NCBI GenBank assembly: GCA_018692925.1
Contig: JABHLH010000019.1
Coordinates: 63,322-127,321, forward strand
Length of the DNA: 64,000 nucleotides
Reading direction: 5' to 3'
Origin: an archaeon
GTDB taxonomy: Archaea > Nanobdellota > Nanobdellia > SCGC-AAA011-G17 > GW2011-AR17
The notes under the pieces were generated by a model. The model was not told the DNA's origin, made no database searches, and saw only the letters and a program-made list of their open reading frames with translations. The position numbers were made by a program, and so were the translations under genes. How positions within the stretch are numbered: the first letter of the stretch is position 1; every line of letters begins with the position of its first letter. This document shows positions 1 through 64,000 of the stretch, one piece after another.

Positions 1-16
1 CATCAGTGAAATAAAA

Positions 17-469
17 ATGACAGACGAAGAACATAGTGTAACTGCAAGAGGATATAACCTTCCAATATCAAGGAAGTTTTCAGTAGAAGTAGCTAATTTT
101 ATTAGATATAAACCTCTAACTAAAGCTAAAACTATGATAGTAGGTGTTATTGCAAAAAAAGTAGCTGTACCTATTAGAATCTATAATAGAGATCAAGCAC
201 ACAAAAAAGGAAAAATTGCAGCAGGAAAATATCCAGTGAAAATTGCAGAAAATGTTTTAATGTTATTAAACTCAGCAGAAATGAATGCTGTGAACAAAGG
301 TTTAGATACTGATTCATTATTTATCAAAAATATAATTGTAAACAAAGGCTCAAGTTCTGCAAAAGCAGGAAGAATTAGAGGAAGAGTAAATAAAAGAACT
401 CATATTGAAATTACACTTGAAGAAAAAAAGAAAAGAGTAGTTAAGAAGAAAGAGGTAAAAAAGAAATGA
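17..469 (+). CDS. rpl22: 50S ribosomal protein uL22
   Basis: ATG at 17. ARGYNLPISRKFSVEVANFIR and downstream match the archaeal L22 family. Lys-rich C-terminal tail. 4-nt overlap with the S3 start. Confidence 0.9.
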   Translation: MTDEEHSVTARGYNLPISRKFSVEVANFIRYKPLTKAKTMIVGVIAKKVAVPIRIYNRDQAHKKGKIAAGKYPVKIAENVLMLLNSAEMNAVNKGLDTDSLFIKNIIVNKGSSSAKAGRIRGRVNKRTHIEITLEEKKKRVVKKKEVKKK

Positions 470-1254
470 TAGAAAGAAAATTTGTTGCAGAAAAAATGAG
501 AGAGTTTTTAGTTCATGATTATTTCCTAAAAGAAATGGGAGCTGGAAAGTTTAGTTCCTTTGAAATAAAAAGAACTCCTCTTGGTGACAAAATTGTTGTT
601 TATACTGCTAGACCTGGATTAATTGTTGGAAAGAAAGGAGAGAATATTAAAAAATTAACAAAAGTTTTGAAAAGTAAATTTAAAATGGAAAATCCGCAAA
701 TTGAAGTTGCTGAAATTTCTAATCCTAATTTAGATGCTCAAACAATGGCAGAACAAATTGTAAATGTATTAGAAAGATTTGGTCCTAAAAGATTTAAGTC
801 AGTTGGATACAAAACATTACAAAGAATTATTGATGCTGGTGCAGTTGGAGCTGAAATTGTTATCTCAGGAAGAGGATTACCAGGAAGTAGAGCAAAGACA
901 TGGAGATTCTATTCAGGTTATTTGAAAAAATCTGGAGATGTAGCAATGTCACTTATGGATTATGGTTTATGTGTAGCAAATTTAAAATCTGGATCAATTG
1001 GAATTAAAGTAAAAATATTACCTCCTGATGTAGAGTTACCAGATAAAATTGAAATATTAAAAAGAAAGAAAAAAGAAATTATTGTTGAAGTTAAAGAAGG
1101 TGCAGAAGAAGTAGCACCTGTTAAAAAAGAAGAGAAAAAAGAAGTTAAGAAAAAAGTGAAAAAGAAAGCAGTGAAAAAGAAAGTGAAAAAAGAAGTTAAG
1201 AAAGAAAGTGAAGTGAAAAAAGAAGAGAAGGTAGAAAATGAAAATAAAAAATGA
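466..1254 (+). CDS. rps3: 30S ribosomal protein uS3 (KH domain) with long K/E-rich C-terminal extension
   Basis: KH-domain motif GKKGENIKKL and the canonical position after L22. The tail KKEVKKKVKKKAVKKKVKK is low complexity. Confidence 0.9.
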   Translation: MIERKFVAEKMREFLVHDYFLKEMGAGKFSSFEIKRTPLGDKIVVYTARPGLIVGKKGENIKKLTKVLKSKFKMENPQIEVAEISNPNLDAQTMAEQIVNVLERFGPKRFKSVGYKTLQRIIDAGAVGAEIVISGRGLPGSRAKTWRFYSGYLKKSGDVAMSLMDYGLCVANLKSGSIGIKVKILPPDVELPDKIEILKRKKKEIIVEVKEGAEEVAPVKKEEKKEVKKKVKKKAVKKKVKKEVKKESEVKKEEKVENENKK

Positions 1255-1450
1255 TGAATTAAGGAAAATGAATGATAATGAATTAGATAAGAAATTATTA
1301 GAGATTCGAAAAGCCTTAATGAAAGCTAATGCTCAAATTGCAACAGGTACTGTTCCTGATAATCCAGGAGAAGTTAAAGTTTTGAAAAAAACAATTGCAA
1401 GAATTCATACAATAAGAACCGAAAAGAGGAGGCAAGTAAATAAAGTATGA
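1238..1450 (+). CDS. rpl29: 50S ribosomal protein uL29
   Basis: N-terminus ELRKMNDNELDKKLLEIRKALMKANAQIATG matches the L29 consensus. Overlaps the S3 3' end. Confidence 0.85.
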   Translation: MKIKNDELRKMNDNELDKKLLEIRKALMKANAQIATGTVPDNPGEVKVLKKTIARIHTIRTEKRRQVNKV

Positions 1451-1782
1451 GTGAGATCGACCCTATAACAGGTTTGCCCAAAGAGTTAGGCGTTTGGGAA
1501 AATATAACAAAACAAGACCAAAAAATCGAAGTGAAGGTTGTCAAAAGACGGTTCGGAAAGTTAGCGACTGTTGTTACAGGCTTCGACAAATCAATGAATG
1601 TTAAAGAATTGGCAAAAAAATTAAAGTCAAAGTTGGCTTGTGGTGGGACAAATAAAGATGGAGTTATAGAACTCCAAGGAGAACATACAGCAAAGGTTAA
1701 AAAAATACTGATTGATGAAGGATTTCAAGCAGAATCAATTAAGATTAAACCTTTTGATGCTAGACCCAGAAAGAGATGGTAA
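1447..1782 (+). CDS. translation initiation factor aIF1/SUI1
   Basis: KIEVKVVKRRFGKLATVVTGFD...GGTNKDGVIELQGEH is the SUI1 fold signature. An SD (GAGGAGG) lies upstream. Position between L29 and S17 is typical for archaea. Confidence 0.85.
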   Translation: MSEIDPITGLPKELGVWENITKQDQKIEVKVVKRRFGKLATVVTGFDKSMNVKELAKKLKSKLACGGTNKDGVIELQGEHTAKVKKILIDEGFQAESIKIKPFDARPRKRW

Positions 1783-2036
1783 CAAAAACAAACATCCTTA
1801 AACATGAGTTAATTGGACTTGATGTTGAGGTTGTTGATGCCAACAATAAAAGCCAAATTGGATTGAAAGGCAAAGTGGTTGATGAGACCCGAAATACCCT
1901 CATCATAAAAAGCCAAAAAGGCGAAAAGAAAATATTAAAAAAGGATCTGAAAATACAAATAAGTGTTTCAGGTGAAAAAATCATAATCACAGGAAAAAAA
2001 TTGGTCGGAAGGCCAGAAGATAGGATAAAAAAATGA
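1776..2036 (+). CDS. rnp1: RNase P protein component Rpp29 (Rnp1)
   Basis: 86 aa with HELIGLDVEVVDANNKSQIGLKGKVVDETRNTLII, which is Rpp29-like. Its conserved position is between L29/SUI1 and S17. Confidence 0.75.
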   Translation: MVTKTNILKHELIGLDVEVVDANNKSQIGLKGKVVDETRNTLIIKSQKGEKKILKKDLKIQISVSGEKIIITGKKLVGRPEDRIKK

Positions 2037-2365
2037 CAAATAAAAAAAGTGTAGGAATGGGTTTCGAATTACCTAAAGAGAAGTGTGAAGGAGATTTAAG
2101 TTGTCCATTTCATGGAAGTTTGAAACTTAGAGGAAGAACCTTTGCGGGAACTGTCATAAAAAGAAATCCACACAAAACAGTAACAATAGAATGGCCAAGA
2201 ACAAGTTATATTCAAAAGTATGAAAGATATGAAAAAAAGAGAACAAGAGTTAAAGCACATAATCCATCTTGTATCAACGCACAAATTGGAGACAAAGTTA
2301 CAATTGTTGAAACAAGACCAATTAGTAAAACTAAAAATTTCGTAATCGTGAAGGTGAATAAATGA
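2033..2365 (+). CDS. rps17: 30S ribosomal protein uS17
   Basis: GTVIKRNPHKTVTIEWPRTSYIQKYERYEKKRTRVKAHNP and GDKVTIVETRPISKTK match S17. Confidence 0.85.
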   Translation: MTNKKSVGMGFELPKEKCEGDLSCPFHGSLKLRGRTFAGTVIKRNPHKTVTIEWPRTSYIQKYERYEKKRTRVKAHNPSCINAQIGDKVTIVETRPISKTKNFVIVKVNK

Positions 2366-2763
2366 AAGCATTAACATCAAATAGAACAAAATCATTACCA
2401 GTAGGAGCAGAAGTTCCAACTTGTGATAATTCAGGAGCTAAGGTTGTAAAAATCATTAGTGTGAAAGGTCACAAAACAGTTAGAAGAAGAATTTGTGCTG
2501 GTGGAGTAGGAGATCTTGTTAGAGCTTCAGTTATTAAAGGTAAACCTGAAATGAGAAGACAAAAAGTTCAAGCTGTTATTGTTAGACAAAAAAAAGAGTA
2601 TAGAAGAGCAGATGGAACAAGAGTTAAATTTGAAGATAATGCAGTCGTAGTATTAAAAGATGATAAAGGAAACCCTAAAGGAACAATCTTTAAGGGTGCA
2701 ATTGCTAAAGAGGCTACAGAAAGGTGGCCCGGAATTTCAAAAGTAGCAAAGATAGTGGTATAA
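2362..2763 (+). CDS. rpl14: 50S ribosomal protein uL14
   Basis: The L14 signature CDNSGAKVVKIISVKG and the family match. Confidence 0.9.
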   Translation: MKALTSNRTKSLPVGAEVPTCDNSGAKVVKIISVKGHKTVRRRICAGGVGDLVRASVIKGKPEMRRQKVQAVIVRQKKEYRRADGTRVKFEDNAVVVLKDDKGNPKGTIFKGAIAKEATERWPGISKVAKIVV

Positions 2764-2767
2764 GAAA

Positions 2768-3220
2768 ATGAAAGCTGAATGGTCAAAAGCATGGAATGGG
2801 AGTAAACAACCTAGAAAGCAGAGAAAGTATAGGTTCAATGCACCGCTTCATATTAAGCAAAAACTTATGCATGTACATCTTAGTCCAGAGTTAAGAACAA
2901 AATATGGAAGAAGACAAATCTTAGTTAGCAAAGGTGACAAAGTAATAGTTATGAGAGGACAACATAGTAAAAAAACTGGAGAGATTAGTAAAATTAGATT
3001 GAAAATGGAAAAAATTAATATTCAAGGAATTGACAATATTAAAAAAGATGGATCAACATCTCCAATCGGATTTAAAGCAAGTAACTTAATGATTATAAAT
3101 TTAAATTTAGTAGATAAAGTTCGAAAAGCAAAATTAAAAGTAGAAGATAAAGCTAAAAAAACAAAAGTTGAAGATAAAGTTAAAAAAACAAAAGTTGAAG
3201 TGAAGAAGGAGAAAAAATAA
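2768..3220 (+). CDS. rpl24: 50S ribosomal protein uL24 (KOW) with K-rich tail
   Basis: KQPRKQRKYRFNAPLHIKQKLMHVHLS...VSKGDKVIVMRGQHSKKTGEI is the L24/KOW pattern. The tail repeats KVEDK. Confidence 0.85.
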   Translation: MKAEWSKAWNGSKQPRKQRKYRFNAPLHIKQKLMHVHLSPELRTKYGRRQILVSKGDKVIVMRGQHSKKTGEISKIRLKMEKINIQGIDNIKKDGSTSPIGFKASNLMIINLNLVDKVRKAKLKVEDKAKKTKVEDKVKKTKVEVKKEKK

Positions 3221-3221
3221 T

Positions 3222-3905
3222 ATGGTTAAGAGACACTTATCAAGATTGAATGCGCCAAAAAGTTGGCCAATAAAGAGAAAAGGGATTAAGTTTATTAGAA
3301 AACCTAGTCCAGGTGCACATACATTAAGACAATGTATCTCTCTATCTTTAGTAATTCAAAATATGTTGAAGTATGCAAAAACAAGTAAAGAAATTAAAAA
3401 GATACTTCATGAAAGAAAAATTTTAGTTAATGGTAAAGTTAAAAGAGATTCAGCATTTGCAGTTGGAATTATGGATGTTTTAAGTATTCCTACACTAAAA
3501 GAAAATTATAGAGTACTTTACAATACAAAAGGTAAATTTGTATTAATGAAAATTGAAGAAAAAGATGCAAATGAAATCTTAATGAAAATTATAAATAAAA
3601 CTTTAATAAAGAAAGGAAAGATTCAATATAATTATTCAAATGGGCACAACCATTTAATTGAAAAAGATGATTATAAAACTGGAGATTCAATCTTACTTTC
3701 ATTGAAGGATAAAAAAATTACAAAGCATTTTGAATTAAAGAAAGGTGCACAAATTTATTTGACAGGTGGAAAGTTTATTGGAAATACAGCAATCTTAGAA
3801 GAAATTAAAGAAGACAAAGTTACAATTAAAATTAAAGATGAAATTTTTGAAACTGCAAAAAGATATTTATTTGTTATTGGGGATGTTAAAATAGAAAATG
3901 AATAA
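3222..3905 (+). CDS. rps4e: 30S ribosomal protein eS4
   Basis: MVKRHLSRLNAPKSWPIKRKGIKFIRKPSPGAHTLRQ is the S4e N-terminal signature. Confidence 0.9.
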   Translation: MVKRHLSRLNAPKSWPIKRKGIKFIRKPSPGAHTLRQCISLSLVIQNMLKYAKTSKEIKKILHERKILVNGKVKRDSAFAVGIMDVLSIPTLKENYRVLYNTKGKFVLMKIEEKDANEILMKIINKTLIKKGKIQYNYSNGHNHLIEKDDYKTGDSILLSLKDKKITKHFELKKGAQIYLTGGKFIGNTAILEEIKEDKVTIKIKDEIFETAKRYLFVIGDVKIENE

Positions 3906-4425
3906 AATGAAAGAAATTAGGGTAGAGAAAATTACTTTAAATATTGGAGTGGGTAAACCAGGAAAAGATTTAGAGAAAGCAAAAATCCTATTAGAAAAAA
4001 TTAGTGGAATGAAAACATCAGAAACATTAACAAAGAAAAGAATTCCTGGTTGGAGTTTAAGACCTAATTTAGTTATCGGTTGTAAAGTTACAATTAGAGG
4101 TAAAAAAGGTGAAGAAATATTAGGAAGTTTATTAGATGCTAAAGATAAAGAACTAAAATTAAAAGCATTTGATAACCAAGGAAATTTTGCTTTTGGTATT
4201 CATGAGTATTTAGACATTCCAACATTAGATTATATTCCAGAAGTAGGGATTAGAGGATTAGAAGTTGCTGTAACTTTAGTAAGACCAGGTTATAGAATTA
4301 AGTATAGAACACTAAGAACTAAAAAGATTCCTGCTCGTCATAAGATTTCAAAAGAAGAAGCAATTAAATTCGCAAAGGAAAAGTTTAAAATTACAATAGC
4401 AGAGGAGGAAATGGAAGAAGAATGA
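3898..4425 (+). CDS. rpl5: 50S ribosomal protein uL5
   Basis: Matches [17 protein letters not shown]...[10 protein letters not shown] of L5. Confidence 0.9.
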
Positions 4426-4652
4426 CAGCAGGCAGTTATAAAAAAGTGTTTAAACAGTTAAAAAATAAACCAGTTAAATTAAAAAAGTTTATCAAACATA
4501 ATGCTCCAAAGCAAAGAGCTTTTGGTGTTGCATCAAAACCATGTAAACTTTGTGGAAGATTAGGTGGACATATTCAAAAATACAATCTAAACATATGTAG
4601 ACAATGTTTTAGAGAAAATGCAAAAAAATTAGGGTTTAAGAAATATTATTAA
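4422..4652 (+). CDS. rps14: 30S ribosomal protein uS14 (zinc type)
   Basis: [22 protein letters not shown] is the Zn-ribbon form of S14. Conserved position between L5 and S8. Confidence 0.85.
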
Positions 4653-4653
4653 A

Positions 4654-5046
4654 ATGGCAATGAACGATACATTAGCAACAGCATTATGTAACATAATGAA
4701 TGCTGAAAGAGAAGGGAAACAGGTTTGTGTAGTTACACCTGTATCAAAACTTATGAAAAAAGTTTTTGAGATTATGAAAGACAACCACTTTATTGGTGAG
4801 TATACAGAAATCAAAAATGGAAAAGGAAATTTAATTGAAGTTAATTTAATTGGTGGAATAAATAAATGTGGAGTTATTAAGCCAAGATTTTCAGTAACAA
4901 AGGATGAATATACAAAGTTTGAGAAAAGATTTTTACCAGCTCTAAATTTTGGATTAATTATTCTTTCAACCTCACAAGGAATTATGACCTTGAGTGAAGC
5001 TAAAGAAAAAGATATTGGAGGAAAATTATTAGCATTTATTTACTAA
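4654..5046 (+). CDS. rps8: 30S ribosomal protein uS8
   Basis: MAMNDTLATALCNIMNAEREGK is the S8 N-terminal signature. Confidence 0.9.
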   Translation: MAMNDTLATALCNIMNAEREGKQVCVVTPVSKLMKKVFEIMKDNHFIGEYTEIKNGKGNLIEVNLIGGINKCGVIKPRFSVTKDEYTKFEKRFLPALNFGLIILSTSQGIMTLSEAKEKDIGGKLLAFIY

Positions 5047-5047
5047 G

Positions 5048-5602
5048 ATGATAGAAGCATACAAACTAAGGAAAGTTGTAGAAGTCCCTGAAGGAGTTGA
5101 AGTTAACATAGTTGACAGAGAGATCCAAGTTAAGAAAGGGAGTCTGGAAGTAAAGAGAGTATTATATTTTCCAACAGTTGAAATTAAAAAAGAAGGAAAT
5201 AATATTGTATTAGAACCAAAGAGATTTACAAAAAAAGAAAAAAAGATTATTAATACTTACAAAGTACATATTTTGAATATGGTAATTGGTGTACAAGAAC
5301 CTTATACTTACAAAGTTAAAATTTGTGCAAGTCACTTTCCAATGACTGTAAAAGTTAAAGGAAAGAAATTAGAAATAAAGAATTTTTTAGGAGAGAAAGT
5401 TCCTAGAATAGCAGATATAGTAAATGATGTAGATGTTAAAATTGAAGGAGATGAAATTATTATTACTTCCGCAAATAAAGAAGCTGCTGGACAAACAGCA
5501 GGTAATTTTGAAAAAGCAACAAGAATCACAAATAGAGATAGAAGAATTTTTCAAGATGGTTTGTGGATAATTCAAAAAGCAGGTAAGGAGATATTAGGAT
5601 GA
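5048..5602 (+). CDS. rpl6: 50S ribosomal protein uL6
   Basis: Called from its position after S8 and a two-domain L6-like sequence (VEVPEGVEVNIVDREIQVKKGSL...). Confidence 0.85.
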   Translation: MIEAYKLRKVVEVPEGVEVNIVDREIQVKKGSLEVKRVLYFPTVEIKKEGNNIVLEPKRFTKKEKKIINTYKVHILNMVIGVQEPYTYKVKICASHFPMTVKVKGKKLEIKNFLGEKVPRIADIVNDVDVKIEGDEIIITSANKEAAGQTAGNFEKATRITNRDRRIFQDGLWIIQKAGKEILG

Positions 5603-6201
5603 CTGAAAACAATAAATTATTGGAATTAAGAAAACAAATTAAGAAGAGAAAACCTAATTTCCTTAGACAATGTTCACATAAAGTTATTAAAATTTCCGAA
5701 GCATGGAGACGGCCAAAAGGTATTCAATCAAAAATGAGATTGAAACATAGAGGTAAAAGAAGACGTCCATCTTTAGGTTATTCATCACCAAAAAAAGTTA
5801 GAGGATTAAATAGAGATGGCTTTGAAGAAGTTAGAGTATTGAGAGTTGAAGATTTAGAAGGAATTGATTCAAAAACACAAATGCCTATAATTGCAAAAAT
5901 TGGTTTAAAGAAAAAATTAATGATACTTGAAGAATGTAAAAAAAGAAATTTAAAAGTTAGTAATGTTAAAGATATTGATGAGTTCATAAAAGATTCACAA
6001 GAATGGTTAAAAGAGAAAAAGAAAGTGACAGCTGAAAGATCAAAGAAAAGATCTGCATCTAAAGAAGCTTCAATTAAGAAAGCTAAAGGTGAAGAAGTTA
6101 AGAAGAAAAAAGAAGAAGAGAAAGAAGAAGTTAAAAAAACTGATGAAACCAAAAAAGGTGAAAAGAGTGAAAAAATCAAAATACTGGAGCAAAAAGAATG
6201 A
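5599..6201 (+). CDS. rpl32e: 50S ribosomal protein eL32 with long E/K-rich C-terminal extension
   Basis: KPNFLRQCSHKVIKISEAWRRPKGIQSKMRLKHRGKRRRPSLGY is the L32e signature. About 80 aa of K/E-rich tail are appended. Confidence 0.85.
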   Translation: MTENNKLLELRKQIKKRKPNFLRQCSHKVIKISEAWRRPKGIQSKMRLKHRGKRRRPSLGYSSPKKVRGLNRDGFEEVRVLRVEDLEGIDSKTQMPIIAKIGLKKKLMILEECKKRNLKVSNVKDIDEFIKDSQEWLKEKKKVTAERSKKRSASKEASIKKAKGEEVKKKKEEEKEEVKKTDETKKGEKSEKIKILEQKE

Positions 6202-6656
6202 GATTATCAAGTCAAAAAGGGATTAGTGCAAAGATTTTGAAAGTGGGAACTGGAAAAGTTTGGTTTGATAATACAAGATTAGATGAAATTAAAGAAGCTA
6301 TTACAAGATCCGATCTTAGAGGTTTAATTGCTAAAAAAGTTATACAAAAAAAAGCAGGTAAAGGAACTTCAAGAGTTAGAGCTAGAAAAAGAATTGTTCA
6401 GAGGAGAAAAGGTAGACAAAAGGGACAAGGAACAAGAAAAGGAAAAAGCTCTGCAAGATTAAGTAAAAAAGAAAATTGGATGAATGTAATTAGAGGTCAA
6501 AGAAAGTTTATTAGAGAATTAAAAACTAAAGAACTTATTGACGTAAGTACTTACAGATTATTATATAGAAGATCAAAAGGTGGATACTTTAGAAATAAAA
6601 GACACATTAAATTATACTTAACAGAACAGAAATTATTCAAGGAAAAGAAGAAATGA
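6198..6656 (+). CDS. rpl19e: 50S ribosomal protein eL19
   Basis: [31 protein letters not shown] is the L19e N-terminal signature. Confidence 0.9.
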
Positions 6657-7156
6657 AAAGAAAAAAGTTTGTTCAATATCGAAGGAAGAGAGAAGGAAAA
6701 ACTAACTATAAAAAAAGGTTAGAATTATTAAAATCCATGAAGTTGAGATTAGTAGTAAGAAAATCATTAAGAAATGTTATTGTCCAAATTGTTGAATATA
6801 ATGTAGATGGAGATAAAACTTTAGTTAAAGTAAGCAGTAAAGAACTGAAAAAATTTGGTTGGACAGGTTATGGTAGAAATACACCTTCAGCTTATCTTGT
6901 TGGTTTGTTATGTGGAAAAAAAGCTAAAGAACTAAAAATTAATGAAGCTATTTTAGATTTAGGATTACACCCTTCAAGAAAAGGTACTATTTTATATAGT
7001 GTATTGAAAGGAGTAGTTGATTCCGGACTTAATGTTGCTCATAGTCCAGAGATATTCCCAAGTGATGATAGAATAATGGGGAAACATATTTCAGATAAAA
7101 TTCCAGTGGAATTTGAAAAAGTAAAAAATAATATCATGCAAGGTGGAAAGAAATGA
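6653..7156 (+). CDS. rpl18: 50S ribosomal protein uL18
   Basis: [19 protein letters not shown]...[15 protein letters not shown] is L18 (L5e)-like. Confidence 0.85.
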
Positions 7157-7911
7157 GAGATAAAAGACCTAAAAGAAACCAAAGAAACCAGAGAAAGGAT
7201 CCTAGTGTTTCAAGAGAGAGTATTTTAGAAAAATGGAAACCTAAAACTGAAATAGGAATAAAAGTTAAGAATGGTGAAATTACTGATATTAATGAGATTT
7301 TAGATAATGGTATTGCAATTTTAGAATCTGAAATTGTAGATGCTTTAATGCCAGACCTAGAAGTTGAACTATTAGAAGTAGGACAATCAAAAGGTAAATT
7401 TGGTGGAGGAAAAAGAAGTATCTGGAGACAAACTCAGAAAAAATCTAAAGAAGGAAATAAACCTTCGTTTTCAACAATTGCAGTTTGTGGAAATAAAAAT
7501 GGTTATGTAGGTATTGGATTAGGAAAAGCTAAAGAAACAGTTCCAGCGAGAGAAAAAGCAACAAGAAAAGCAAAATTGAATCTTATAAAAATTAAGAGAG
7601 GATGTGGATCTTGGGAATGTGGTTGTGGAGAAGCTCATTCAATTCCGTTCGAAGTTGAAGGTAAATGTAGTTCAGTTATAATTAAATTAAAATCAGCACC
7701 TAAAGGAACAAGATTATGTGTTGAAACAGAATGTCAAAAGATTTTAAAATTAGCTGGATTCAAAGATGTATATTCAAAAGCAAGAGGACAAACAAAAACT
7801 AAATTAAATTTAATCTTTGCTTGTTTCGATGCATTAAAAAAGTTAGGTGAACAAAAAGTTAAACCAGGTTTCGTAGAAAAAGCAGGAGTTATTGGAGGAA
7901 GAAATGAATAA
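7153..7911 (+). CDS. rps5: 30S ribosomal protein uS5 with N-terminal extension
   Basis: [40 protein letters not shown] is the S5 dsRBD/C-terminal domain. Confidence 0.9.
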
Positions 7912-8380
7912 TAAACCAATTGCAGTTATTAGGATCAGAGGAAGATCTGGTGTAACTAAAAAGATAAATGATACTCTTGATATGTTGAGACTGTATAAAC
8001 AAAATGGTTGTGTTATAGTTCCTAATAGTCCAACTTTTGTAGGTATGATCAAAAAGTCTAAAGATTATATTACTTGGGGAGAAATTGATGAAGAGACTCT
8101 AGCATTATTATTAGAAAAGAGAGGAAAAATTGTAGGAAACAATCCTCTAACTGAAGATTATTTGAAAAGTAAAATAAATTTAGATTTCAAAGCTTTTGTA
8201 AAAGAAGTATTTGAAGGTAAACAAAATGTTAAAGATATTCCAGGGATAAAGGCATACTTTAGATTAATGCCTCCTGTAAAAGGATTTGCAAGACAAGGAA
8301 TAAAGAAACCATTTAGTATGGGTGGTGCTTTAGGATATAGAAAAGATAAAATTAATGATTTAATCAAGAGAATGATTTAA
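7892..8380 (+). CDS. rpl30: 50S ribosomal protein uL30
   Basis: IAVIRIRGRSGVTKKINDTLDMLRL matches L30. Confidence 0.85.
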   Translation: MEEEMNNKPIAVIRIRGRSGVTKKINDTLDMLRLYKQNGCVIVPNSPTFVGMIKKSKDYITWGEIDEETLALLLEKRGKIVGNNPLTEDYLKSKINLDFKAFVKEVFEGKQNVKDIPGIKAYFRLMPPVKGFARQGIKKPFSMGGALGYRKDKINDLIKRMI

Positions 8381-8381
8381 G

Positions 8382-8804
8382 ATGAAAAAAACAACAGGCC
8401 AAAGAAAGAATAAAAAGCAAAGAGGTTTTAGTAGCCACGGCTGGGGTTCTAAGAAAAAACATCGAGGAGCAGGTAACAGAGGTGGAAAAGGTAATGCAGG
8501 TAGTGGAAAGAGAGCAGATACTAAAAGACCTACAATAATCAATCTACATGGTACTGTTGATTTAGCAAAGAGAGGGTTTGTAAGACCTGATGCTAAAAAA
8601 ATAATTGCAATTAATTTAAGAGACTTAAGTTTAATTGTTGAAAAAAAGAATGTTAATGAACTAGATCTTAACAAAATAGGATATTCAAAATTACTTGGTA
8701 CAGGAAATTTATCAAAAGCAGTTAAAATAACTGTAAAGATGGCTTCCAAAAAAGCAGTAGAAAAGGTTAAAAATGCTGGTGGCGAAGTAATACTTACAAA
8801 ATAA
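8382..8804 (+). CDS. rpl15: 50S ribosomal protein uL15
   Basis: Gly/Lys-rich N-terminus GWGSKKKHRGAGNRGGKGNAGSGKR is typical of L15. Confidence 0.85.
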   Translation: MKKTTGQRKNKKQRGFSSHGWGSKKKHRGAGNRGGKGNAGSGKRADTKRPTIINLHGTVDLAKRGFVRPDAKKIIAINLRDLSLIVEKKNVNELDLNKIGYSKLLGTGNLSKAVKITVKMASKKAVEKVKNAGGEVILTK

Positions 8805-8813
8805 ACTTAGGGA

Positions 8814-10226
8814 TTGCTAAAAATGTCTTTCATAGATATAATATTAAACAACTTACCGGAAATTAAAGCTCCTTTACAGAAGAAGCTATCTTTTAAGCAG
8901 AAGTTAAAATGGACTTTAGTTATTCTTGTTGCATTTTTTATTTTAGGTTTAGTTCCCTTATTTGGTTTAGGTGAAAATTCCTTACAACAATTCGAATTTC
9001 TTTCAATGATTTTAGGAGCAAGTTTTGGTTCTGTAATTTCTTTAGGTATTGGACCTCTTGTAACAGCATCGATTGTATTGCAGTTGTTAAATGGTTCGGG
9101 TATTGTAGATTTTGATTTAACTAGTCCTGAAGGTAAAAAAAGATTTCAAGGATTTCAGAAAATTTTAGCAGTTTTCTTTATAGTGTTTGAAGCAGGAATT
9201 TATGTTTTTATGGGTGGTTTGTCGCCCTCATCTTCGTTAGCAGCAGCTGATTTTAGAGTTATGCAATTTATTTTAGTTGGACAATTGATTATAGGTGGAT
9301 TGTTAATTATGTTTATGGATGAGATTATTAGTAAATGGGGCTTTGGTTCAGGTATCTCATTATTCATTGCAGCAGGAGTATCTTCACAGATTGTGATTAG
9401 AGCATTTAGTCCATTGTCAACAGTAGGTACTTGGGCTTTAGGAACAGGACAAGCAGCAGTAGGTAAAGTTTGGGTATTAATATATTCCTTAGCTAGTCAA
9501 AATCCAACTGGTGCTGTATTAGCATTGTCTTCAATACTTGCAACAATAATTATCTTTGGTATAGTTGTTTATGTGCAAGCTATGAAAGTAGAGATTCCAT
9601 TATCCTTTGGTAGAATTAGAGGACACGGAATTAGATGGCCTTTACATTTTTTATATACTTCAAACATTCCAGTTATTTTAATTGCAGCACTTTTAGCTAA
9701 TGTGCAATTGTGGGCACAGTTATTAGAAAATTGGGGATATCCATTATTAGGAACATTTTCAAATGGTGCTCCAGCGACTGGGTTTGTTTCATGGATTTAT
9801 GCTAGAAATTTAGTTGAATTAATTATTACAGGTGGTTTTACTTGGATACATATTGCACAGTCAGCAGTATATGCAAGTTTTATGATTATTGGATCAGTTA
9901 TATTTGGATTTTTTTGGGTACAAACTTCAGGAATGGATGCTAAAGCACAAGCAAAAAATATTATTGCATCAGGTTTACAAATTCCAGGATTTAGAAGAGA
10001 CCCAAGAGTTATGGAAACAATTTTACAAAGATATATAGGACCTTTAACAATTATGGGTGGAATTGCAGTTGGTTTCTTAGCAGCAGGTGCTGATTTAATG
10101 GGAGCATTATCTAATGGAACAGGTATTCTTTTAGCAGTTATGATTGTTTATAGGTTGTATGAAGAAATTGCTCAACAACACATGATGGACATGTATCCAG
10201 GTTTAAGAAAAATAATGGGTAAGTAA
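8814..10226 (+). CDS. secY: preprotein translocase subunit SecY
   Basis: 470-aa polytopic membrane protein with SecY-type TM2/plug region (ASIVLQLLNGSGI). Canonical position after L15. Confidence 0.9.
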   Translation: MLKMSFIDIILNNLPEIKAPLQKKLSFKQKLKWTLVILVAFFILGLVPLFGLGENSLQQFEFLSMILGASFGSVISLGIGPLVTASIVLQLLNGSGIVDFDLTSPEGKKRFQGFQKILAVFFIVFEAGIYVFMGGLSPSSSLAAADFRVMQFILVGQLIIGGLLIMFMDEIISKWGFGSGISLFIAAGVSSQIVIRAFSPLSTVGTWALGTGQAAVGKVWVLIYSLASQNPTGAVLALSSILATIIIFGIVVYVQAMKVEIPLSFGRIRGHGIRWPLHFLYTSNIPVILIAALLANVQLWAQLLENWGYPLLGTFSNGAPATGFVSWIYARNLVELIITGGFTWIHIAQSAVYASFMIIGSVIFGFFWVQTSGMDAKAQAKNIIASGLQIPGFRRDPRVMETILQRYIGPLTIMGGIAVGFLAAGADLMGALSNGTGILLAVMIVYRLYEEIAQQHMMDMYPGLRKIMGK

Positions 10227-10259
10227 GATTTATAAAGTATAGAGGAGTATTAAAAATAT

Positions 10260-10703
10260 ATGAGTTTTTCAGCAATGTTAGATCCGGTTTTGAATCCTGT
10301 AATGAGTATTCCATCACCTTGGAATTTAATTCTTATTTCATTTATTATCACGTCGATAGTAACTCTAGCTTACAAATTTTTTACTGATCAGAAATTAATG
10401 AAAGAATTAAAAGGTGAGATGAAAAGTTTGCAGAAAGAGATGAAAGAATTTAAAAATCATCCTGAAAAAATGATGGCTGCACAAAAGAAAGTCATGGAAA
10501 AAAATATGAAGTACATGATGCAAAGTTTTAAGCCAACTATAATTACAATGATTCCAATTATCTTTATCTTTACATGGTTGAGAGCATATTATGTTGATGC
10601 TGGTGATCCTGCAGTATTATTTGGGCTTAGTTGGTTCTGGAGTTATTTGATAGTTACATTAGTTCTTAGTATGAGTATGAGAAAATTATTGAAGTTACAT
10701 TAA
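10260..10703 (+). CDS. DUF106 family membrane protein (archaeal Oxa1/YidC/EMC3-like insertase candidate)
   Basis: 147 aa with TM1, a coiled-coil (KELKGEMKSLQKEMKEF) and two further TMs. Follows secY, as DUF106 genes commonly do. No adenylate kinase lies between. Confidence 0.45.
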   Translation: MSFSAMLDPVLNPVMSIPSPWNLILISFIITSIVTLAYKFFTDQKLMKELKGEMKSLQKEMKEFKNHPEKMMAAQKKVMEKNMKYMMQSFKPTIITMIPIIFIFTWLRAYYVDAGDPAVLFGLSWFWSYLIVTLVLSMSMRKLLKLH

Positions 10704-11272
10704 AGAAAAGGATTTTTTTCAAAAGTTATTATAGGAGTAGCATTAGAAATAATATCTTCATCAACACCATATTTAATATTGTAAAGAGTTGCAACAGAAC
10801 AGAATAGAGCTTTTGTATAATCAAAACCTAATTTTTCCGAAACTAGTTTTACAAGTTCTTCAGATTTGCCTTCGACTTCTACAAAAGGTTCTAAAAAAGG
10901 CCATTCATCAATACAAACTTCAACTTCATCAAGAATCCAAAGTTCTCTTTTAGTTTCTTGATATGCCTTTTTTTTACAACCTAAAGTTGTTAAGAATAAT
11001 TCAGCATCAGAAAAATGATCAATATTAAGACATACTTCTTTTTGATTATGGATTTGGTTTCCATCAATAACCTTTAAACTCATTGTAATCCTATCTGATT
11101 CATCTCTAACTCTTAACCAGGCATTATCAATTTCATTGTTTTTAGGTAAAGTAAATACGGATCTCTTCATTAAGAATTCTTTTTTAATCAATTTTGCCCC
11201 AAGTTCTATTAGTTTATTCCTAATTTCATCTTTGATAATATTGGGAAAAGTAGCTTCATATTCAATTTCCAT
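10700..11272 (-). CDS. CYTH-domain protein (triphosphate tunnel metalloenzyme / class IV adenylyl cyclase-like)
   Basis: N-terminal EIEYEATF strand with alternating acidic residues is typical of the CYTH tunnel. Size is about 190 aa. Confidence 0.5.
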   Translation of the reverse strand: MEIEYEATFPNIIKDEIRNKLIELGAKLIKKEFLMKRSVFTLPKNNEIDNAWLRVRDESDRITMSLKVIDGNQIHNQKEVCLNIDHFSDAELFLTTLGCKKKAYQETKRELWILDEVEVCIDEWPFLEPFVEVEGKSEELVKLVSEKLGFDYTKALFCSVATLYNIKYGVDEDIISNATPIITFEKNPFL

Positions 11273-11315
11273 GAATAGATGGATAAATTAATGATTTATA
11301 AAATTTGTTAGTTGT

Positions 11316-11345
11316 CGAAAGCTTTATAAATCCCCATTTTTTCAG
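11316..11345 (+). promoter_or_regulatory. archaeal BRE/TATA promoter (GAAAGCTTTATAAATCCCCATTTTT) driving leaderless rpl34e
   Basis: A 25-nt element near-identical to the one upstream of the 5S rRNA. The ATG at 11353 lies about 25 nt past the TATA centre. Confidence 0.6.
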
Positions 11346-11352
11346 TTCTTTC

Positions 11353-11616
11353 ATGCAATTAAAACATAAAAATAGGTCTTTTAGAAGAGTAATTGTAAAG
11401 TTAGCAAATAGATTAACTGTACATTACAAAAGGAATAAGCCAAAGAAAGCACACTGTTCAAACTGTGGTGGTAAATTGGCTGGAGTACCTAGAGAAAGAC
11501 CATACAAAATGAGAAATATGCCTAAGACAGCAAAGAGGCCAGAGCGACCATTTGGTGGTAAGCTTTGTTCAAAATGTTTAAGAGCTGAAATGAAGTCAAA
11601 GGCAAGATCTTTGTAA
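11353..11616 (+). CDS. rpl34e: 50S ribosomal protein eL34
   Basis: RSFRRVIVKLANRLTVHYKRNKP...CSNCGGKLAGVPR...KRPERPFGGKLCSKC is the L34e zinc-ribbon. The track ORF starts at 11305; the ATG at 11353 sits about 25 nt downstream of a strong BRE/TATA (GAAAGCTTTATAAA at 11318-11330), so a leaderless start at 11353 is preferred. Confidence 0.8.
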   Translation: MQLKHKNRSFRRVIVKLANRLTVHYKRNKPKKAHCSNCGGKLAGVPRERPYKMRNMPKTAKRPERPFGGKLCSKCLRAEMKSKARSL

Positions 11617-11690
11617 AAGATCTCTTTATGTGGCAGAAGAAGTTTTCATGGTAACATGGAAATGGATAAAACAATAATGAGGCAAAAAAA

Positions 11691-12047
11691 ATGATTGAAG
11701 TAGGAAGAGTTTGTATAAAAATTGCTGGTAGAGATGCTGGTAAGTTAGGCGTAATTGTTGAAATTCTTGATGATAAAACTGTTATTATTGATGGTGAAGT
11801 AAGAAGAAGAAAAGTTAGTATCAAACATATTGAACCAGTTAACAGAACAGTAGAAATTAAAGCAAAGGCTACACATGCTGATGTTTTGAAAGTTCTTGAT
11901 ATTAAAGAGAAGAAAAAAAGGTCCGAAAAGAAAGAAAAAACTGTAAGACCAAGAAAAGTTAGAAAACAAAAAGTGAAAGAAGTTGTGAAGCCAAAGAAAG
12001 CTAAGAAAAAAGTTGAGAAGAAAAAGGCTGAAAAGAAAAATGGATGA
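11691..12047 (+). CDS. rpl14e: 50S ribosomal protein eL14 (KOW) with K-rich tail
   Basis: IEVGRVCIKIAGRDAGKLGVIVEILDDKTVIIDG is the L14e KOW pattern. Confidence 0.75.
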   Translation: MIEVGRVCIKIAGRDAGKLGVIVEILDDKTVIIDGEVRRRKVSIKHIEPVNRTVEIKAKATHADVLKVLDIKEKKKRSEKKEKTVRPRKVRKQKVKEVVKPKKAKKKVEKKKAEKKNG

Positions 12048-12405
12048 ACAATTACAAGAGTTAGGAATGAGAATGAAGTTTTTAGAACAGCAAATGATGC
12101 AGCTGGATCAACAACTACAAGAACTAACTAGTGTAAGAGATAGTATTGAAGAAATTTCTAAAGGTGCTGAAGGGCAGGAAATGTTAATCCCTCTTGGTGC
12201 TGGAGTTTTTGTTAAAGGTGTATTGAAAGATTGTAAAACTGTAAAAATGAATGTTGGTGCTGGAGCTGTTGTTGAAAAAAGTTTTCTAGATGCAAAAAGA
12301 TTAGTTGAAGAACAAATTGAAGCATTAGAAAATGTTAGAGAACAAATGACAGATGAAGGTAGTAAGCTTTCTCAAAATATGCAAGTTATGCAAACTGAGG
12401 AATAA
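12040..12405 (+). CDS. pfdA: prefoldin alpha subunit
   Basis: Coiled-coil, then beta hairpin IPLGAGVFVKGVL...VKMNVGAGAVVEKSF, then coiled-coil. The ATG at 12040 gives the ATGGATGA overlap with the L14e stop; an alternative in-frame start is at 12013. Confidence 0.7.
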   Translation: MDEQLQELGMRMKFLEQQMMQLDQQLQELTSVRDSIEEISKGAEGQEMLIPLGAGVFVKGVLKDCKTVKMNVGAGAVVEKSFLDAKRLVEEQIEALENVREQMTDEGSKLSQNMQVMQTEE

Positions 12406-12416
12406 TTTTATTTTTT

Positions 12417-13238
12417 TTATATATTAAAAAATTGTTTAGTTAGTTCTATGTTTACAGGTCTTTGTCTAATAGCTTTTATTAGTCTAGGATTAAGATTTTT
12501 AATTTGTATTTGTTCTTTTGCCCATTCTGTTTGTTCATCAATTTCGTCGTCAGTTTCTGCTTCTATTTTTATGTCTGTTTTTGCTAATGAGTCTACTAAA
12601 TATAAGATTCCTAGTTCGTAGCTAAAGTTTTTGAAAGTTCTTGCTTTCCTTTCTATGCTTGCTTTTGTAATTTGGCTTCTAACAGTTTCAAGGTTATATC
12701 CTTCTTCAAATATTTTAAGTTCTCTTCTAAGATAACCAAAGGCAAAGTGGTTAGCTGCACAAAAAGCTACATAATGAATTTGGTGATCTGTAAGACCTTC
12801 TTCTCTTAAGAAATAAGTTATATTGTTTAGAATTATTCTTCCAGATTCTTCTTCGTGTTTATCAAAATTAGTTTTTCCTTTTTTTAGGAATTTTCCTAAG
12901 TCGTGTATAGGTAAAGAAAGTCTTAGTAGTTTTTCTTTAGAGATGCCATCAATTTGATCCCCTAAGTATTTGTCAACTTTTTCGATTATACTCCATTGAG
13001 TTAAGTAATCTCTTAGTTCAGTATCATAAGCTTCTCTTGTTTTTATGGAGTGTGTTTGAATACCCCATTGGTGCCAGGAAGGATTATGTTCTTCAATTGC
13101 GTCTGGGTTGCTTAAGAACCTTTGTCTTTCTTCTTCAGAAAGATGATAGTTGCTTTCAATAAGTCCTCTTGCAAATTCAGGTAGTTTTTCTTCCAATGTC
13201 CTTATTTCCATTTTAGTATCCCATTGCTTGTCTTGCAA
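12417..13238 (-). CDS. HD-domain phosphohydrolase-like protein
   Basis: H...H (WHQWGIQTH), then HD (LPIHDLGKF), then downstream H/D residues, in HD superfamily spacing. The track start at 13238 is a TTG; the first ATG is at 13211. Confidence 0.45.
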   Translation of the reverse strand: MQDKQWDTKMEIRTLEEKLPEFARGLIESNYHLSEEERQRFLSNPDAIEEHNPSWHQWGIQTHSIKTREAYDTELRDYLTQWSIIEKVDKYLGDQIDGISKEKLLRLSLPIHDLGKFLKKGKTNFDKHEEESGRIILNNITYFLREEGLTDHQIHYVAFCAANHFAFGYLRRELKIFEEGYNLETVRSQITKASIERKARTFKNFSYELGILYLVDSLAKTDIKIEAETDDEIDEQTEWAKEQIQIKNLNPRLIKAIRQRPVNIELTKQFFNI

Positions 13239-13455
13239 GCCATTTTGCTTTAGTCTGTGTCCAATTTGGATGTTTTTCTAAAAGGATTCTCTCAATCCTT
13301 TTCAGTTGGAGTTGGGTTTCTTCTTTCATTTTATATTTAGAGTTGAGGATTATTAGTTAAATCTTTGTTGAAGAAATATCTACAACAGAACTAAGTGAAA
13401 ATCTTTCGATTTATCTTACTAAATGCTTATATATTTCAAATCCAAAGGTATGTGT

Positions 13456-14823
13456 ATGCGAGATAAGTTCCTAAAATATTATTTGAGGAAGGAAATTCAA
13501 CAGAAAATGCTAGAGATAGCTGAAGATAGAGAGATCGCTCCTAGGTATGGAGATGGTTTTGGTCGAAGACCGGATGTATTAAATTTTTTAGGAGATATTA
13601 AAGATATGGCAAAAAAAGGTGCTACCTCTTTTCATGTTTCTGAAGAAAGATGGACTAACCCTTTACAATTAAAAGCAGGAATGACAAAAAGAGAATTAGA
13701 TGCAAATAGAAAAGGTTGGGATTTAATTTTAGATATTGATACAGTACATTGGGATTATGCAAAACTAACTGCATATTTTCTTATTGAAGCAATAAAATTT
13801 CATGATGTGAAAAATGTTTCTATAAAATTTTCAGGAAATAAAGGATTTCATATTGGAATCCCATTTGAATCTTTTCCAGACGAAGTTAATGGAGTAAATA
13901 TTAAAGACTGGTTTCCAGAAGGACCGAGAATAATTACAGAGTATTTAGAAAATATGATTTGGGATATGTTAGCAAATAAAATTTTAGAAAAAGAAAATGT
14001 AACAGACATTGCAAAGAAAATAGAAAAACCAAAAGAAGAATTAATGAAAGATGGAAAGTTTAATCCTTTTGTTCTCGTCGATATTGATACAATATTAATT
14101 TCAAATAGACATTTGTTTAGATGTGTTTATTCCTTACATGAAAAAAGTATGTTAGCTTCAGTACCAATACCTATCGATAAAGTTATGGATTTTGAAAAAG
14201 TTGATGCAGATCCAGAGAAAATTCAAACAACAATGAGTTTTTTAGATAGAAGTAAAAGTGAAAATAATGATGCAAAACAATTATTGATTCAAGCTTTTGA
14301 TTGGCACGGGAAAAAAAATGCTATAAGAGGAAGTGAAGGATTAGTTGAAGTTGAAAGAAAAATGATTAATGTTCCTAAGAATGCAATTGCTGAAAACCAT
14401 TTTCCAAAGTGTATAGAAAAAATATTAGAAGGGAAATTAGAAGATGGAAAGAAAAGAGCTTTGTTTGTTTTAATTAATTTTTTGAAATCTATGAATTGGA
14501 GACATGATGATATGGTTGAAAGATTAAAGCAATGGAATAAAAGTAATAAACAGCCTCTGAGTCCAAGTTATTTTATTGGACAAATGAATTGGCATAAAAA
14601 ACAAAAAGAAAGTATTCTTCCACCTAACTGTAGTAATAATGCTTATTATAGAGATCTTGGAATTGCTTGTGAAAAACATATTTGTGAGAAATTTAAGAAC
14701 CCTGTGAATTGTGCAAAGAGATCTCAATGGATTGAACAAGAGAATAAAAAAAAGTCTGCAAGAAAAGTGAAAAAAGTAAAGAAAGTAAAAAAAGTAAAAA
14801 AGAAAGTTAAACCAGAGAGTTGA
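13456..14823 (+). CDS. priS: DNA primase small (catalytic) subunit PriS with C-terminal helical/Zn extension and K-rich tail
   Basis: AEP motifs LILDIDTV (motif I) and SGNKGFHIGIPF (motif II), plus VLVDIDTIL...R..YSLHEKS (motif III). A TATA (TTATATAT, 13428-13435) predicts a leaderless start at ATG 13456 (MRDKF); in-frame ATGs also exist at 13423 and 13450. The C-terminal 130 aa look PriCT/PriL-like (GKKRALFVLINFL...WNKSNKQPLSPS) and carry a 4-Cys cluster. Confidence 0.8.
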   Translation: MRDKFLKYYLRKEIQQKMLEIAEDREIAPRYGDGFGRRPDVLNFLGDIKDMAKKGATSFHVSEERWTNPLQLKAGMTKRELDANRKGWDLILDIDTVHWDYAKLTAYFLIEAIKFHDVKNVSIKFSGNKGFHIGIPFESFPDEVNGVNIKDWFPEGPRIITEYLENMIWDMLANKILEKENVTDIAKKIEKPKEELMKDGKFNPFVLVDIDTILISNRHLFRCVYSLHEKSMLASVPIPIDKVMDFEKVDADPEKIQTTMSFLDRSKSENNDAKQLLIQAFDWHGKKNAIRGSEGLVEVERKMINVPKNAIAENHFPKCIEKILEGKLEDGKKRALFVLINFLKSMNWRHDDMVERLKQWNKSNKQPLSPSYFIGQMNWHKKQKESILPPNCSNNAYYRDLGIACEKHICEKFKNPVNCAKRSQWIEQENKKKSARKVKKVKKVKKVKKKVKPES

Positions 14824-14875
14824 ATAATTCTTTAACGGGGGCTTTAAATAACAGCCTCGGTGAATAAATTAAGTT

Positions 14876-15238
14876 ATGAGTGTAGCAGAATTAATAGAAA
14901 GAGAATATTCCTTTTTAGATCAATTTAGAAAGAGTACAATTGGACAATTGTTTAATGAAGATACTACTGGAGGTTTTATTAGTGATAATGGAGTTAGACA
15001 TTTTTGTAATAGATATGAAAATCCAACAGAATCATATATTCAAGCAATCCAATATTTACAAAGTATGGGAGCAGTTATGGAAAATACTGTAGGTAGAGAC
15101 TATTGGATTTTAAGAAATGAAATAAACCTTGTTGATAGAAGTTTTGATCCTGAATTATATTCTAAAGCAGAAAAAGCTATGAATGGGATTAGAAAGGAAG
15201 TTGAAGAAAGAGAACAAAGATTAAGAGTAGTAGAATAA
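14876..15238 (+). CDS. hypothetical protein
   Basis: 120-aa ORF with its own spacing after priS. No recognisable motif. Confidence 0.35.
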   Translation: MSVAELIEREYSFLDQFRKSTIGQLFNEDTTGGFISDNGVRHFCNRYENPTESYIQAIQYLQSMGAVMENTVGRDYWILRNEINLVDRSFDPELYSKAEKAMNGIRKEVEEREQRLRVVE

Positions 15239-15270
15239 TTCTTTTATAGTATAAGTTTAATCTAATTAAT

Positions 15271-16077
15271 ATGATAGCAGTTACTGATTTAACATCTTTT
15301 ATGTATTGTCCTAGAAAGTTATATTTTAGAAAAGTTTTGAAAATTAAAGAAGATATACAAGAATTGCCAGTAAAAGGAATAATAAAACATAAAGTCTATG
15401 AGTTAGTTGTAAGAAAAGATAGAGAAATAATTGCTTCTTTAACTGAGAAAGAAAGCTTAGAAGATTTTGAAATGAAATTTAGAAGAAATTACTATCAAAC
15501 AATATTGTTAGTTCTAAGAATGTATAAAAAAAATTTGAAAGAATTAGAATTGAAAGGTTTAGAAGTTTATCAAGAAATTTGGCCGTTCTTTTTAGATGAA
15601 GCAAAAGCAAGAAGTAAAGAAATTTATGATTTTGCAAAAGAAAATAATATTTATGGTGAAGCATTGTGGATGAAATTACCAAAAGGTTTACCAGAGATTA
15701 GAGTTAGTTCAGAAGCATTAGGAATGAGAGGAATTGTGGACCAAGTAAATGTTGATGAAGGATTTATTCCAATTGAAATCAAAACAGGGAAGGCACCAAA
15801 AGATGGAGTCTGGAAAGAACATAAAATTCAAGTTGGAGCCTATATGATGTTACTAAGTGAACATTATGGAACTGAAATTAAAGAAGGTTATGTTGAGTAT
15901 AGGATGGCAAATGAAAAGAGAAAAGTTGTTATGAATGAATTTCTTAGAGAAGATATTTTAGATTTAATAGAGAGAGTTAATGAATTATTAAAAAGTGATT
16001 CAAAACCTGAAAGAGTAAAAGTAGAATGGAAATGTGAAAATTGTGGAATTAGAGAAAAATGTTATTCTGCTGAGTAA
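15271..16077 (+). CDS. Cas4-like PD-(D/E)XK nuclease with 4-Cys Fe-S cluster (DUF83 family), stand-alone
   Basis: N-terminal ITDLTSFMYCPRKLYF is the Cas4 Cys1 motif. GIVDQV...IPIEIKTGK is the D..EIK nuclease motif. QVGAYMMLL is QxxxY. C-terminal CENCGIREKC supplies the other three Cys. A TATA 25 nt upstream implies a leaderless transcript. No cas genes or array nearby. Confidence 0.7.
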   Translation: MIAVTDLTSFMYCPRKLYFRKVLKIKEDIQELPVKGIIKHKVYELVVRKDREIIASLTEKESLEDFEMKFRRNYYQTILLVLRMYKKNLKELELKGLEVYQEIWPFFLDEAKARSKEIYDFAKENNIYGEALWMKLPKGLPEIRVSSEALGMRGIVDQVNVDEGFIPIEIKTGKAPKDGVWKEHKIQVGAYMMLLSEHYGTEIKEGYVEYRMANEKRKVVMNEFLREDILDLIERVNELLKSDSKPERVKVEWKCENCGIREKCYSAE

Positions 16078-16110
16078 GTTTTATAAAAGTTTGATTTAAT
16101 TATAGTTCTC

Positions 16111-16905
16111 ATGAAAATTGGTTTTATAGGTTCGGGAAATATGGCGAAAGCTTTAATGAAAGGTATTTTAGATAAAGGTATAAGTTCAAATGAAGAAATT
16201 ATAAGTTCAGATATTTTTCCAGAAGCTTTAGAATTTGTAAAAAAAGAATATTCAATTAAAACTACTGAGGACAATAAAGAAGTGGTTAGAAATTCAGAGA
16301 TTATATTTTTAGCTGTGAAACCACAAATTATGAATGAGGTTTTGGAAGGAATAAAAGAAGAGATTAATGAACAATTAATTGTTTCAATTGCAGCTGGAGT
16401 TACTTTAAAACAAATTGAAAAGGTTTTAGAAGGAAAGAAAATAATTAGAGTTATGCCAAACACACCTTGTTTAGTTGGAGAGATGGCTGCAGGATTTAGT
16501 GTTAATGAATTTGTTAATGAAGAAGAATTAAAAAAAATTGAAACTGTTTTGAGATGTTCTGGAGTTGCATATAATTTAGAAGAAAAAGATTTGGATGCAG
16601 TTACAGGATTAAGTGGTTCTGGACCAGCATTTGTTGCAAGGTTAATTGAAGCATTTACTGAAGCTGGAATTGAAAATGGTTTGGATAAAGATGTAGCTTA
16701 TTCTTTGAGCTTGAAGACTTTTTTAGGAACAGCGAAATTGTTGGAAGAAAAAGGATTGGAAGCTGGGAAATTAGTAGAAATGGTGAGCTCTCCGAATGGA
16801 ACAACAGTTGCAGGAAGAGAAATTTTAGAAAGTTCCGACTATAAAGAGATCATTAAGAAAACAATAAATAGAGCTAAAGAAAGAAGTATAGAATTGGGAG
16901 AATAG
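16111..16905 (+). CDS. proC: pyrroline-5-carboxylate reductase
   Basis: IGFIGSGNMAKAL (Rossmann), LAVKPQ, RVMPNTP, GSGPAF, SSPNGTT are all ProC signature blocks. Confidence 0.85.
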   Translation: MKIGFIGSGNMAKALMKGILDKGISSNEEIISSDIFPEALEFVKKEYSIKTTEDNKEVVRNSEIIFLAVKPQIMNEVLEGIKEEINEQLIVSIAAGVTLKQIEKVLEGKKIIRVMPNTPCLVGEMAAGFSVNEFVNEEELKKIETVLRCSGVAYNLEEKDLDAVTGLSGSGPAFVARLIEAFTEAGIENGLDKDVAYSLSLKTFLGTAKLLEEKGLEAGKLVEMVSSPNGTTVAGREILESSDYKEIIKKTINRAKERSIELGE

Positions 16906-16906
16906 A

Positions 16907-16935
16907 AAGCTTTATAAATTCCCCATTTTTCTGTA
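16907..16935 (+). promoter_or_regulatory. archaeal BRE/TATA promoter of 5S rRNA
   Basis: GAAAGCTTTATAAATTCCCCATTTTT directly upstream of the 5S 5' end. Confidence 0.6.
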
Positions 16936-16938
16936 CTT

Positions 16939-17057
16939 ACGAGCGGCCATAGTGGCCTGGTCCCACCTGTTCCCGTTTCGAACACAGAAGTGAAATAGGC
17001 CGACGTTCCGTTGCTGTACTGCATTTAATGCGGGAAACTCGGTGCGCTGCTCACCCT
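16939..17057 (+). rRNA. rrf: 5S ribosomal RNA
   Basis: GAGCGGCCATAGTGGCCTGGTCCCACCTGTTCCCGTTTCGAACACAGAAGTGAAAT aligns with the universal 5S loop B/helix III region. The terminal helix pairs 5' GAGCGGC with 3' GCTGCTC. A BRE/TATA lies 25 nt upstream. Confidence 0.8.
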
Positions 17058-17108
17058 TTATTTTTCTACATAAATCTTATATATTAGAAGTAAAAGTGAA
17101 ATCTTAAG

Positions 17109-18125
17109 ATGGTAAGTACATTATTAGCAAAATATGAGAATAATCCTAGATTAGATATTATTATTAATTCTTCTTTTAATCAAATTCCAGATTGGGATAC
17201 TCTTAGATCTATATTTGGAGAAGGAGTTTATATTAATCCTGGAGTTCCAGAATTAGAATGGAGAGAACTTTCTTTAGCAACACCTTATGATTTAGGAAAG
17301 GATTTAGGAGAAAGAACAATTCTAGGTAAAGGTAGAGTAATTAGATTTGAAGGAAGAATGATTGATTCTTTTACAATACAAGCACAAAGAAGAGGAGTTA
17401 TAACAGATCTTTCTTGGATGGAAACAGGCCAATATTGTTTTACTTTAACAAAAGATGGAAATAATATAATTGTAGGTACAAGAGGAGGAAGTGAGAGTGT
17501 AGGACAAGTTATTGCTTTGCCTGTAGGTAGTGTTGGATATCCAAGTGAAGAAGATGAATATGTAAAAAGATTATTTTTTGGCAATTCAGAAATGGAAATT
17601 GATCCTTGTAAGTTAGCAACTATGAAGGAAGGCTGGGAAGAAGGAGCAATTCATCCTAAAGAAGATTTAGAATATTTAGATTTAATTGGTGTTTATAGAC
17701 AGGATAAAGGAAGTGCTGCCCCTTCAAATATTTTTATGTATCTTAGTAGATTAAATATCGATGGAAAAGAAATCATTGAAAGACATAGAAGATCAATGAG
17801 AGAATATAATGCTATTAAAGATAAATTTAAAACAAATGCAGACTCTTCTCAAGTAGAAATAATGGCAAGAACCCATTTACAAATCTTGGCTTTTCATTTA
17901 CCTGAAAACGGTTGGGCAAAAGATGCTTGGGAAAATGAAAGTTTAAGTTTGTGGCCAGCAGATCCAAGAGATTTGGTAAAGATGTTTGAAGCAAAACCAA
18001 ATGAAAATTTAAAACATGGAATGTATGGTGCAATTGCTCTTTATGTTTTAGATACAAATGAGAATTTATTTGGTAGATTAATGAGCCTTCCACAATTTAA
18101 AGAACAATTAAAAGAAGATTTTTAA
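17109..18125 (+). CDS. hypothetical protein (338 aa)
   Basis: Long ORF with a leaderless-type promoter (CTTATATATT at 17077-17086). No known motif recognised. Confidence 0.4.
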   Translation: MVSTLLAKYENNPRLDIIINSSFNQIPDWDTLRSIFGEGVYINPGVPELEWRELSLATPYDLGKDLGERTILGKGRVIRFEGRMIDSFTIQAQRRGVITDLSWMETGQYCFTLTKDGNNIIVGTRGGSESVGQVIALPVGSVGYPSEEDEYVKRLFFGNSEMEIDPCKLATMKEGWEEGAIHPKEDLEYLDLIGVYRQDKGSAAPSNIFMYLSRLNIDGKEIIERHRRSMREYNAIKDKFKTNADSSQVEIMARTHLQILAFHLPENGWAKDAWENESLSLWPADPRDLVKMFEAKPNENLKHGMYGAIALYVLDTNENLFGRLMSLPQFKEQLKEDF

Positions 18126-18133
18126 TTTTTATT

Positions 18134-18160
18134 TTCTTTATCTTAGAAAGATATATAAAT
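18134..18160 (+). promoter_or_regulatory. promoter with conserved TTCTTTATCTTAGA element plus TATA box
   Basis: The same 14-mer plus TATAAAT recurs at 19257-19284 upstream of the next gene. Confidence 0.5.
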
Positions 18161-18175
18161 AAAATTATCCTTTAA

Positions 18176-19255
18176 ATGAATGTGATATCTAGAGCAGAAG
18201 AAAAAAGAGTTAATAAAAAAATTCAAGATGAAGTTCTATTAACAGAATTATCAAGTTATATTGAGAAAGTTCTAAAAAGAGAGATATTAGAAAATAATAG
18301 TGGACCTGATAAAAGATTATTTGTAAATTATATAAATTTAAGAAATATATCCAAAAATTTAAGAGTGGAATTATCAAGTTCTTTTGTAAGTTTAATCCCT
18401 AATAAAATCTGGGGAAGAGATTTTTTAATGTTATCTATAAGTCTTGATGTATATCATCATAATTTTGATAGAAAGGACCACTCTAATTGGGAAGAGATTT
18501 CTCAAAGCGCTATAAAAGAAGTGAAAAATATAAGAGTCAGAAATGATGAGGATTTAGGAACTAGTTTTAATTTTTTAGTTCCAATAAAAATAGGTAGAAA
18601 TAATATTGTTAATATAGAAGATGCAAAAAAAAGAGTAAGAAAGGAAGTTAGAAAAAAATTAATTAAAGTTTTTCAAATAATAAAATGTCACTTTAATGGA
18701 GGAGCTATCTCTATTGACGATATAAATAATAAGTTAGGTTTAAAATTAGAAGAGATATATAGTGATACAGTAAAAAGTAATATTTCCCCAAAAAGAAAAA
18801 TATCCAAAGTTATTGAAAGATTTGATCGTAGAGAAATTCATATAATTAATGGAGAATATGAGGGAGTTAAAGTTGCAATACAATTTAATCCAAAGGAATC
18901 ATTCCCAAAAATTAGAACAAAAAGATTCCCAAAAAGAGTTATGATAATGTGGGATATTGAATTCCATATGTTTATTGATCAAAATTTTAGAAGCTTACCT
19001 GAAAAATATAAAAGCCTTAATACTTGGTCAAGATTTGCTGATAGAATTAGAAAAAGCAAATTATTAAGCCTCTCACAGGTTGGAGACGGTGATTTAGTTG
19101 TGTACTGGAATTATCCTTTAGTAATTACTGTAAAAAATGAGTATGATCTAGGAATAAACTTGAAAATTTCAAAGCAAATGGATAACATGAGAAAGGATAC
19201 TTCAAAAAGACTTAAAGTAATAACTAAAACAATTAATACTATTTTTGGAAATTAA
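18176..19255 (+). CDS. hypothetical protein (359 aa)
   Basis: Long ORF. Own promoter with TTCTTTATCTTAGA plus a TATA box (18134-18160). No known motif. Confidence 0.4.
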   Translation: MNVISRAEEKRVNKKIQDEVLLTELSSYIEKVLKREILENNSGPDKRLFVNYINLRNISKNLRVELSSSFVSLIPNKIWGRDFLMLSISLDVYHHNFDRKDHSNWEEISQSAIKEVKNIRVRNDEDLGTSFNFLVPIKIGRNNIVNIEDAKKRVRKEVRKKLIKVFQIIKCHFNGGAISIDDINNKLGLKLEEIYSDTVKSNISPKRKISKVIERFDRREIHIINGEYEGVKVAIQFNPKESFPKIRTKRFPKRVMIMWDIEFHMFIDQNFRSLPEKYKSLNTWSRFADRIRKSKLLSLSQVGDGDLVVYWNYPLVITVKNEYDLGINLKISKQMDNMRKDTSKRLKVITKTINTIFGN

Positions 19256-19256
19256 T

Positions 19257-19284
19257 TTCTTTATCTTAGATAATTTTATAAATA
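19257..19284 (+). promoter_or_regulatory. promoter with conserved TTCTTTATCTTAGA element plus TATA box
   Basis: Second copy of the 14-mer, followed by TTTTATAAAT and then the ATG at 19306. Confidence 0.5.
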
Positions 19285-19305
19285 TGTTAAGTATCATAAT
19301 CAATA

Positions 19306-19995
19306 ATGGAAAAAAAGAGTGAGAAACAGAGATTTGGTACTCCACACCAAAGAGTTGAAAAAAAAGTGAAAAAAAGAAAATTAAACTTTCTAAATAAAAA
19401 TAAAGACCATAAGAAAGATCCTAAAAAAGATTCTAAAATAAAGGAGCATGGAAGTAATTTAAAAGTTCTTTTAACAAAATCAGCTATTCCAGTTATTGTT
19501 TTAATTGTATTAATTTTAGTACCAAATATTATTGGATTTGCAACTTATCAAAAAGTTAGTGATGAAGAAGTACAAACTGTAAATTATGCAGCTGAAGTTG
19601 AAACTCTTGAAGAAGAATTAGGAATCTTAAATACAAATATGACTACAGTTTCTGGAATAAATGGAGAATTAATAGATTTAGTTCAAAGTAGTACTGAAGA
19701 ATATACGACCTGTGTGCAAGATAAAAGTAGTTTACAAGTTAGTTATGATAATGTATATTCTGATTATCAAAGTTGTTTAAATGAACAAGCTAGTTTAAGT
19801 TCTGTTAGTGATGAAGTTGAAAGTTTAGAAGAAGATATGGAAGAATTACAAGAGAGTTTTGATAGTTTAGCTGAGAGTTCAGCAAATAATATTTGTTGTA
19901 AAAAGAAAGTAGATGATTCTAGTATTAGATATTATAATGTTGCAGGAAATGAAGTTGTTTGTTCTTCAAGCTCAGGAGAGAGCTTATCCTGTTAA
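19306..19995 (+). CDS. hypothetical membrane-anchored protein with coiled-coil and Cys-rich C-terminus
   Basis: Basic N-terminus, one TM (IPVIVLIVLILVPNIIGF), acidic coiled-coil, C-terminal Cys cluster. Same promoter motif as the gene at 18176. Confidence 0.4.
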   Translation: MEKKSEKQRFGTPHQRVEKKVKKRKLNFLNKNKDHKKDPKKDSKIKEHGSNLKVLLTKSAIPVIVLIVLILVPNIIGFATYQKVSDEEVQTVNYAAEVETLEEELGILNTNMTTVSGINGELIDLVQSSTEEYTTCVQDKSSLQVSYDNVYSDYQSCLNEQASLSSVSDEVESLEEDMEELQESFDSLAESSANNICCKKKVDDSSIRYYNVAGNEVVCSSSSGESLSC

Positions 19996-20073
19996 TTCAG
20001 ATTTTCCAGTGACATAAACTTTATATATTATGAACATTTTGTTGTGATTAACAAGTAGTTAAGGAGAATAAAA

Positions 20074-20892
20074 ATGACACAATACGATGAACATACATTA
20101 TATTTAACACAATTATTAAGACTAAGTTTACCATTAGATGTAGCAAAAAGAGTTTCTAGAGCTAAAAATAATATTGCAAACCTTGTTGGTGTAAATGCAG
20201 ATAATGGAGTAACAATTGTACAATACCATATGGATGACCAATCAGAAGTTTTAGGGACAACAGAATATGCAACAGATAAAACAAATGCAGCACTAACAGC
20301 TTGGAGAGAACAAGTACATAATTTTGCAAAAGGATTATCTTTAGATGCACCACAGTTTTTACCTTTAGCAGTTGGTTTAGACGAAAGAAAACTTTTAGAC
20401 TTAGAAGAAGCTTTAAAACTTAATATTGAATTAGTGGCTTTAGAAGACCCAAGAGATTTTGCAGACGCTTATCAAGAAGATTTAGATGAAGGGATTATTG
20501 GTGTTCCAGGAACAATTGCAATGATGGCTGTTGATTTGAAATATTTAAATGCAGCTGGAAGAGCAGGAGTTAGTGGAGAAAGTTTTGTTAGTCAAATTAG
20601 TAGAGATATGAGATTAGGTAAATATGAACATGTTAAAGCTTTATCACCAACTAGTACCTTGAGAACAGTTTTACCAGGAGAGGCAAGAAAAAATCAAGAG
20701 TTTGTTCTTTTTGGACCGAATGCTTATTGTACACCTTTAAGTAAAGGATATGGACCAAGAGGAGATGATGATAGACCTATAGGTGCAAAAGTAATTGGAC
20801 ATAGTATTGATATTACAGCTGGATTTGTAACTCCTGTTAATCTAGGTCAAGGTTATAACAAGGCACCAATGTTTCCTTTTGATAGAAGGTAA
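20074..20892 (+). CDS. hypothetical protein (272 aa), Lys-poor compared with neighbours
   Basis: SD AAGGAG 8 nt upstream. Composition is A/G/L-rich with about 5% Lys. No motif recognised. Confidence 0.4.
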   Translation: MTQYDEHTLYLTQLLRLSLPLDVAKRVSRAKNNIANLVGVNADNGVTIVQYHMDDQSEVLGTTEYATDKTNAALTAWREQVHNFAKGLSLDAPQFLPLAVGLDERKLLDLEEALKLNIELVALEDPRDFADAYQEDLDEGIIGVPGTIAMMAVDLKYLNAAGRAGVSGESFVSQISRDMRLGKYEHVKALSPTSTLRTVLPGEARKNQEFVLFGPNAYCTPLSKGYGPRGDDDRPIGAKVIGHSIDITAGFVTPVNLGQGYNKAPMFPFDRR

Positions 20893-20908
20893 ATAAATTT
20901 TTATTTTT

Positions 20909-22945
20909 TTATTCAAATTTAACTAAAGTTTTTTCTGGAAAATTAAGAATAGCTTCAAGATTATTTTCACCCTTTGGCACATAATTTATAGTTCCACCAT
21001 GATCACCAATAACTCTTCTAATAATAATCTTTCCGCCTCTTTCAGTTTCAGCATCAGAATTTAAATCGTCAATTACTGTTTGTGGAGGAAGATCACAAGT
21101 ATTACCTAAAACAACTTTAAATCCTTCATCCATTTTTTCAGCCTGAACATAAATTTTTGGTGAACTATAATCAAGTGTTGCTTTTAATCCATTACCTAAT
21201 AAGTTTGCAAATAATAATCCAATATTTTCTCTATGTCCTCTCATAGTTAAATCTGAAGAGATAGCTAATTCCAAATTAATTTGAGAAGCTTGACCAGGGA
21301 AGTTAGTTCTAAATTCATCTAAAACAAGATCTCTTAAAGAAAATTCAGCCCAAGATTCAGTAGCATATTCTTTCATCCATCTTCTCATAATCTTGTCATA
21401 ATCTTTACAAGTTCCAAGCAATAAATTTAAACCAGTTTGAAAATCGGAAATAATTGTTTTTGTTTCATCAGTTAAAATCGGAAGAGTTGATAATTCTCCA
21501 TTAAGGAAGTTGATACCATCTTCTACATCTAAATAAGAATAAGAAGGAGGTCCACCTCTTCGTCTTCTTCTAACTCTTTTCTTTTTTTCTCCAGGATTAA
21601 ATCCTTTCCTTAATTCTTCATAAGATGGAGCTCTACCAAAGAGCCTAGTTAGATCTAATTGAATTTTTTCTGGATGTTCTAAATTGTAATTAGTAATTGC
21701 AGCTTCAGCAGAATTATGAATTAATCCTAATACAGGTAATGCAAGAGAATAACCTTGAGCAACAAGTTCAATTCCAAAATAGTTTGCAGCATGATGAAAC
21801 CTTGCATGAAGTTCTTTTTCTATTGAATCCATTTGTCGAATAGTATTTGCAGCTTCAACTGTTTTATTTTTGAAAGCCTGTTCTGCAGCTTCTTTTCCAA
21901 GCTCTGCTTCTTTAATTCCTTCTGAAACAACATCTAAAGATTTTTTATCTGCACCAAATAAACCAACTATTTGAATAATACCCTGCCTCCACCATTTTCT
22001 TGCAGCACTTGGTTCTTCCCAAGTAAAATCATAAACACTTGTAAAAGAAGGTGTATCTAAACCAAAAATAGTTCCTTCTCTAAAAATGGATAAGTTTTGA
22101 GTTAAAGCGACATAAGATAAATCCCTTTTTGTTAAAGATTCAAGTGAAGCAATAGGAAGTTGTCTTTTATTAAATCTATTAGGGTTCCCTTGAACAATTT
22201 CACCTTCAGGAATAATTAATCTTGGTCGTTCTTTTGTTTCTTCTAATTGAATTTCTTTTATAACTCTAAACATAGGGTGTTGAATTTCAAGATAAGATAA
22301 ATTAGTTTCATCAATACCAACTCTTGTTGCTAATAATTCATCAGTCTCGCTTCTATAAAAATCATCTCCTCTTCTCTCAAAATCAATTCCTAATTCTCTA
22401 AAAACATTTTCAACTTTTTGATCAAGCATTCTAATGTTTGAGAAAATATCTGTATTACAAACAACACCAACACCATGGTAATATCCAACAGAAGTTAATG
22501 GAGCTAAAAGATATTTATTTGAAGCTAAACCAATATTGTAATGTAAAATTCTTGCTTCTCCTCCTTCTTTAGGTAAGTGATTAACAATTATTCTAGAATC
22601 AATATTTAATTTTGGATTCATACCTGTTTCAGATTGATCAAAGATAAAATAAGGAGATTGTAAAAGTCTTGAAGCCATAGCTGCTTGATCATATTTATCT
22701 TTTCCAATGTATGAACCAATTTGTAAAAAATCTCCAGGTGTTGCCTCTGTGTGTTGCATAACAAAATGAGACATATCTAAAAAATCTTGATGAGAAATTA
22801 AATTTACTTTGTATAATTCTTCTAAAGTTTGACCACCTTGTTCAAGATAGGTTTGATAAACTTCAGGATAGTTTTCCATTAAATAGTGAACTTGTATTCT
22901 TTTTGAAATAGATCCTAATTCTTTCCCTTCTAATCTAAACGCCAT
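20909..22945 (-). CDS. large protein with C-terminal degenerate GHKL/HATPase_c-like domain
   Basis: The C-terminal 120 aa read as HATPase_c: N-box LLFANLLGNGLKAT, a G1-like VVLGNTCD, and a G2-like ERGGKIIIRRVIGDHGGTINY...NFP. The 550-aa N-terminal region is unrecognised. An R-rich stretch KKKRVRRRRRGG is present. Confidence 0.4.
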   Translation of the reverse strand: MAFRLEGKELGSISKRIQVHYLMENYPEVYQTYLEQGGQTLEELYKVNLISHQDFLDMSHFVMQHTEATPGDFLQIGSYIGKDKYDQAAMASRLLQSPYFIFDQSETGMNPKLNIDSRIIVNHLPKEGGEARILHYNIGLASNKYLLAPLTSVGYYHGVGVVCNTDIFSNIRMLDQKVENVFRELGIDFERRGDDFYRSETDELLATRVGIDETNLSYLEIQHPMFRVIKEIQLEETKERPRLIIPEGEIVQGNPNRFNKRQLPIASLESLTKRDLSYVALTQNLSIFREGTIFGLDTPSFTSVYDFTWEEPSAARKWWRQGIIQIVGLFGADKKSLDVVSEGIKEAELGKEAAEQAFKNKTVEAANTIRQMDSIEKELHARFHHAANYFGIELVAQGYSLALPVLGLIHNSAEAAITNYNLEHPEKIQLDLTRLFGRAPSYEELRKGFNPGEKKKRVRRRRRGGPPSYSYLDVEDGINFLNGELSTLPILTDETKTIISDFQTGLNLLLGTCKDYDKIMRRWMKEYATESWAEFSLRDLVLDEFRTNFPGQASQINLELAISSDLTMRGHRENIGLLFANLLGNGLKATLDYSSPKIYVQAEKMDEGFKVVLGNTCDLPPQTVIDDLNSDAETERGGKIIIRRVIGDHGGTINYVPKGENNLEAILNFPEKTLVKFE

Positions 22946-23081
22946 AACTAATCAGTAACAACAAATGAATATATAAGCTTTTTGTCACTAAAAACATAGA
23001 ATTGGAGAATACACTTAGAATTTTAAAGAATTAAAAAGAATAAAAGAAAAGTTTATAATATTAAGTTCTTTAAAAACAAAT

Positions 23082-24584
23082 ATGTTAAAAGAGACTTTGT
23101 TTCCCTTCAAAATAATAAATGGAGTTGGAAAAAGATTATTAGATAACTATTGGTTGTCAAAAAAAGTTATTGAAAATGGTTCTCCGGCATTATTAGAAGA
23201 AATTTCTAAGCAAAAAGCATTCTATATTCATAAAAAAGCATTGAAAAATGTTTCTGCATATCAAAAATTTATAAGAGGAAAAAAATATAGTTTAATTGAA
23301 GATGTTCCTTTAACAGATAAAAAAAATTATGTTAAAAAATATTCTTATGAGTCAAGATGTGTAAATAATAAATTTCCAAAGAAAGGAATTATAGAAGAAT
23401 CATCTGGTTCTAGTGGAAAACCTACAAATTGGATAAGAGAAGTAGGAGAAGCAGAGTTATTATACAAAGCAGCAAAGTTTGAATTTTATTATACTTTTAA
23501 TGCAGATAAAAAAGATTATATTGTTTTGAGTGGATGGTCATCAGGACCATGGGCAACTGGATTAAAATTTTGTGAATTAATGGAACAGTATATGCTTGTA
23601 AAAAATACAACTGCAGATATTGATAACAATATTAGAACTTTAAAACAATTAGGAAAGAAATATAATTATTTGATTGCAGGATATCCTCCATTCTTGAAAA
23701 ATTTGTTTGATAGTAAAGAAATTAACTGGAAACAATATAAAATTGATATAATTACAGGTGGAGAATCAACTACATTAGAATGGAAAAAATATATTAGAAA
23801 ACAATTAGGAAACAAAAATGCAAAGATTATTTCTTCATATGGTGCTTCAGATATTGATATTGGGATTGGTTTTGAAACTCCATTTTCAGAATTTATTAGA
23901 GAATTAACAAATAAGAATCAAGTTTTGAATAAAAAATTATTTGGAACCGATCAAAACCCCATTTTATTCCAGTATAATCCCTTAATGCATTATATTGAAA
24001 ATAATAAAGTTGGAGACTTTTCAGTTACTTTGTTAGATCCTGAAGTAGCTTCACCGAAAGTAAAATATAATTTACATGATAGAGGAGGAGCAATATCTTA
24101 TAAAGATATCATTAAAGATTTAAATAAGTATGAAAGAAATAAATTGAAAACCTTTTTGAAGAAAAATAAAACTTTGAAATTACCTTTCTTGTATGTTTGT
24201 GGACGAGTAGATGGAACTATTTCAATTGGAGGGAATAATATTTATCCTCAACAAGTTGAAGAAGCAATCCATGCCTCAAAATTAGCTTCAAAAGTAAATA
24301 GGTTTATGATTGGAACTAGCCAAGATAAACATTTTAATGTTAAATTTGATGTACATGTAGAATTAAAGAAAGGAGTTAAAAAAACAAATCTTAAACCTTT
24401 CCTTGAAAAGATTATTTTGAAAAAATTATTAGAAGAGAATTTAGAGTTTAAAGAATATTATAGAAACCATAAAACTAATCAAGTTTATTTGAAACCAAAA
24501 GTTAGTTTGTATGATTTTAATAAAGAGCATATTTTTAAGAAACAAAATAAAAGTATAAAACAGAATTATATTCTTAAATCTTAA
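23082..24584 (+). CDS. adenylate-forming enzyme, PaaK/coenzyme F390 synthetase/GH3-like family
   Basis: P-loop-like ESSGSSGKPT matches the TSGTTGKP adenylation motif of PaaK-like ANL enzymes. Size is 500 aa. Confidence 0.55.
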   Translation: MLKETLFPFKIINGVGKRLLDNYWLSKKVIENGSPALLEEISKQKAFYIHKKALKNVSAYQKFIRGKKYSLIEDVPLTDKKNYVKKYSYESRCVNNKFPKKGIIEESSGSSGKPTNWIREVGEAELLYKAAKFEFYYTFNADKKDYIVLSGWSSGPWATGLKFCELMEQYMLVKNTTADIDNNIRTLKQLGKKYNYLIAGYPPFLKNLFDSKEINWKQYKIDIITGGESTTLEWKKYIRKQLGNKNAKIISSYGASDIDIGIGFETPFSEFIRELTNKNQVLNKKLFGTDQNPILFQYNPLMHYIENNKVGDFSVTLLDPEVASPKVKYNLHDRGGAISYKDIIKDLNKYERNKLKTFLKKNKTLKLPFLYVCGRVDGTISIGGNNIYPQQVEEAIHASKLASKVNRFMIGTSQDKHFNVKFDVHVELKKGVKKTNLKPFLEKIILKKLLEENLEFKEYYRNHKTNQVYLKPKVSLYDFNKEHIFKKQNKSIKQNYILKS

Positions 24585-25431
24585 GTGAAGTTTTTAAGAA
24601 AGAAAATATTTCTAAGCTTAAATCTCTAGGATTTTCTAAAGGTAATTGATGACCAGCATTAGCAAAGATCTTTAGTTTAGATTGAGGAATTAGTTTGTGT
24701 AAATCTTCAGACCATTTAATATCAATAATAAGGTCTTTTGCACCACCAATAATTAAAGTAGGAGTTTTTACAGATTTTAAAGAAGATAATATTTCATCAT
24801 GATTAAATTCAGAGAATTCTCTTGCACCATCTAAACAATAAAAAATAGTTTTTATTGAAGTATGATAAAATTCGTCAAATATTTGGAATAAGATATTTTC
24901 TTTTGGAAAAAACTTTAGTTGCATTTCATGAGGCCTAGGATAATTTTTATTATTAAGAAGGCCCCAATCTACAAGTTTTCTTAAAGGATAACATAACAAA
25001 GGAGATCTGTTCATTTCCCTATATTTTTTATAAGGATACTTATATGTTGATTCAACAAAAACTAAAGCTTTAGGTAATATATTCTTAAACAAAGAACAAT
25101 AAACAACCATTACACTGCCACCAAAACTGTGACCTACTAAAACATAATTATTAATTTTTTCTTTTTTTACAATCTCTCTAATATCTTTTGCAAAATTTTC
25201 TAATTTATAATAAGTAGAATCTTCAGGAACAGAAGATAAACCATGACCCCTCATATCTAAAACTAAAGATCCATAACCTTCCTTTCTAGCAAGATTTAAA
25301 CAATCTTCCCATTCACTCCAATTTCCACCTAAACCATGTAAATAAAGTAAAGTAGGTTTCTTTTTTTCTTTAGGAGTATGATAGTTATAAAGTAAAGTAA
25401 GACCATCCTTTGTCTTGATCTTTCGTTTCAT
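24574..25431 (-). CDS. alpha/beta-fold hydrolase
   Basis: HGLGGN oxyanion region and nucleophile elbow GHSFGG. Downstream Asp/His candidates (GGAKD, AGHQLP) are present. Confidence 0.7.
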   Translation of the reverse strand: MKRKIKTKDGLTLLYNYHTPKEKKKPTLLYLHGLGGNWSEWEDCLNLARKEGYGSLVLDMRGHGLSSVPEDSTYYKLENFAKDIREIVKKEKINNYVLVGHSFGGSVMVVYCSLFKNILPKALVFVESTYKYPYKKYREMNRSPLLCYPLRKLVDWGLLNNKNYPRPHEMQLKFFPKENILFQIFDEFYHTSIKTIFYCLDGAREFSEFNHDEILSSLKSVKTPTLIIGGAKDLIIDIKWSEDLHKLIPQSKLKIFANAGHQLPLENPRDLSLEIFSFLKTSLKI

Positions 25432-25494
25432 AATTCTGATAATAGAGGACTAAGTTTATAAAAGTTTTTAAGTGTTGGACCTTAGATTCTCTAA

Positions 25495-26688
25495 ATGTTA
25501 TTTGCACATTTGGCTGATTGCCATATCGGAGGTTGGAGAGAAGATAAATTAAAAGAGTTGAACATGCAATGTTTTAGAGAAGCTGTTAAATTAATTATTT
25601 TAAGGAATACAGATTTTGTTGCACTCTCAGGAGATTTATTTAATAGCGCTCTACCACAGATTGATTATATTAAAGAAGTTACTCAAGAATTAAAAAAGTT
25701 AAAAGATCAAAATATTCCTGTGTATATTGTTGCTGGTTCTCATGATTATTCTCCAAGTGGAAAAACTATGTTGGATGTTTTAGAGAAAGCTGGATTAATT
25801 GTGAATGCTATGCAGTTTGAAAATGAAAAATTAAAATTTGTTGTTGATGAAAAAACAGGTGTGAAGATTTCTGGTTATTTAGGTAAGAGAGGAGGATTAG
25901 AAATTAAGGATTATGATAATTTAGCATTTGAACATTTAGAAAATGAAGAAGGATATAAAATATTTTTATTTCATTCACTTATTGAAGAATTTAAGCCAAA
26001 AGGATTAGAAGGTGTGCAAGGTTTGAATTCAAATAAATTGCCAAAGAATTTTAATTATTATGCAGGAGGACACGTACATTATATTTTTCAGAAAGAAATG
26101 GAAAAAGGAGTTTTAACTTTTCCAGGAGCTTTGTTTCCAAATAATTTTAAAGAATTAGAAGAATGGAAATGTGGTGGAGTTTATTTTGTTGATGAGAATG
26201 TAAAGTGGGAATATGTTCCAATTAAATTAAAAGAAGTTGAATGTATAAGTGTTGAAGTTTCTGGTTTGAGTCCTGAAGAAGCAATTGTTAAAATTAAAAA
26301 TGAAGCGAAATTAAGGGAAGTTAGAGATAAAATTGTTACTTTGAGAATAAAAGGTGAAATTTTAGGTAAAGTTGGAGATATTGATTTTAAAGAAATTCTT
26401 GAAGAATTAAGTTCTGCTTACTTTGTTTTGAGGAATACTGCAAAATTAAGATCAAAAGTTCAAGAAGATATTAGTATGAAAGCAGGGAATGTTGAGGAGA
26501 TTGAAGAAGAAATAATCAATGAAGTTGAAAGTTCTGTGAAAATAAGTGAAAATGATATTGAGTTTACTAAACAATTGATGAAAGTTTTAGATAAGAATAA
26601 AGAAGAAGGTGAAAAAGTCTTAGATTATGAAAAGAGAGTTGTTGCTGATGCAGAAAAGGTGTTGAACATTGAAATTAAAGAAAATTAA
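25495..26688 (+). CDS. mre11: DNA double-strand break repair nuclease Mre11
   Basis: Phosphoesterase motifs FAHLADCHIG (I), SGDLFN (II), GSHD (III), GGHVH. Immediately upstream of rad50. Confidence 0.8.
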   Translation: MLFAHLADCHIGGWREDKLKELNMQCFREAVKLIILRNTDFVALSGDLFNSALPQIDYIKEVTQELKKLKDQNIPVYIVAGSHDYSPSGKTMLDVLEKAGLIVNAMQFENEKLKFVVDEKTGVKISGYLGKRGGLEIKDYDNLAFEHLENEEGYKIFLFHSLIEEFKPKGLEGVQGLNSNKLPKNFNYYAGGHVHYIFQKEMEKGVLTFPGALFPNNFKELEEWKCGGVYFVDENVKWEYVPIKLKEVECISVEVSGLSPEEAIVKIKNEAKLREVRDKIVTLRIKGEILGKVGDIDFKEILEELSSAYFVLRNTAKLRSKVQEDISMKAGNVEEIEEEIINEVESSVKISENDIEFTKQLMKVLDKNKEEGEKVLDYEKRVVADAEKVLNIEIKEN

Positions 26689-28714
26689 GTTGTATAATAT
26701 AAGAAGTTATGTTAATGAAGAATTTGAATTCCCTAGTGGAAGCACTTTGTTGTGGGGGAACATTGGTTCAGGGAAGAGTAGTATACTATTAGGAATTGAT
26801 TTTGCTTTATTTGGTTTACAAAGAGGGAATCTTACTGGAGCCTCGTTATTAAGAAATGGTGCCGAACAAGGATTTGTAGAGCTTAGTTTTTCTATTGAAA
26901 ATAAAGATTATGTTATTATGAGAGCACTGAAGAGAAGTAAGACTAGTGTTGTACAAGATTTTGGTTATATTATTAAAGATGATATTAAAGAAGAGAAAAC
27001 AGCTATTGAATTAAAATCTGATATACTTAATTTATTAAGTTATCCAAAAGAATTATTGACAAAGAATAAAGCTTTGATTTTTAGATATACAGTTTATACC
27101 CCACAAGAGGAAATGAAAAATATCCTTTTAGGAAGTCAAGAAGATAGATTGGATACTTTGAGGAAAGTTTTTGCAGTTGATAAATATAAGAAAATAAAAG
27201 ATAATGCTAAGCTGATTTCTTCAAAAATAAAAGAAAAAAGAAAATACTATGAAGGTTTTGTTTCAGATTTTAGTGAGAAAGAATTGGAAAAAGAAGGATT
27301 GGTTCAAAATATTAAAAATGAAGATTTGAAGTTTAAAGAGTTAATTCCTAAAGTTGAGCTGTTTAAACAAGAAATTGAAAAGAAGAAATTAGAAGTTAAG
27401 ATAGTTGAAGAGAAAATTAGTGAAGAGAAAAAAAAGAAAAAAGAAATTGAATTGAAACAATTAGAATTGAAACATTTAGTAGTAGAAAAAAATAAAGATG
27501 GAGAAAAATTAGAATTTTTGATTAAAGAGATTGAAGAGCTGACATTAGAAAAGTTAGAATTAGATGAAAATATCCTTGAAAAGATAGATCAAAGAAATAT
27601 TTTACTAAAAGATAAAGAGAGAGAATTAAGATTAGTATTAAATAAAATTCAAGAATTAAAGACTAGGAAAATTCATTCTGAACATATTGGAAATAAAGTT
27701 TTGAAATTAAATAATTGTCCGACTTGTTTCCAAGAAGTTTCTCAAGAGTATAAACAAAAAGTAATTGATAAAAGTAACAAAGAAGTTGAGGAATATGATA
27801 AAGAACAGAATTTATTTGAAAGTAAACAAAAAAACTTTGATGAAGATATTTCTAAATTGAAAATGGAATTGGAAGAATTGAAAAAAAATGAAAGAGATTT
27901 GAAAATTATTAAAATGAAAATTCTAGAGAGAGATAAAAAAAATAAAGAATATACTGAGATAAAAGTTAGACTAGAAGGTGTAAAGGGTAAAATCGGAGAG
28001 ATTAATGTACATATTATGAGTTTACAAGAGAAAATTGGAGAAGATATAGAAGAGATTTATAATAAATTAAAACAAGATTTAGAAAACTTTGAGAAAAGTT
28101 ATAGAGAAGTAGATATAGAAAAACATAAAATAGAATCAATTTTACAACATTTGAACAAAAGATTAGAAGAAATAAGTCTAGAAATTGAAAAGAAAAAAGG
28201 AATTAAAGAGAAATTAGAAGATTTGAATAAAAAATTATTTTGGTTGAGTGACCACTTTATACCTTTAATGGATAAGATGGAAAAGAATATTTTGTTTAAA
28301 GTGCATTATGAATTTAATTCTTATTTTGAAAAATGGTTTAAGATTTTGATTGATAATGAAAATTTACAGATGAGATTAGATGAGAGTTATTCTCCTAAGA
28401 TTTTACAGAATGGATATGATATTGATTACATCTTTTTGTCTGGAGGTGAAAAAACTGCAGGAGCTCTAGCTTATAGATTAGCATTGAACCAAGTAGTAAA
28501 TAGTTTAAACTCTGGAATTAAGACTAGAGACTTGTTAATTTTAGATGAACCAACAGATGGTTTTAGTCAAGAACAGTTAGATAGATTGAAAATATTGATG
28601 GAAGAAATAAAAATCCCCCAAGTAATTATTGTTAGTCATGAGCCACAAATTGAATCTTTTGTTGATAATATAATAAGATTAGAAAAATCTGGACATGAGA
28701 CCAAGATTAGTTAA
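26669..28714 (+). CDS. rad50: DNA double-strand break repair ATPase Rad50 (short coiled-coil form)
   Basis: Walker A GNIGSGKSS, Zn-hook CPTC, signature LSGGEKTAGALAYRLAL, Walker B LLILDEPTDGF, H-loop VIIVSHE. Confidence 0.85.
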   Translation: MKLKKIKLYNIRSYVNEEFEFPSGSTLLWGNIGSGKSSILLGIDFALFGLQRGNLTGASLLRNGAEQGFVELSFSIENKDYVIMRALKRSKTSVVQDFGYIIKDDIKEEKTAIELKSDILNLLSYPKELLTKNKALIFRYTVYTPQEEMKNILLGSQEDRLDTLRKVFAVDKYKKIKDNAKLISSKIKEKRKYYEGFVSDFSEKELEKEGLVQNIKNEDLKFKELIPKVELFKQEIEKKKLEVKIVEEKISEEKKKKKEIELKQLELKHLVVEKNKDGEKLEFLIKEIEELTLEKLELDENILEKIDQRNILLKDKERELRLVLNKIQELKTRKIHSEHIGNKVLKLNNCPTCFQEVSQEYKQKVIDKSNKEVEEYDKEQNLFESKQKNFDEDISKLKMELEELKKNERDLKIIKMKILERDKKNKEYTEIKVRLEGVKGKIGEINVHIMSLQEKIGEDIEEIYNKLKQDLENFEKSYREVDIEKHKIESILQHLNKRLEEISLEIEKKKGIKEKLEDLNKKLFWLSDHFIPLMDKMEKNILFKVHYEFNSYFEKWFKILIDNENLQMRLDESYSPKILQNGYDIDYIFLSGGEKTAGALAYRLALNQVVNSLNSGIKTRDLLILDEPTDGFSQEQLDRLKILMEEIKIPQVIIVSHEPQIESFVDNIIRLEKSGHETKIS

Positions 28715-28756
28715 TTTAAGGTAAACCTTAAATATAGATAATAAAAAAGATATCTT

Positions 28757-29284
28757 ATGTTTGTAGAAATAAAGGACCAAAGAATTCCCCAATGGATAAA
28801 AGAAGGAAAAGTCTTCATATATCCAACTGATACAATTTATGGAATTGGTTGTAATGCTGATAATGAAATTTCAGTTAAAAGGATTAGAGAAATTAAAAAT
28901 AGTGAAAAACCGTTTTCAGTAATTGGTCCAAATAAAATATGGATTAAAGAGAATTGTGAATGTGGAAAAGAATTATTGAAATTACCTGGACCATATACAT
29001 TCATCTATAAAAGTAAATATCAATCTGAAGTGAATAAAGGATTTGAAACCTTAGGTGTTAGAATACCAGATCATAAGTTTAGTTCTTTGATAGAAAAAGC
29101 TAAGGTTCCTTTTGTAACAACAAGTGTAAATAAAACTGGAGAAGAACATATATATTCTATTAAAGATATTCCAAAATCTATTTTGAGTAAAGTGGATATT
29201 ATTATTGATGTAGGAAAAATAAAAGGTAAACCTTCAAAAATAATAGATTATAGTAAAAGTGAAAAAAAAGTAATAAGAGAGTAA
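28757..29284 (+). CDS. tsaC: L-threonylcarbamoyladenylate synthase TsaC/YrdC-domain protein
   Basis: IYPTDTIYGIGCNA...VKRIREIKNSEKPFSVI matches the YrdC/Sua5 N-terminal domain. Confidence 0.65.
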   Translation: MFVEIKDQRIPQWIKEGKVFIYPTDTIYGIGCNADNEISVKRIREIKNSEKPFSVIGPNKIWIKENCECGKELLKLPGPYTFIYKSKYQSEVNKGFETLGVRIPDHKFSSLIEKAKVPFVTTSVNKTGEEHIYSIKDIPKSILSKVDIIIDVGKIKGKPSKIIDYSKSEKKVIRE

Positions 29285-29340
29285 TATATATATCTAAACT
29301 TACAATAAATTATATAAAGAAAGTTACTATTTCTTATTTT

Positions 29341-30780
29341 ATGAAGAAAGGAATAGTTTTATTGGTGTTTTTTTTGCTGTCAATAGGAATTGTATCAGCA
29401 TATGGTGGTATTGGGATTGAAGAGATTAGTTCTACAACAATGATAGAACCAGGGCAAATTGCAGAGTATACTTTAACTATTGATAATTTAGGATCAAAAT
29501 ATTATCAATTGCAAGTTAGTGGAGATCAATACGCAGGATTACCTTCTTCATACTTTGAATATGTTTTTGTAGATCCAAATTATGTTGAGTTAAATGGACA
29601 AGAATCAGTTCAAGTTAATGTTACTATGTTACTGAAAGATGATGTAACAGTGAAAAAAAGGTATGAAACTTTTATTACAGTTACAGGAATAAATGAGGAG
29701 AGTATTTCTGAAAAATATTATATGCAAATTTTTGCAAAAGAACCTACAGAACCAATTAGTTTGTATATTGCAGAAGCAGCAGAGAGTGTTGCACCAAATA
29801 ATGATTTTGTTTTGAAATTAGGATTATTAAATAATATGAATGAAGATCTGAATAATATTGATGTTTTAGTTTCAAGTGAATTATTTGAAGATCAACAAAC
29901 AGTACAATTGTTTGATGAACAAGAGAGAGAAGTAGAATTTACTTTCCCTATTGACTCAAGTACAAGCCCAGGAAATTACACTTATAGTGTTAGAATATAT
30001 TATGATGATGAATTAAAAGCAACCACAACAGGAGAAATTGTTGTTGAAGAAAGTTTAGATGTTAGTGAAACTGTAAAAATTAGTGAAGACTTTTTGTATA
30101 AAGAGATTGTAATTACAATTGAAAATACTGGTAACCTGGAAGTTTCAAGTTCTTATGAATATCCTATGCCTTGGTATGAGAGATGGTTTGCAAGTTATAG
30201 TGTTGATGCAAATGTAGAAGATGGAGCAGCACAATGGACATTTAATATTGCACCTGAAGAAGATGTTGTAGTAGTTATTGATGTAGATTATAGACCTTTA
30301 ATAATTGGAATCATTGCTTTAATTTTAGCAGGAATAATTGCTTACTTTATGTTTACAAGAAGAGTTACAATAAATAAAAAAGTGTTTAAGATGAAATATA
30401 GTACAGATGGATTAACAGAATTTAAAGTTAAATTAAATGTTAGAAATCGAACAAGTAAAAAAATTAAAGATATTACTGTAGTTGATAGGTTGCCAAGAAT
30501 AATAAAACCAAACATGCAATTTGGAACTTTACATCCTTCTGGAGTTGAAAGAGCTGCAAAAGGTGTGAGGATGATGTGGAAGATTAATGAGTTAGTTCCT
30601 GGAGAAGAAAGGATAATTTCATATGATGTACAACCAAGAATGGGAGTAATTGGAAGATTAACTTTACCTGCTGCTATGGGTAAATTTAAGAATATAAGGA
30701 ACAGAGTAACCAAAATTAGATCAAATAGTCCATTTGTTTATTCAGGTGTACCTGATGATAGAAAGAAAAAGAAAAGGTAA
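29341..30780 (+). CDS. secreted/surface protein with N-terminal signal peptide and C-terminal TM anchor
   Basis: Signal peptide MKKGIVLLVFFLLSIGIVSA. C-terminal TM (IIGIIALILAGIIAYFMF) followed by a basic tail ending RKKKKR. Confidence 0.45.
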   Translation: MKKGIVLLVFFLLSIGIVSAYGGIGIEEISSTTMIEPGQIAEYTLTIDNLGSKYYQLQVSGDQYAGLPSSYFEYVFVDPNYVELNGQESVQVNVTMLLKDDVTVKKRYETFITVTGINEESISEKYYMQIFAKEPTEPISLYIAEAAESVAPNNDFVLKLGLLNNMNEDLNNIDVLVSSELFEDQQTVQLFDEQEREVEFTFPIDSSTSPGNYTYSVRIYYDDELKATTTGEIVVEESLDVSETVKISEDFLYKEIVITIENTGNLEVSSSYEYPMPWYERWFASYSVDANVEDGAAQWTFNIAPEEDVVVVIDVDYRPLIIGIIALILAGIIAYFMFTRRVTINKKVFKMKYSTDGLTEFKVKLNVRNRTSKKIKDITVVDRLPRIIKPNMQFGTLHPSGVERAAKGVRMMWKINELVPGEERIISYDVQPRMGVIGRLTLPAAMGKFKNIRNRVTKIRSNSPFVYSGVPDDRKKKKR

Positions 30781-30815
30781 ACCTTATAAAGAAATTCTTT
30801 TTTTAACAGCATATA

Positions 30816-30941
30816 CCCTGTCTGGCTCAACGGTAGAGCACTCGGCTGTAGATCAATTCGCCCTTTGACGGTGCAAATGCACAGAATGAAAATGGGAGAG
30901 CCGTACCCGAGCGGTTCCTGGTTCAAATCCGGGGGCAGGGA
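30816..30941 (+). tRNA. tRNA-Tyr (GUA) with a 54-nt canonical-position intron
   Basis: Acceptor CCCTGTC/GGCAGGG with C1:G72, the archaeal/eukaryal Tyr identity pair. D-arm GCTC/GAGC. Anticodon stem CTCGG, loop CUGUAG, intron, then CCGAG. T-arm CCTGG-TTCAAAT-CCGGG. Discriminator A. Intron is about 30852-30905. Confidence 0.7.
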
Positions 30942-30951
30942 TTTTATATTT

Positions 30952-31290
30952 CTAAAGCATTTTCAAATTCCCTGTAAGAGAATCTATTTTTTCTTCATCA
31001 TCAGGACCAATACCTAAACAAGTAATTGTTGGCCTTTTGAAAAAAGTTTTTCCTGCATCTCTAATTAGACCAGTAACTAAACCTAAAGATTTTGCATCAA
31101 TAAGAAATTTTTTTAGTTCTTTTAAATCTGAAACTTTCAAAACAACTTTCTTCATTCCTTCTTCTTTCCAATCATGAATTGTTTTTTTTGAAGAATTTAA
31201 AGTAGCTTCAACAGAAGCATGTGCAACTTGAACTGACAATTTTCCTTTGTCCATTTTCAAATCTTGTCGAACTAAAATAACTTGTTTCAT
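30952..31290 (-). CDS. pth2: peptidyl-tRNA hydrolase Pth2
   Basis: MKQVILVRQDLKMDKGKLSVQVAHASV...DAGKT...TCLGIGP matches Pth2. The track ORF extends to 31353 but that start is a TTG and adds a hydrophobic 21 aa; the ATG at 31288-31290 is preceded by a TATA at the right distance. Confidence 0.8.
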   Translation of the reverse strand: MKQVILVRQDLKMDKGKLSVQVAHASVEATLNSSKKTIHDWKEEGMKKVVLKVSDLKELKKFLIDAKSLGLVTGLIRDAGKTFFKRPTITCLGIGPDDEEKIDSLTGNLKML

Positions 31291-31380
31291 AAAAGTTAAG
31301 AAGAATATCGAATATATAAGTTTTTGCAAAACCTTTATATTATATATAATCAATGTAATATATAATTTTAAAAAGGAGAA

Positions 31381-33525
31381 GTGAAAAAAATGAAAAAAAT
31401 TTTTGTTCTTACTATGTTTATAGTATTATTAACAGCAACAGCCGCAAGCGCAAATGTCTGGGATTCATTGACAGATGGATTTGAATTTATGACAGGAGCA
31501 TCTATAGGAGTTATGGAAGGAGAGGAAGAACCTGCACCTGAGCCAGAGCCAGAACCAGAACCAGAGCCTGTTCAAGAGCCAGAACCTGAGCAAGAACCTG
31601 AACCAGACCAAAGTGGAGATGATGGAAATCAAGAACCTACAGATAATGGAAATCAAGAACCTACAGATGATGGAAATCAGCAACCTGGAGATGAAGGAAC
31701 AAGTGGTGGATCTGATGATGGAAATCAACAACCTGGAGATAGTGGATCAAGTGGTGGATCTAATGATGGTGGAAATGAAGAACCTTATTATCCCTCTTAT
31801 GTTTGTGGAGATGGAATCTGTGAATCTGGAGAATCTGATTGTCATGATGACTGTGGTGGAGGAGGCTACGATGATGGCGGAAACTACCCAAATGATGGTG
31901 GACAAGAAGGAGATTATTGTGGAGATGGATATTGTAAAGAACACGAAAAAGGCTGGTGTCAAGAAGATTGTAGTGGTCAACAAGGTGGAGAATCTTATGG
32001 TCAATGTGGTGATGGATTTTGTGATAAAAATGAAAAAGAATCAGGACAATGTCATGATGACTGTGATCCAAATAAAGGAAGACCACGAAGAGAAGCTGGA
32101 GCACAAATTAGAGGACCAAGTTATGCACCAGATGTATTCACTGAAGATTTATTAGAACAATATGGAGAAGGTTGGTGTAAGGATGGTCAATGTTGTCCAG
32201 ATAATATTTGTGATGAATTCGAACAAAGAACAAATGGTTGCCCTTATGATTGTGGCCAAGAAGAATATGGAGATGATTATGGATCTGTTTGTTTAGATGA
32301 AAGTTCTTTAGAAACAAAAAAAGATGAATGTTTTGCAAATGGTGGAGATCCAAGAACTGATCAAGCAGGAGATTGTTATTATGTTAAGTGTAGTTTTGGT
32401 GGACCAGGTGGAAATGGAGGACCAGGACATGGATATGCTTATGGTGATGATATTCGAGGACAAAAAGATCAATGTGCAAGTATGGGATTAGAAGCAGATG
32501 TTAGACCTGGAATGAATGGACCTGTAGTTGAATGTGTACCTTATGGTCAAGCTAGAAATGGAATGATCGATCAAGAAATTGATGCAGCAGAAGCTTTAAA
32601 ATTAGTTCTTAAGTTAGAAGAGATTTCTATAAAGATTAGTGAAGATGGACCTTTGTACACAAAAATATCTGATTTGAAAAATTACTATGAATCAAATGGT
32701 GAAGAAGGAGATTCAGATAGATTTGCAAATGCTTTAGAATATATGACTGAAGGACAACAAGCAATTGAAACTTTAAAAGAAAATATGAAAGAATCAATTG
32801 AAAGTGATGGTAAACTTACAGTTGAATCACTTTATTCATTTAAGTCAATGGCTAGAGATATTGTTGAAGGAGTATTCAATAAAATAACTTATGCAATGCT
32901 TGGAGTGGATATCGATGCAGTAACAGTTGAAGTTACAGCAGAAGATTGTGGAGATGATGATTTTTGTTTTGAAGAAAAATATCATACATGTACTGTAGGT
33001 TCAAGTTTTAGTCCAGACGAATTCATAACAATAAGTATTGTAGATCAAAATGATGCAGGACAATGTACAATAGATTTAGACTTTGAAACAGGTGATCAAA
33101 TATCTTGTCTTTTTGAAATTACTGACTACAAATATAGACCTTTATCAAAAGAAACATTTGATAGTGTATGTGGTGAAGAGTTTAGAAATTTAATGGAGAA
33201 ATTTGATTCAGAGAGAACAGAGGGACCAAATGGACCTGGAGGACCAGGAGAACATAGTCAATGTGGTGATGGAATCTGTGATGACGATGAACTTGGATAC
33301 TGTTATGAAGACTGTGATTCAGCATACAATGAGTATGATGAATATGAAGAGTATGATAACTACGAAGAATACGATAACTACGAAGTTGATTATGATGTAG
33401 AATATAGTGATGATGTAGTTGTAGATGATACAGTAGAAGAAACAACAGAAGAAGTTGTTGAGGAAACTGTAGAAGAGACAGAAGAAGTTGTTGAGGAAAC
33501 TGTAGAAGAAGAGGTGGTAGTATAA
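31381..33525 (+). CDS. secreted acidic cysteine-repeat protein (CGDG-x-C...C-x2-DC repeats)
   Basis: Signal peptide, an (EP)n linker, DGNQEPTD repeats, and at least 6 copies of C-G-D-G-x-C-x3-E-x2-4-C-x2-D-C (e.g. VCGDGICESGESDCHDDC). Acidic tail YDEYEEYDNYEEYDNYE. SD GGAGA upstream. Confidence 0.5.
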   Translation: MKKMKKIFVLTMFIVLLTATAASANVWDSLTDGFEFMTGASIGVMEGEEEPAPEPEPEPEPEPVQEPEPEQEPEPDQSGDDGNQEPTDNGNQEPTDDGNQQPGDEGTSGGSDDGNQQPGDSGSSGGSNDGGNEEPYYPSYVCGDGICESGESDCHDDCGGGGYDDGGNYPNDGGQEGDYCGDGYCKEHEKGWCQEDCSGQQGGESYGQCGDGFCDKNEKESGQCHDDCDPNKGRPRREAGAQIRGPSYAPDVFTEDLLEQYGEGWCKDGQCCPDNICDEFEQRTNGCPYDCGQEEYGDDYGSVCLDESSLETKKDECFANGGDPRTDQAGDCYYVKCSFGGPGGNGGPGHGYAYGDDIRGQKDQCASMGLEADVRPGMNGPVVECVPYGQARNGMIDQEIDAAEALKLVLKLEEISIKISEDGPLYTKISDLKNYYESNGEEGDSDRFANALEYMTEGQQAIETLKENMKESIESDGKLTVESLYSFKSMARDIVEGVFNKITYAMLGVDIDAVTVEVTAEDCGDDDFCFEEKYHTCTVGSSFSPDEFITISIVDQNDAGQCTIDLDFETGDQISCLFEITDYKYRPLSKETFDSVCGEEFRNLMEKFDSERTEGPNGPGGPGEHSQCGDGICDDDELGYCYEDCDSAYNEYDEYEEYDNYEEYDNYEVDYDVEYSDDVVVDDTVEETTEEVVEETVEETEEVVEETVEEEVVV
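31522..31611 (+). repeat. hexanucleotide (GARCCA)n tandem repeat encoding an (EP)n linker
   Basis: gagccagagccagaaccagaaccagagcct... inside the 31381 CDS. Confidence 0.7.
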
Positions 33526-33526
33526 A

Positions 33527-33721
33527 ATGAATAAAAAAATTATGGCAATAGTTTGTATCTTATGTCTGTTATTAGTATTAACAGGTTGTAGTACAACAAG
33601 TATAGAGTCAGATGAAGAAGCTGTAGAAGATATAAGTGATATTAATGATGAGATTGCAGAGATTACAGATGATCTAAATGAGCTAAGTGATGATTTAGGT
33701 TCTGAAGAAAACGCAGCATAA
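33527..33721 (+). CDS. small acidic lipoprotein-like protein
   Basis: Lipobox-like LTGC after a signal peptide. Very acidic mature part. Confidence 0.4.
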   Translation: MNKKIMAIVCILCLLLVLTGCSTTSIESDEEAVEDISDINDEIAEITDDLNELSDDLGSEENAA

Positions 33722-33730
33722 ATTTTTTCT

Positions 33731-33759
33731 TTTTTTTATTTTAAATGAAATTCTACAAT
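33731..33759 (+). repeat. 29-nt direct repeat copy 1 (TTTTTTTATTTTAAATGAAATTCTACAAT)
   Basis: Identical to 34295-34323, which covers the 3' end of the DRG GTPase gene. Flanks the duplicated lipoprotein gene. Confidence 0.7.
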
Positions 33760-33825
33760 AGGTGTTTTTATAAAATCCTTTTACTCCTAAAATATTAAAT
33801 ATTATTTAAAAAAGGAGGAAAAAAT

Positions 33826-34281
33826 ATGAAAAGAATATTATTAGTAATAATGGTTCTAAGTTTGTTAGTTGTAGTAGGATGTGCAACTGAAGAAGGAACT
33901 GTTTGTTTTACAGAAGAAGAATTAGAAGAAATGAATACAGCATTAACTGAAGTTACTGGTGAAGAAGATTCTGAAATACAATATGCTCCAGGAGCAACTG
34001 AAGATAGAAAAGGAATCATTATGAATCGTGTTAGGTCTGTAAATACTTTTTTTGCTACATATGAAGGAGATTTAGAAGAAATTAGAGTACATACTATTAG
34101 AGTCATAACAAGAGAAGAAGGTAGTGAACAATTAGAGACCATAGAAGATGGAGTAGATCCAGATACTGAAGAATCTCAATCAGAAAGTGAAACAGATAGT
34201 GAATCAGATGATGGAGAAGAAGAAGAAGAAGAAGAAGAAGAAGAGGATGATGATGAAGGTGAAGAAGGGGGTACAGGTTAA
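33826..34281 (+). CDS. acidic lipoprotein-like protein, paralog of 33527 gene
   Basis: Signal peptide plus VVGCA lipobox. Poly-Glu tail. SD AGGAGG upstream. Flanked by 29-nt direct repeats. Confidence 0.45.
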   Translation: MKRILLVIMVLSLLVVVGCATEEGTVCFTEEELEEMNTALTEVTGEEDSEIQYAPGATEDRKGIIMNRVRSVNTFFATYEGDLEEIRVHTIRVITREEGSEQLETIEDGVDPDTEESQSESETDSESDDGEEEEEEEEEEDDDEGEEGGTG

Positions 34282-34294
34282 ATCTTTTTCTTTA

Positions 34295-34323
34295 TTTTTT
34301 TATTTTAAATGAAATTCTACAAT
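34295..34323 (+). repeat. 29-nt direct repeat copy 2
   Basis: Exact match to 33731-33759. Its reverse complement encodes IVEFHLK-stop of the DRG GTPase. Confidence 0.7.
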
Positions 34324-35406
34324 GTCATCATCTTCTAAACTATGTTCAAGCCCAACTTTTTGTCCATCATGTTTAGCACCCTTACCCCAAACTCTTGCAT
34401 ATCTAAATTTTAAATAGAAATCCTTGTGAATAGTAATAGCTAATACTTTTATATTGTCGCCTTTATGTAAAGCAACAGGAGGCCAATCTTTTTCTTTACC
34501 AGGAGTTTTTGTAAATACTTTTATCAAACCTAAGCTATCAAAAAGTAGCTTCTTTAAGTCCTCAATACCTTCTCCAGTTTTAGCAGAAAAACCTTTTCCT
34601 TTAAGATCTGATTTATTATGAATAATAAGTAAAGGTAAGAAAACTAAAGATTCGTTAAGAACATCAGCAAGATCTTCAAGAGTAACTTTTTCATAAGCTG
34701 TAATAACTGCATTATGATAGCCATGAGATTGTAACATCTTTGTAGCAGCTCTTACAGGAAATTTAAAATATTTTTTACCTAAAAATTCAATACCACCTTG
34801 ACCTTGTTTTTTAATTTTGATTTTAGGTTTGGCAGCATTTAATCTTATTTGTGCTTTTTCAAATTCATCATATAAAAGAGCTAATTGTTCTTTTTCATCT
34901 TGAGTATTATCAATTACGAAAACAATAAGTTCGGCACTTCGCATTGCACTAAAATATGCAGGACCATCTCCTTTGTAAGCATAGCCTTCAAAAATTGCAG
35001 GCATCTCAACAATTTGAATTCCAACACCTTTGTAATCCATAATCCCAAATTCTGGTTTTACAGTTGTATATTTATAATCAGCAACAGTAGGTTTTGCATT
35101 TGTTAAAGCATTAATTATAGAAGATTTTCCAGCATTAGTTACAGAAGCTAAAATAACTTGAGCAGCTCCTTCTTTTTTTATTGTTAAATGTTTACCTCTC
35201 CCTTTAGAAGTTTGTCTATTTTTTTCAATTTGTGATCTTAATTTAGAAAGTTTTTGTTTAATTTGTGCTCTTAAATTTTCAGAACCTTTATGATTTGGAG
35301 CAGTTTTAAGCATTTCTTCTAAACCAGCTATTTTTTCAGGAATAGTACTAGCTTCATGATATTGTTTTTCTGCTTTGAAAAATTCTGGTTTTGCATTAAT
35401 TGGCAT
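34300..35406 (-). CDS. DRG/Rbg1-family (Obg-like) GTPase with C-terminal TGS domain
   Basis: G1 SVTNAGKSS, TVKPEFG (G2/T), DRG-type N-terminal helix (AGLEEMLK...LRAQIKQKLSKLR), TGS-like C-terminus. Confidence 0.75.
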   Translation of the reverse strand: MPINAKPEFFKAEKQYHEASTIPEKIAGLEEMLKTAPNHKGSENLRAQIKQKLSKLRSQIEKNRQTSKGRGKHLTIKKEGAAQVILASVTNAGKSSIINALTNAKPTVADYKYTTVKPEFGIMDYKGVGIQIVEMPAIFEGYAYKGDGPAYFSAMRSAELIVFVIDNTQDEKEQLALLYDEFEKAQIRLNAAKPKIKIKKQGQGGIEFLGKKYFKFPVRAATKMLQSHGYHNAVITAYEKVTLEDLADVLNESLVFLPLLIIHNKSDLKGKGFSAKTGEGIEDLKKLLFDSLGLIKVFTKTPGKEKDWPPVALHKGDNIKVLAITIHKDFYLKFRYARVWGKGAKHDGQKVGLEHSLEDDDIVEFHLK

Positions 35407-35480
35407 AGATATTGTTAAAATTTTAAGCTTTTTAAAGATTTACCAAAGATTTTTAAAGAAATTACATATATTATAAGATA

Positions 35481-36008
35481 ATGATAAGTTTAGAATATCC
35501 TGATTTACTTACAAATATTGTTGCAAGCTTATTAGTAATTGCATTTAGTATAGTTATTGGAAATATTCTTTCTATTCTAAGCAAAAAATTATTGGAAAGT
35601 TTTGAAGTTGAAAGATTGTTAAAAAAGATAAATTTTCAATTTCCAGTAGAAGAAACTCTAAGTTTAATTGTAAGATATTTAATCTATCTTGGAGGATTAG
35701 TTTTAGGTTTAGCATTCTTAGGATTAGGAGAAATTGTATTAATTGGAATTCTAATTGGATTGATTGTAATACTAGTTATATTCATCTTGGCATCATTTAA
35801 AGATTTAATACCTAATCTTGTAGCAGGATTATTAATTTATTTTAAGAAGAAAATAAGAAAAAATGAATATATTAGCTTTGAACAAGCAGAAGGGAAAGTT
35901 ACAAAGATTAATTTACTAGATACAAGATTGAAAATGAAAGATGGAGATGTTGTAATCGTTCCAAATACACTTATTCAAAAAAGCAAAATAGTTAAAAAGA
36001 AGAAATAA
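35481..36008 (+). CDS. mini MscS-like mechanosensitive channel protein
   Basis: TM helices, then an MscS beta-domain hallmark: EGKVTKINLLDTRLKMKDGDVVIVPNTLIQKSKIV (G.V..I.L..T.L...DG..V.IPN..L....I.N). Confidence 0.5.
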   Translation: MISLEYPDLLTNIVASLLVIAFSIVIGNILSILSKKLLESFEVERLLKKINFQFPVEETLSLIVRYLIYLGGLVLGLAFLGLGEIVLIGILIGLIVILVIFILASFKDLIPNLVAGLLIYFKKKIRKNEYISFEQAEGKVTKINLLDTRLKMKDGDVVIVPNTLIQKSKIVKKKK

Positions 36009-36020
36009 GTTTTAGTTCTT

Positions 36021-36767
36021 ATGAAATATACTATAGTAATTTGTAATGATGATGCTGGACAAAATATCAAAGGTTTTCTAGATGAATTTAAAATGAGTTA
36101 CTATGAAGTAGATAAGAGCTGTTTAGATTGTGAAAATATTGATGAAGAAGTTGAAGGAGATGTATATATTTTTGCAACTACACATAAATCAGAAAAAGGA
36201 GATGTAAGTTTAACTGTGCATGCTCCAGGGAATTTTGGAAAAGCTGAGTTAGGTGGAAAAGATAAAGAGCTATGTGTTGCTCCTGCTTCTTTGATTAAAA
36301 AAATGTATTTAGAGTTGAAGAAAAGATTTGAAGGAGTAGTTAGCTTAGAAGTAACTCACCATGGACCCTTTATGAAAAAACCAGCCTGTTTTCTAGAAAT
36401 TGGATCTTCTGAAAAAGAATGGAATGATAAAGAACTAGGGAAAATAATTGCTGAAGTTCTTAGAGATAGTTTAGGTAAAGAAGAAAAGTGTAAAACATTA
36501 ATAGGAATTGGTGGAAATCATTATCCTCATGACTTTAATAAAATTCTAGATAGAACTGAATATGCAATAGGTCATATTTGTCCAAAGTATAATTTAGAGA
36601 ATTTAGATGAGAATATGTTGAAACAAATGTTAGAAAGAAATTTAGAAGAAGTAGATTTAGTTGCAGTAGATTGGAAAGGTTTAGGACAAAATAAAGCTAA
36701 AGTAAAAGAACTATTAGAAAAGTTAAATATAAAATATAAAAAAACAAAAGAATTGAGGTCAGTCTAA
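36021..36767 (+). CDS. dtdA: D-aminoacyl-tRNA deacylase, archaeal type (DtdA/DTD2)
   Basis: Blocks ATHHGP-like EVTHHGP, EIGSSEKEW, GIGGNHY, GHICPKY, VDWKG all match archaeal DtdA. Confidence 0.85.
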   Translation: MKYTIVICNDDAGQNIKGFLDEFKMSYYEVDKSCLDCENIDEEVEGDVYIFATTHKSEKGDVSLTVHAPGNFGKAELGGKDKELCVAPASLIKKMYLELKKRFEGVVSLEVTHHGPFMKKPACFLEIGSSEKEWNDKELGKIIAEVLRDSLGKEEKCKTLIGIGGNHYPHDFNKILDRTEYAIGHICPKYNLENLDENMLKQMLERNLEEVDLVAVDWKGLGQNKAKVKELLEKLNIKYKKTKELRSV

Positions 36768-36974
36768 TTTCTTTTTAATTAAGAAATAGTATACAGCAGC
36801 ACCGATAACTCCAGCTAATAAAACTACAATTATCCAAAGTACTTTGTCATTCTCGCCTTCAAAATTTTCTCTTTTAACTACATCAATGATCATCCATATC
36901 CAAAAAACTAAGAATGCAATAGGGATTAACATTAATACAATTGTAAGAAGTATCATTAATATTTCCATTATCAT
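36759..36974 (-). CDS. small membrane protein, PLDc_N (phospholipase-D-nuclease N-terminal) domain-like
   Basis: 71 aa with FWIWMIIDVVKR...KVLWIIVVLLAGVIGAAVYYF, the PLDc_N pattern (W.i.D....f....K.lW...I.....lG...Y). Confidence 0.45.
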   Translation of the reverse strand: MIMEILMILLTIVLMLIPIAFLVFWIWMIIDVVKRENFEGENDKVLWIIVVLLAGVIGAAVYYFLIKKKLD

Positions 36975-36999
36975 TTTAATTAATTAAAGGGGAGAGAGT

Positions 37000-37965
37000 T
37001 TAAAAAGTTTTCTTGTGCCATTCCCAGGCAGAACTAATGATACTATTAAGATCTTCTTGAGATTCCCAATTAAAAATATCTTTTATTTTTTCTGCAGAAG
37101 CAACTAAAGTTGTTGGATCACCATCTCTTCTTGAAGATTCTATTGCAGGAATAGGATGTCCAGTAACCTCTCTACATTTGTCAATTATTTCTTTAACAGA
37201 AAATCCCTTACCAGTACCAACATTTAATTTTAAACTAGTATTTTTTTCTTCTAAATGTTTTAATGCTAATACATGAGCCTTTGCTAAATCTAAAACATGA
37301 ATATAATCTCTAATACAAGTACCATCCAGTGTTTGATAATCTGTACCAAATATTTTAATGTGTTCTCTTTTTCCTAAAGCTACATCTAATACTAAAGGGA
37401 TTAAATGTGTTTCAGGTTTATGCTCTTCACCTAAACCAAAAGCTGCACCACAAGCATTGAAATATCTTAAACAAATATTTTTCATCCCATAAACTTCAAA
37501 AGAATCTAAAATGTTCTCAAACATTAATTTACTTGAGCCATAAAAGTTAGTAGGAATTTTTTTAGAATTTTCAGTTATAGGATTTTCTTCAGGTTCTCCA
37601 TAAACTGCAGCAGTAGAAGAAAAAACTATCTTTTTTACATTATGTTCAATCATAACTTTTAATAAATTTAAACCAGCAAAAGTATTGTTATTATAAAATT
37701 TATAAGGGTCAGCCATAGATTCACCAGCTTCGATATAACCTGAAAAATGAACAACAGCATCAATCTGATTCTCAGAAAATACTTTTCTAATATCAGAAAT
37801 ATTTCTTAAATCAATTTGGTAAAATTTAACATTTTCAGGAATATTTTTTTGAACGCCATTATCAAAGTTGTCTATAATAAGCACATTATAATTATTTTCT
37901 AAAAGAAGATGAACAGTATGACTACCAATATAACCAGCACCACCAGTTACTAAGATTGTCTTCAT
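37000..37965 (-). CDS. galE: UDP-glucose 4-epimerase
   Basis: N-terminal VTGGAGYIGSH, NAD-binding Rossmann, YxxxK-type SDR extended family, GalE length. Confidence 0.85.
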   Translation of the reverse strand: MKTILVTGGAGYIGSHTVHLLLENNYNVLIIDNFDNGVQKNIPENVKFYQIDLRNISDIRKVFSENQIDAVVHFSGYIEAGESMADPYKFYNNNTFAGLNLLKVMIEHNVKKIVFSSTAAVYGEPEENPITENSKKIPTNFYGSSKLMFENILDSFEVYGMKNICLRYFNACGAAFGLGEEHKPETHLIPLVLDVALGKREHIKIFGTDYQTLDGTCIRDYIHVLDLAKAHVLALKHLEEKNTSLKLNVGTGKGFSVKEIIDKCREVTGHPIPAIESSRRDGDPTTLVASAEKIKDIFNWESQEDLNSIISSAWEWHKKTF

Positions 37966-39329
37966 TTTATTATGTTTGGTCTCCCAATTGCATGATATGA
38001 AAAGTTTGTATCTTGTATTTGAGTATAATTTAATAAGTCCTTACCATCAAAAATAACTTTTGCTTTCATTTTTTCTTCTAAAGCATGAAAATCAGGTAGA
38101 CGATAAGTTTTCCAATCATTTAAAATAATTAAAGCATCAGAATTATTAACTGCTTCATATTTATCTTTGAATAATTTAAAATTAGTTAAATCTATTTTTT
38201 TATGTTGCATCTCTCTTAAAAATTCTTCATTAGCCTCAGGATCGTGAGCATGAACAATAGCACCTTGTTCTAATAATTTTGGAATTACTTCAACAGAAGC
38301 AGCATCTCTAGTATCATTAGTTTCTTTTTTGAAAGATAAACCCCAAATAGTAAATTGTTTTCCTGTAAGATCAGTATTATAAATTTTATCTAAAGTTCTA
38401 TTTATTTCTAACCTTTGGTGCCTGTTTTGAGTTAATATTTGATCTAAAACAATAAAATCTTGTTCGTTACCACCCATATCTTTTATTGTGTGATATAACT
38501 GTGAAACATCTTTATCAAAACAACTTCCACCAAAACCTAAACCAGGATGAACAAATTTTCCAATTCTAATGTCGTCTAGAATTGCTGGAATCATGTCTCT
38601 CCAATTTGCACCAGACTTTTTTGCAATGTTAGCAAAGATATTAGTTAGTACAACTTGAGAAGCTAAATAAGCATTACAAACATATTTTGTTAACTCGGAA
38701 CTTTCAGGAGACATAAAATAAATTTTTTCTTGTTGTGTTAAAAAGAATGGAGCATATAAGTCTCTCATTATTTTTTTTGCTCTCTCAGAATTTACACCTA
38801 CAATAATTCTTTTAGGCATTGTTGAATCTCTTACAGCTCTACCTTCAGCTAAAGTTTCAGGATTAGAAACAACATCAAAATCTCCAGAATAATATCCTTG
38901 GATTATATTTTCAACTTTTTTTGCAGTGCCAACAGGAACAGTACTTTTGTTTACTAAAATTTTGTAAGAAGCATTTAATTGTAAAGATTTTCCAAGCATG
39001 TGAGCTACACTTTCAACGTATTTTAAATCCGCTTTACCATCTGCATCAGGAGGAGTTCCTACACAAGAAAAAATAACAGTAGATGCATTTATTGCAGCTT
39101 CAGCATTTGTTGTGAATTTTAAAAAAGATTTTTCATAAGCTCTTCTTAAAAGTTCTGGAAGGCCAGGTTCATGAATATGTAACTTTGATGATCTTCCTTC
39201 ACAAAAATCTATCAAAGATTGAATCCTTTCAGCATTTACATCAAAAAGTATTACATTATTGTCTTGACTAGACATTGTAGCAGCATGTACTACACCAACA
39301 AATCCCGCCCCTGCGATTGCAATGTTCAT
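37962..39329 (-). CDS. UDP-glucose/UDP-sugar 6-dehydrogenase family protein
   Basis: IAIAGAGFVGVV Rossmann and catalytic GFGGSCFDKD motif. 455 aa. Confidence 0.8.
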   Translation of the reverse strand: MNIAIAGAGFVGVVHAATMSSQDNNVILFDVNAERIQSLIDFCEGRSSKLHIHEPGLPELLRRAYEKSFLKFTTNAEAAINASTVIFSCVGTPPDADGKADLKYVESVAHMLGKSLQLNASYKILVNKSTVPVGTAKKVENIIQGYYSGDFDVVSNPETLAEGRAVRDSTMPKRIIVGVNSERAKKIMRDLYAPFFLTQQEKIYFMSPESSELTKYVCNAYLASQVVLTNIFANIAKKSGANWRDMIPAILDDIRIGKFVHPGLGFGGSCFDKDVSQLYHTIKDMGGNEQDFIVLDQILTQNRHQRLEINRTLDKIYNTDLTGKQFTIWGLSFKKETNDTRDAASVEVIPKLLEQGAIVHAHDPEANEEFLREMQHKKIDLTNFKLFKDKYEAVNNSDALIILNDWKTYRLPDFHALEEKMKAKVIFDGKDLLNYTQIQDTNFSYHAIGRPNIIK

Positions 39330-39375
39330 ATTGAAGAATCTGAGATTTGGCTTTATAAGTTTTATGTAGATCTGA

Positions 39376-40161
39376 TTAGATTATAGAATTATTTATGTCA
39401 GTCCTACAAGAACATTCTGTAAAAACTAATCGAGGTAAGACAGTTTTTATTAAAGATTTTACTTTATCTGAATTTTCTTTCATTACTCTTAAAACTTCTT
39501 CAAAGGTTACTGCTGCTGTGCTTTCTCTCCAACAGTCATAATCTGTACTCATAGCAATAGAAGCGTAACAAATGCCAGCTTCCCTAGCTAAAACTACTTC
39601 TGGAACTGTTGACATGTTAATTATGTCTGCATTCCAAGATCTAAACATATGAGATTCTGCTTTTGTAGAAAATCTTGGACCTTCAATTGTAATAACTGTC
39701 CCTTTATTATGAATATCAAAATTTAATTCTGTTGCTGTAGCAATTAACATTGTTCTTAACTTATTACAAAAAGGTTCAGCCATAGGAATATGACAAACTT
39801 GGTTTTTATCATAAAAAGTTGATGCTCTCTTTGTTGTTCTGTCAATGAATTGATCTGGGAAAACTAAATGACCTGGTTTGATCTCTTCTCTTAATGATCC
39901 AACTGCAGTTGTTGCAATAATGTGTGTGCAGCCAAGTTCTTTTAGTGCCCAAATGTTTGCTCTGGAATTTACATTGGAAGGCATGATCTGATGTTTGGAT
40001 CCATGCCTTGCTAAAATAGCTACCTCAATCCCTTGTAAAAATCCTAGTGTGATTGAAGAAGAAGGTTGACCATATGGAGTCTGTATATCTAATTTTTTGT
40101 AACTCTCTAAAAGATTAGGGTCATCTAAACCAGATCCACCAATTATGCCAACTTTTATCAT
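39376..40161 (-). CDS. mtnP: 5'-methylthioadenosine/purine nucleoside phosphorylase
   Basis: [28 protein letters not shown] match the MTAP/PNP family. Confidence 0.85.
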
Positions 40162-40257
40162 GGAAATAGAAAGAATCTTTGAGTTTTAAAAGAATATTTG
40201 TGTTGGAACATACATAGAAATCCTTATAAAGAATATTAAAGTTTTATTGGATAACTG

Positions 40258-40362
40258 GGATAGTAGTTTAACTTGGCTAGAGCAGTCGGCTCCAACCCGA
40301 CAGATCGGGGAAACAATCTACGTTAAGGAGAATGTTCCGAAATTCAAATCCCTGCTATCCCA
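40258..40362 (+). tRNA. tRNA-Trp (CCA) with a putative ~32-nt non-canonical intron in the T-arm
   Basis: Acceptor GGGATAG/CTATCCC plus A73. Anticodon arm GTCGG-CUCCAAC-CCGAC. T-stem CGGGG/CCCTG with loop TTCAAAT. About 32 extra nt (AAACAATCTACG...CCGAAA) sit between T-stem 5' and the T-loop. D-stem is weak (GUUU/GAGC). Minus-strand reading rejected for lack of a T-arm. Confidence 0.5.
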
Positions 40363-41032
40363 TGTTTTTTTTTAAAGTTTTATATTTTTTTAACTTTCTT
40401 TCATTTTTAGGCTCGATATACTTAAAGAAATTTTTTACACTTGAATTTTTTCGAATTACTACTTGATGAACATTACCTCTGCAAATATAGGAAGATATAT
40501 TAAATTTTTTTAATCCCTCATGAATATCTTGTGCAAATACATAAGATTTCATTGAATATTTTATCAGAATATAATTATAACCTTTATCTTTTTGTAAAGT
40601 TACACAACCATCAGTATCAAATAAACCTCTAAGAAATGCAGCAAGATGAGAATTTTTGGAAAGTATAGAAAGTGGCAATCTTAGATCCTTTTTAGGACCA
40701 ATTGGACATTGAAGAAAAATTGAAAGAAAATTAAAGATTGTTTTTGATCTCCCCCTTAAAGTATAACAATTAGCAAAAATTTCGTGTTTTAAATAAATTC
40801 CAAATAATTCTTTAAATAATTGATCTATTCTTGCCATATATTTAGTATCGAACCTAGAGTCACCAGAATATGTAAAACAATAATCTGATTTTTTAGAATC
40901 ACACCTTAAACATCCATCACCATAATGAATACCTAAGAACTCAGAAAGTTTTATATCCATTTTTTTAGGAAGAATAATCTCTCTAGAAAAATCATTTCTG
41001 CCTCTTTTTATAATTGTTGTATCAAAATTCAT
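40355..41032 (-). CDS. LAGLIDADG-family homing endonuclease (double-motif, free-standing)
   Basis: Two LAGLIDADG motifs: LGIHYGDGC and LRGLFDTDGCV. The stop codon overlaps the 3' end of the tRNA-Trp gene. Confidence 0.75.
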   Translation of the reverse strand: MNFDTTIIKRGRNDFSREIILPKKMDIKLSEFLGIHYGDGCLRCDSKKSDYCFTYSGDSRFDTKYMARIDQLFKELFGIYLKHEIFANCYTLRGRSKTIFNFLSIFLQCPIGPKKDLRLPLSILSKNSHLAAFLRGLFDTDGCVTLQKDKGYNYILIKYSMKSYVFAQDIHEGLKKFNISSYICRGNVHQVVIRKNSSVKNFFKYIEPKNERKLKKYKTLKKNMG

Positions 41033-41116
41033 TAATTATATTTGAAGAATAAGAGTTAATAAAAATTTATTAGAAAAAATTGAAAATCTTTCGAAGTTTT
41101 TGAAAAATTTCCAGAA

Positions 41117-41566
41117 TTAGAATTGATTAGGAGTTGTTTGTGTACTAATTGGTCTAATTTCTATTCTTATATTAGGTTGAGTTCTATAAACATAATTATC
41201 TCCATTATATTCTAATTCTTCAGAAGCATATCCAGTAATAACTGTTTTAGAAGATTGGAAATCATAAATAAAAGTATAATCTGGATCTTGATCTAACTCT
41301 TCTAAATAAATATTAAAGTAATTTTCAAAATTTATTACAAAATTAGAATCAGATGCTTCCTTTGCAGCAATTTTAGCAGAAAGTTCTATATAATAAATAT
41401 CTTTTTCAGCTTCAAAATAAGTATTGAACACCTCAATTTGTTTTTCACCTAAATATAAATCTGAACCACCAGGAGAATTTTTTCCAGTATTACCATAGAA
41501 CATAAAAATTGCTATTATAAAACCTAAACAAACAATGTACATAAAAACGGCAGCTTTTTTATTCAT
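41117..41566 (-). CDS. hypothetical N-terminally anchored protein (pilus-locus member)
   Basis: N-terminal MNKKAAVFMYIVCLGFIIAIFMF with one TM, in an operon with pilin-like genes. Confidence 0.4.
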   Translation of the reverse strand: MNKKAAVFMYIVCLGFIIAIFMFYGNTGKNSPGGSDLYLGEKQIEVFNTYFEAEKDIYYIELSAKIAAKEASDSNFVINFENYFNIYLEELDQDPDYTFIYDFQSSKTVITGYASEELEYNGDNYVYRTQPNIRIEIRPISTQTTPNQF

Positions 41567-42159
41567 TCTCTAACCTCCAATACAACTTTTAATTTTTTAT
41601 TACCATCAACATCAGGAATAAATATTTCAGCACTTTGAGGCTGTGATAACAAATAAGGATTTGTAGCTCCAGAAAGAGCATAAGCAGTTGCTTCTAGAGT
41701 ATCAATACCAGAACAAAAAAAAACATATTCATTATTTTCATTAATCAAATAAAATTCCCAATAACCCGAAATAGGTTCTAAATTTTCACTTAGTTTAGAT
41801 TTTAAATTAGCATCACAATTTAAACTTTTAGTAAATGCTAAACTTAAGAAATCTTTGAATAAAAAGTCATCTTGGGGGTCGGGATGATTCCTATCCATGT
41901 AAGAGAGTATTTCACCAAAAGTATAATCTTCATTTACTTGTACTTTTAAAACATTAATTAGATCAGTTTCTAAAAATTCTGTATCATAAGCACTAATTTC
42001 ATCATTGTTTGGAAGAACAGTATCTAAAATTGCTCCAATACTAAACTTTGAAATTACATTGAAAGCTATTAATATTAAAACTATAACAGCAATAAGAACT
42101 AAAGAAGTTCCAAACTCAGTCCAATCATCCATCATTGCAAAACCTTTTTTCTTTAACAT
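41563..42159 (-). CDS. pilin-like protein (class III signal peptide candidate)
   Basis: MLKKKGFAMMDDWTEFGTSLVLIAVIVLILIA: basic residues, G, then a hydrophobic segment. Confidence 0.4.
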   Translation of the reverse strand: MLKKKGFAMMDDWTEFGTSLVLIAVIVLILIAFNVISKFSIGAILDTVLPNNDEISAYDTEFLETDLINVLKVQVNEDYTFGEILSYMDRNHPDPQDDFLFKDFLSLAFTKSLNCDANLKSKLSENLEPISGYWEFYLINENNEYVFFCSGIDTLEATAYALSGATNPYLLSQPQSAEIFIPDVDGNKKLKVVLEVRE

Positions 42160-42635
42160 TCTGTAATTTCAAAATGGAATTCTAAAATGGAACTCTCAAT
42201 CTCCCCTTTATTGTAAACTTGAACTAATTTGTTTATTGTTTGTTTATTATTAAATTCGTTTGAACCAATTGAATTGGAGTTTAAAGTTAATCCTATTTTT
42301 GTATCAATAAATCTTCGCATAATTTCAAATTCAATATGATCAGGATCTAAATAAGTAAAGCAAGAACTTAAAGATTCATTTGTATATTTATCCATATCAA
42401 TTGTACCTACGACAGTTCTTTCTGTATCTTCGTCATAATAAGTCATACAACTTGAATCAGTTAATACTTTTGCCATCATAATTTCATGATAAAACGGATC
42501 TACACATTCCACCTTAATTTTTTGACTCTCAGTAGTTATATTTATGAAAGCAAGAAATAACATAGAAATTACAACAATAGCAACAATAAAATAAAGCATT
42601 TTTCCTCCAAGCATCTGACCTTTATTGGTTTTCAT
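42153..42635 (-). CDS. pilin-like protein (class III signal peptide candidate)
   Basis: MKTNKGQMLGGKMLYFIVAIVVISMLF. Confidence 0.4.
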   Translation of the reverse strand: MKTNKGQMLGGKMLYFIVAIVVISMLFLAFINITTESQKIKVECVDPFYHEIMMAKVLTDSSCMTYYDEDTERTVVGTIDMDKYTNESLSSCFTYLDPDHIEFEIMRRFIDTKIGLTLNSNSIGSNEFNNKQTINKLVQVYNKGEIESSILEFHFEITEC

Positions 42636-42969
42636 AAGTTAAGTCTCCATTTTTAGATTCAAAATGTAAAGTATAATTATTAAAATAATTCTTTAACTTA
42701 GGATTTTTTATTACAGAAACTGTAGAGTCGTCTATTTCAACTTCATAAGTAGATTTGATTTTATAGTCATATTCAATATAACCTGGTGAAGCTGATAGAG
42801 TTTCAGAAAGTAAAGATAAATCTTCTTGTAAATAAAAATGATTAATATTTGAATAAGAATCAGGGTTCATTGCTAAAGAGAGCAAAATACCAACAATTAA
42901 AATTCCCAAAACTAATTCTATAATGTAATAAGACTGAAGTTCAACACCAGCCTGCCCTCTTTTATTCAT
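42622..42969 (-). CDS. pilin-like protein (class III signal peptide, E at +5)
   Basis: MNKRGQAGVELQSYYIIELVLGILIVGILL: KRG, then Glu at +5, then a hydrophobic helix. Confidence 0.45.
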   Translation of the reverse strand: MNKRGQAGVELQSYYIIELVLGILIVGILLSLAMNPDSYSNINHFYLQEDLSLLSETLSASPGYIEYDYKIKSTYEVEIDDSTVSVIKNPKLKNYFNNYTLHFESKNGDLTYENQ

Positions 42970-43041
42970 AAGATTTTATTAGCCTTTTTTATTTATATAA
43001 TTATAGGAAGATTTAAAATGTTTTAAACTAAAGAAATTAAT

Positions 43042-43245
43042 ATGAAAGATGGTCATAGAAGAAGTTTTGTAAAAACAATTAGCTATAGATTTTCTTCAAC
43101 AATTCTTACAGCAGTTATTGTATTTATTTTTACAAGAGATTTTACTCTTTCCTTAGGTGTAGGTGCAGCTGAGTGGATATTCAAATCATTATGGTATTAT
43201 TTCCATGAAAGAATGTGGAATTGGTATAAATGGGGTAAACATTAA
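43042..43245 (+). CDS. DUF2061-like small membrane protein
   Basis: 67 aa with RRSFVKTISYRFSSTIL...FHERMW, resembling DUF2061. The only + strand gene inside the minus-strand pilus operon. Confidence 0.4.
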   Translation: MKDGHRRSFVKTISYRFSSTILTAVIVFIFTRDFTLSLGVGAAEWIFKSLWYYFHERMWNWYKWGKH

Positions 43246-44267
43246 ACAAAAGCTTCATCTTCTTGAACATTAGAAAAATCATAATCATAAGGAACAATTA
43301 CCATTTGAGAATCTTTTACTAATAAAGTTGGTGAGACTCTAATTTGAACATTTTTATTTAGGTCACCATTAATAAAAGGAGATAAGTAAGTGTAAGTATT
43401 TGTTTCTGTGTCTATTACATCCCCAACTCCAACAACTTCTGTAATCTCTACACTGTATAAAGTAAAAGCTTCAGCACCAGCTAACTCATTTGAAAATTCT
43501 GCTACATGAGTGATTTTTGTTTCAATAGAATGAGAACTCAAAATACTTTTTGTAGATAAATCAATAAGTTCAATCTTACTAGGATATATATTAAATCCGC
43601 TTTCTTCACCTAAGAAATCTAAATCTAACTCACATTTTGAGTCTCCAGTATTTTGTAAACAAGATTCATAAGTTTCAATTTCTTCTTCAAAATTAGAAGC
43701 AAGTAATTGTTCTTTTACTGTTACACAAGCATTATCTTCACAAAAATAAATAGTGTTATCTAACCTTTCATAAGAAACAAACACAACTGCATCTTCTTCC
43801 CCCTCTCTAAGAACACCATTTGAAGGACAAGTTTTATCCAGAAAACTTAATACACTATCACTAAATTTATTACAAGCAATAGGATCATCTATACAAATAT
43901 CTTCTAAGTCAGAAATAATTGAAAAAAATGGACCCTTACATAAACATAAACAAGGAGAATTCTCACACAAATCTTGAGGAACTGTAATCTCTTCTTTACA
44001 AGGTTTTTCTGTACCTTCAAAATCTCCGCCATTATTAAAAGAAACTAAATAATAACCTTCATGTAAATTAAATAAAGTTGTATTAGAAATACCAGATTCT
44101 AAATTTTCAAGATTAAAAACTAATGATTCGAAACTCTGAGAAGTTTCAGAAGAGTCTAAAAGTTCTGTTCCGATAATTACAGAAGTTGCAATACCAACTA
44201 CAGCAATAATCATTGTTACAGTTACTAAAATTAAGTAGTCTGTTGTACCCCTTTTTGTAGATATCAT
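43242..44267 (-). CDS. pilin-like/minor pilin protein with Cys-rich ectodomain
   Basis: MISTKRGTTDYLILVTVTMIIAVVG, then a 300-aa Cys-rich domain. Confidence 0.4.
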   Translation of the reverse strand: MISTKRGTTDYLILVTVTMIIAVVGIATSVIIGTELLDSSETSQSFESLVFNLENLESGISNTTLFNLHEGYYLVSFNNGGDFEGTEKPCKEEITVPQDLCENSPCLCLCKGPFFSIISDLEDICIDDPIACNKFSDSVLSFLDKTCPSNGVLREGEEDAVVFVSYERLDNTIYFCEDNACVTVKEQLLASNFEEEIETYESCLQNTGDSKCELDLDFLGEESGFNIYPSKIELIDLSTKSILSSHSIETKITHVAEFSNELAGAEAFTLYSVEITEVVGVGDVIDTETNTYTYLSPFINGDLNKNVQIRVSPTLLVKDSQMVIVPYDYDFSNVQEDEAFV

Positions 44268-44449
44268 TCTAAAGCTAATCCTTCAGTTGCTTGTCCTAAC
44301 TCTGATCCTAAAGTAGAAGATGTTCCACTTAGAGTATCAACAAAACCAGCAATTTGATCTTGGAAGATAATAGCAACAACAATTAAAACCATTAAAGCTA
44401 GAATCAGTAAGATCATAAACCTTAGAGTTAGTTCACCTTTTTTTGTCAT
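44264..44449 (-). CDS. small pilin-like protein
   Basis: MTKKGELTLRFMILLILALMVLIVVAIIF. Confidence 0.45.
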   Translation of the reverse strand: MTKKGELTLRFMILLILALMVLIVVAIIFQDQIAGFVDTLSGTSSTLGSELGQATEGLALE

Positions 44450-44485
44450 AATTAAAATAAAAAGAATAAAAGTATTTAAAAGTTA

Positions 44486-44827
44486 CTAGGTAGAGCTTTT
44501 ACTTTTACACTCATTATCACTATTCCAAACTTTATTTAATTCTTCGAAATAATCACAATTTTTAACTGATTTACCTTGAGTGTCTTCTAAATCATCTGGG
44601 AAACCTGGGTTATCCCAACCACCTATATTATCCGTTGAACAGTATAAACTACATTTTGATTTGTATAAAGCCAATTGTTCTGCTGATGTTGAACCAACTT
44701 CTTCTGTCTGTTTAAATAAGTTACTTAATCCTCCTGTGAAGAATAAAGCAACAAGGATCAAAGCAATTAAAGCAAGTACTGCTAAAATTACAAAGTTTAA
44801 AGAAATATCCATACCTTTTTTATTCAT
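44486..44827 (-). CDS. pilin-like protein
   Basis: MNKKGMDISLNFVILAVLALIALILV, then a Cys-containing ectodomain. Confidence 0.45.
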   Translation of the reverse strand: MNKKGMDISLNFVILAVLALIALILVALFFTGGLSNLFKQTEEVGSTSAEQLALYKSKCSLYCSTDNIGGWDNPGFPDDLEDTQGKSVKNCDYFEELNKVWNSDNECKSKSST

Positions 44828-44876
44828 TGTGTTACACCTCTGAGTATATTTATATGAGAGAGATATTTAAAGTTTT

Positions 44877-45734
44877 CTATCTGACACTTTCAATATTATG
44901 ACAATAAGTTACATCTGATCCTCTAAAGAAGTTTGTAACTTCGGTACGATCCCCTACACTTATTCCAAAACCATGAAAATTATCTGAAGAATAAATTTCA
45001 ATTGGTCGCTCAATCATTTCTGTTAAAATACAAATTTTAGTATCATCTATTTTGTAAAAGATTGGTGCAGACTTTAGTGTATAAGAATAACTAGAAGTAT
45101 CATCACAAGCAGGAGGCCAACCTAAACAAACATTTGTTTCAATTTTTTTATCTTCATAAAATTCAAAAGTATAATCTGCACCTTGTTCATTAGGCCATTT
45201 ATCTGTCCTTTCATCTTGCCAATAAAGATATAGATGATTTATAGAGGCTTGATAATTACCCAAGATCTGAAAATTATCCGGAAAGATACAACCTAACTCA
45301 TTATTTGAACCAGTATTTTTATTACTTACAAAAAGACCTAAAGTATAAGGTTTTGTTTCTCTAGCTTCGTAGGTATTATCTAAAGCATTTAATACTGAAA
45401 CTGCAGAAGCTCCTTGAGAGTAAGAGTTTTGAATTAAATAAAATGAAGATTCTGAAACAGTACCCAAAGTTTGAGAATAGCAAAGACAATCCGTTCCGGC
45501 AATCGTGTTAAAACCCCCATAACAATAATCCTCAATGTTTGAAAATAATTTTTCAAAAGATGCTACAGTTTGAGATGTTGCTTCAGCTTCATCATCAACT
45601 ACAAAAACTTTATCAAAAGAATCTATAATAATACTGAAGATTTCACTAGATTGTTCATTAAATACAACCCCCATTACAAAAATGATTATAAGAATTATAA
45701 GTGCCGCAATAATAGTGTTACTCATTTCTGCCAT
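44877..45734 (-). CDS. N-terminally anchored pilus-locus protein
   Basis: MAEMSNTIIAALIILIIIFVMGVVF, then a 250-aa ectodomain. Confidence 0.4.
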   Translation of the reverse strand: MAEMSNTIIAALIILIIIFVMGVVFNEQSSEIFSIIIDSFDKVFVVDDEAEATSQTVASFEKLFSNIEDYCYGGFNTIAGTDCLCYSQTLGTVSESSFYLIQNSYSQGASAVSVLNALDNTYEARETKPYTLGLFVSNKNTGSNNELGCIFPDNFQILGNYQASINHLYLYWQDERTDKWPNEQGADYTFEFYEDKKIETNVCLGWPPACDDTSSYSYTLKSAPIFYKIDDTKICILTEMIERPIEIYSSDNFHGFGISVGDRTEVTNFFRGSDVTYCHNIESVR

Positions 45735-45735
45735 T

Positions 45736-45951
45736 TTATTTCCCTAGCGCTCCTGTAATAAGATGTTTGATTGCTTCAATTGCTTTTTCTTTTAATGTTG
45801 AAGAAAAAAACACAATTGCAATTAAGACAATAATTATTAATATGAATGCAGCGATATATTCCCAAGCAAGTTCTCCCTTTTTACTAGGCAATATTTCCTT
45901 CATCCAATGGTGGACCATAAGATAAACACCCCCTATCATCTGGGTCTTCAC
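45736..45951 (-). CDS. small Flp-like pilin candidate
   Basis: SKKGELAWEYIAAFILIIIVLIAIVFF matches the G-x4-EY Flp/Tad prepilin motif plus a hydrophobic helix. The true start may be the internal MKEIL. Confidence 0.45.
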   Translation of the reverse strand: MKTQMIGGVYLMVHHWMKEILPSKKGELAWEYIAAFILIIIVLIAIVFFSSTLKEKAIEAIKHLITGALGK

Positions 45952-46765
45952 CCACTAAGTTTTCTACAAGAATTCCGGAAGTGACTTGATTCCCAGTATC
46001 ACTAAATAAAAATGCAACAGCACCTCCAGCAATAATAAGTGCACTAGGTCCAACTACAAAAGAAAATATTGCACCATAAGCAAGTATTGTACCTGAGGCT
46101 CCTAGTTTTGCCATAGTTACAAAAATATTATCTGCAGATTGTGAATCAAAATTTCTATCTGTTGTAATTAATATCCTATCACCTTCACTAGTTCCAATTA
46201 AATCTTGATCATCATAAAAAATAATATAATAATATTCATCAGTACTTAATTTAATATCTTTAATTCCTTCAGACTCTGTATCAAAACAAAGAGTTTGGTA
46301 ATTTGTATTTTGTTCTAAATAATTATAAGCAGAATGGATAGCATCCGTTTCTGAAGCATCTTTATGTGAAATGGAATAATCAAAATATTCTACCAAACTG
46401 ATATCTTCTTTTGGACTAAAAGCATAAGCAAAATAAGTTTCATCAATTGCAGCACCAAAATCACAAGAGCCTTCTTTATACATCCACCAAGTGTCAGTTA
46501 ATACTGTCGAAAATTCTTCCATAGAGATTGGATCTTCAACTACATTAAATCTACATGCTGTTGGAAAATATGAAAAAAATCCACCACCACATTTAGCTGT
46601 GTTTGTCATCCAACAAGCTGTTTGAGCAAAAAAATCTGAAGTGAAAGTACCTTGCATAAATAAAACAAGACTAACTATTGATAAAATTACAATTACTGCG
46701 ATAATTAATTTAGCAGTTTGCTCTGGAGCTAACTTACCTCTTTTGTTTTTAGCCAAGGATTGCAT
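45884..46765 (-). CDS. pilin-like protein
   Basis: KNKRGKLAPEQTAKLIIAVIVILSIVSLVLF has E at +5 after the G. Confidence 0.45.
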   Translation of the reverse strand: MQSLAKNKRGKLAPEQTAKLIIAVIVILSIVSLVLFMQGTFTSDFFAQTACWMTNTAKCGGGFFSYFPTACRFNVVEDPISMEEFSTVLTDTWWMYKEGSCDFGAAIDETYFAYAFSPKEDISLVEYFDYSISHKDASETDAIHSAYNYLEQNTNYQTLCFDTESEGIKDIKLSTDEYYYIIFYDDQDLIGTSEGDRILITTDRNFDSQSADNIFVTMAKLGASGTILAYGAIFSFVVGPSALIIAGGAVAFLFSDTGNQVTSGILVENLVGEDPDDRGCLSYGPPLDEGNIA

Positions 46766-46848
46766 TTTTTACACCTAATAATATAACTGTAACAGCGAGG
46801 AATAATACAACAATTGCAATTAAGATTACTAATGTTCTCCCTGTCATT

Positions 46849-49008
46849 TTATATTTGTCCTACTGAAAGTGCCAATAAGTTGAAAGCAAATATTGTTACA
46901 CCTGCAATTAATATGTATAAGAGTGTGCCTCTATATAAATTTTTACCTAAAGTATATTCTTCATTTAATTTGTCTACACCATTCTCAATACCGTTTGCAA
47001 GTACTGTTAATACTATAATCATCTGTACAACATAAATACCCACAATCATTTGTAAATAAAATGGAGGAATGATTTTATCAATTGGAAAAATGTTTGCAAT
47101 ATTACTAGCACCAGATAAAACACTTGCATCTGAACCAGAAGTTGCAGATTGTAAGGATGTTCCTAAACTAGAAATAATAGCAGTAATCATTGTACCAATA
47201 CCAACTACAATACCAGCAATTAATGGAGTTAGAAAACTAACTTGTGATTTCATTGAAGATGTAATTTCAGATAATAAATCTTTTAACCTTTCAGAAACTT
47301 TGTAAATTTTATCTAAATAATCAGCAATACTAAGTAAAGCTCTTGATACAACCATAGGACCTTTCCTAGAAGATTCTACTAAAACTTTCATTGTACTTTC
47401 AATTAAGGATGAAGGGTAAGTTAAGATTGCACCATTCTTTTCATTGAAAATTGCATCTTGTAAATTCATACCAATGCTTCGAATATTTTTGTCAACAATA
47501 CCTAAGAATACTCCAGTAGGAGTTCCAGCCAAACCTCTTGCAACTTCACCAAAAGCCATTTCCGAAGGCATACCTCCACCAATCCTGTTACCAAGTTGGA
47601 AGATTGCTCCTCTGAATTCAGTTTCAAGTTTTTTTGTTTCTTCTCTAATTTTTATTAATTTGTTTGATCTAATAGAAAAATAAGATCCAATTCCAAAAGC
47701 TAAACCAATAGGAATGAATAAACTTAACATAGTAGCACCAAGACCAAATGGACCAATAGACTCACCAGTGTCTAAAACTCTGTAATCTAAAAGCATAATA
47801 TTATCTGTAATAAATAATTCTGTTGCAGGATCTATAAAATGCAAAATAACTGGAGCAAATCCAATCATTAATAAGACGAATAATAAAAATATTGCTACAT
47901 GTTTGGGTTCAATTAATACTTCTTTATCTTTAGATAATTTAAGAGAGAATTTTCTAAGTTTTTCAAATTGAGGTAAACTAGTAATGTCGGATTGAGCATA
48001 ACCTATTGGCCTCTTTGCTAACATAGTATAACCAAAATAAAATACTGCGAAAGGTAAAATTAAGTTGTAAAGCATTGCAATGTGATACCATTTGATCCCC
48101 ATGAAACTTCCAATTAAAGGTAAAATGATTAAACCTAAAATAGGTAAGATAACTCCAAGCATGTGAAGCATTGTCATAGGAGACTTTACTTCTTGAGCAT
48201 AATGAAGCATACTATCATAAGTTCCCTCTAAAATAACTGAAAGAGATTTTTCTAAAAGTTCTATCCTTCTTTTTTCTTGTCCTTCAAATAATGAAGATTC
48301 AATTAAATGAAATGATTCTACAAAAGCTAAATTGTGATCTTTCCAACCAACTAAATAACTTTCTAAAGATTCTTGAACTGTTGGATATTTTTTAGTTTCA
48401 GCATCCCATAAAATTTTTCTTAAGTCTAAAGATAAAGGTTCTGCAACATGTTCACCTGCAAATTTAATTGCATGTTCTAAATTAGAAGTGTGACGCATGT
48501 AAATTACAGTATACAAAATACAAAGAACCATTTGATTAGAAGCTTGTAATCTTCTCTTTTGTGCTAAGTGTTGAGGAAATTTTGATAAAGGTAAGAAAAG
48601 TAAAACTCCACAAATAACCAACATAAAAGGAACTAAAAGTTGTGTGAAACCAAAAAAGAAAGTGACCATAAAAACAAATAAACCTAAAAGAATAAATGAA
48701 AACATTGTTAAGATTGCAAAAGTATAAGCTGCAGCAGGAGTTATGTTTAAATGAATTTGATCAATTGCATCTTGCATTTCTTTTTTTACTTCTTCCTTTG
48801 CAGGAGCTAAGTCAATTAAAGAATGTGCAAAATTACAAGCTCTTTCGTAAAGAGTGTCTTGTATATGTAAAGCTTCTTGTCTAAAAGTTTCGTAATCTTG
48901 AGTAAATTTATCAGAAGAAGGTTGGTCCATTAAAGAGCCTGTATTCGCACCTAACTTAGTACCATACTTGTTCATAATATTTTGAAACCTAGGATCTATC
49001 TTCACCAT
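46849..49008 (-). CDS. type IV pilus/archaellum assembly platform membrane protein (FlaJ/TadC/PilC-like, T2SS-F domains)
   Basis: 719 aa. Two repeated cytoplasmic helical T2SS-F-like domains alternate with TM blocks. Located in the same operon as the FlaI-like ATPase and the pilins. Confidence 0.6.
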   Translation of the reverse strand: MVKIDPRFQNIMNKYGTKLGANTGSLMDQPSSDKFTQDYETFRQEALHIQDTLYERACNFAHSLIDLAPAKEEVKKEMQDAIDQIHLNITPAAAYTFAILTMFSFILLGLFVFMVTFFFGFTQLLVPFMLVICGVLLFLPLSKFPQHLAQKRRLQASNQMVLCILYTVIYMRHTSNLEHAIKFAGEHVAEPLSLDLRKILWDAETKKYPTVQESLESYLVGWKDHNLAFVESFHLIESSLFEGQEKRRIELLEKSLSVILEGTYDSMLHYAQEVKSPMTMLHMLGVILPILGLIILPLIGSFMGIKWYHIAMLYNLILPFAVFYFGYTMLAKRPIGYAQSDITSLPQFEKLRKFSLKLSKDKEVLIEPKHVAIFLLFVLLMIGFAPVILHFIDPATELFITDNIMLLDYRVLDTGESIGPFGLGATMLSLFIPIGLAFGIGSYFSIRSNKLIKIREETKKLETEFRGAIFQLGNRIGGGMPSEMAFGEVARGLAGTPTGVFLGIVDKNIRSIGMNLQDAIFNEKNGAILTYPSSLIESTMKVLVESSRKGPMVVSRALLSIADYLDKIYKVSERLKDLLSEITSSMKSQVSFLTPLIAGIVVGIGTMITAIISSLGTSLQSATSGSDASVLSGASNIANIFPIDKIIPPFYLQMIVGIYVVQMIIVLTVLANGIENGVDKLNEEYTLGKNLYRGTLLYILIAGVTIFAFNLLALSVGQI

Positions 49009-49032
49009 CTTTTATTAAATAATATAAGAATT

Positions 49033-49593
49033 TTATTTATATAGTTGTTGGATTTCTTCAAAAAGTTCTGGGAGTTCTTTGTATATCTCGAAATGTGCCC
49101 TGTTTTCTAAAACTATAGATTTTGTATTTAATCTTTCTTCAAATAATTTTGCATCAGTTACAGGAACATATTCATCATCTGTAGAAAATAAAGCTATAAT
49201 CTTATCACAGTTTGTTTTTACTTTTTCTAAATCAATTGGTGTTTCTAACCAAGGTTTTGCAATTTCTTTATCTTCTTTAGATGCATCTTCTAAATCTAAA
49301 TTAAAAAAAGGAGCAACTAAAAATGAAGCTTTTATTTTTGTATTTATTTTTTCTAAAAATCTAAGTATAGTTTGGCAACCAATACTGTGGCCAATAAAAA
49401 TAGATTCTTCATCAGCATCTTTTGCAATCTCTTGTAAGTGTGGAACCCAAGTTTCTATTTTAGGTTCTCCGGGATTTGGCATTTGTGGGATAATAACTTC
49501 AAAATTTAATTCTTCTAATTTTTCTTTTAAGCAAGGAAACCAACAATTATTTGGATTACCCATCCAACCATGAACAAGATATGCTTTTTTCAT
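49033..49593 (-). CDS. YdeN/RBBP9-family serine hydrolase
   Basis: LVHGWMGNP, nucleophile elbow GHSIGC, 186 aa. Typical of the PF06821-like esterases. Confidence 0.55.
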   Translation of the reverse strand: MKKAYLVHGWMGNPNNCWFPCLKEKLEELNFEVIIPQMPNPGEPKIETWVPHLQEIAKDADEESIFIGHSIGCQTILRFLEKINTKIKASFLVAPFFNLDLEDASKEDKEIAKPWLETPIDLEKVKTNCDKIIALFSTDDEYVPVTDAKLFEERLNTKSIVLENRAHFEIYKELPELFEEIQQLYK

Positions 49594-49631
49594 AAGATAA
49601 AAAAGAAAATAAGAATTAAAAAAGGTTTTGA

Positions 49632-51812
49632 TTAAAGTTTCTTAAATTTTAACAACAAAGAGTTTGTTACAACACTAACACTACTCATAGCCATAGCTCC
49701 TCCAGCAATTATTGGAGAGAGTAACCAACCAGTGTAAGGATATAAAACTCCAGCAGCAATAGGTATCCCTAGAACATTGTAAAATAAAGCCCAAAATAAA
49801 TTCCCTCTAATCTTAGACATTGTTAACTTACTAAGCTTAATTGCTTTTGCAACATCAACAGGATTGTCCCTCATCAAAACTATGTTTCCAGTTTCCATAG
49901 CAACATCAGTTCCAGAACCCATTGCAATTCCAATCTCAGCTTGAGCTAAAGCAGGTGCATCATTTATTCCATCACCAACCATTGCAACTTTTCCTTTTCT
50001 TTGTAATTTTTTAACATAGTTTGCTTTATCCTTAGGTAAAACTTCAGCAAAAACATTTTTGATGCCAACACTTTTTGCAATAGCTTTTGCAGTTCTTTTA
50101 TTGTCTCCAGTGATCATGTAAACTTTTATGCCCATCTTTTTTAATTTTGAAACAGCTTTTCCAGAAGATTCTCTCAATTTATCAGCAACAGCAATAATAC
50201 CTAATAACTCTTTACCTGAAGCTAAGAACATTACAGTCTTTCCTTCTTCTTCTAACTTGTTAATATTATCTAATTCTTTTTTTAAGCTTACTTTATTATC
50301 TTTCATTAATTTAGTATTACCAAAGAAATATTCTTTTCTTCCGACCTTAGCTTTTATACCATGACCAAGTATAGCTTTGAAAGCAGTTACTTTAGGAATT
50401 GAAACTTTTTCTTTCATAGCATGATTAATTATTGCTTCAGCTAAAGGATGTTCAGATTGTTTTTCTAAACCTGCTACAATTTTTAAAATATCCTTTTCTT
50501 TATTTTTACCAAAAGTAATCAAATCAGTTAGTTCAGGTTTACCTTTTGTAATTGTTCCAGTTTTATCGAAAATAACATATTTAATTTGGTGTGCAGTTTC
50601 TAAAGCTTCTCCACCCTTGATTAAAATCCCCTTGTTTGCACCCTTACCAGTACCAACCATAATTGCAGTTGGTGTAGCTAAACCTAAAGCACAAGGACAA
50701 GCAATTACTAATACAGCAACAGAAGCAATTAATGCAAATGAAATTCCAGCACCAAAAGTTACCCAAGTTATGAAAGTTATCAAAGAAATTGCAATAACAG
50801 TAGGAACAAAGTAAGCTGAAACAAGATCAGCAAACCTTTGAATAGGTGCTTTTGTTTCTTGAGCTTCTTCAACTAATTTAATAATTTGTGCTAAAGTTGT
50901 ATCTGCTCCAATCTTTGTAGCTTTAAATTGGAATGCTCCTAATTTGTTTATTGTTCCACCAATAACTAAGTCGCCAATATTTTTTTCGATAGGAATACTT
51001 TCACCTGTGATCATACTTTCATCAATAGAAGAGTGACCACTAGTTAGTTTACCATCAACAGGAATTTTTTCTCCAGGTTTTACAAGAATAATATCTCCTA
51101 CAATAACTTCTTCAATAGGAATTCTAATCTCTTTTTTATTTCTAATTACTAAAGCAGTCTTTGGACTTAAGCCCATTAATTTTTTTATTGCATCAGAAGT
51201 TTTGCCTTTAGCAATTGCTTCTAACCATTTACCCATAACAACTAAAGTGATTAAAATTGCTGAAGTTTCGAAATACTGTCCTAAACTAGGATTAAATAAT
51301 ACAGCATATACACTAAAGAAATATGCAGCACTTGTACCAAGAGCAATTAAAGAGTCCATGTTTGCAGTTTTGTTCTTTAAAGCTGCCCATGCACCTAAAT
51401 AAAATCTTTTTCCAATATAAAATTGAATAGGTGTAGCTAATGCCCATAATATATAATCATTAAAAGGGATATGAATTTTCATCCACATAAAAATCATTCC
51501 AATAACAAAAGCTGGAATAGCAAAAATAAGACTAAGAAGAAACATTTTTTTGTAGTAATTTATTTCTTTCTTTAAAAAATCGGCATGTTTATCCCCAGCT
51601 TTCAAAAATGATGCATTATAACCTTTGCTTTTTATGGTTTTAATAATTTCTTTTTCTGAAATAATCTTCTCATCAAAAATTATCCTAGCCTTAGAAGTAG
51701 CAAAATTAATTGTTGCTTCATGGACACCTTTAGTCTTTTTTAAAGACTTATCAATAACTGTAGCACAACTAGAACAAGTCATACCACTGATTTGTAATTT
51801 TGTTTTCTTCAT
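49632..51812 (-). CDS. copA: copper-translocating P1B-type ATPase
   Basis: N-terminal [16 protein letters not shown] motif ([11 protein letters not shown]), [17 protein letters not shown]. Confidence 0.9.
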
Positions 51813-51833
51813 TTCTTATTTTTCCTTAATATG

Positions 51834-52265
51834 TTAAAACATATAAGCTTTACTTTCTAGATCAGCTTCTGAAATAACAATATAATCTCCTTCAATTACA
51901 AAATCTAAATTAGATGGCCAACATCCTCCGCCAGTATTAGTAGATCCTAAATCATCAATACTAAAAACTCTACCACACTTAATACATTCAACATCAGTTC
52001 CTCTTTGAGCATAACCTTGGTATCCTCCACAAACATCACATGCATCAAAAGCAGTTCGTACTTCTCCATCAGAACCTAAGACTGCGAAGTAAGTTATAGT
52101 TTTACCATTATAATCATGAGTGTATTTTGTTAGTTCAGAAGAAATTTCTGAAATAGGAATTTTAATAAGTCCTTCTTCTAAAACTGCGTCTCCAGTAATT
52201 GTACTACTACAGCCTGTTACAATTAATGTAAACAAAGCTAATAAAATTATTATTGTTTTTTTCAT
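51834..52265 (-). CDS. lipoprotein-like Cys-motif protein (CxxC...CxxC), metal-module member
   Basis: Signal peptide with VTGCSS lipobox. DACDVCGG...CIKCG...GGGCWP. Possibly DUF2318-like. Confidence 0.4.
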   Translation of the reverse strand: MKKTIIILLALFTLIVTGCSSTITGDAVLEEGLIKIPISEISSELTKYTHDYNGKTITYFAVLGSDGEVRTAFDACDVCGGYQGYAQRGTDVECIKCGRVFSIDDLGSTNTGGGCWPSNLDFVIEGDYIVISEADLESKAYMF

Positions 52266-52269
52266 TTAT

Positions 52270-52335
52270 TTAACCTCCACAGCCTCCGCCGCAACCTCCG
52301 CCACAGCCTCCACCGCAGCCTCCACCACAAGAAGT
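52270..52335 (-). repeat. 12-nt tandem repeat encoding (CGGG)n
   Basis: The plus strand reads cctccgcc(g/a)ca(a/g)cctcc with about 5 units. Confidence 0.7.
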
Positions 52336-53718
52336 TCCACTTGGAACAGCTGCAGCTTCATTTATACTTTCTTCAAGATCTGCACTTGAATAATCATCAA
52401 GATCATCAACTACAATAAAGGTTCCAGGAATCATTCCCATCCAACAACTCCAAGAAACTATTCCTTCTTCTGTAGCTGTGAACTCAATTGTTTGTTCACC
52501 ATACTCAAGATCAAAAGCTAAACCTAACTTTGGAACTTGTATTGCATTGTTACAACCATTTAATTCTTCAGCATTAATAATCCAATGGACGGGCACATCT
52601 TTTTCAATAACAAATAAATCTGTTTGCCAACCATATCTATCAACAGTTAAATAAATTTCTTGATAACCAGATTTCATAACTGCTAAACTATCTGATTCTA
52701 CAGAATCAATATTATTTGCAGAAACTAAACCAGCTAAAGAATTAAAATCATAACCAGTACCAGTTAAAGCTAATGCATTGTTAACCATTAATAGACCTAA
52801 GATAATTACTATGGCACCAGATGCTTTCAAAATTTTGTGAGTCATTTTGCTTGAAACTAAACTTGCAAAAAAACCAAAACCAAGCATAACAGGTAAAGTA
52901 CCTAAGGCGAAAACAAAAAGGAGAGTTGCGCCTTCAATAATACTTCCAGTTCCTGCTGCCATAATATAGATTGCTTGCAAAGGGCCGCAAGCAATCATTA
53001 GTCCATTTAGTAGGCCAATAATTAAAGGACTAGAACTTCTGTTTTTCCCAACAAACTTGTTAAGGAATTTGGGAGTCTTAAAAGAAAGTTTTCTTAAGAC
53101 AGGGAAAATATTTAACATTTTTAATCCGAAGATTATTAAAAATAAACCAGCTATTAATCCAGCAATACCTCTCATCATAGGAGTGAAAGCAATTATTGAA
53201 CCTAGTAAACCAAAAAATGCTCCTATTAAAGTATAAGAAACAGTTTTACCTAAACCATACATGAAATGAGATTTGTAAGGTTTTCTTCCAGCTTCGACAT
53301 CTTTTGCAGTGTAAGAAACAACGAAACCACCACACATACTAATACAATGAAAACCTGTTAGTAAACCTACAACAAATAATAAACCATAACCCATCCCTGA
53401 ACTTATTTCAGGTAATTGAATTGCATTAGTTAAATTAATTAAAAAATATAAAGCGATAACTATTCCAAGAATTGCAAATGCCCAAGCCCAATATTTTCTT
53501 TTTGAATTATTTTGATCACAAGAATAACCTTTCTCTGAAATTTTAGATTGTATTTCTTTTAAGCTAATTAAATCTTCATCATATGTTACTTCAGCTTTTT
53601 GAGTTGCATAGTTTACTTTAATTTTTTGAATACCATCTAAATCAGAAACTTGTTTTTTTATAATAGTTTCACAAGAACCACAAACCATACCATCTATTTT
53701 AAAATTTGTTTTTTTCAT
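52270..53718 (-). CDS. HMA-domain membrane protein (DsbD-like/TauE-like TM core) with C-terminal (CGGG)n tail
   Basis: N-terminal HMA GMVCGSCE. Six to eight TM helices with an internal CISMCGG. C-terminal soluble domain ending SCGGGCGGGCGGGCGGGCGG. Confidence 0.55.
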   Translation of the reverse strand: MKKTNFKIDGMVCGSCETIIKKQVSDLDGIQKIKVNYATQKAEVTYDEDLISLKEIQSKISEKGYSCDQNNSKRKYWAWAFAILGIVIALYFLINLTNAIQLPEISSGMGYGLLFVVGLLTGFHCISMCGGFVVSYTAKDVEAGRKPYKSHFMYGLGKTVSYTLIGAFFGLLGSIIAFTPMMRGIAGLIAGLFLIIFGLKMLNIFPVLRKLSFKTPKFLNKFVGKNRSSSPLIIGLLNGLMIACGPLQAIYIMAAGTGSIIEGATLLFVFALGTLPVMLGFGFFASLVSSKMTHKILKASGAIVIILGLLMVNNALALTGTGYDFNSLAGLVSANNIDSVESDSLAVMKSGYQEIYLTVDRYGWQTDLFVIEKDVPVHWIINAEELNGCNNAIQVPKLGLAFDLEYGEQTIEFTATEEGIVSWSCWMGMIPGTFIVVDDLDDYSSADLEESINEAAAVPSGTSCGGGCGGGCGGGCGGGCGG

Positions 53719-53912
53719 TCTGCTTTGTAACCTTCCTTCCCAATTACTTTTTTAATATCCTCAAGAGAAATTTTAGTTTCATCAAAGGTGATTGTGATTA
53801 TTTCTTTTTCAAAAGAAATATCTTTAACACCTAATTCTTCTAATGAGTCTTTTATTAGCATCTCACAACTTTTACAATGCATGCCACCTACTTTGAATTT
53901 TTCTGTTTTCAT
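53715..53912 (-). CDS. copZ: copper chaperone CopZ (HMA domain)
   Basis: 65 aa with GMHCKSCE and a ferredoxin-like fold. Confidence 0.8.
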   Translation of the reverse strand: MKTEKFKVGGMHCKSCEMLIKDSLEELGVKDISFEKEIITITFDETKISLEDIKKVIGKEGYKAE

Positions 53913-53965
53913 GAAGAAAATATTGTTGTAGTCCTTTTAATACCATTCGAGAGAAATTAAAGAAC

Positions 53966-54011
53966 GTTATCGTTTATATCTTAAGAATTCTTTAGAGTTA
54001 TCGTTTATATC
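53966..54011 (-). promoter_or_regulatory. two exact 15-nt direct repeats (GTTATCGTTTATATC) upstream of copZ: candidate operator/TATA elements
   Basis: Copies at 53966-53980 and 53997-54011, spaced 31 nt. On the coding strand they read GATATAAACGATAAC, which contains TATA-like cores. Confidence 0.5.
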
Positions 54012-54018
54012 GTAAATA

Positions 54019-54549
54019 TCAAAATTTCTTTTTTAGGTAGATTTCTTTGGTCTTTCCAGCCTCTTTTCGGTAAATAATGTCCCTTTCTTCCAACTTTTTT
54101 AATACTAAAGAAAGCAAAGTTTTGGATATACCAGTCTTGTATCTCAAAGTAGATTGTTTGATTCCTTCTTTATCATGAACTGCCTTTAAGATCTTTTGTT
54201 CTTGATCGTTAAATCCTGAAACAAATGCTTTGAATTCATCCTTTTCTTTTGCAGTTTGTAATGCAGATGAAACTTCTTTATGTTGTTCCACTAATATTTT
54301 TTGAGTTTTATCAAAGTAGATGAGATAAATTCCAAGTATTAAAATTGCTAAAGTTATAATCCCCCCAAGATAAAATAAAGTATAATCTCGATCTTCATGT
54401 AAACAAGAACCATCATCTAAATAACATGAACCTTGCTCGTCAATGATTGTAGAAATATATTGATCTTCTTGTGCTTTAAAGTAGAATAAAAATACTAGTA
54501 GTAATACTGCGATAATGATTAGTATGGTACCAATTTTATTCTGATTCAT
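54019..54549 (-). CDS. membrane-tethered winged-helix transcription regulator
   Basis: Two TM helices flank a CYLDDGSC loop. C-terminal wHTH (EQKILKAVHDKEGIKQSTLRYKTGISKTLLSLVLKKLEERDIIYRK). Sits directly upstream of the cop genes. Confidence 0.5.
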   Translation of the reverse strand: MNQNKIGTILIIIAVLLLVFLFYFKAQEDQYISTIIDEQGSCYLDDGSCLHEDRDYTLFYLGGIITLAILILGIYLIYFDKTQKILVEQHKEVSSALQTAKEKDEFKAFVSGFNDQEQKILKAVHDKEGIKQSTLRYKTGISKTLLSLVLKKLEERDIIYRKEAGKTKEIYLKKKF

Positions 54550-54580
54550 ATGTTGAAAAATATATTTGTAGTATATATAG

Positions 54581-56857
54581 TTACTGATTTTTCAATTCTT
54601 CTTTTAGCCATTCTTCCCATCTTTCTTTAATGAGTTTTGTATCTTGAGAGCCTACATCATTTTTTACTTCTTCAGAAATTCTATAAAACTTTTCATTTGA
54701 TTTCAAAGAAAACTCTGCTTCTAAAATATTTTTATCATTAATTTTTTTAGAATAATCAACTAATAAAGATTTAATTTCAGCTCTTAATTTAATATTGTCC
54801 CAAATTGCATCCCAGTTTCCAACCCATTCTTTAACTCCACCACCAATTGCTTTCAAAACTTCAGAGTCACCATTGATTAAATCAGGAGTAGGTTCTAACA
54901 TATCAGTTTTAGCATTGTATTTCATTAAGTCAACAAAACCATTTTCTTGTAAAGGATCATCTTCCCAGGTTTTTCTAACTTCAGTAATAGAAGTAACTCT
55001 TCTCATTTTGCTCATACCAGAAGCAGATTGAATTGGAGAACACATAACAATAATATCAGTTGCCTTGAAAGAAGTTTTTGGTACACCTAAATCATTTACA
55101 ACTCTGTCAAAAATACCATAAGGAGAATCTCCGTGAATAGTTCCTGCAACAACATTAGCAGATGCACCAATTCTCATTGCTTCATAAAGTGCAAGAGCTT
55201 CAGTACTTCTAACTTCCCCTACAATAAGTGCAGAATCACCAAGTCTTAAAGAAGTTCTAATTCCTTCATCAGCTGGAACCTCTGCTCCACCTTTTACTAA
55301 AGCAGATCTAACTTTTAAGGGTTGAATGTTATAACCAAGTTTTCTCATTGCTTCACTTGGAAGTTCTAAAGTATCCTCAACAGTTAATACTCTATACTTT
55401 CTCATAATTTCTAACAACATAGAACCTAAGAAAGATGATTTACCAGAGGACCTAGTTCCTGCAACTAAATGTGTTCTTGCTCCGTGAATTGTAAAACTTA
55501 AAAGACCTGCTCCTAATGGAGAAATCATTTTGTTCTCAATAAATAAAGGTAAAGTCCAAGGTTTATCTCTGTGTCTTCTAAAAGACATACCATAACCATA
55601 AGGATTTAATGGTTTACCAATAATTGAAAGTCTTGATCTTGCTTTAGGTAAAATTACTTCTGTATCTAAAATAGGGTTTGCTTCGTCTAAAGGCCTTCCA
55701 GAAAGTAATCTTAACTTTGTTGCCCAACTTTCAAAATCATTTACTGTTGGAGTAATATTTGTTGTACATTCATTGTGATCATTGTGTAAAAGAAAAATTG
55801 GAACTTGGCCCATAGGAGAATTTATTGTTAAGTCTTGAACATTAGGATCTTCTAATAATAATTCAATAACACCAAAACCAATTGTGTGCCTCACTAAAAT
55901 CTCTGTAAGATTTTCTATTTCTTCAGGAGAAAGAAACATCCCTTTTTGTTCAGCAAGTTCTTGAATCATACCTTTACCTATATTGGTAAAAGTTCTACGC
56001 ATTTTATGAGGGTCTAAAAATTCTTCATTTCTGGGTTGATGTTCAGAAAGAACTTTTCTTGCTAACTCAATTAACTCATATTGGTCCTCTGTAAGATTAA
56101 ATTCTGGAGGATTAATTTGATATAATTTTTTAATGTCATCTTTTAATTCATAAACTGTTACATCTGTTGTAGGATTTATTTTGTAAATTGCTAATTGTTT
56201 TCCATCAAGAGGAGGAGAAGTTACTAACTTAGTATACATAAAATCTGGAGTTATTGAAGGTTTGAAAAATAATTTGTAAATTTCTCTATTGTTTAAAGTA
56301 TAACCTGGAAGATATTCTCTTGCCAAATCAATAAGTTTAGTTTTATCTAATTGTATAAAAATTTGATTTAACATATCTAAATATATTTGTAAAGATTGTT
56401 TTTGTGTAATGTCAGTTGTAGATTTTAAAATAATATTATTCTGCCTAAGCAATCTTTTTAACTCTACATAAGCACCAAGAGGATCTGTTTTTAATAAAGT
56501 GAAAAGAATAAATCTTAATGGATCAAACCTTTGACCTAAAACTTGTGGAGGATCAGAAGCTAAACCAAAATTTTCTAACCTTGTAGCTTTTTTACTCTTT
56601 ACAAAATAATTGTAAATATTTGCAATTTCTATTAAAAGTTGAGTTTGATCATAACTATAATTATAATTTCTCCTTTGTGAAAAAATTAAACGAGAAATAG
56701 AAGGATTTTCAATTAATTTTTCAATAGCATCAAGCATAACTAAATGATTATCTTCAATTGAAGGTATGTGAGAAATGGATTCATAATTAATTTTAAGAAT
56801 CTCATCCTCTCCCTCTTTTAAGATTTCAGTATTATTTGGTGTTTGTGTGTAAACCAT
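54581..56857 (-). CDS. type IV pilus/archaellum assembly ATPase (FlaI/TadA/VirB11 family) with long N-terminal extension
   Basis: Walker A GTRSSGKSS, Asp-box VLTVEDTLEL, Walker B DSALIVGEVRS, His-box GTIHGDSPYG. 758 aa. Confidence 0.8.
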   Translation of the reverse strand: MVYTQTPNNTEILKEGEDEILKINYESISHIPSIEDNHLVMLDAIEKLIENPSISRLIFSQRRNYNYSYDQTQLLIEIANIYNYFVKSKKATRLENFGLASDPPQVLGQRFDPLRFILFTLLKTDPLGAYVELKRLLRQNNIILKSTTDITQKQSLQIYLDMLNQIFIQLDKTKLIDLAREYLPGYTLNNREIYKLFFKPSITPDFMYTKLVTSPPLDGKQLAIYKINPTTDVTVYELKDDIKKLYQINPPEFNLTEDQYELIELARKVLSEHQPRNEEFLDPHKMRRTFTNIGKGMIQELAEQKGMFLSPEEIENLTEILVRHTIGFGVIELLLEDPNVQDLTINSPMGQVPIFLLHNDHNECTTNITPTVNDFESWATKLRLLSGRPLDEANPILDTEVILPKARSRLSIIGKPLNPYGYGMSFRRHRDKPWTLPLFIENKMISPLGAGLLSFTIHGARTHLVAGTRSSGKSSFLGSMLLEIMRKYRVLTVEDTLELPSEAMRKLGYNIQPLKVRSALVKGGAEVPADEGIRTSLRLGDSALIVGEVRSTEALALYEAMRIGASANVVAGTIHGDSPYGIFDRVVNDLGVPKTSFKATDIIVMCSPIQSASGMSKMRRVTSITEVRKTWEDDPLQENGFVDLMKYNAKTDMLEPTPDLINGDSEVLKAIGGGVKEWVGNWDAIWDNIKLRAEIKSLLVDYSKKINDKNILEAEFSLKSNEKFYRISEEVKNDVGSQDTKLIKERWEEWLKEELKNQ

Positions 56858-56973
56858 ATCCTTGAGAAAATTAATAGGAAGAGAGTTAAAATAAGTTTCT
56901 ATTGTGGAAATATAGTTTATATGTTATAAAAAGGTTTATTAATTAGTAAAGGATAAATTTAAGTTAGGAGAGG

Positions 56974-57468
56974 TTGAGTGATTCCTCGTTATTTTATACC
57001 ATGGGACAAGAACAAGGACAAGTGGATTTTACACAAGCTATGAATGAATTAGCTAATAGACTAAGAGTTTTGGAAAGTAAACATGGAACTTATGCTGAAA
57101 AATTATTAGTTATGAATCAAAATATGATTGAAGAACATAAAAAAACAATAAGTGAAATTAAATCTGTTCGACAAGATTTAGTGAATATAAATAAAGATAT
57201 TGAAACTGTGAAAAATGTTGTAAAACATTTAAGTGATGAAGCAGGAAAATTTGCTAAAAATCAAGATGTGAAAGTTCTTCAGAAGTATATAGATTATTGG
57301 AACCCTATGAATTTTATGACAGAGAAAGATGTTTTGAAATTAGTTGATAAAATTTTAGGAGAAAAAGGAGTTATCCATAAAAGAGTTGAGAAAATGGAGA
57401 AAGAAATTGATGATAGTCTTGAAACTAAATTTGGATTAAATCCAGAGGGAGAAAAAGATGGCGAATGA
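56974..57468 (+). CDS. coiled-coil protein, unknown function
   Basis: The track start at 56974 is GTG, 4 nt after an AGGAGAGG SD; an alternative ATG is at 57001. Heptad-rich. Divergent from the FlaI-like gene. Confidence 0.4.
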   Translation: MSDSSLFYTMGQEQGQVDFTQAMNELANRLRVLESKHGTYAEKLLVMNQNMIEEHKKTISEIKSVRQDLVNINKDIETVKNVVKHLSDEAGKFAKNQDVKVLQKYIDYWNPMNFMTEKDVLKLVDKILGEKGVIHKRVEKMEKEIDDSLETKFGLNPEGEKDGE

Positions 57469-58141
57469 AACACCAGTAGGTGAAGTTTTAGAATTTATTA
57501 AGAAAGGTTTAAGTAATGAAGAGATAACTAAACAATTAGAAGTAAAAGGTTTTAATTTGCAACAAATTTCAGATGCTATTAATCAAGCTAAAATAAAAGA
57601 AGGAGTTGAAGGAAATATGCCAGAACAAAATATGCAAGAACAACAACAAAGTATGGAACAAGATATCCCCTTGCCACAAGGTCAACCAGAAGGTCAAGTT
57701 CAAAGCCCTGGAGTCACAGAAGTTCAAGGTGGAATGCAGGAACAGTATCAACAACAAGAACAGTATCCTCCACAGCAAGCTTACCCACAACAAAGTCAAA
57801 GTTATGGAGATATGCAAGCATTAGTTGAACAAATTATTGAAGAGAAGTGGCAAGCAGCAATGAAAGATATGGGTGATGTTAGAGTTTTCAAAGCAAGAGT
57901 TAGCGATGATATGGAAGCTGTAAAACAAGAATTAGTGAGAACTCAAAAGAGATTAGAAGATTTACAAGTTGCTGTAATGGGTAAAGTAAAAGACTATAGT
58001 GATGGTGTTGTAAAGATTGGAAGTGATATGAAAGCTTTAGAAAAAGTATTTACAAAAATAATGGAACCTTTAACATTAAATGTAAAAGAATTAGGTAGAA
58101 TTTCTGAAGAATTTAAAGGACACCATAAAAGGAAAAAATAA
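57458..58141 (+). CDS. Gln-rich low-complexity/coiled-coil protein
   Basis: ATGGCGAATGA overlap with the upstream gene. Central Q/P-rich region and a C-terminal coiled-coil. Confidence 0.4.
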   Translation: MANETPVGEVLEFIKKGLSNEEITKQLEVKGFNLQQISDAINQAKIKEGVEGNMPEQNMQEQQQSMEQDIPLPQGQPEGQVQSPGVTEVQGGMQEQYQQQEQYPPQQAYPQQSQSYGDMQALVEQIIEEKWQAAMKDMGDVRVFKARVSDDMEAVKQELVRTQKRLEDLQVAVMGKVKDYSDGVVKIGSDMKALEKVFTKIMEPLTLNVKELGRISEEFKGHHKRKK

Positions 58142-58160
58142 TTTCTTTTTTTTTATATTA

Positions 58161-58700
58161 TTAACTCGTGTTGGCAGATATAAATCTAACACCGAAACCA
58201 GCAATAACAATCAAAAGTAAAAAACCTAAAATCTTAGGAGTGAATAAAATTTGACCAATATTCTGAACTAAATCACCATCTTCAGTCGTAGTATCAGTAG
58301 AAGTAATATCATGAATTTGTTCTCCATAAACCTGTGTGAATGCAAAACCGAATATACCTAAACTAATAATTAATATTGCCCAAAAAACAACTATATTTGA
58401 TCCAAATACACCAGAGACTACGTCTGGATTTACACCCATGAATAGGAAAGTTAAGATTAGGAATAATAAAAAGATAAATAATACAATAAACCAAGGTAAT
58501 GATAAAGTAATTACTTCTGAAATTCCAGGTACTATAATAAATAAAGCAGCTAAACAAAATGAAAGTAATAAATTAACCCAAGGTTGTTTGGAAAAAAATC
58601 CAGTCTTTTCAAGTAATGCCCAAAGTACAACCATTACAAAGAGAAAAACAATTATTGGAATAAAATATTCAACTAGTCCTAAGTCAAGTACACTAGCCAT
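58161..58700 (-). CDS. polytopic membrane protein, paralog 3 of tandem triplet
   Basis: Shares N-terminal architecture (MAS...LG..., then four TM helices) with the two following genes. Confidence 0.4.
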   Translation of the reverse strand: MASVLDLGLVEYFIPIIVFLFVMVVLWALLEKTGFFSKQPWVNLLLSFCLAALFIIVPGISEVITLSLPWFIVLFIFLLFLILTFLFMGVNPDVVSGVFGSNIVVFWAILIISLGIFGFAFTQVYGEQIHDITSTDTTTEDGDLVQNIGQILFTPKILGFLLLIVIAGFGVRFISANTS

Positions 58701-59260
58701 TATCTATTTTTCCTCCCTAATTGATCTGATAAACTTCCTAGGCCTTTGAATAAATCAACCATACCTTTGTCTGATTTACCAGGTTCACTTGTAATAAAGA
58801 ATAGGAAGACGAAAAATAAACCTATACCAATTATTAAATACCAATCAGATTGTGAAAATTCTAACCATGAAGGAATGCTTAATGAAGCTGAAGCAAATAA
58901 AGCCCAAGATACTGCACCAAGAGTAAGTAAAACACCTAAACCTAAAGGAAGACCAGACCAGCCTTCAGATGGACCAAGTAAAATTCCAATTAATAATAAG
59001 ATTACAACAAATACTAAAGCAATTAATGAAACTTGAGGTAAAAATTGATTCATAATTTCTACAATAGAAACTTGTCTCACAACAAGAAGAGCCATAGATA
59101 ATGCAATAATTGCATTAAAGTTTTTACTGTTCTCTCCAAAGATTTTTATCTTTTGTAAGATTGCAAAAATTAAAGTAAAGATTAGAATGAAAGGTAAAGC
59201 TACATCATAAAAGCCTAAACTTTCAAGATTATTCATAAATTGTGTTAGTTCAGATGCCAT
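58700..59260 (-). CDS. polytopic membrane protein, paralog 2 of tandem triplet
   Basis: MASELTQFMNNLESLGFYDVALPFILIFTLIFAILQKIKIFG aligns with the paralog at 59260. Confidence 0.45.
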   Translation of the reverse strand: MASELTQFMNNLESLGFYDVALPFILIFTLIFAILQKIKIFGENSKNFNAIIALSMALLVVRQVSIVEIMNQFLPQVSLIALVFVVILLLIGILLGPSEGWSGLPLGLGVLLTLGAVSWALFASASLSIPSWLEFSQSDWYLIIGIGLFFVFLFFITSEPGKSDKGMVDLFKGLGSLSDQLGRKNR

Positions 59261-59823
59261 TATTCATCATCACCCCCACCTGAATCACTGCTACCAGAGT
59301 CAAATACAAATTTCATAACTCCGAAAGTTAATAGTAAGAAAACTACAATAATAAATACATCATTTCCAATTCCTCCAACATAATCATAAATTATATCTAA
59401 CCATCCAAAGGAATGGAAGAATACAGCTACAATAGCTACAATGAAAACACCTGCAAAGTATTTGTTCCATCCTGCAAACATTTTGTAGAAATCAAATTCT
59501 TCTTTTCCGGAAGCAAATGATCCAACTAACATTAGGAATGAAACTACTGCAATCAAAATTAATGCGATTAAAGGTAAAGATTCTTGTAAGGATGCTACAA
59601 TCTCTTTTGCAGCTACAACAAAGAAAGCAATACTAAAAGCAACCATTGCATTTAGATTTTTTTTAGGAATATCATTCCCTTTAAATTTTTCAGTACCAAA
59701 GATTTTTGTTTTTTCAAGGATACCAAAAACAATTGTGAAAACTAATAAGAAAGGTAAAACCACATCAAAAAATCCAAAGTCTTGTAATAAGTCTATCGCC
59801 TCTCCTAAAACAGTAGTCGCCAT
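59260..59823 (-). CDS. polytopic membrane protein, paralog 1 of tandem triplet, acidic Ser/Gly tail
   Basis: MATTVLGEAIDLLQDFGFFDVVLPFLLVFTIVFGILEKTKIFG. C-terminal DSGSSDSGGGDDE. Confidence 0.45.
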   Translation of the reverse strand: MATTVLGEAIDLLQDFGFFDVVLPFLLVFTIVFGILEKTKIFGTEKFKGNDIPKKNLNAMVAFSIAFFVVAAKEIVASLQESLPLIALILIAVVSFLMLVGSFASGKEEFDFYKMFAGWNKYFAGVFIVAIVAVFFHSFGWLDIIYDYVGGIGNDVFIIVVFLLLTFGVMKFVFDSGSSDSGGGDDE

Positions 59824-59881
59824 AAGTGGATATTAGACAAAGAGAATTTATAAAACTATCGTTAATTATTAAAGAAAAAAA

Positions 59882-60178
59882 TTAAAAGTCTGCATCCATA
59901 GATGCATCTTCATCAAGTTGTTCTTCATAACTAGGTACTGCATTTTTTGAGATTATCATAATGTCACCAACAGCTTTAACTAATTGATGAGGAACTATAA
60001 CACCTCTTGCACCACTTAAAATTCTAGTTAAGAAAGAATTTTTGGTTGCTTTAATTCTCCATCCAGCAACTTTGTTACCTTGAAGAACTGCTTCATCTAT
60101 ATCTCCGAAATAATCACCAGAATCTGTGAATACCTGCATATTATAAACTTCGTTTACGTTTTTGATTTTTAGAGCCAT
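59882..60178 (-). CDS. PRC-barrel domain protein
   Basis: 98 aa. VFTDSGDYFGDIDEAVLQGNKVAGWRI...GVIVPHQLVKAVGDIMIISKNAV fits the PRC-barrel pattern. Confidence 0.6.
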   Translation of the reverse strand: MALKIKNVNEVYNMQVFTDSGDYFGDIDEAVLQGNKVAGWRIKATKNSFLTRILSGARGVIVPHQLVKAVGDIMIISKNAVPSYEEQLDEDASMDADF

Positions 60179-60239
60179 TTTATTCCTCCTGTGTTATAAG
60201 AGATAATCTTTTAAGTGTTTAAATATTTTTCTTTACTAT

Positions 60240-60911
60240 ATGCATAAAATAGGCAATTTATGGTTGATTGGGACCTCACACATTTCTCCAGAGAGTGTGA
60301 AAGAGGTTAGAAAAGTTATTTTGGAAAATGAAGTTGATATAGTAGCTATTGAATTAGATAAAGGAAGATTTTTATCTTTGATGGGGAAAAAATCTAAGAT
60401 TAGAATTAGAGAGATTAGAAGAATTGGTGTGAAAGGATTTCTATTTATGTTGTTAGGAGCTTGGGTTGAAGAACAATTAGGGAAAGTTGTGAAAACAAAA
60501 CCAGGAGCTGAAATGAAAAGTGCAGTGAAAGCTGCAGCCAAAATAAAAGCTAGGATTGCATTGATTGATCAAAATATTAATATTACATTGAAAAGATTGT
60601 TTAAAGAAATTACTTGGAAAGAAAAGTTTAGATTTGTTTGGGATATTATTAAGGGAGTTGTATTAAGAAAACAAGAAATTGAAGGTTTTGATTTGAGAAA
60701 AGTACCAAGCGAAAATATGATTGCTAAACTAGTTGATAAAGTAAAAGATAGGTATCCTTCTATTTACAAAACTTTGATCCATGAAAGAAATATTGTTATG
60801 GCTAATAGATTAGTTAAAATGATGCAAAGAGAAGAAGATAAAAAAATTGTTGCAGTTGTTGGTGCTGGTCATGTTAGAGGTATGATGGAAATAATAAAAA
60901 AGAAAATATGA
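60240..60911 (+). CDS. TraB/PrgY-family protein
   Basis: LIGTSHISPESVKEVRKVILENEVDIVAIELDKGR and C-terminal VVGAGHVRG match the TraB family. Confidence 0.6.
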   Translation: MHKIGNLWLIGTSHISPESVKEVRKVILENEVDIVAIELDKGRFLSLMGKKSKIRIREIRRIGVKGFLFMLLGAWVEEQLGKVVKTKPGAEMKSAVKAAAKIKARIALIDQNINITLKRLFKEITWKEKFRFVWDIIKGVVLRKQEIEGFDLRKVPSENMIAKLVDKVKDRYPSIYKTLIHERNIVMANRLVKMMQREEDKKIVAVVGAGHVRGMMEIIKKKI

Positions 60912-61429
60912 AAATATATATAATTGGCACTATGGGTTCAGGGAAGACAACTCTTGCTAATAAACTTTCTAAAAAATTAAATATTAATCATTATGAACTC
61001 GATGATATATATTGGAAAAGAAAATATGATCTTAAAAGAACTAATCTAGAATGTGAAAAAAGATTAGAAAAGATATCAAAAAAGAAAAAATGGATCATAG
61101 AAGGAGTTTACTCAAAGTGGATTGAACCTGGAATAAAAGAAAGCGATATGGTAGTTTGGTTGGACCCACCTTTTTTTAAATTAGTTTATAGAATAATTTT
61201 TAGAAAATTAAAGCGAAGAAAAAGAAAAGGATTTGTCGATAAATGGGATGATGTTTTTCTAATGATCAAAAATAATTATGGATATGTTAATGCTAAACAT
61301 GATAAGGCAGAAGATAACTGGGGATCAAAAACTAGAACACAACAAAGGGAATTAATTCATAAACATAAAATTAAACATGTTTTTTTGAAGAATAATAAAG
61401 AAATAAAAGATTTTTTGAAAGCAATTTAA
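60908..61429 (+). CDS. P-loop NTPase, adenylate-kinase-like (topology modulation/FlaR-like)
   Basis: IIGTMGSGKTTLANKL Walker A. 173 aa. Small AAA/NMP-kinase-like architecture. Confidence 0.55.
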   Translation: MKIYIIGTMGSGKTTLANKLSKKLNINHYELDDIYWKRKYDLKRTNLECEKRLEKISKKKKWIIEGVYSKWIEPGIKESDMVVWLDPPFFKLVYRIIFRKLKRRKRKGFVDKWDDVFLMIKNNYGYVNAKHDKAEDNWGSKTRTQQRELIHKHKIKHVFLKNNKEIKDFLKAI

Positions 61430-61912
61430 TTAAGATACTTTCTCACCCATAGACTCTAAAATTCTTTCAATAGTAGCTGTATGTTCGTAAGCAGGTAAAT
61501 ACCATTTTGCTGCTGTCCAAGTAAATTCAGGTGTTTCCAAATATCTAGTAAGATCTTCAATACCTTCTGCTTTTAATTTAAGACCAAAATCTTTCAAAAC
61601 ATCCATAAAATCTCCATTTACAAGAATAGTTTGAAGACCATATAATTCTTTTTCCTCTTGACAAGGAATCATACTTTCGTTAGTACCTCTCACTAATTCT
61701 ACCCACATATAATCAAAAGGATTTCTGTCAGGTAAAAATTTTAATTTTTTATCAACATAATTATGTTTTATCCAACCTTTTCCACTCCAAACAGGAAAAC
61801 CTTGGAATCTATTTTTAAATTGGCTTTGGATTTGATCGTATCTTTTAGAATTCATTTCTGTATAAAAAATAAAGTTAGTTCCCATTGTAAATTTTAGAAA
61901 TGTAAAGTTCAT
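61430..61912 (-). CDS. hypothetical protein
   Basis: 160-aa ORF, no motif recognised. Confidence 0.35.
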   Translation of the reverse strand: MNFTFLKFTMGTNFIFYTEMNSKRYDQIQSQFKNRFQGFPVWSGKGWIKHNYVDKKLKFLPDRNPFDYMWVELVRGTNESMIPCQEEKELYGLQTILVNGDFMDVLKDFGLKLKAEGIEDLTRYLETPEFTWTAAKWYLPAYEHTATIERILESMGEKVS

Positions 61913-61952
61913 TTAAATGAATATATAGAATAAAAAATAGGGAAAGAAAGGA

Positions 61953-62558
61953 TTATTTTTTCTTCTTCTTAACTTTTTTCTTAGAAGTTTTCTTTTTCAC
62001 TTTCTTCTTTACTGTTTTTTTCTTAACTTTCTTTTTAACTTTTCTTTTAGAAGGCTTTTTGTAAACTTTAATTTCTTTTCTTTTTTTAGGCATAAGTGTT
62101 AAATATGCTAATACTAAGAATACCATAACTAAGATTGCACCAATTATCCAAAAAATAATTGAAACCCCTCTTTCAACTTCTGCTGCTTGGAATCTAACTT
62201 CAACACTCTCTCTATAAGCAACTCTTTTTGAAAAATCTTGTCCATCTAATTTACCAGTTAAAGTAAGATATTTTATTTCTTCTTTACTGTAATCTTCTAA
62301 AATTTCTGTAAGATCTGCAATTAAAAAAATGGTATTATCTGAGACTTCGATACTTGTATCTGCTAAATAAGTATCTGAAAGAGAATTGGTTTCTACTTTT
62401 ACAGTCAAATCTGTGAATTTAAGATCTAAAGTATTTAATCCTGAAAAAGATAAAGTTAATTCGTTTGATTCTAAAGAATCTACATCAACAGTTAATGCAG
62501 AGACAGAAAACAAACTAAGACTTAAAATAATAAGTAAAAGTATTGATATCTTTTTCAT
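61953..62558 (-). CDS. secreted protein with C-terminal TM anchor and poly-Lys tail
   Basis: Signal peptide MKKISILLLIILSLSLFSVSA. C-terminal TM. Tail KKKVKKKTVKKKVKKKTSKKKVKKKKK. Confidence 0.45.
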   Translation of the reverse strand: MKKISILLLIILSLSLFSVSALTVDVDSLESNELTLSFSGLNTLDLKFTDLTVKVETNSLSDTYLADTSIEVSDNTIFLIADLTEILEDYSKEEIKYLTLTGKLDGQDFSKRVAYRESVEVRFQAAEVERGVSIIFWIIGAILVMVFLVLAYLTLMPKKRKEIKVYKKPSKRKVKKKVKKKTVKKKVKKKTSKKKVKKKKK

Positions 62559-62633
62559 ATGCCTAAAAGAGCCTTATTAGTATATAAATGTTTGTTCAAA
62601 AAGTTTATAAATAAGGAGTTAGAAAAATATTTT

Positions 62634-63383
62634 ATGGTAGAAGCAGATTATGGAAAAATTAGTCAGATTTATGATTATCTAAGAGCAGTTGAAACACAAG
62701 GTTTAACAAAAGCAGATGGAGCATTTGTTTTTGGAAGAGCGGATCCAAGAATAGCTGATAGAACTTATACATTATTTAGAAATGAATTAATTGATTATGC
62801 AATGATTAGTGGTGGAATTGGAAAAGATTCTGGTGCTCTTGAAAGATTAGAATTGCCTGAAGCAGAATACTTAGCTGCAAGATTAAGATGGACTCATGGA
62901 GTTCAAGATGATAAATTATTAGTTGAGAGCTTTGCTAGTAATGGTGGAGAAAATTCAAGATTTGGAATTCAAAATATTTTAAATTCTGGAAGAGCTCATG
63001 ATAATTTAATAATGGTCGCACATAGTACTTCATTGAGAAGATTATGGGCAAGTCATTTAGTTGAAGCAGAGAAAATGGGTTTTGAAGCAAATTATCAATT
63101 AAGAGGTTCAGAATATGATTTTGATCCAAGAAATCTAAATGATAGAAATGAAGCAGTTACAGAATTAATAAGATTAGCAGTTTGGCCTGAAAAAAAATGG
63201 AGTAAAGAACAAGAAGATCTTCCTTTAGATTTAGTTGAATATGCAAAAGATTACCTTAAAGACCAATTAGAAGAAGTAGCACAAATAAAAATGAATTTTG
63301 AAGAACTATTATCAGGTGGATCATATAGAATTAAAGAAAGTCCTGGAAGATTAGATATTTATATTGATCTTATCTCTAGATAA
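62634..63383 (+). CDS. DUF218 (YdcF/ElyC-like) domain protein
   Basis: AFVFGRADPRIADRT...MISGGIGK...EAEYLA...ESFASNGGENSRF fits the DUF218 pattern. The track ORF begins at 62559 but abuts the divergent gene's start codon; the ATG at 62634 has a TATA and an SD upstream. Confidence 0.5.
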   Translation: MVEADYGKISQIYDYLRAVETQGLTKADGAFVFGRADPRIADRTYTLFRNELIDYAMISGGIGKDSGALERLELPEAEYLAARLRWTHGVQDDKLLVESFASNGGENSRFGIQNILNSGRAHDNLIMVAHSTSLRRLWASHLVEAEKMGFEANYQLRGSEYDFDPRNLNDRNEAVTELIRLAVWPEKKWSKEQEDLPLDLVEYAKDYLKDQLEEVAQIKMNFEELLSGGSYRIKESPGRLDIYIDLISR

Positions 63384-63422
63384 TAAAAAACTATAAATAC
63401 TTCTTTGTATTATTTTATTAAT

Positions 63423-64000
63423 ATGTTTAGCAAGAAAGAGATTTTTCCATTAATTATTTCAATTTTAGTTCTAGCATTAGCTCTTGGATTAGATGATGGA
63501 ACAGAAGTGTTTGAATTGTCATATTGGTTAAGTAATTTAGTTATGGTTACTTTGATGGTTGCAGTTTCTTTCTTAATACATCAACTTGCTCACAAATGGA
63601 TTGCTAAAAGACAAGGATTTATTGCAGAATATAAATTGTGGGGGATTAAATCATTTAGATGGATGCCTCAATCTATTATTAGAAGAACAAACCATTTCTT
63701 TCCGAGAAAAATAAACTTTTTGGGAAAAAGGTATGAAATTAAATCTTTTCCAATTGGAGTTGTTATCTCATTAATTATTACATTGATAAGTAACGGTAAA
63801 CTTTTCTTCTTAGCTTTAGGAGAATATAATCTTTTATTGAAAAGAGGATCTAGAGTTGGAAAAAAATATGTTCACGTTACAGATTATGAAGATGCAAAGA
63901 TTGCTTTGGCAGGACCTATGTCTCATATTGTATTATTATTAATTGCAGGATTTTTTAATTCCTATGGAACTTTAGATAATTTTATTTTCATTAACGCTGC
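63423..64000 (+). CDS. polytopic membrane protein, 3' partial (runs off window)
   Basis: ATG at 63423, open to the window end. Several TM helices and an HQLAHKW motif. Confidence 0.35.
   Translation, partial: MFSKKEIFPLIISILVLALALGLDDGTEVFELSYWLSNLVMVTLMVAVSFLIHQLAHKWIAKRQGFIAEYKLWGIKSFRWMPQSIIRRTNHFFPRKINFLGKRYEIKSFPIGVVISLIITLISNGKLFFLALGEYNLLLKRGSRVGKKYVHVTDYEDAKIALAGPMSHIVLLLIAGFFNSYGTLDNFIFINA

Follow-up and report, generated by a model that had tools for sequence, protein, structure and literature searches.

A DsbD_2 membrane protein with HMA and CupA-type domains and a Cys/Gly tail in an archaeal copper operon

A copper operon in the window

The 64,000-nucleotide stretch of DNA that was analysed (hereafter the window) comes from an uncultured DPANN archaeon and contains an operon. 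A membrane regulator and CopZ come first, followed by the target gene and then by the genes of an FtrD-like lipoprotein and of a Cu+ P-type ATPase. The coordinates of these genes, and of the parts of the target protein, whose C-terminus reads SCGGGCGGGCGGGCGGGCGG, are collected in Table 1. The CopZ-like gene and the target gene share 4 nt, the stop of the former overlapping the start of the latter. The regulator was found in 45 of 81 related loci, and the Cys and His residues of its loop are kept in 33 regulator homologs located upstream of relatives of the target gene. The translated ATPase shows the motifs CPC, N-x6-YN-x4-P and M-x2-SS-x5-N, which we take to be the signature of the Cu+/Ag+ subtype. 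Linkage to the ATPase is observed in most of the 81 related loci: in most archaeal loci the next gene downstream, on the same strand, encodes a CopA-type ATPase, and in several loci of methanotrophs one is found nearby.

Table 1. Positions of the genes and protein parts in the window, from the upstream to the downstream end of the operon
Feature	Residues	Positions	Strand	Description and basis
Regulator		54019..54549	-	Membrane-tethered winged-helix protein, 176 aa: TM, loop GSCYLDDGSCLHEDRD, TM, wHTH; Pfam DUF7343, MarR
CopZ-like HMA metallochaperone		53715..53912	-	65 aa; Pfam HMA E 1.8e-12; NCBIfam CopZ models below cut-offs
Target gene	1-482	52270..53718	-	482 aa + TAA stop; ORF list; ATG start, intact frame
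HMA domain	6-65	53524..53703	-	Pfam HMA (PF00403) E 1.7e-17; GMVCGSC, C13 and C16 invariant; cytoplasmic
TM0, extra helix	76-98	53425..53493	-	AF2 helix 72-99; hydrophobic segment; K/R counts
DsbD_2 six-helix core	114-309	52792..53379	-	Pfam DsbD_2 (PF13386) E 2.1e-45; AF2 helices
TM1 motif H124-C125-x2-M128-C129-G-G		53332-53349	-	
TM4 motif A243-C244-G245-P246		52981-52992	-	
CupA-type cupredoxin Cu(I) domain	347-437	52408..52680	-	Predicted extracytoplasmic
C389		52552-52554	-	
C425-W-M427-G-M429		52432-52446	-	
Acidic linker	438-463	52330..52407	-	One short helix (445-456); AF2 secondary structure
Cys/Gly tail	464-482	52273..52329	-	(CGGG)4-CGG; sequence, TRF, pLDDT, family statistics
GGA GGT (last two Gly codons), TAA, ATAA, ATG of next gene		52263..52278	-	Sequence
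FtrD-like (DUF2318) lipoprotein		51834..52265	-	143 aa; Rieske-type fold; lipobox VTGC, no twin-arginine
P1B-type Cu+/Ag+ ATPase (CopA-like)		49632..51812	-	726 aa, N-terminal HMA; Pfam E1-E2_ATPase, Hydrolase, HMA

The FtrD-like lipoprotein has four invariant Cys (C76, C79, C94 and C97), plus C115. An Fe-S role was considered on account of its Rieske-like fold and set aside: since the signal is of the Sec/lipobox type with no twin-arginine, export of a pre-assembled cluster is unlikely. Related operons include a thioredoxin lipoprotein in 10 loci and a DsbA-like protein in 8, with one or the other in 16 distinct loci of the 81; no thioredoxin-fold partner is present in the operon within the window. 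Scanning the operon for sigma-70 promoters and terminators, a scan that is not applicable to archaea, gave counts at or below shuffle expectation.

Domain architecture and topology of the target protein

Homologs of the target protein are numerous (n=3460, the closest with 89% identity), and the family was detected in at least 556 species-level genomes. It is a large family of experimentally uncharacterised copper-homeostasis membrane proteins, whose members come chiefly from DPANN archaea and in part from bacteria. Our literature search for the family returned nothing relevant beyond the inference of a CsoR regulon (PMC4938975). In the NCBI database relatives are named TauE/SafE sulfite exporter. 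This name appears to be a misnomer: no TauE match was obtained in Pfam or NCBIfam at E <= 0.01.

Six parts follow one another along the 482 residues: HMA domain, TM0, DsbD_2 core, CupA-like domain, linker and Cys/Gly tail. The order anticipated in the original prediction (an HMA domain, a DsbD/TauE-like membrane core with an internal CxxxC, a soluble C-terminal domain and a tail) was thus recovered, the first two domains by Pfam. The HMA domain has the ferredoxin-like beta-alpha-beta-beta-alpha-beta fold and the GMxCxxC metal-binding loop. For the core, DsbD_2 scores 155.5 bits against a cut-off of 24.9, with profile positions 2-198 of 199 covered, which bears out a DsbD-like core, and the CxxxC is present in TM1 as H124-C125-I-S-M128-C129. 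The other identities proposed for the core, TauE and MerT, do not match it; the NCBIfam MerTP and MerT/CopZ models cover only the HMA part (residues 2-66), far below their cut-offs, and a MerT/MerTP identity was rejected. Matches to better known thiol transporters are limited: DsbD_TM (PF02683) reaches 26.5 bits, below the Pfam cut-off of 27.1, PDB sequence matches at E <= 1 include no CcdA or DsbD chain, and neither a sequence match nor a top-ranked fold match links the membrane core to the solved CcdA/DsbD structures. Among curated families, ArsG, an efflux permease for thiol-reactive arsenicals, is alone in matching the TM core, and this match is weak (E 3.5e-6). An alignment of 60 homologs showed the following residues to be invariant: C13, C16, H124, C125, M128, C129, C244, G245, P246, C389, C425, M427 and M429. 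Typical Cu(I) ligands are His, Cys and Met.

The soluble C-terminal domain exists, and the original prediction had missed both its identity and its probable location. It is a cupredoxin domain of the CupA type, identified solely through a family profile compared with PDB sequences and through a fold search; Pfam applied to the isolated C-terminal 163 aa gave no match even at E 10, so that the Cupredoxin_1 threshold was not reached. The family profile matches CupA itself (E 1.8e-16), and two relatives do reach Pfam Cupredoxin_1 (P0130 with 49.2 bits, P0008 with 57.4 bits). The domain has an eight-stranded cupredoxin-like barrel and the binuclear Cu(I) ligand set Cys...Cys-x-Met-x-Met: C389 aligns with the first Cys of CupA and CWMGM with CGMNM. 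Relatives of this domain amount to 1618 cluster representatives at E <= 1e-3. Among 150 of its wider relatives, 78 have at least two Cys in their last 16 residues, as CC or CxC.

The AF2 model contains seven TM helices, TM0 and six others, with moderate confidence in the core (pLDDT 60-85). TM0 is preceded by KRK and takes the chain from inside to outside ahead of the six-helix core. The K+R counts are 3.7, 6.7 and 3.3 in alternate loops versus 0.1, 1.1 and 0.0 in the rest. A homolog from Methylocystis carries a LysM domain C-terminal to its cupredoxin domain. Because of these positive-inside counts, the odd number of helices and the LysM fusion, the CupA-like domain and the tail are predicted to lie outside the cell and the HMA domain in the cytoplasm. 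Homologs in the methanotrophs Methylotuvimicrobium, Methylobacter and Methylocystis have neither HMA domain nor tail, which indicates that neither is essential to the core function.

The Cys/Gly tail in the family

The tail contains 5 Cys in 19 residues (464, 468, 472, 476 and 480) and is disordered in the AF2 model (pLDDT 27-38). A tail rich in Cys, Gly and Ser was found in 177 of 199 relatives, usually of the form GSCGG...GCGCGG, with a composition of 51% Gly, 23% Cys and 11% Ser; the median distance from CxMxM to the first tail Cys is 33 aa. Length (5 to 32 aa) and spacing vary widely between genera. The number of Cys clusters at 3 or 5, and CGC is present near the end in 157 of the 177 tails. 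Pure (CGGG)n tails are rare (3 of 199 relatives), and the (CGGG)4 form is also found in homologs of 61% and 52% identity, with other codons. The (CGGG)n tail first noticed is real in this gene; what characterises the family is a tail of Cys, Gly and Ser that contains 3 or 5 Cys and in most cases ends in CGCGG.

Two objections had been raised beforehand, i.e. a frameshift or assembly artefact in the repeat, and homologs lacking the tail. The first is rejected because nine other assemblies carry the same ORF, and the second does not apply since most homologs are tailed. With the same gene length and the same tail in nine further independent assemblies of the species, and 177 of 199 relatives tailed, the tail is neither a chance feature nor an artefact.

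A possible Cu(I) relay and the alternatives

The reading that we put forward, with somewhat less than even confidence, is that the protein is a thiol-lined relay carrying Cu(I) across the membrane, whose tail is a multi-thiolate arm on the outer face. The cytoplasmic HMA domain would take Cu(I) through its CxxC, probably from the CopZ encoded just upstream, and hand it to a candidate intramembrane site made of H124, C125, M128 and C129 in TM1 and C244 in TM4. From the core Cu(I) would pass to the extracytoplasmic CupA-type domain (C389, C425, M427 and M429). The disordered five-Cys tail, on its linker of ~25 residues, would act as a mobile arm buffering Cu(I) at the outer face, and may exchange it with the FtrD-like lipoprotein or with the exit side of CopA. 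Cu(I) as the cargo, metal binding by the tail and a direction that is preferentially export are our inferences. The general idea, already present in the original prediction, of the tail as a thiol-based element of metal handling was judged correct.

The relay is supported by the domain identities, the conserved ligands, the predicted topology, the operon linkage to a Cu+ ATPase, and the conservation and disorder of the tail. Against it, the characterised members of the DsbD/CcdA superfamily move electrons and not metals, the thioredoxin-fold lipoproteins or DsbA-like proteins of 16 related operons fit a redox role, and a secondary Cu(I) exporter seems redundant beside an ATP-driven one. It is possible, if doubtful, that the family represents a previously unrecognised class of secondary Cu(I) transporters, in which a DsbD-type scaffold would have switched from electron to metal relay. 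Each face would have its own chaperone domain, HMA in the cytoplasm and the CupA type outside, where a metallothionein-like Cys/Gly tether would be added. Copper export by P-type ATPases is well understood, in contrast to the fate of Cu(I) on the outside of cells with one membrane, such as archaea and Gram-positives. The family places a predicted CupA-type Cu(I) site and a poly-Cys arm on that outer face, joined to a cytoplasmic HMA domain through a core lined with Cys, His and Met. Should Cu(I) be what moves, this would be a new type of transporter and would extend the CupA paradigm far beyond streptococci; such a class, widespread in DPANN and represented in methanotrophs by a form with neither HMA domain nor tail beside CopA-type ATPases, could bear on how copper moves at the surface of single-membrane organisms.

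In the main rival reading, which we consider rather unlikely, the same core is a reductant conduit. Like DsbD, CcdA and ScsB, DsbD_2 would pass reducing equivalents by thiol-disulfide exchange from the cytoplasm to the outer face and keep copper-binding Cys reduced under copper stress. These Cys would be those of the CupA-like domain, of the tail, of the FtrD-like lipoprotein and of thioredoxin-like partners, with the tail as a substrate or shuttle. Membership of the core in the Pfam DsbD clan, its conserved Cys in TM1 and TM4, which recall those of CcdA/DsbD, and the 16 related loci just mentioned all suit such a role. So do observations on other systems: DUF2318 has two CxxC motifs and a proposed periplasmic redox role (PMC10783030), the copper-induced Scs system pairs the DsbD-like ScsB with the Cu(I)-binding thioredoxin-like ScsC (PMC10907172, PMC8900818), and CupA is able to reduce Cu(II) in vitro (PMC7558416). 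However, the cytoplasmic partner domain here is a metal-binding HMA and not a thioredoxin, and a pure disulfide relay has no need of the invariant His, Met and second Cys of TM1. The DsbD_TM score below cut-off and the lack of a thioredoxin-fold partner in the operon of the window also count against it. If electrons are what moves, the protein would be a compact archaeal counterpart of the Scs system. In either case the sulfite exporter name in the databases needs correction, and the methanotroph homologs make the family accessible to genetic tests.

A relay running inwards appears improbable. The outer tail and the CupA-like domain would then capture scarce Cu(I) and deliver it through the core to the HMA domain. 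Homologs do occur in copper-hungry methanotrophs, and an outward high-affinity capture arm suits uptake; the MerP-MerT-MerA route of mercury is a precedent for an inward thiol relay. Yet few copper enzymes are known in DPANN archaea, the operon is tightly linked to the exporter CopA and to CopZ, and the Firmicute relatives belong to a CsoR regulon induced by excess copper (PMC4938975).

The tandem repeat in the tail DNA

The coding strand ends with tct tgt ggt gga ggc tgc ggt gga ggc tgt ggc gga ggt tgc ggc gga ggc tgt gga ggt taa, which translates as S-(CGGG)4-CGG. Tandem Repeats Finder reports a period of 12 with 3.7 copies (84% matches, 52280-52323) and a period of 24 with 2.2 copies (89% matches, 52277-52329). 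The 12-nt periodicity that had been pointed out is indeed visible, but it is not above what is expected from encoding this peptide: period-12 identity is 0.80, versus a mean of 0.77 with shuffled synonymous codons (P = 0.32). Codon choice within the repeat is more diverse than the norm of the gene. The repetition at the DNA level is a by-product of that in the peptide.

Copy-number variation, to which the repeat had been supposed prone, is not supported either. The ten assemblies of the species (nine besides this one) fall into two haplotypes and have the same 1449-nt gene with the same copy number; within the species all changes in the tail are synonymous, two of them inside the repeat. Long exact units and copy-number differences between close strains, which mark a contingency locus, were not found. 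Since the unit is a multiple of 3, is imperfect and has a longest exact repeat of 11 nt, it cannot act as a phase switch. An exact-anchor search of the JGI metagenomes for the same species returned 0 matches.

These results bear on the idea, to our mind very improbable, that the tail is a low-complexity extension with no function, or else a hypermutable contingency repeat, whose terminal Gly codons are kept partly because the following gene uses them as its ribosome-binding site. GGAGGT, encoding the final two Gly, precedes the start of the FtrD-like gene by 7 nt and thus forms a Shine-Dalgarno-like overlap; in ~20 related loci GGAGG is likewise found in the final codons, with the next ATG 1-10 nt past the stop. 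The variation of tail length and spacing between genera, two 6-nt indels relative to the 89%-identical ortholog, and the Gly-rich tails common on unrelated membrane proteins would also fit. They are opposed by the two classes of Cys number and the recurrent CGC, by purely synonymous change at constant copy number across the 10 assemblies, by the different codons used for (CGGG)4 in distant homologs, and by the imperfection of the unit.

It is barely credible that the tail is post-translationally modified, e.g. by MNIO-type enzymes that turn Cys into thiooxazoles, as happens in bufferins, which would make the mature tail a membrane-tethered copper chelator: TIGR04222 membrane proteins do have similar unstructured Cys/Gly/Ser C-termini, predicted to be periplasmic and often encoded near MNIO (PMC12452194), and (CGGG)n tails were found on TIGR04222 proteins in metagenomes, but the target protein has no TIGR04222 domain, the 10 large ORFs closest to the gene in the window include neither MNIO nor another candidate modifying enzyme, the neighbour families that recur in the 81 related loci include none either, and MNIO substrates are described in bacterial groups only (PMC12452194).

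Relation to known copper and thiol systems

The Cu(I) relay proposed above can be compared with several known systems. The reference for its outer domain is CupA together with the N-terminal metal-binding domain of CopA in Streptococcus pneumoniae (PDB 4F2E, 2MRY, 4F2F; Cupredoxin_1). CupA has a single TM, faces the cytoplasm and delivers Cu(I) to the cupredoxin domain on CopA; it is described as restricted to few streptococci (review PMC7558416). Here, in contrast, the domain is the C-terminal one of a protein with seven TM helices; it is predicted to lie on the outside and is followed by the Cys/Gly tail, and the partner ATPase has an HMA domain and not a cupredoxin. With this predicted topology and an HMA-type CopA, the role of a cytoplasm-facing chaperone feeding a CopA cupredoxin does not apply.

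With DsbD, CcdA and ScsB the protein shares a related six-TM core, essential Cys in TM1 and TM4, and soluble Cys-containing domains at the ends. ScsB is linked to copper stress, and thioredoxin-fold partners are encoded in some operons related to that of the window. It differs by a core of the DsbD_2 and not the DsbD_TM type, by the H-C-x2-M-C of TM1, and by fused domains which are metal-binding (HMA, cupredoxin) and not thioredoxin-like or Ig-like. Another parallel is in gut Firmicutes, where the CsoR (copper-derepressed) regulon includes HMA+DsbD_2+DUF2318 proteins (COG2836), for which copper-responsive regulation was inferred (PMC4938975). They have in common with our protein the HMA-DsbD_2 backbone and the association with DUF2318/FtrD-like proteins, copper chaperones and CopA, whereas DUF2318 is fused in the Firmicute proteins and a separate lipoprotein here. 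Neither a cupredoxin domain nor a Cys tail is reported for COG2836 in that study (PMC4938975).

Concerning the tail, its composition resembles that of small Cu(I) metallothioneins. Cys-rich metal-binding segments are found in the C-terminal domain of yeast Ctr1, the CxC of CCS domain 3, the C-terminal CC of MerA and fungal Cu-metallothionein. The di-Cys tail of plant HMA4 is likewise a short flexible Cys-rich end on a metal transporter, binding soft metals and passing them on (PMC6255694). Tails of the HMA4, Ctr1, CCS and MerA type are cytoplasmic, whereas this one is predicted to be extracytoplasmic, and they share no sequence homology with it. A literal (CGGG)n CGGCGG or Gly-rich C-terminus is seen on TIGR04222, DUF2207 and TPM-domain membrane proteins, which are unrelated in the rest of their sequence and have no copper-transport domains; some are linked to MNIO modifying enzymes, unlike the target gene and its relatives in the neighbourhoods given above. 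A metagenome search for DNA encoding (CGGG)4CG returned >119 loci, none of which belongs to the target family. In many of these loci the frame is antisense or non-coding and belongs to GC-rich or repeat DNA; in one of them (L103), for instance, it lies on the strand opposite to a (TTSA)n gene.

The target protein and its membrane topology

The target gene is an intact ORF of 482 codons, opening with ATG and closing with TAA. Its coding strand ends in a run of cysteine and glycine codons (tct tgt ggt gga ggc tgc ggt gga ggc tgt ggc gga ggt tgc ggc gga ggc tgt gga ggt taa) that translates to the C-terminus S-(CGGG)4-CGG, and Tandem Repeats Finder reports arrays of period 12 and 24 over it. The tail and the tandem DNA repeat of the original prediction are thus real. 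No other ORF in the 64-kb window has a Cys/Gly stretch of this kind, and a partial copy identical to the target protein is annotated in an NCBI MAG. Homologs of the minus-strand product number in the thousands; the plus-strand ORFs that overlap it are read-throughs of the antisense strand.

The predicted domain order (HMA, membrane core, soluble C-terminal domain, tail) also stands, but was incomplete, the soluble C-terminal domain being a cupredoxin that is predicted to lie outside the membrane. DsbD_2, TauE and MerT had been proposed as candidates for the core. DsbD_2 is clearly matched, whereas neither TauE nor MerT matches the membrane part among the Pfam and NCBIfam models. The sister family DsbD_TM, which contains the true CcdA/DsbD, scores 26.5 bits, slightly below its cut-off of 27.1, and the arsenical efflux permease ArsG is the sole curated family that reaches the core, weakly (E 3.5e-6). 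In an alignment of 60 homologs (61-89% identity), H124, C125, M128, C129, G130 and G131 of TM1 and A243, C244, G245 and P246 of TM4 are invariant.

The structure model has seven transmembrane helices, which puts the N- and C-termini on opposite sides of the membrane; in it, the tail is disordered (pLDDT 27-38). Over the 60 sequences, Lys+Arg averages 3.7, 6.7 and 3.3 in the loops after TM1, TM3 and TM5, against 0.1, 1.1 and 0.0 after TM0, TM2 and TM4. From these counts, the positive-inside rule predicts a cytoplasmic HMA domain and an extracytoplasmic location for both cupredoxin domain and tail. Independent support for the latter comes from Methylocystis homologs, in which a LysM peptidoglycan-binding domain follows the cupredoxin domain (Pfam E 2.3e-6). 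CupA, in contrast, acts at the cytoplasmic face (PMC7558416), opposite to the side predicted here.

The copper operon

Five closely packed genes, all on the minus strand, surround and include the target. The motifs of the P1B ATPase are the signature of the Cu+/Ag+ subtype.

Positions of the features discussed (window coordinates unless otherwise stated)
Feature	Position	Strand	Remarks
Membrane-tethered winged-helix regulator	54019-54549	-	order TM, ~35-aa loop, TM, wHTH
CopZ-like HMA chaperone	53715-53912	-	65 aa; stop overlaps target-gene start
Target gene	52270-53718	-
FtrD-like (DUF2318) lipoprotein	51834-52265	-	start 4 nt past target's stop
P1B ATPase (CopA)	49632-51812	-	CPC, N-x6-YN-x4-P, M-x2-SS-x5-N
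HMA domain	residues 6-65 of target protein		Pfam E 1.7e-17
TM0	residues 76-98 of target protein		extra helix ahead of six-helix core
DsbD_2 core	residues 114-309 of target protein		six helices; Pfam E 2.1e-45
Acidic linker	between cupredoxin domain and tail		~26 residues, one short helix
Tail cysteines	residues 464, 468, 472, 476, 480 of target protein
Period-12 array	52280-52323		3.7 copies, 84% matches
Period-24 array	52277-52329		2.2 copies, 89% matches
Tail end to ATG of next gene	52263-52278	-	final two Gly codons of tail (GGA GGT), forming GGAGGT, through to the ATG
Type IV secretion/pilus ATPase	54581-56857		758 aa
Features of relative L081	L081 318-4145, 6449-6498		type IV secretion/pilus ATPase of 1275 aa; no FtrD-like gene between target homolog and CopA
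LAGLIDADG homing-endonuclease-like ORF	40355-41032	-	225 aa, free-standing
TraB/PrgY/GumN family ORF	60240-60911	+	223 aa
ORFs downstream of copper operon	43242-49008		without Pfam match
Homolog of M. buryatense 5G	L057 6040-7311
Extra Cys-rich ORF, second haplotype	L203 2848-3000		50 aa; absent at window 52266-52269

The outer loop of the regulator bears GSCYLDDGSCLH, and in 33 homologs encoded upstream of a target-family gene it carries C-x7-C-x-H or C-[ST]-H-G-x2-C-P-M-W. With such Cys/His/Met ligands on the outer face, the regulator is a candidate one-component sensor of extracytoplasmic copper. The FtrD-like protein has a Sec-type lipoprotein signal and a predicted Rieske-type fold, with four Cys replacing the Cys2His2 ligands. 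The GGAGGT at the tail end lies 7 nt upstream of its ATG; the terminal Gly-Gly is likewise encoded by GGAGG in about 20 related loci (within L001-L056), where the following start comes 1-10 nt past the stop. The end of the tail thus seems to double as a ribosome-binding site for the downstream gene.

Distribution of the family

With each species represented by one genome, a scan retrieved 556 relatives. The best 80 are mostly from DPANN (Woesearchaeota, Nanoarchaeota, Micrarchaeota, Aenigmatarchaeota, Iainarchaeota, Undinarchaeota) and also include Altiarchaeota, Methanoperedens, deltaproteobacterial and Chloroflexia MAGs, and methanotrophs (Methylocystis, Methylotuvimicrobium buryatense 5G, Methylobacter, Methylomicrobium, Methylovulum). 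A CopA-type ATPase is encoded directly downstream on the same strand in most archaeal loci, and at most a few kb away in several methanotroph loci. Clustering of all neighbours across 81 related loci gave as recurrent families a regulator (45 loci), an FtrD-like protein (17), a thioredoxin lipoprotein with WCSHC (10), a DsbA-like membrane-anchored protein (8), an ArsR-type regulator (8) and, in methanotrophs, Met-rich small proteins (6); no modifying enzyme recurs among them.

The alphaproteobacterial methanotroph homologs (Methylocystis, L053 and L059) keep the HMA domain and add the C-terminal LysM. The gammaproteobacterial ones (Methylococcaceae L062, L064, L072 and L077-L079; M. buryatense 5G L057) have neither HMA domain nor Cys tail; their neighbourhood includes CopA-type ATPases and small proteins rich in Met (MGMGPMMSEGMGSMM...). 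An FtrD-like, thioredoxin or DsbA-like gene is found near 25 of the 62 tail-bearing homologs and near none of the 18 (within L001-L081, mostly bacterial) that have no Cys tail, a contrast confounded by phylogeny. In L081, an 89%-identical relative, no FtrD-like gene separates the target homolog from CopA.

NCBI names the relatives "sulfite exporter TauE/SafE family protein", an identity that no Pfam or NCBIfam model backs. The family is large and mis-annotated, and it joins known copper-handling parts in an undescribed combination. We found no experimental study of it in the literature and one relevant result: the copper-derepressed CsoR regulon of gut Firmicutes has HMA + DsbD_2 + DUF2318 proteins (COG2836), as well as DUF2318-only proteins (PMC4938975).

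Proposed function

The protein has two recognised Cu(I)-binding domains, on opposite faces according to the predicted topology. The membrane core that connects them has an invariant His, three Cys and a Met, residues of a kind that coordinate Cu(I), and its gene lies between those for a CopZ chaperone and a Cu+ ATPase. Cu(I) would be handed by ligand exchange from the HMA domain to the membrane site and on to the cupredoxin site, while the five-Cys tail would act as a mobile arm on the outer face, buffering Cu(I) and exchanging it with neighbours. Three things tentatively favour such a relay, working in export or hand-off, over import: the operon, the place of the Firmicute relatives in the CsoR regulon, and a core that weakly resembles an efflux permease.

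The main alternative is that the core carries reducing equivalents outwards, like DsbD, CcdA and ScsB, keeping copper-binding thiols reduced. It is in keeping with the thioredoxin-fold partners of 16 related operons, with an FtrD-like protein rich in CxxC (PMC10783030) and with the precedent of the copper-induced Scs system (PMC10907172, PMC8900818). Three features make it the less likely reading: the HMA domain on the cytoplasmic side, a TM1 with additional His, Met and Cys, and the finding that no solved CcdA or DsbD is matched. The Cu(I) relay and a reductant conduit are not mutually exclusive. A relay running inwards, for copper uptake, is suggested by the methanotroph homologs; given the operon, we consider it improbable. 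Its predicted arrangement (an outer-face CupA-type domain, a DsbD-like core and a cytoplasmic HMA domain, beside CopA) makes the family, present in hundreds of genomes including those of methanotrophs, a worthwhile experimental target.

The tail across the family

Homologs lacking the tail entirely would have told against the original prediction. Among 199 relatives with the CxMxM motif of the cupredoxin domain, a composition filter found a Cys/Gly/Ser-rich tail in 177, and missed at least three more. Tails range from 5 to 32 residues (median 14) and contain Gly (51%), Cys (23%) and Ser (11%). Their Cys count is bimodal, with 3 in 102 proteins and 5 in 66, and CGC occurs in the final ten residues of 157. 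The commonest forms are GSCGG(x)nGGCGCGG and GSCGGSCGSSTCGAAxGGxCGCGG. Members without a tail belong mainly to methanotrophs, Chloroflexia and Methanoperedens.

At least three CGGG units in a run occur only in the target and two homologs, L005 and L034 (61% and 52% identity). The specific (CGGG)n tail is thus a minor variant, and since these two use codons different from the target's, the periodic form either has multiple origins or is maintained as a peptide. On its own, the cupredoxin domain retrieved 1618 cluster representatives (E <= 1e-3); 78 of the best 150 have at least two Cys within the last 16 residues (41 with CC, 32 with CxC), as in an Acidobacteriota copy ending in SCCGG. Terminal cysteines, two or more, on a flexible linker are thus a general companion of the cupredoxin domain, and the target's (CGGG)n is one elaboration of them.

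Stability of the DNA repeat

The period-12 identity of the 57-nt tail DNA is 0.80, against a mean of 0.77 when synonymous codons are shuffled inside the tail (P(>=0.80) = 0.32). Under the ordinary codon usage of the gene, the identity for this peptide would be 0.854 and its longest exact repeat about 15 nt, compared with an observed 11 nt. Gly codons in the tail mix GGA, GGC and GGT, whereas the rest of the gene uses 64% GGT. The repetition in the DNA is thus a consequence of the repeated peptide and, if anything, falls short of what that peptide would allow.

Of nine independent assemblies retrieved for the species, seven extend into the DNA that encodes the tail. Tail copy number is equal in all of these, window included, and the gene is 1449 nt long in all six compared in full; the FtrD-like neighbour is unchanged on many contigs. 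Two haplotypes differ at 21-22 positions across the gene, only two of them in the (CGGG)4CGG codons and both synonymous (TGC to TGT at codon 468, GGT to GGC at codon 475). The proposed proneness to copy-number variation is therefore not supported, no such variation being seen at the assembly level, and the tail peptide looks to be under purifying selection. A tail that is functionless or hypermutable is very unlikely in view of these conservation data. In the L081 ortholog the tail has equal length, and two 6-nt indels shift the Cys spacing; over longer times the tail does change through indels.

In the second haplotype (L203, also L207, L208 and L210), the tail and the FtrD-like gene are separated by an extra Cys-rich ORF (MKNNCSICHK...CKLCG...FCSRNC), whose Pfam matches, to zinc-ribbon models such as zf-FCS, are sub-threshold. 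Five other loci (L002, L020, L031, L044, L056) have a similar small ORF after the target-family gene.

(CGGG)n outside the family

DNA encoding (CGGG)4CG was found at more than 119 metagenome loci, none from the target family, and many of these are spurious frames. The genuine cases are C-terminal tails of the (CGGG)4-6 CGGCGG type on unrelated bacterial membrane proteins: TIGR04222 (E 1.8e-28 and 4.5e-19; L094, L115, L126, L137, L195, L200), DUF2207 (L141) and TPM-domain proteins (L134). (CGGG)n is thus a recurrent tail type of prokaryotic membrane proteins, not unique to the target. The Cys-rich tails of TIGR04222 proteins have been tied to MNIO enzymes that build copper-chelating groups (PMC12452194, 2025); a similar post-translational modification of the target's tail is highly improbable, as the protein has no TIGR04222 match and no modifying enzyme is encoded among its 10 nearest large ORFs or by the recurrent neighbour families of the 81 related loci.

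Beside the copper operon, the type IV secretion/pilus ATPase of the window is without an intein, while its L081 counterpart has one with a LAGLIDADG domain.
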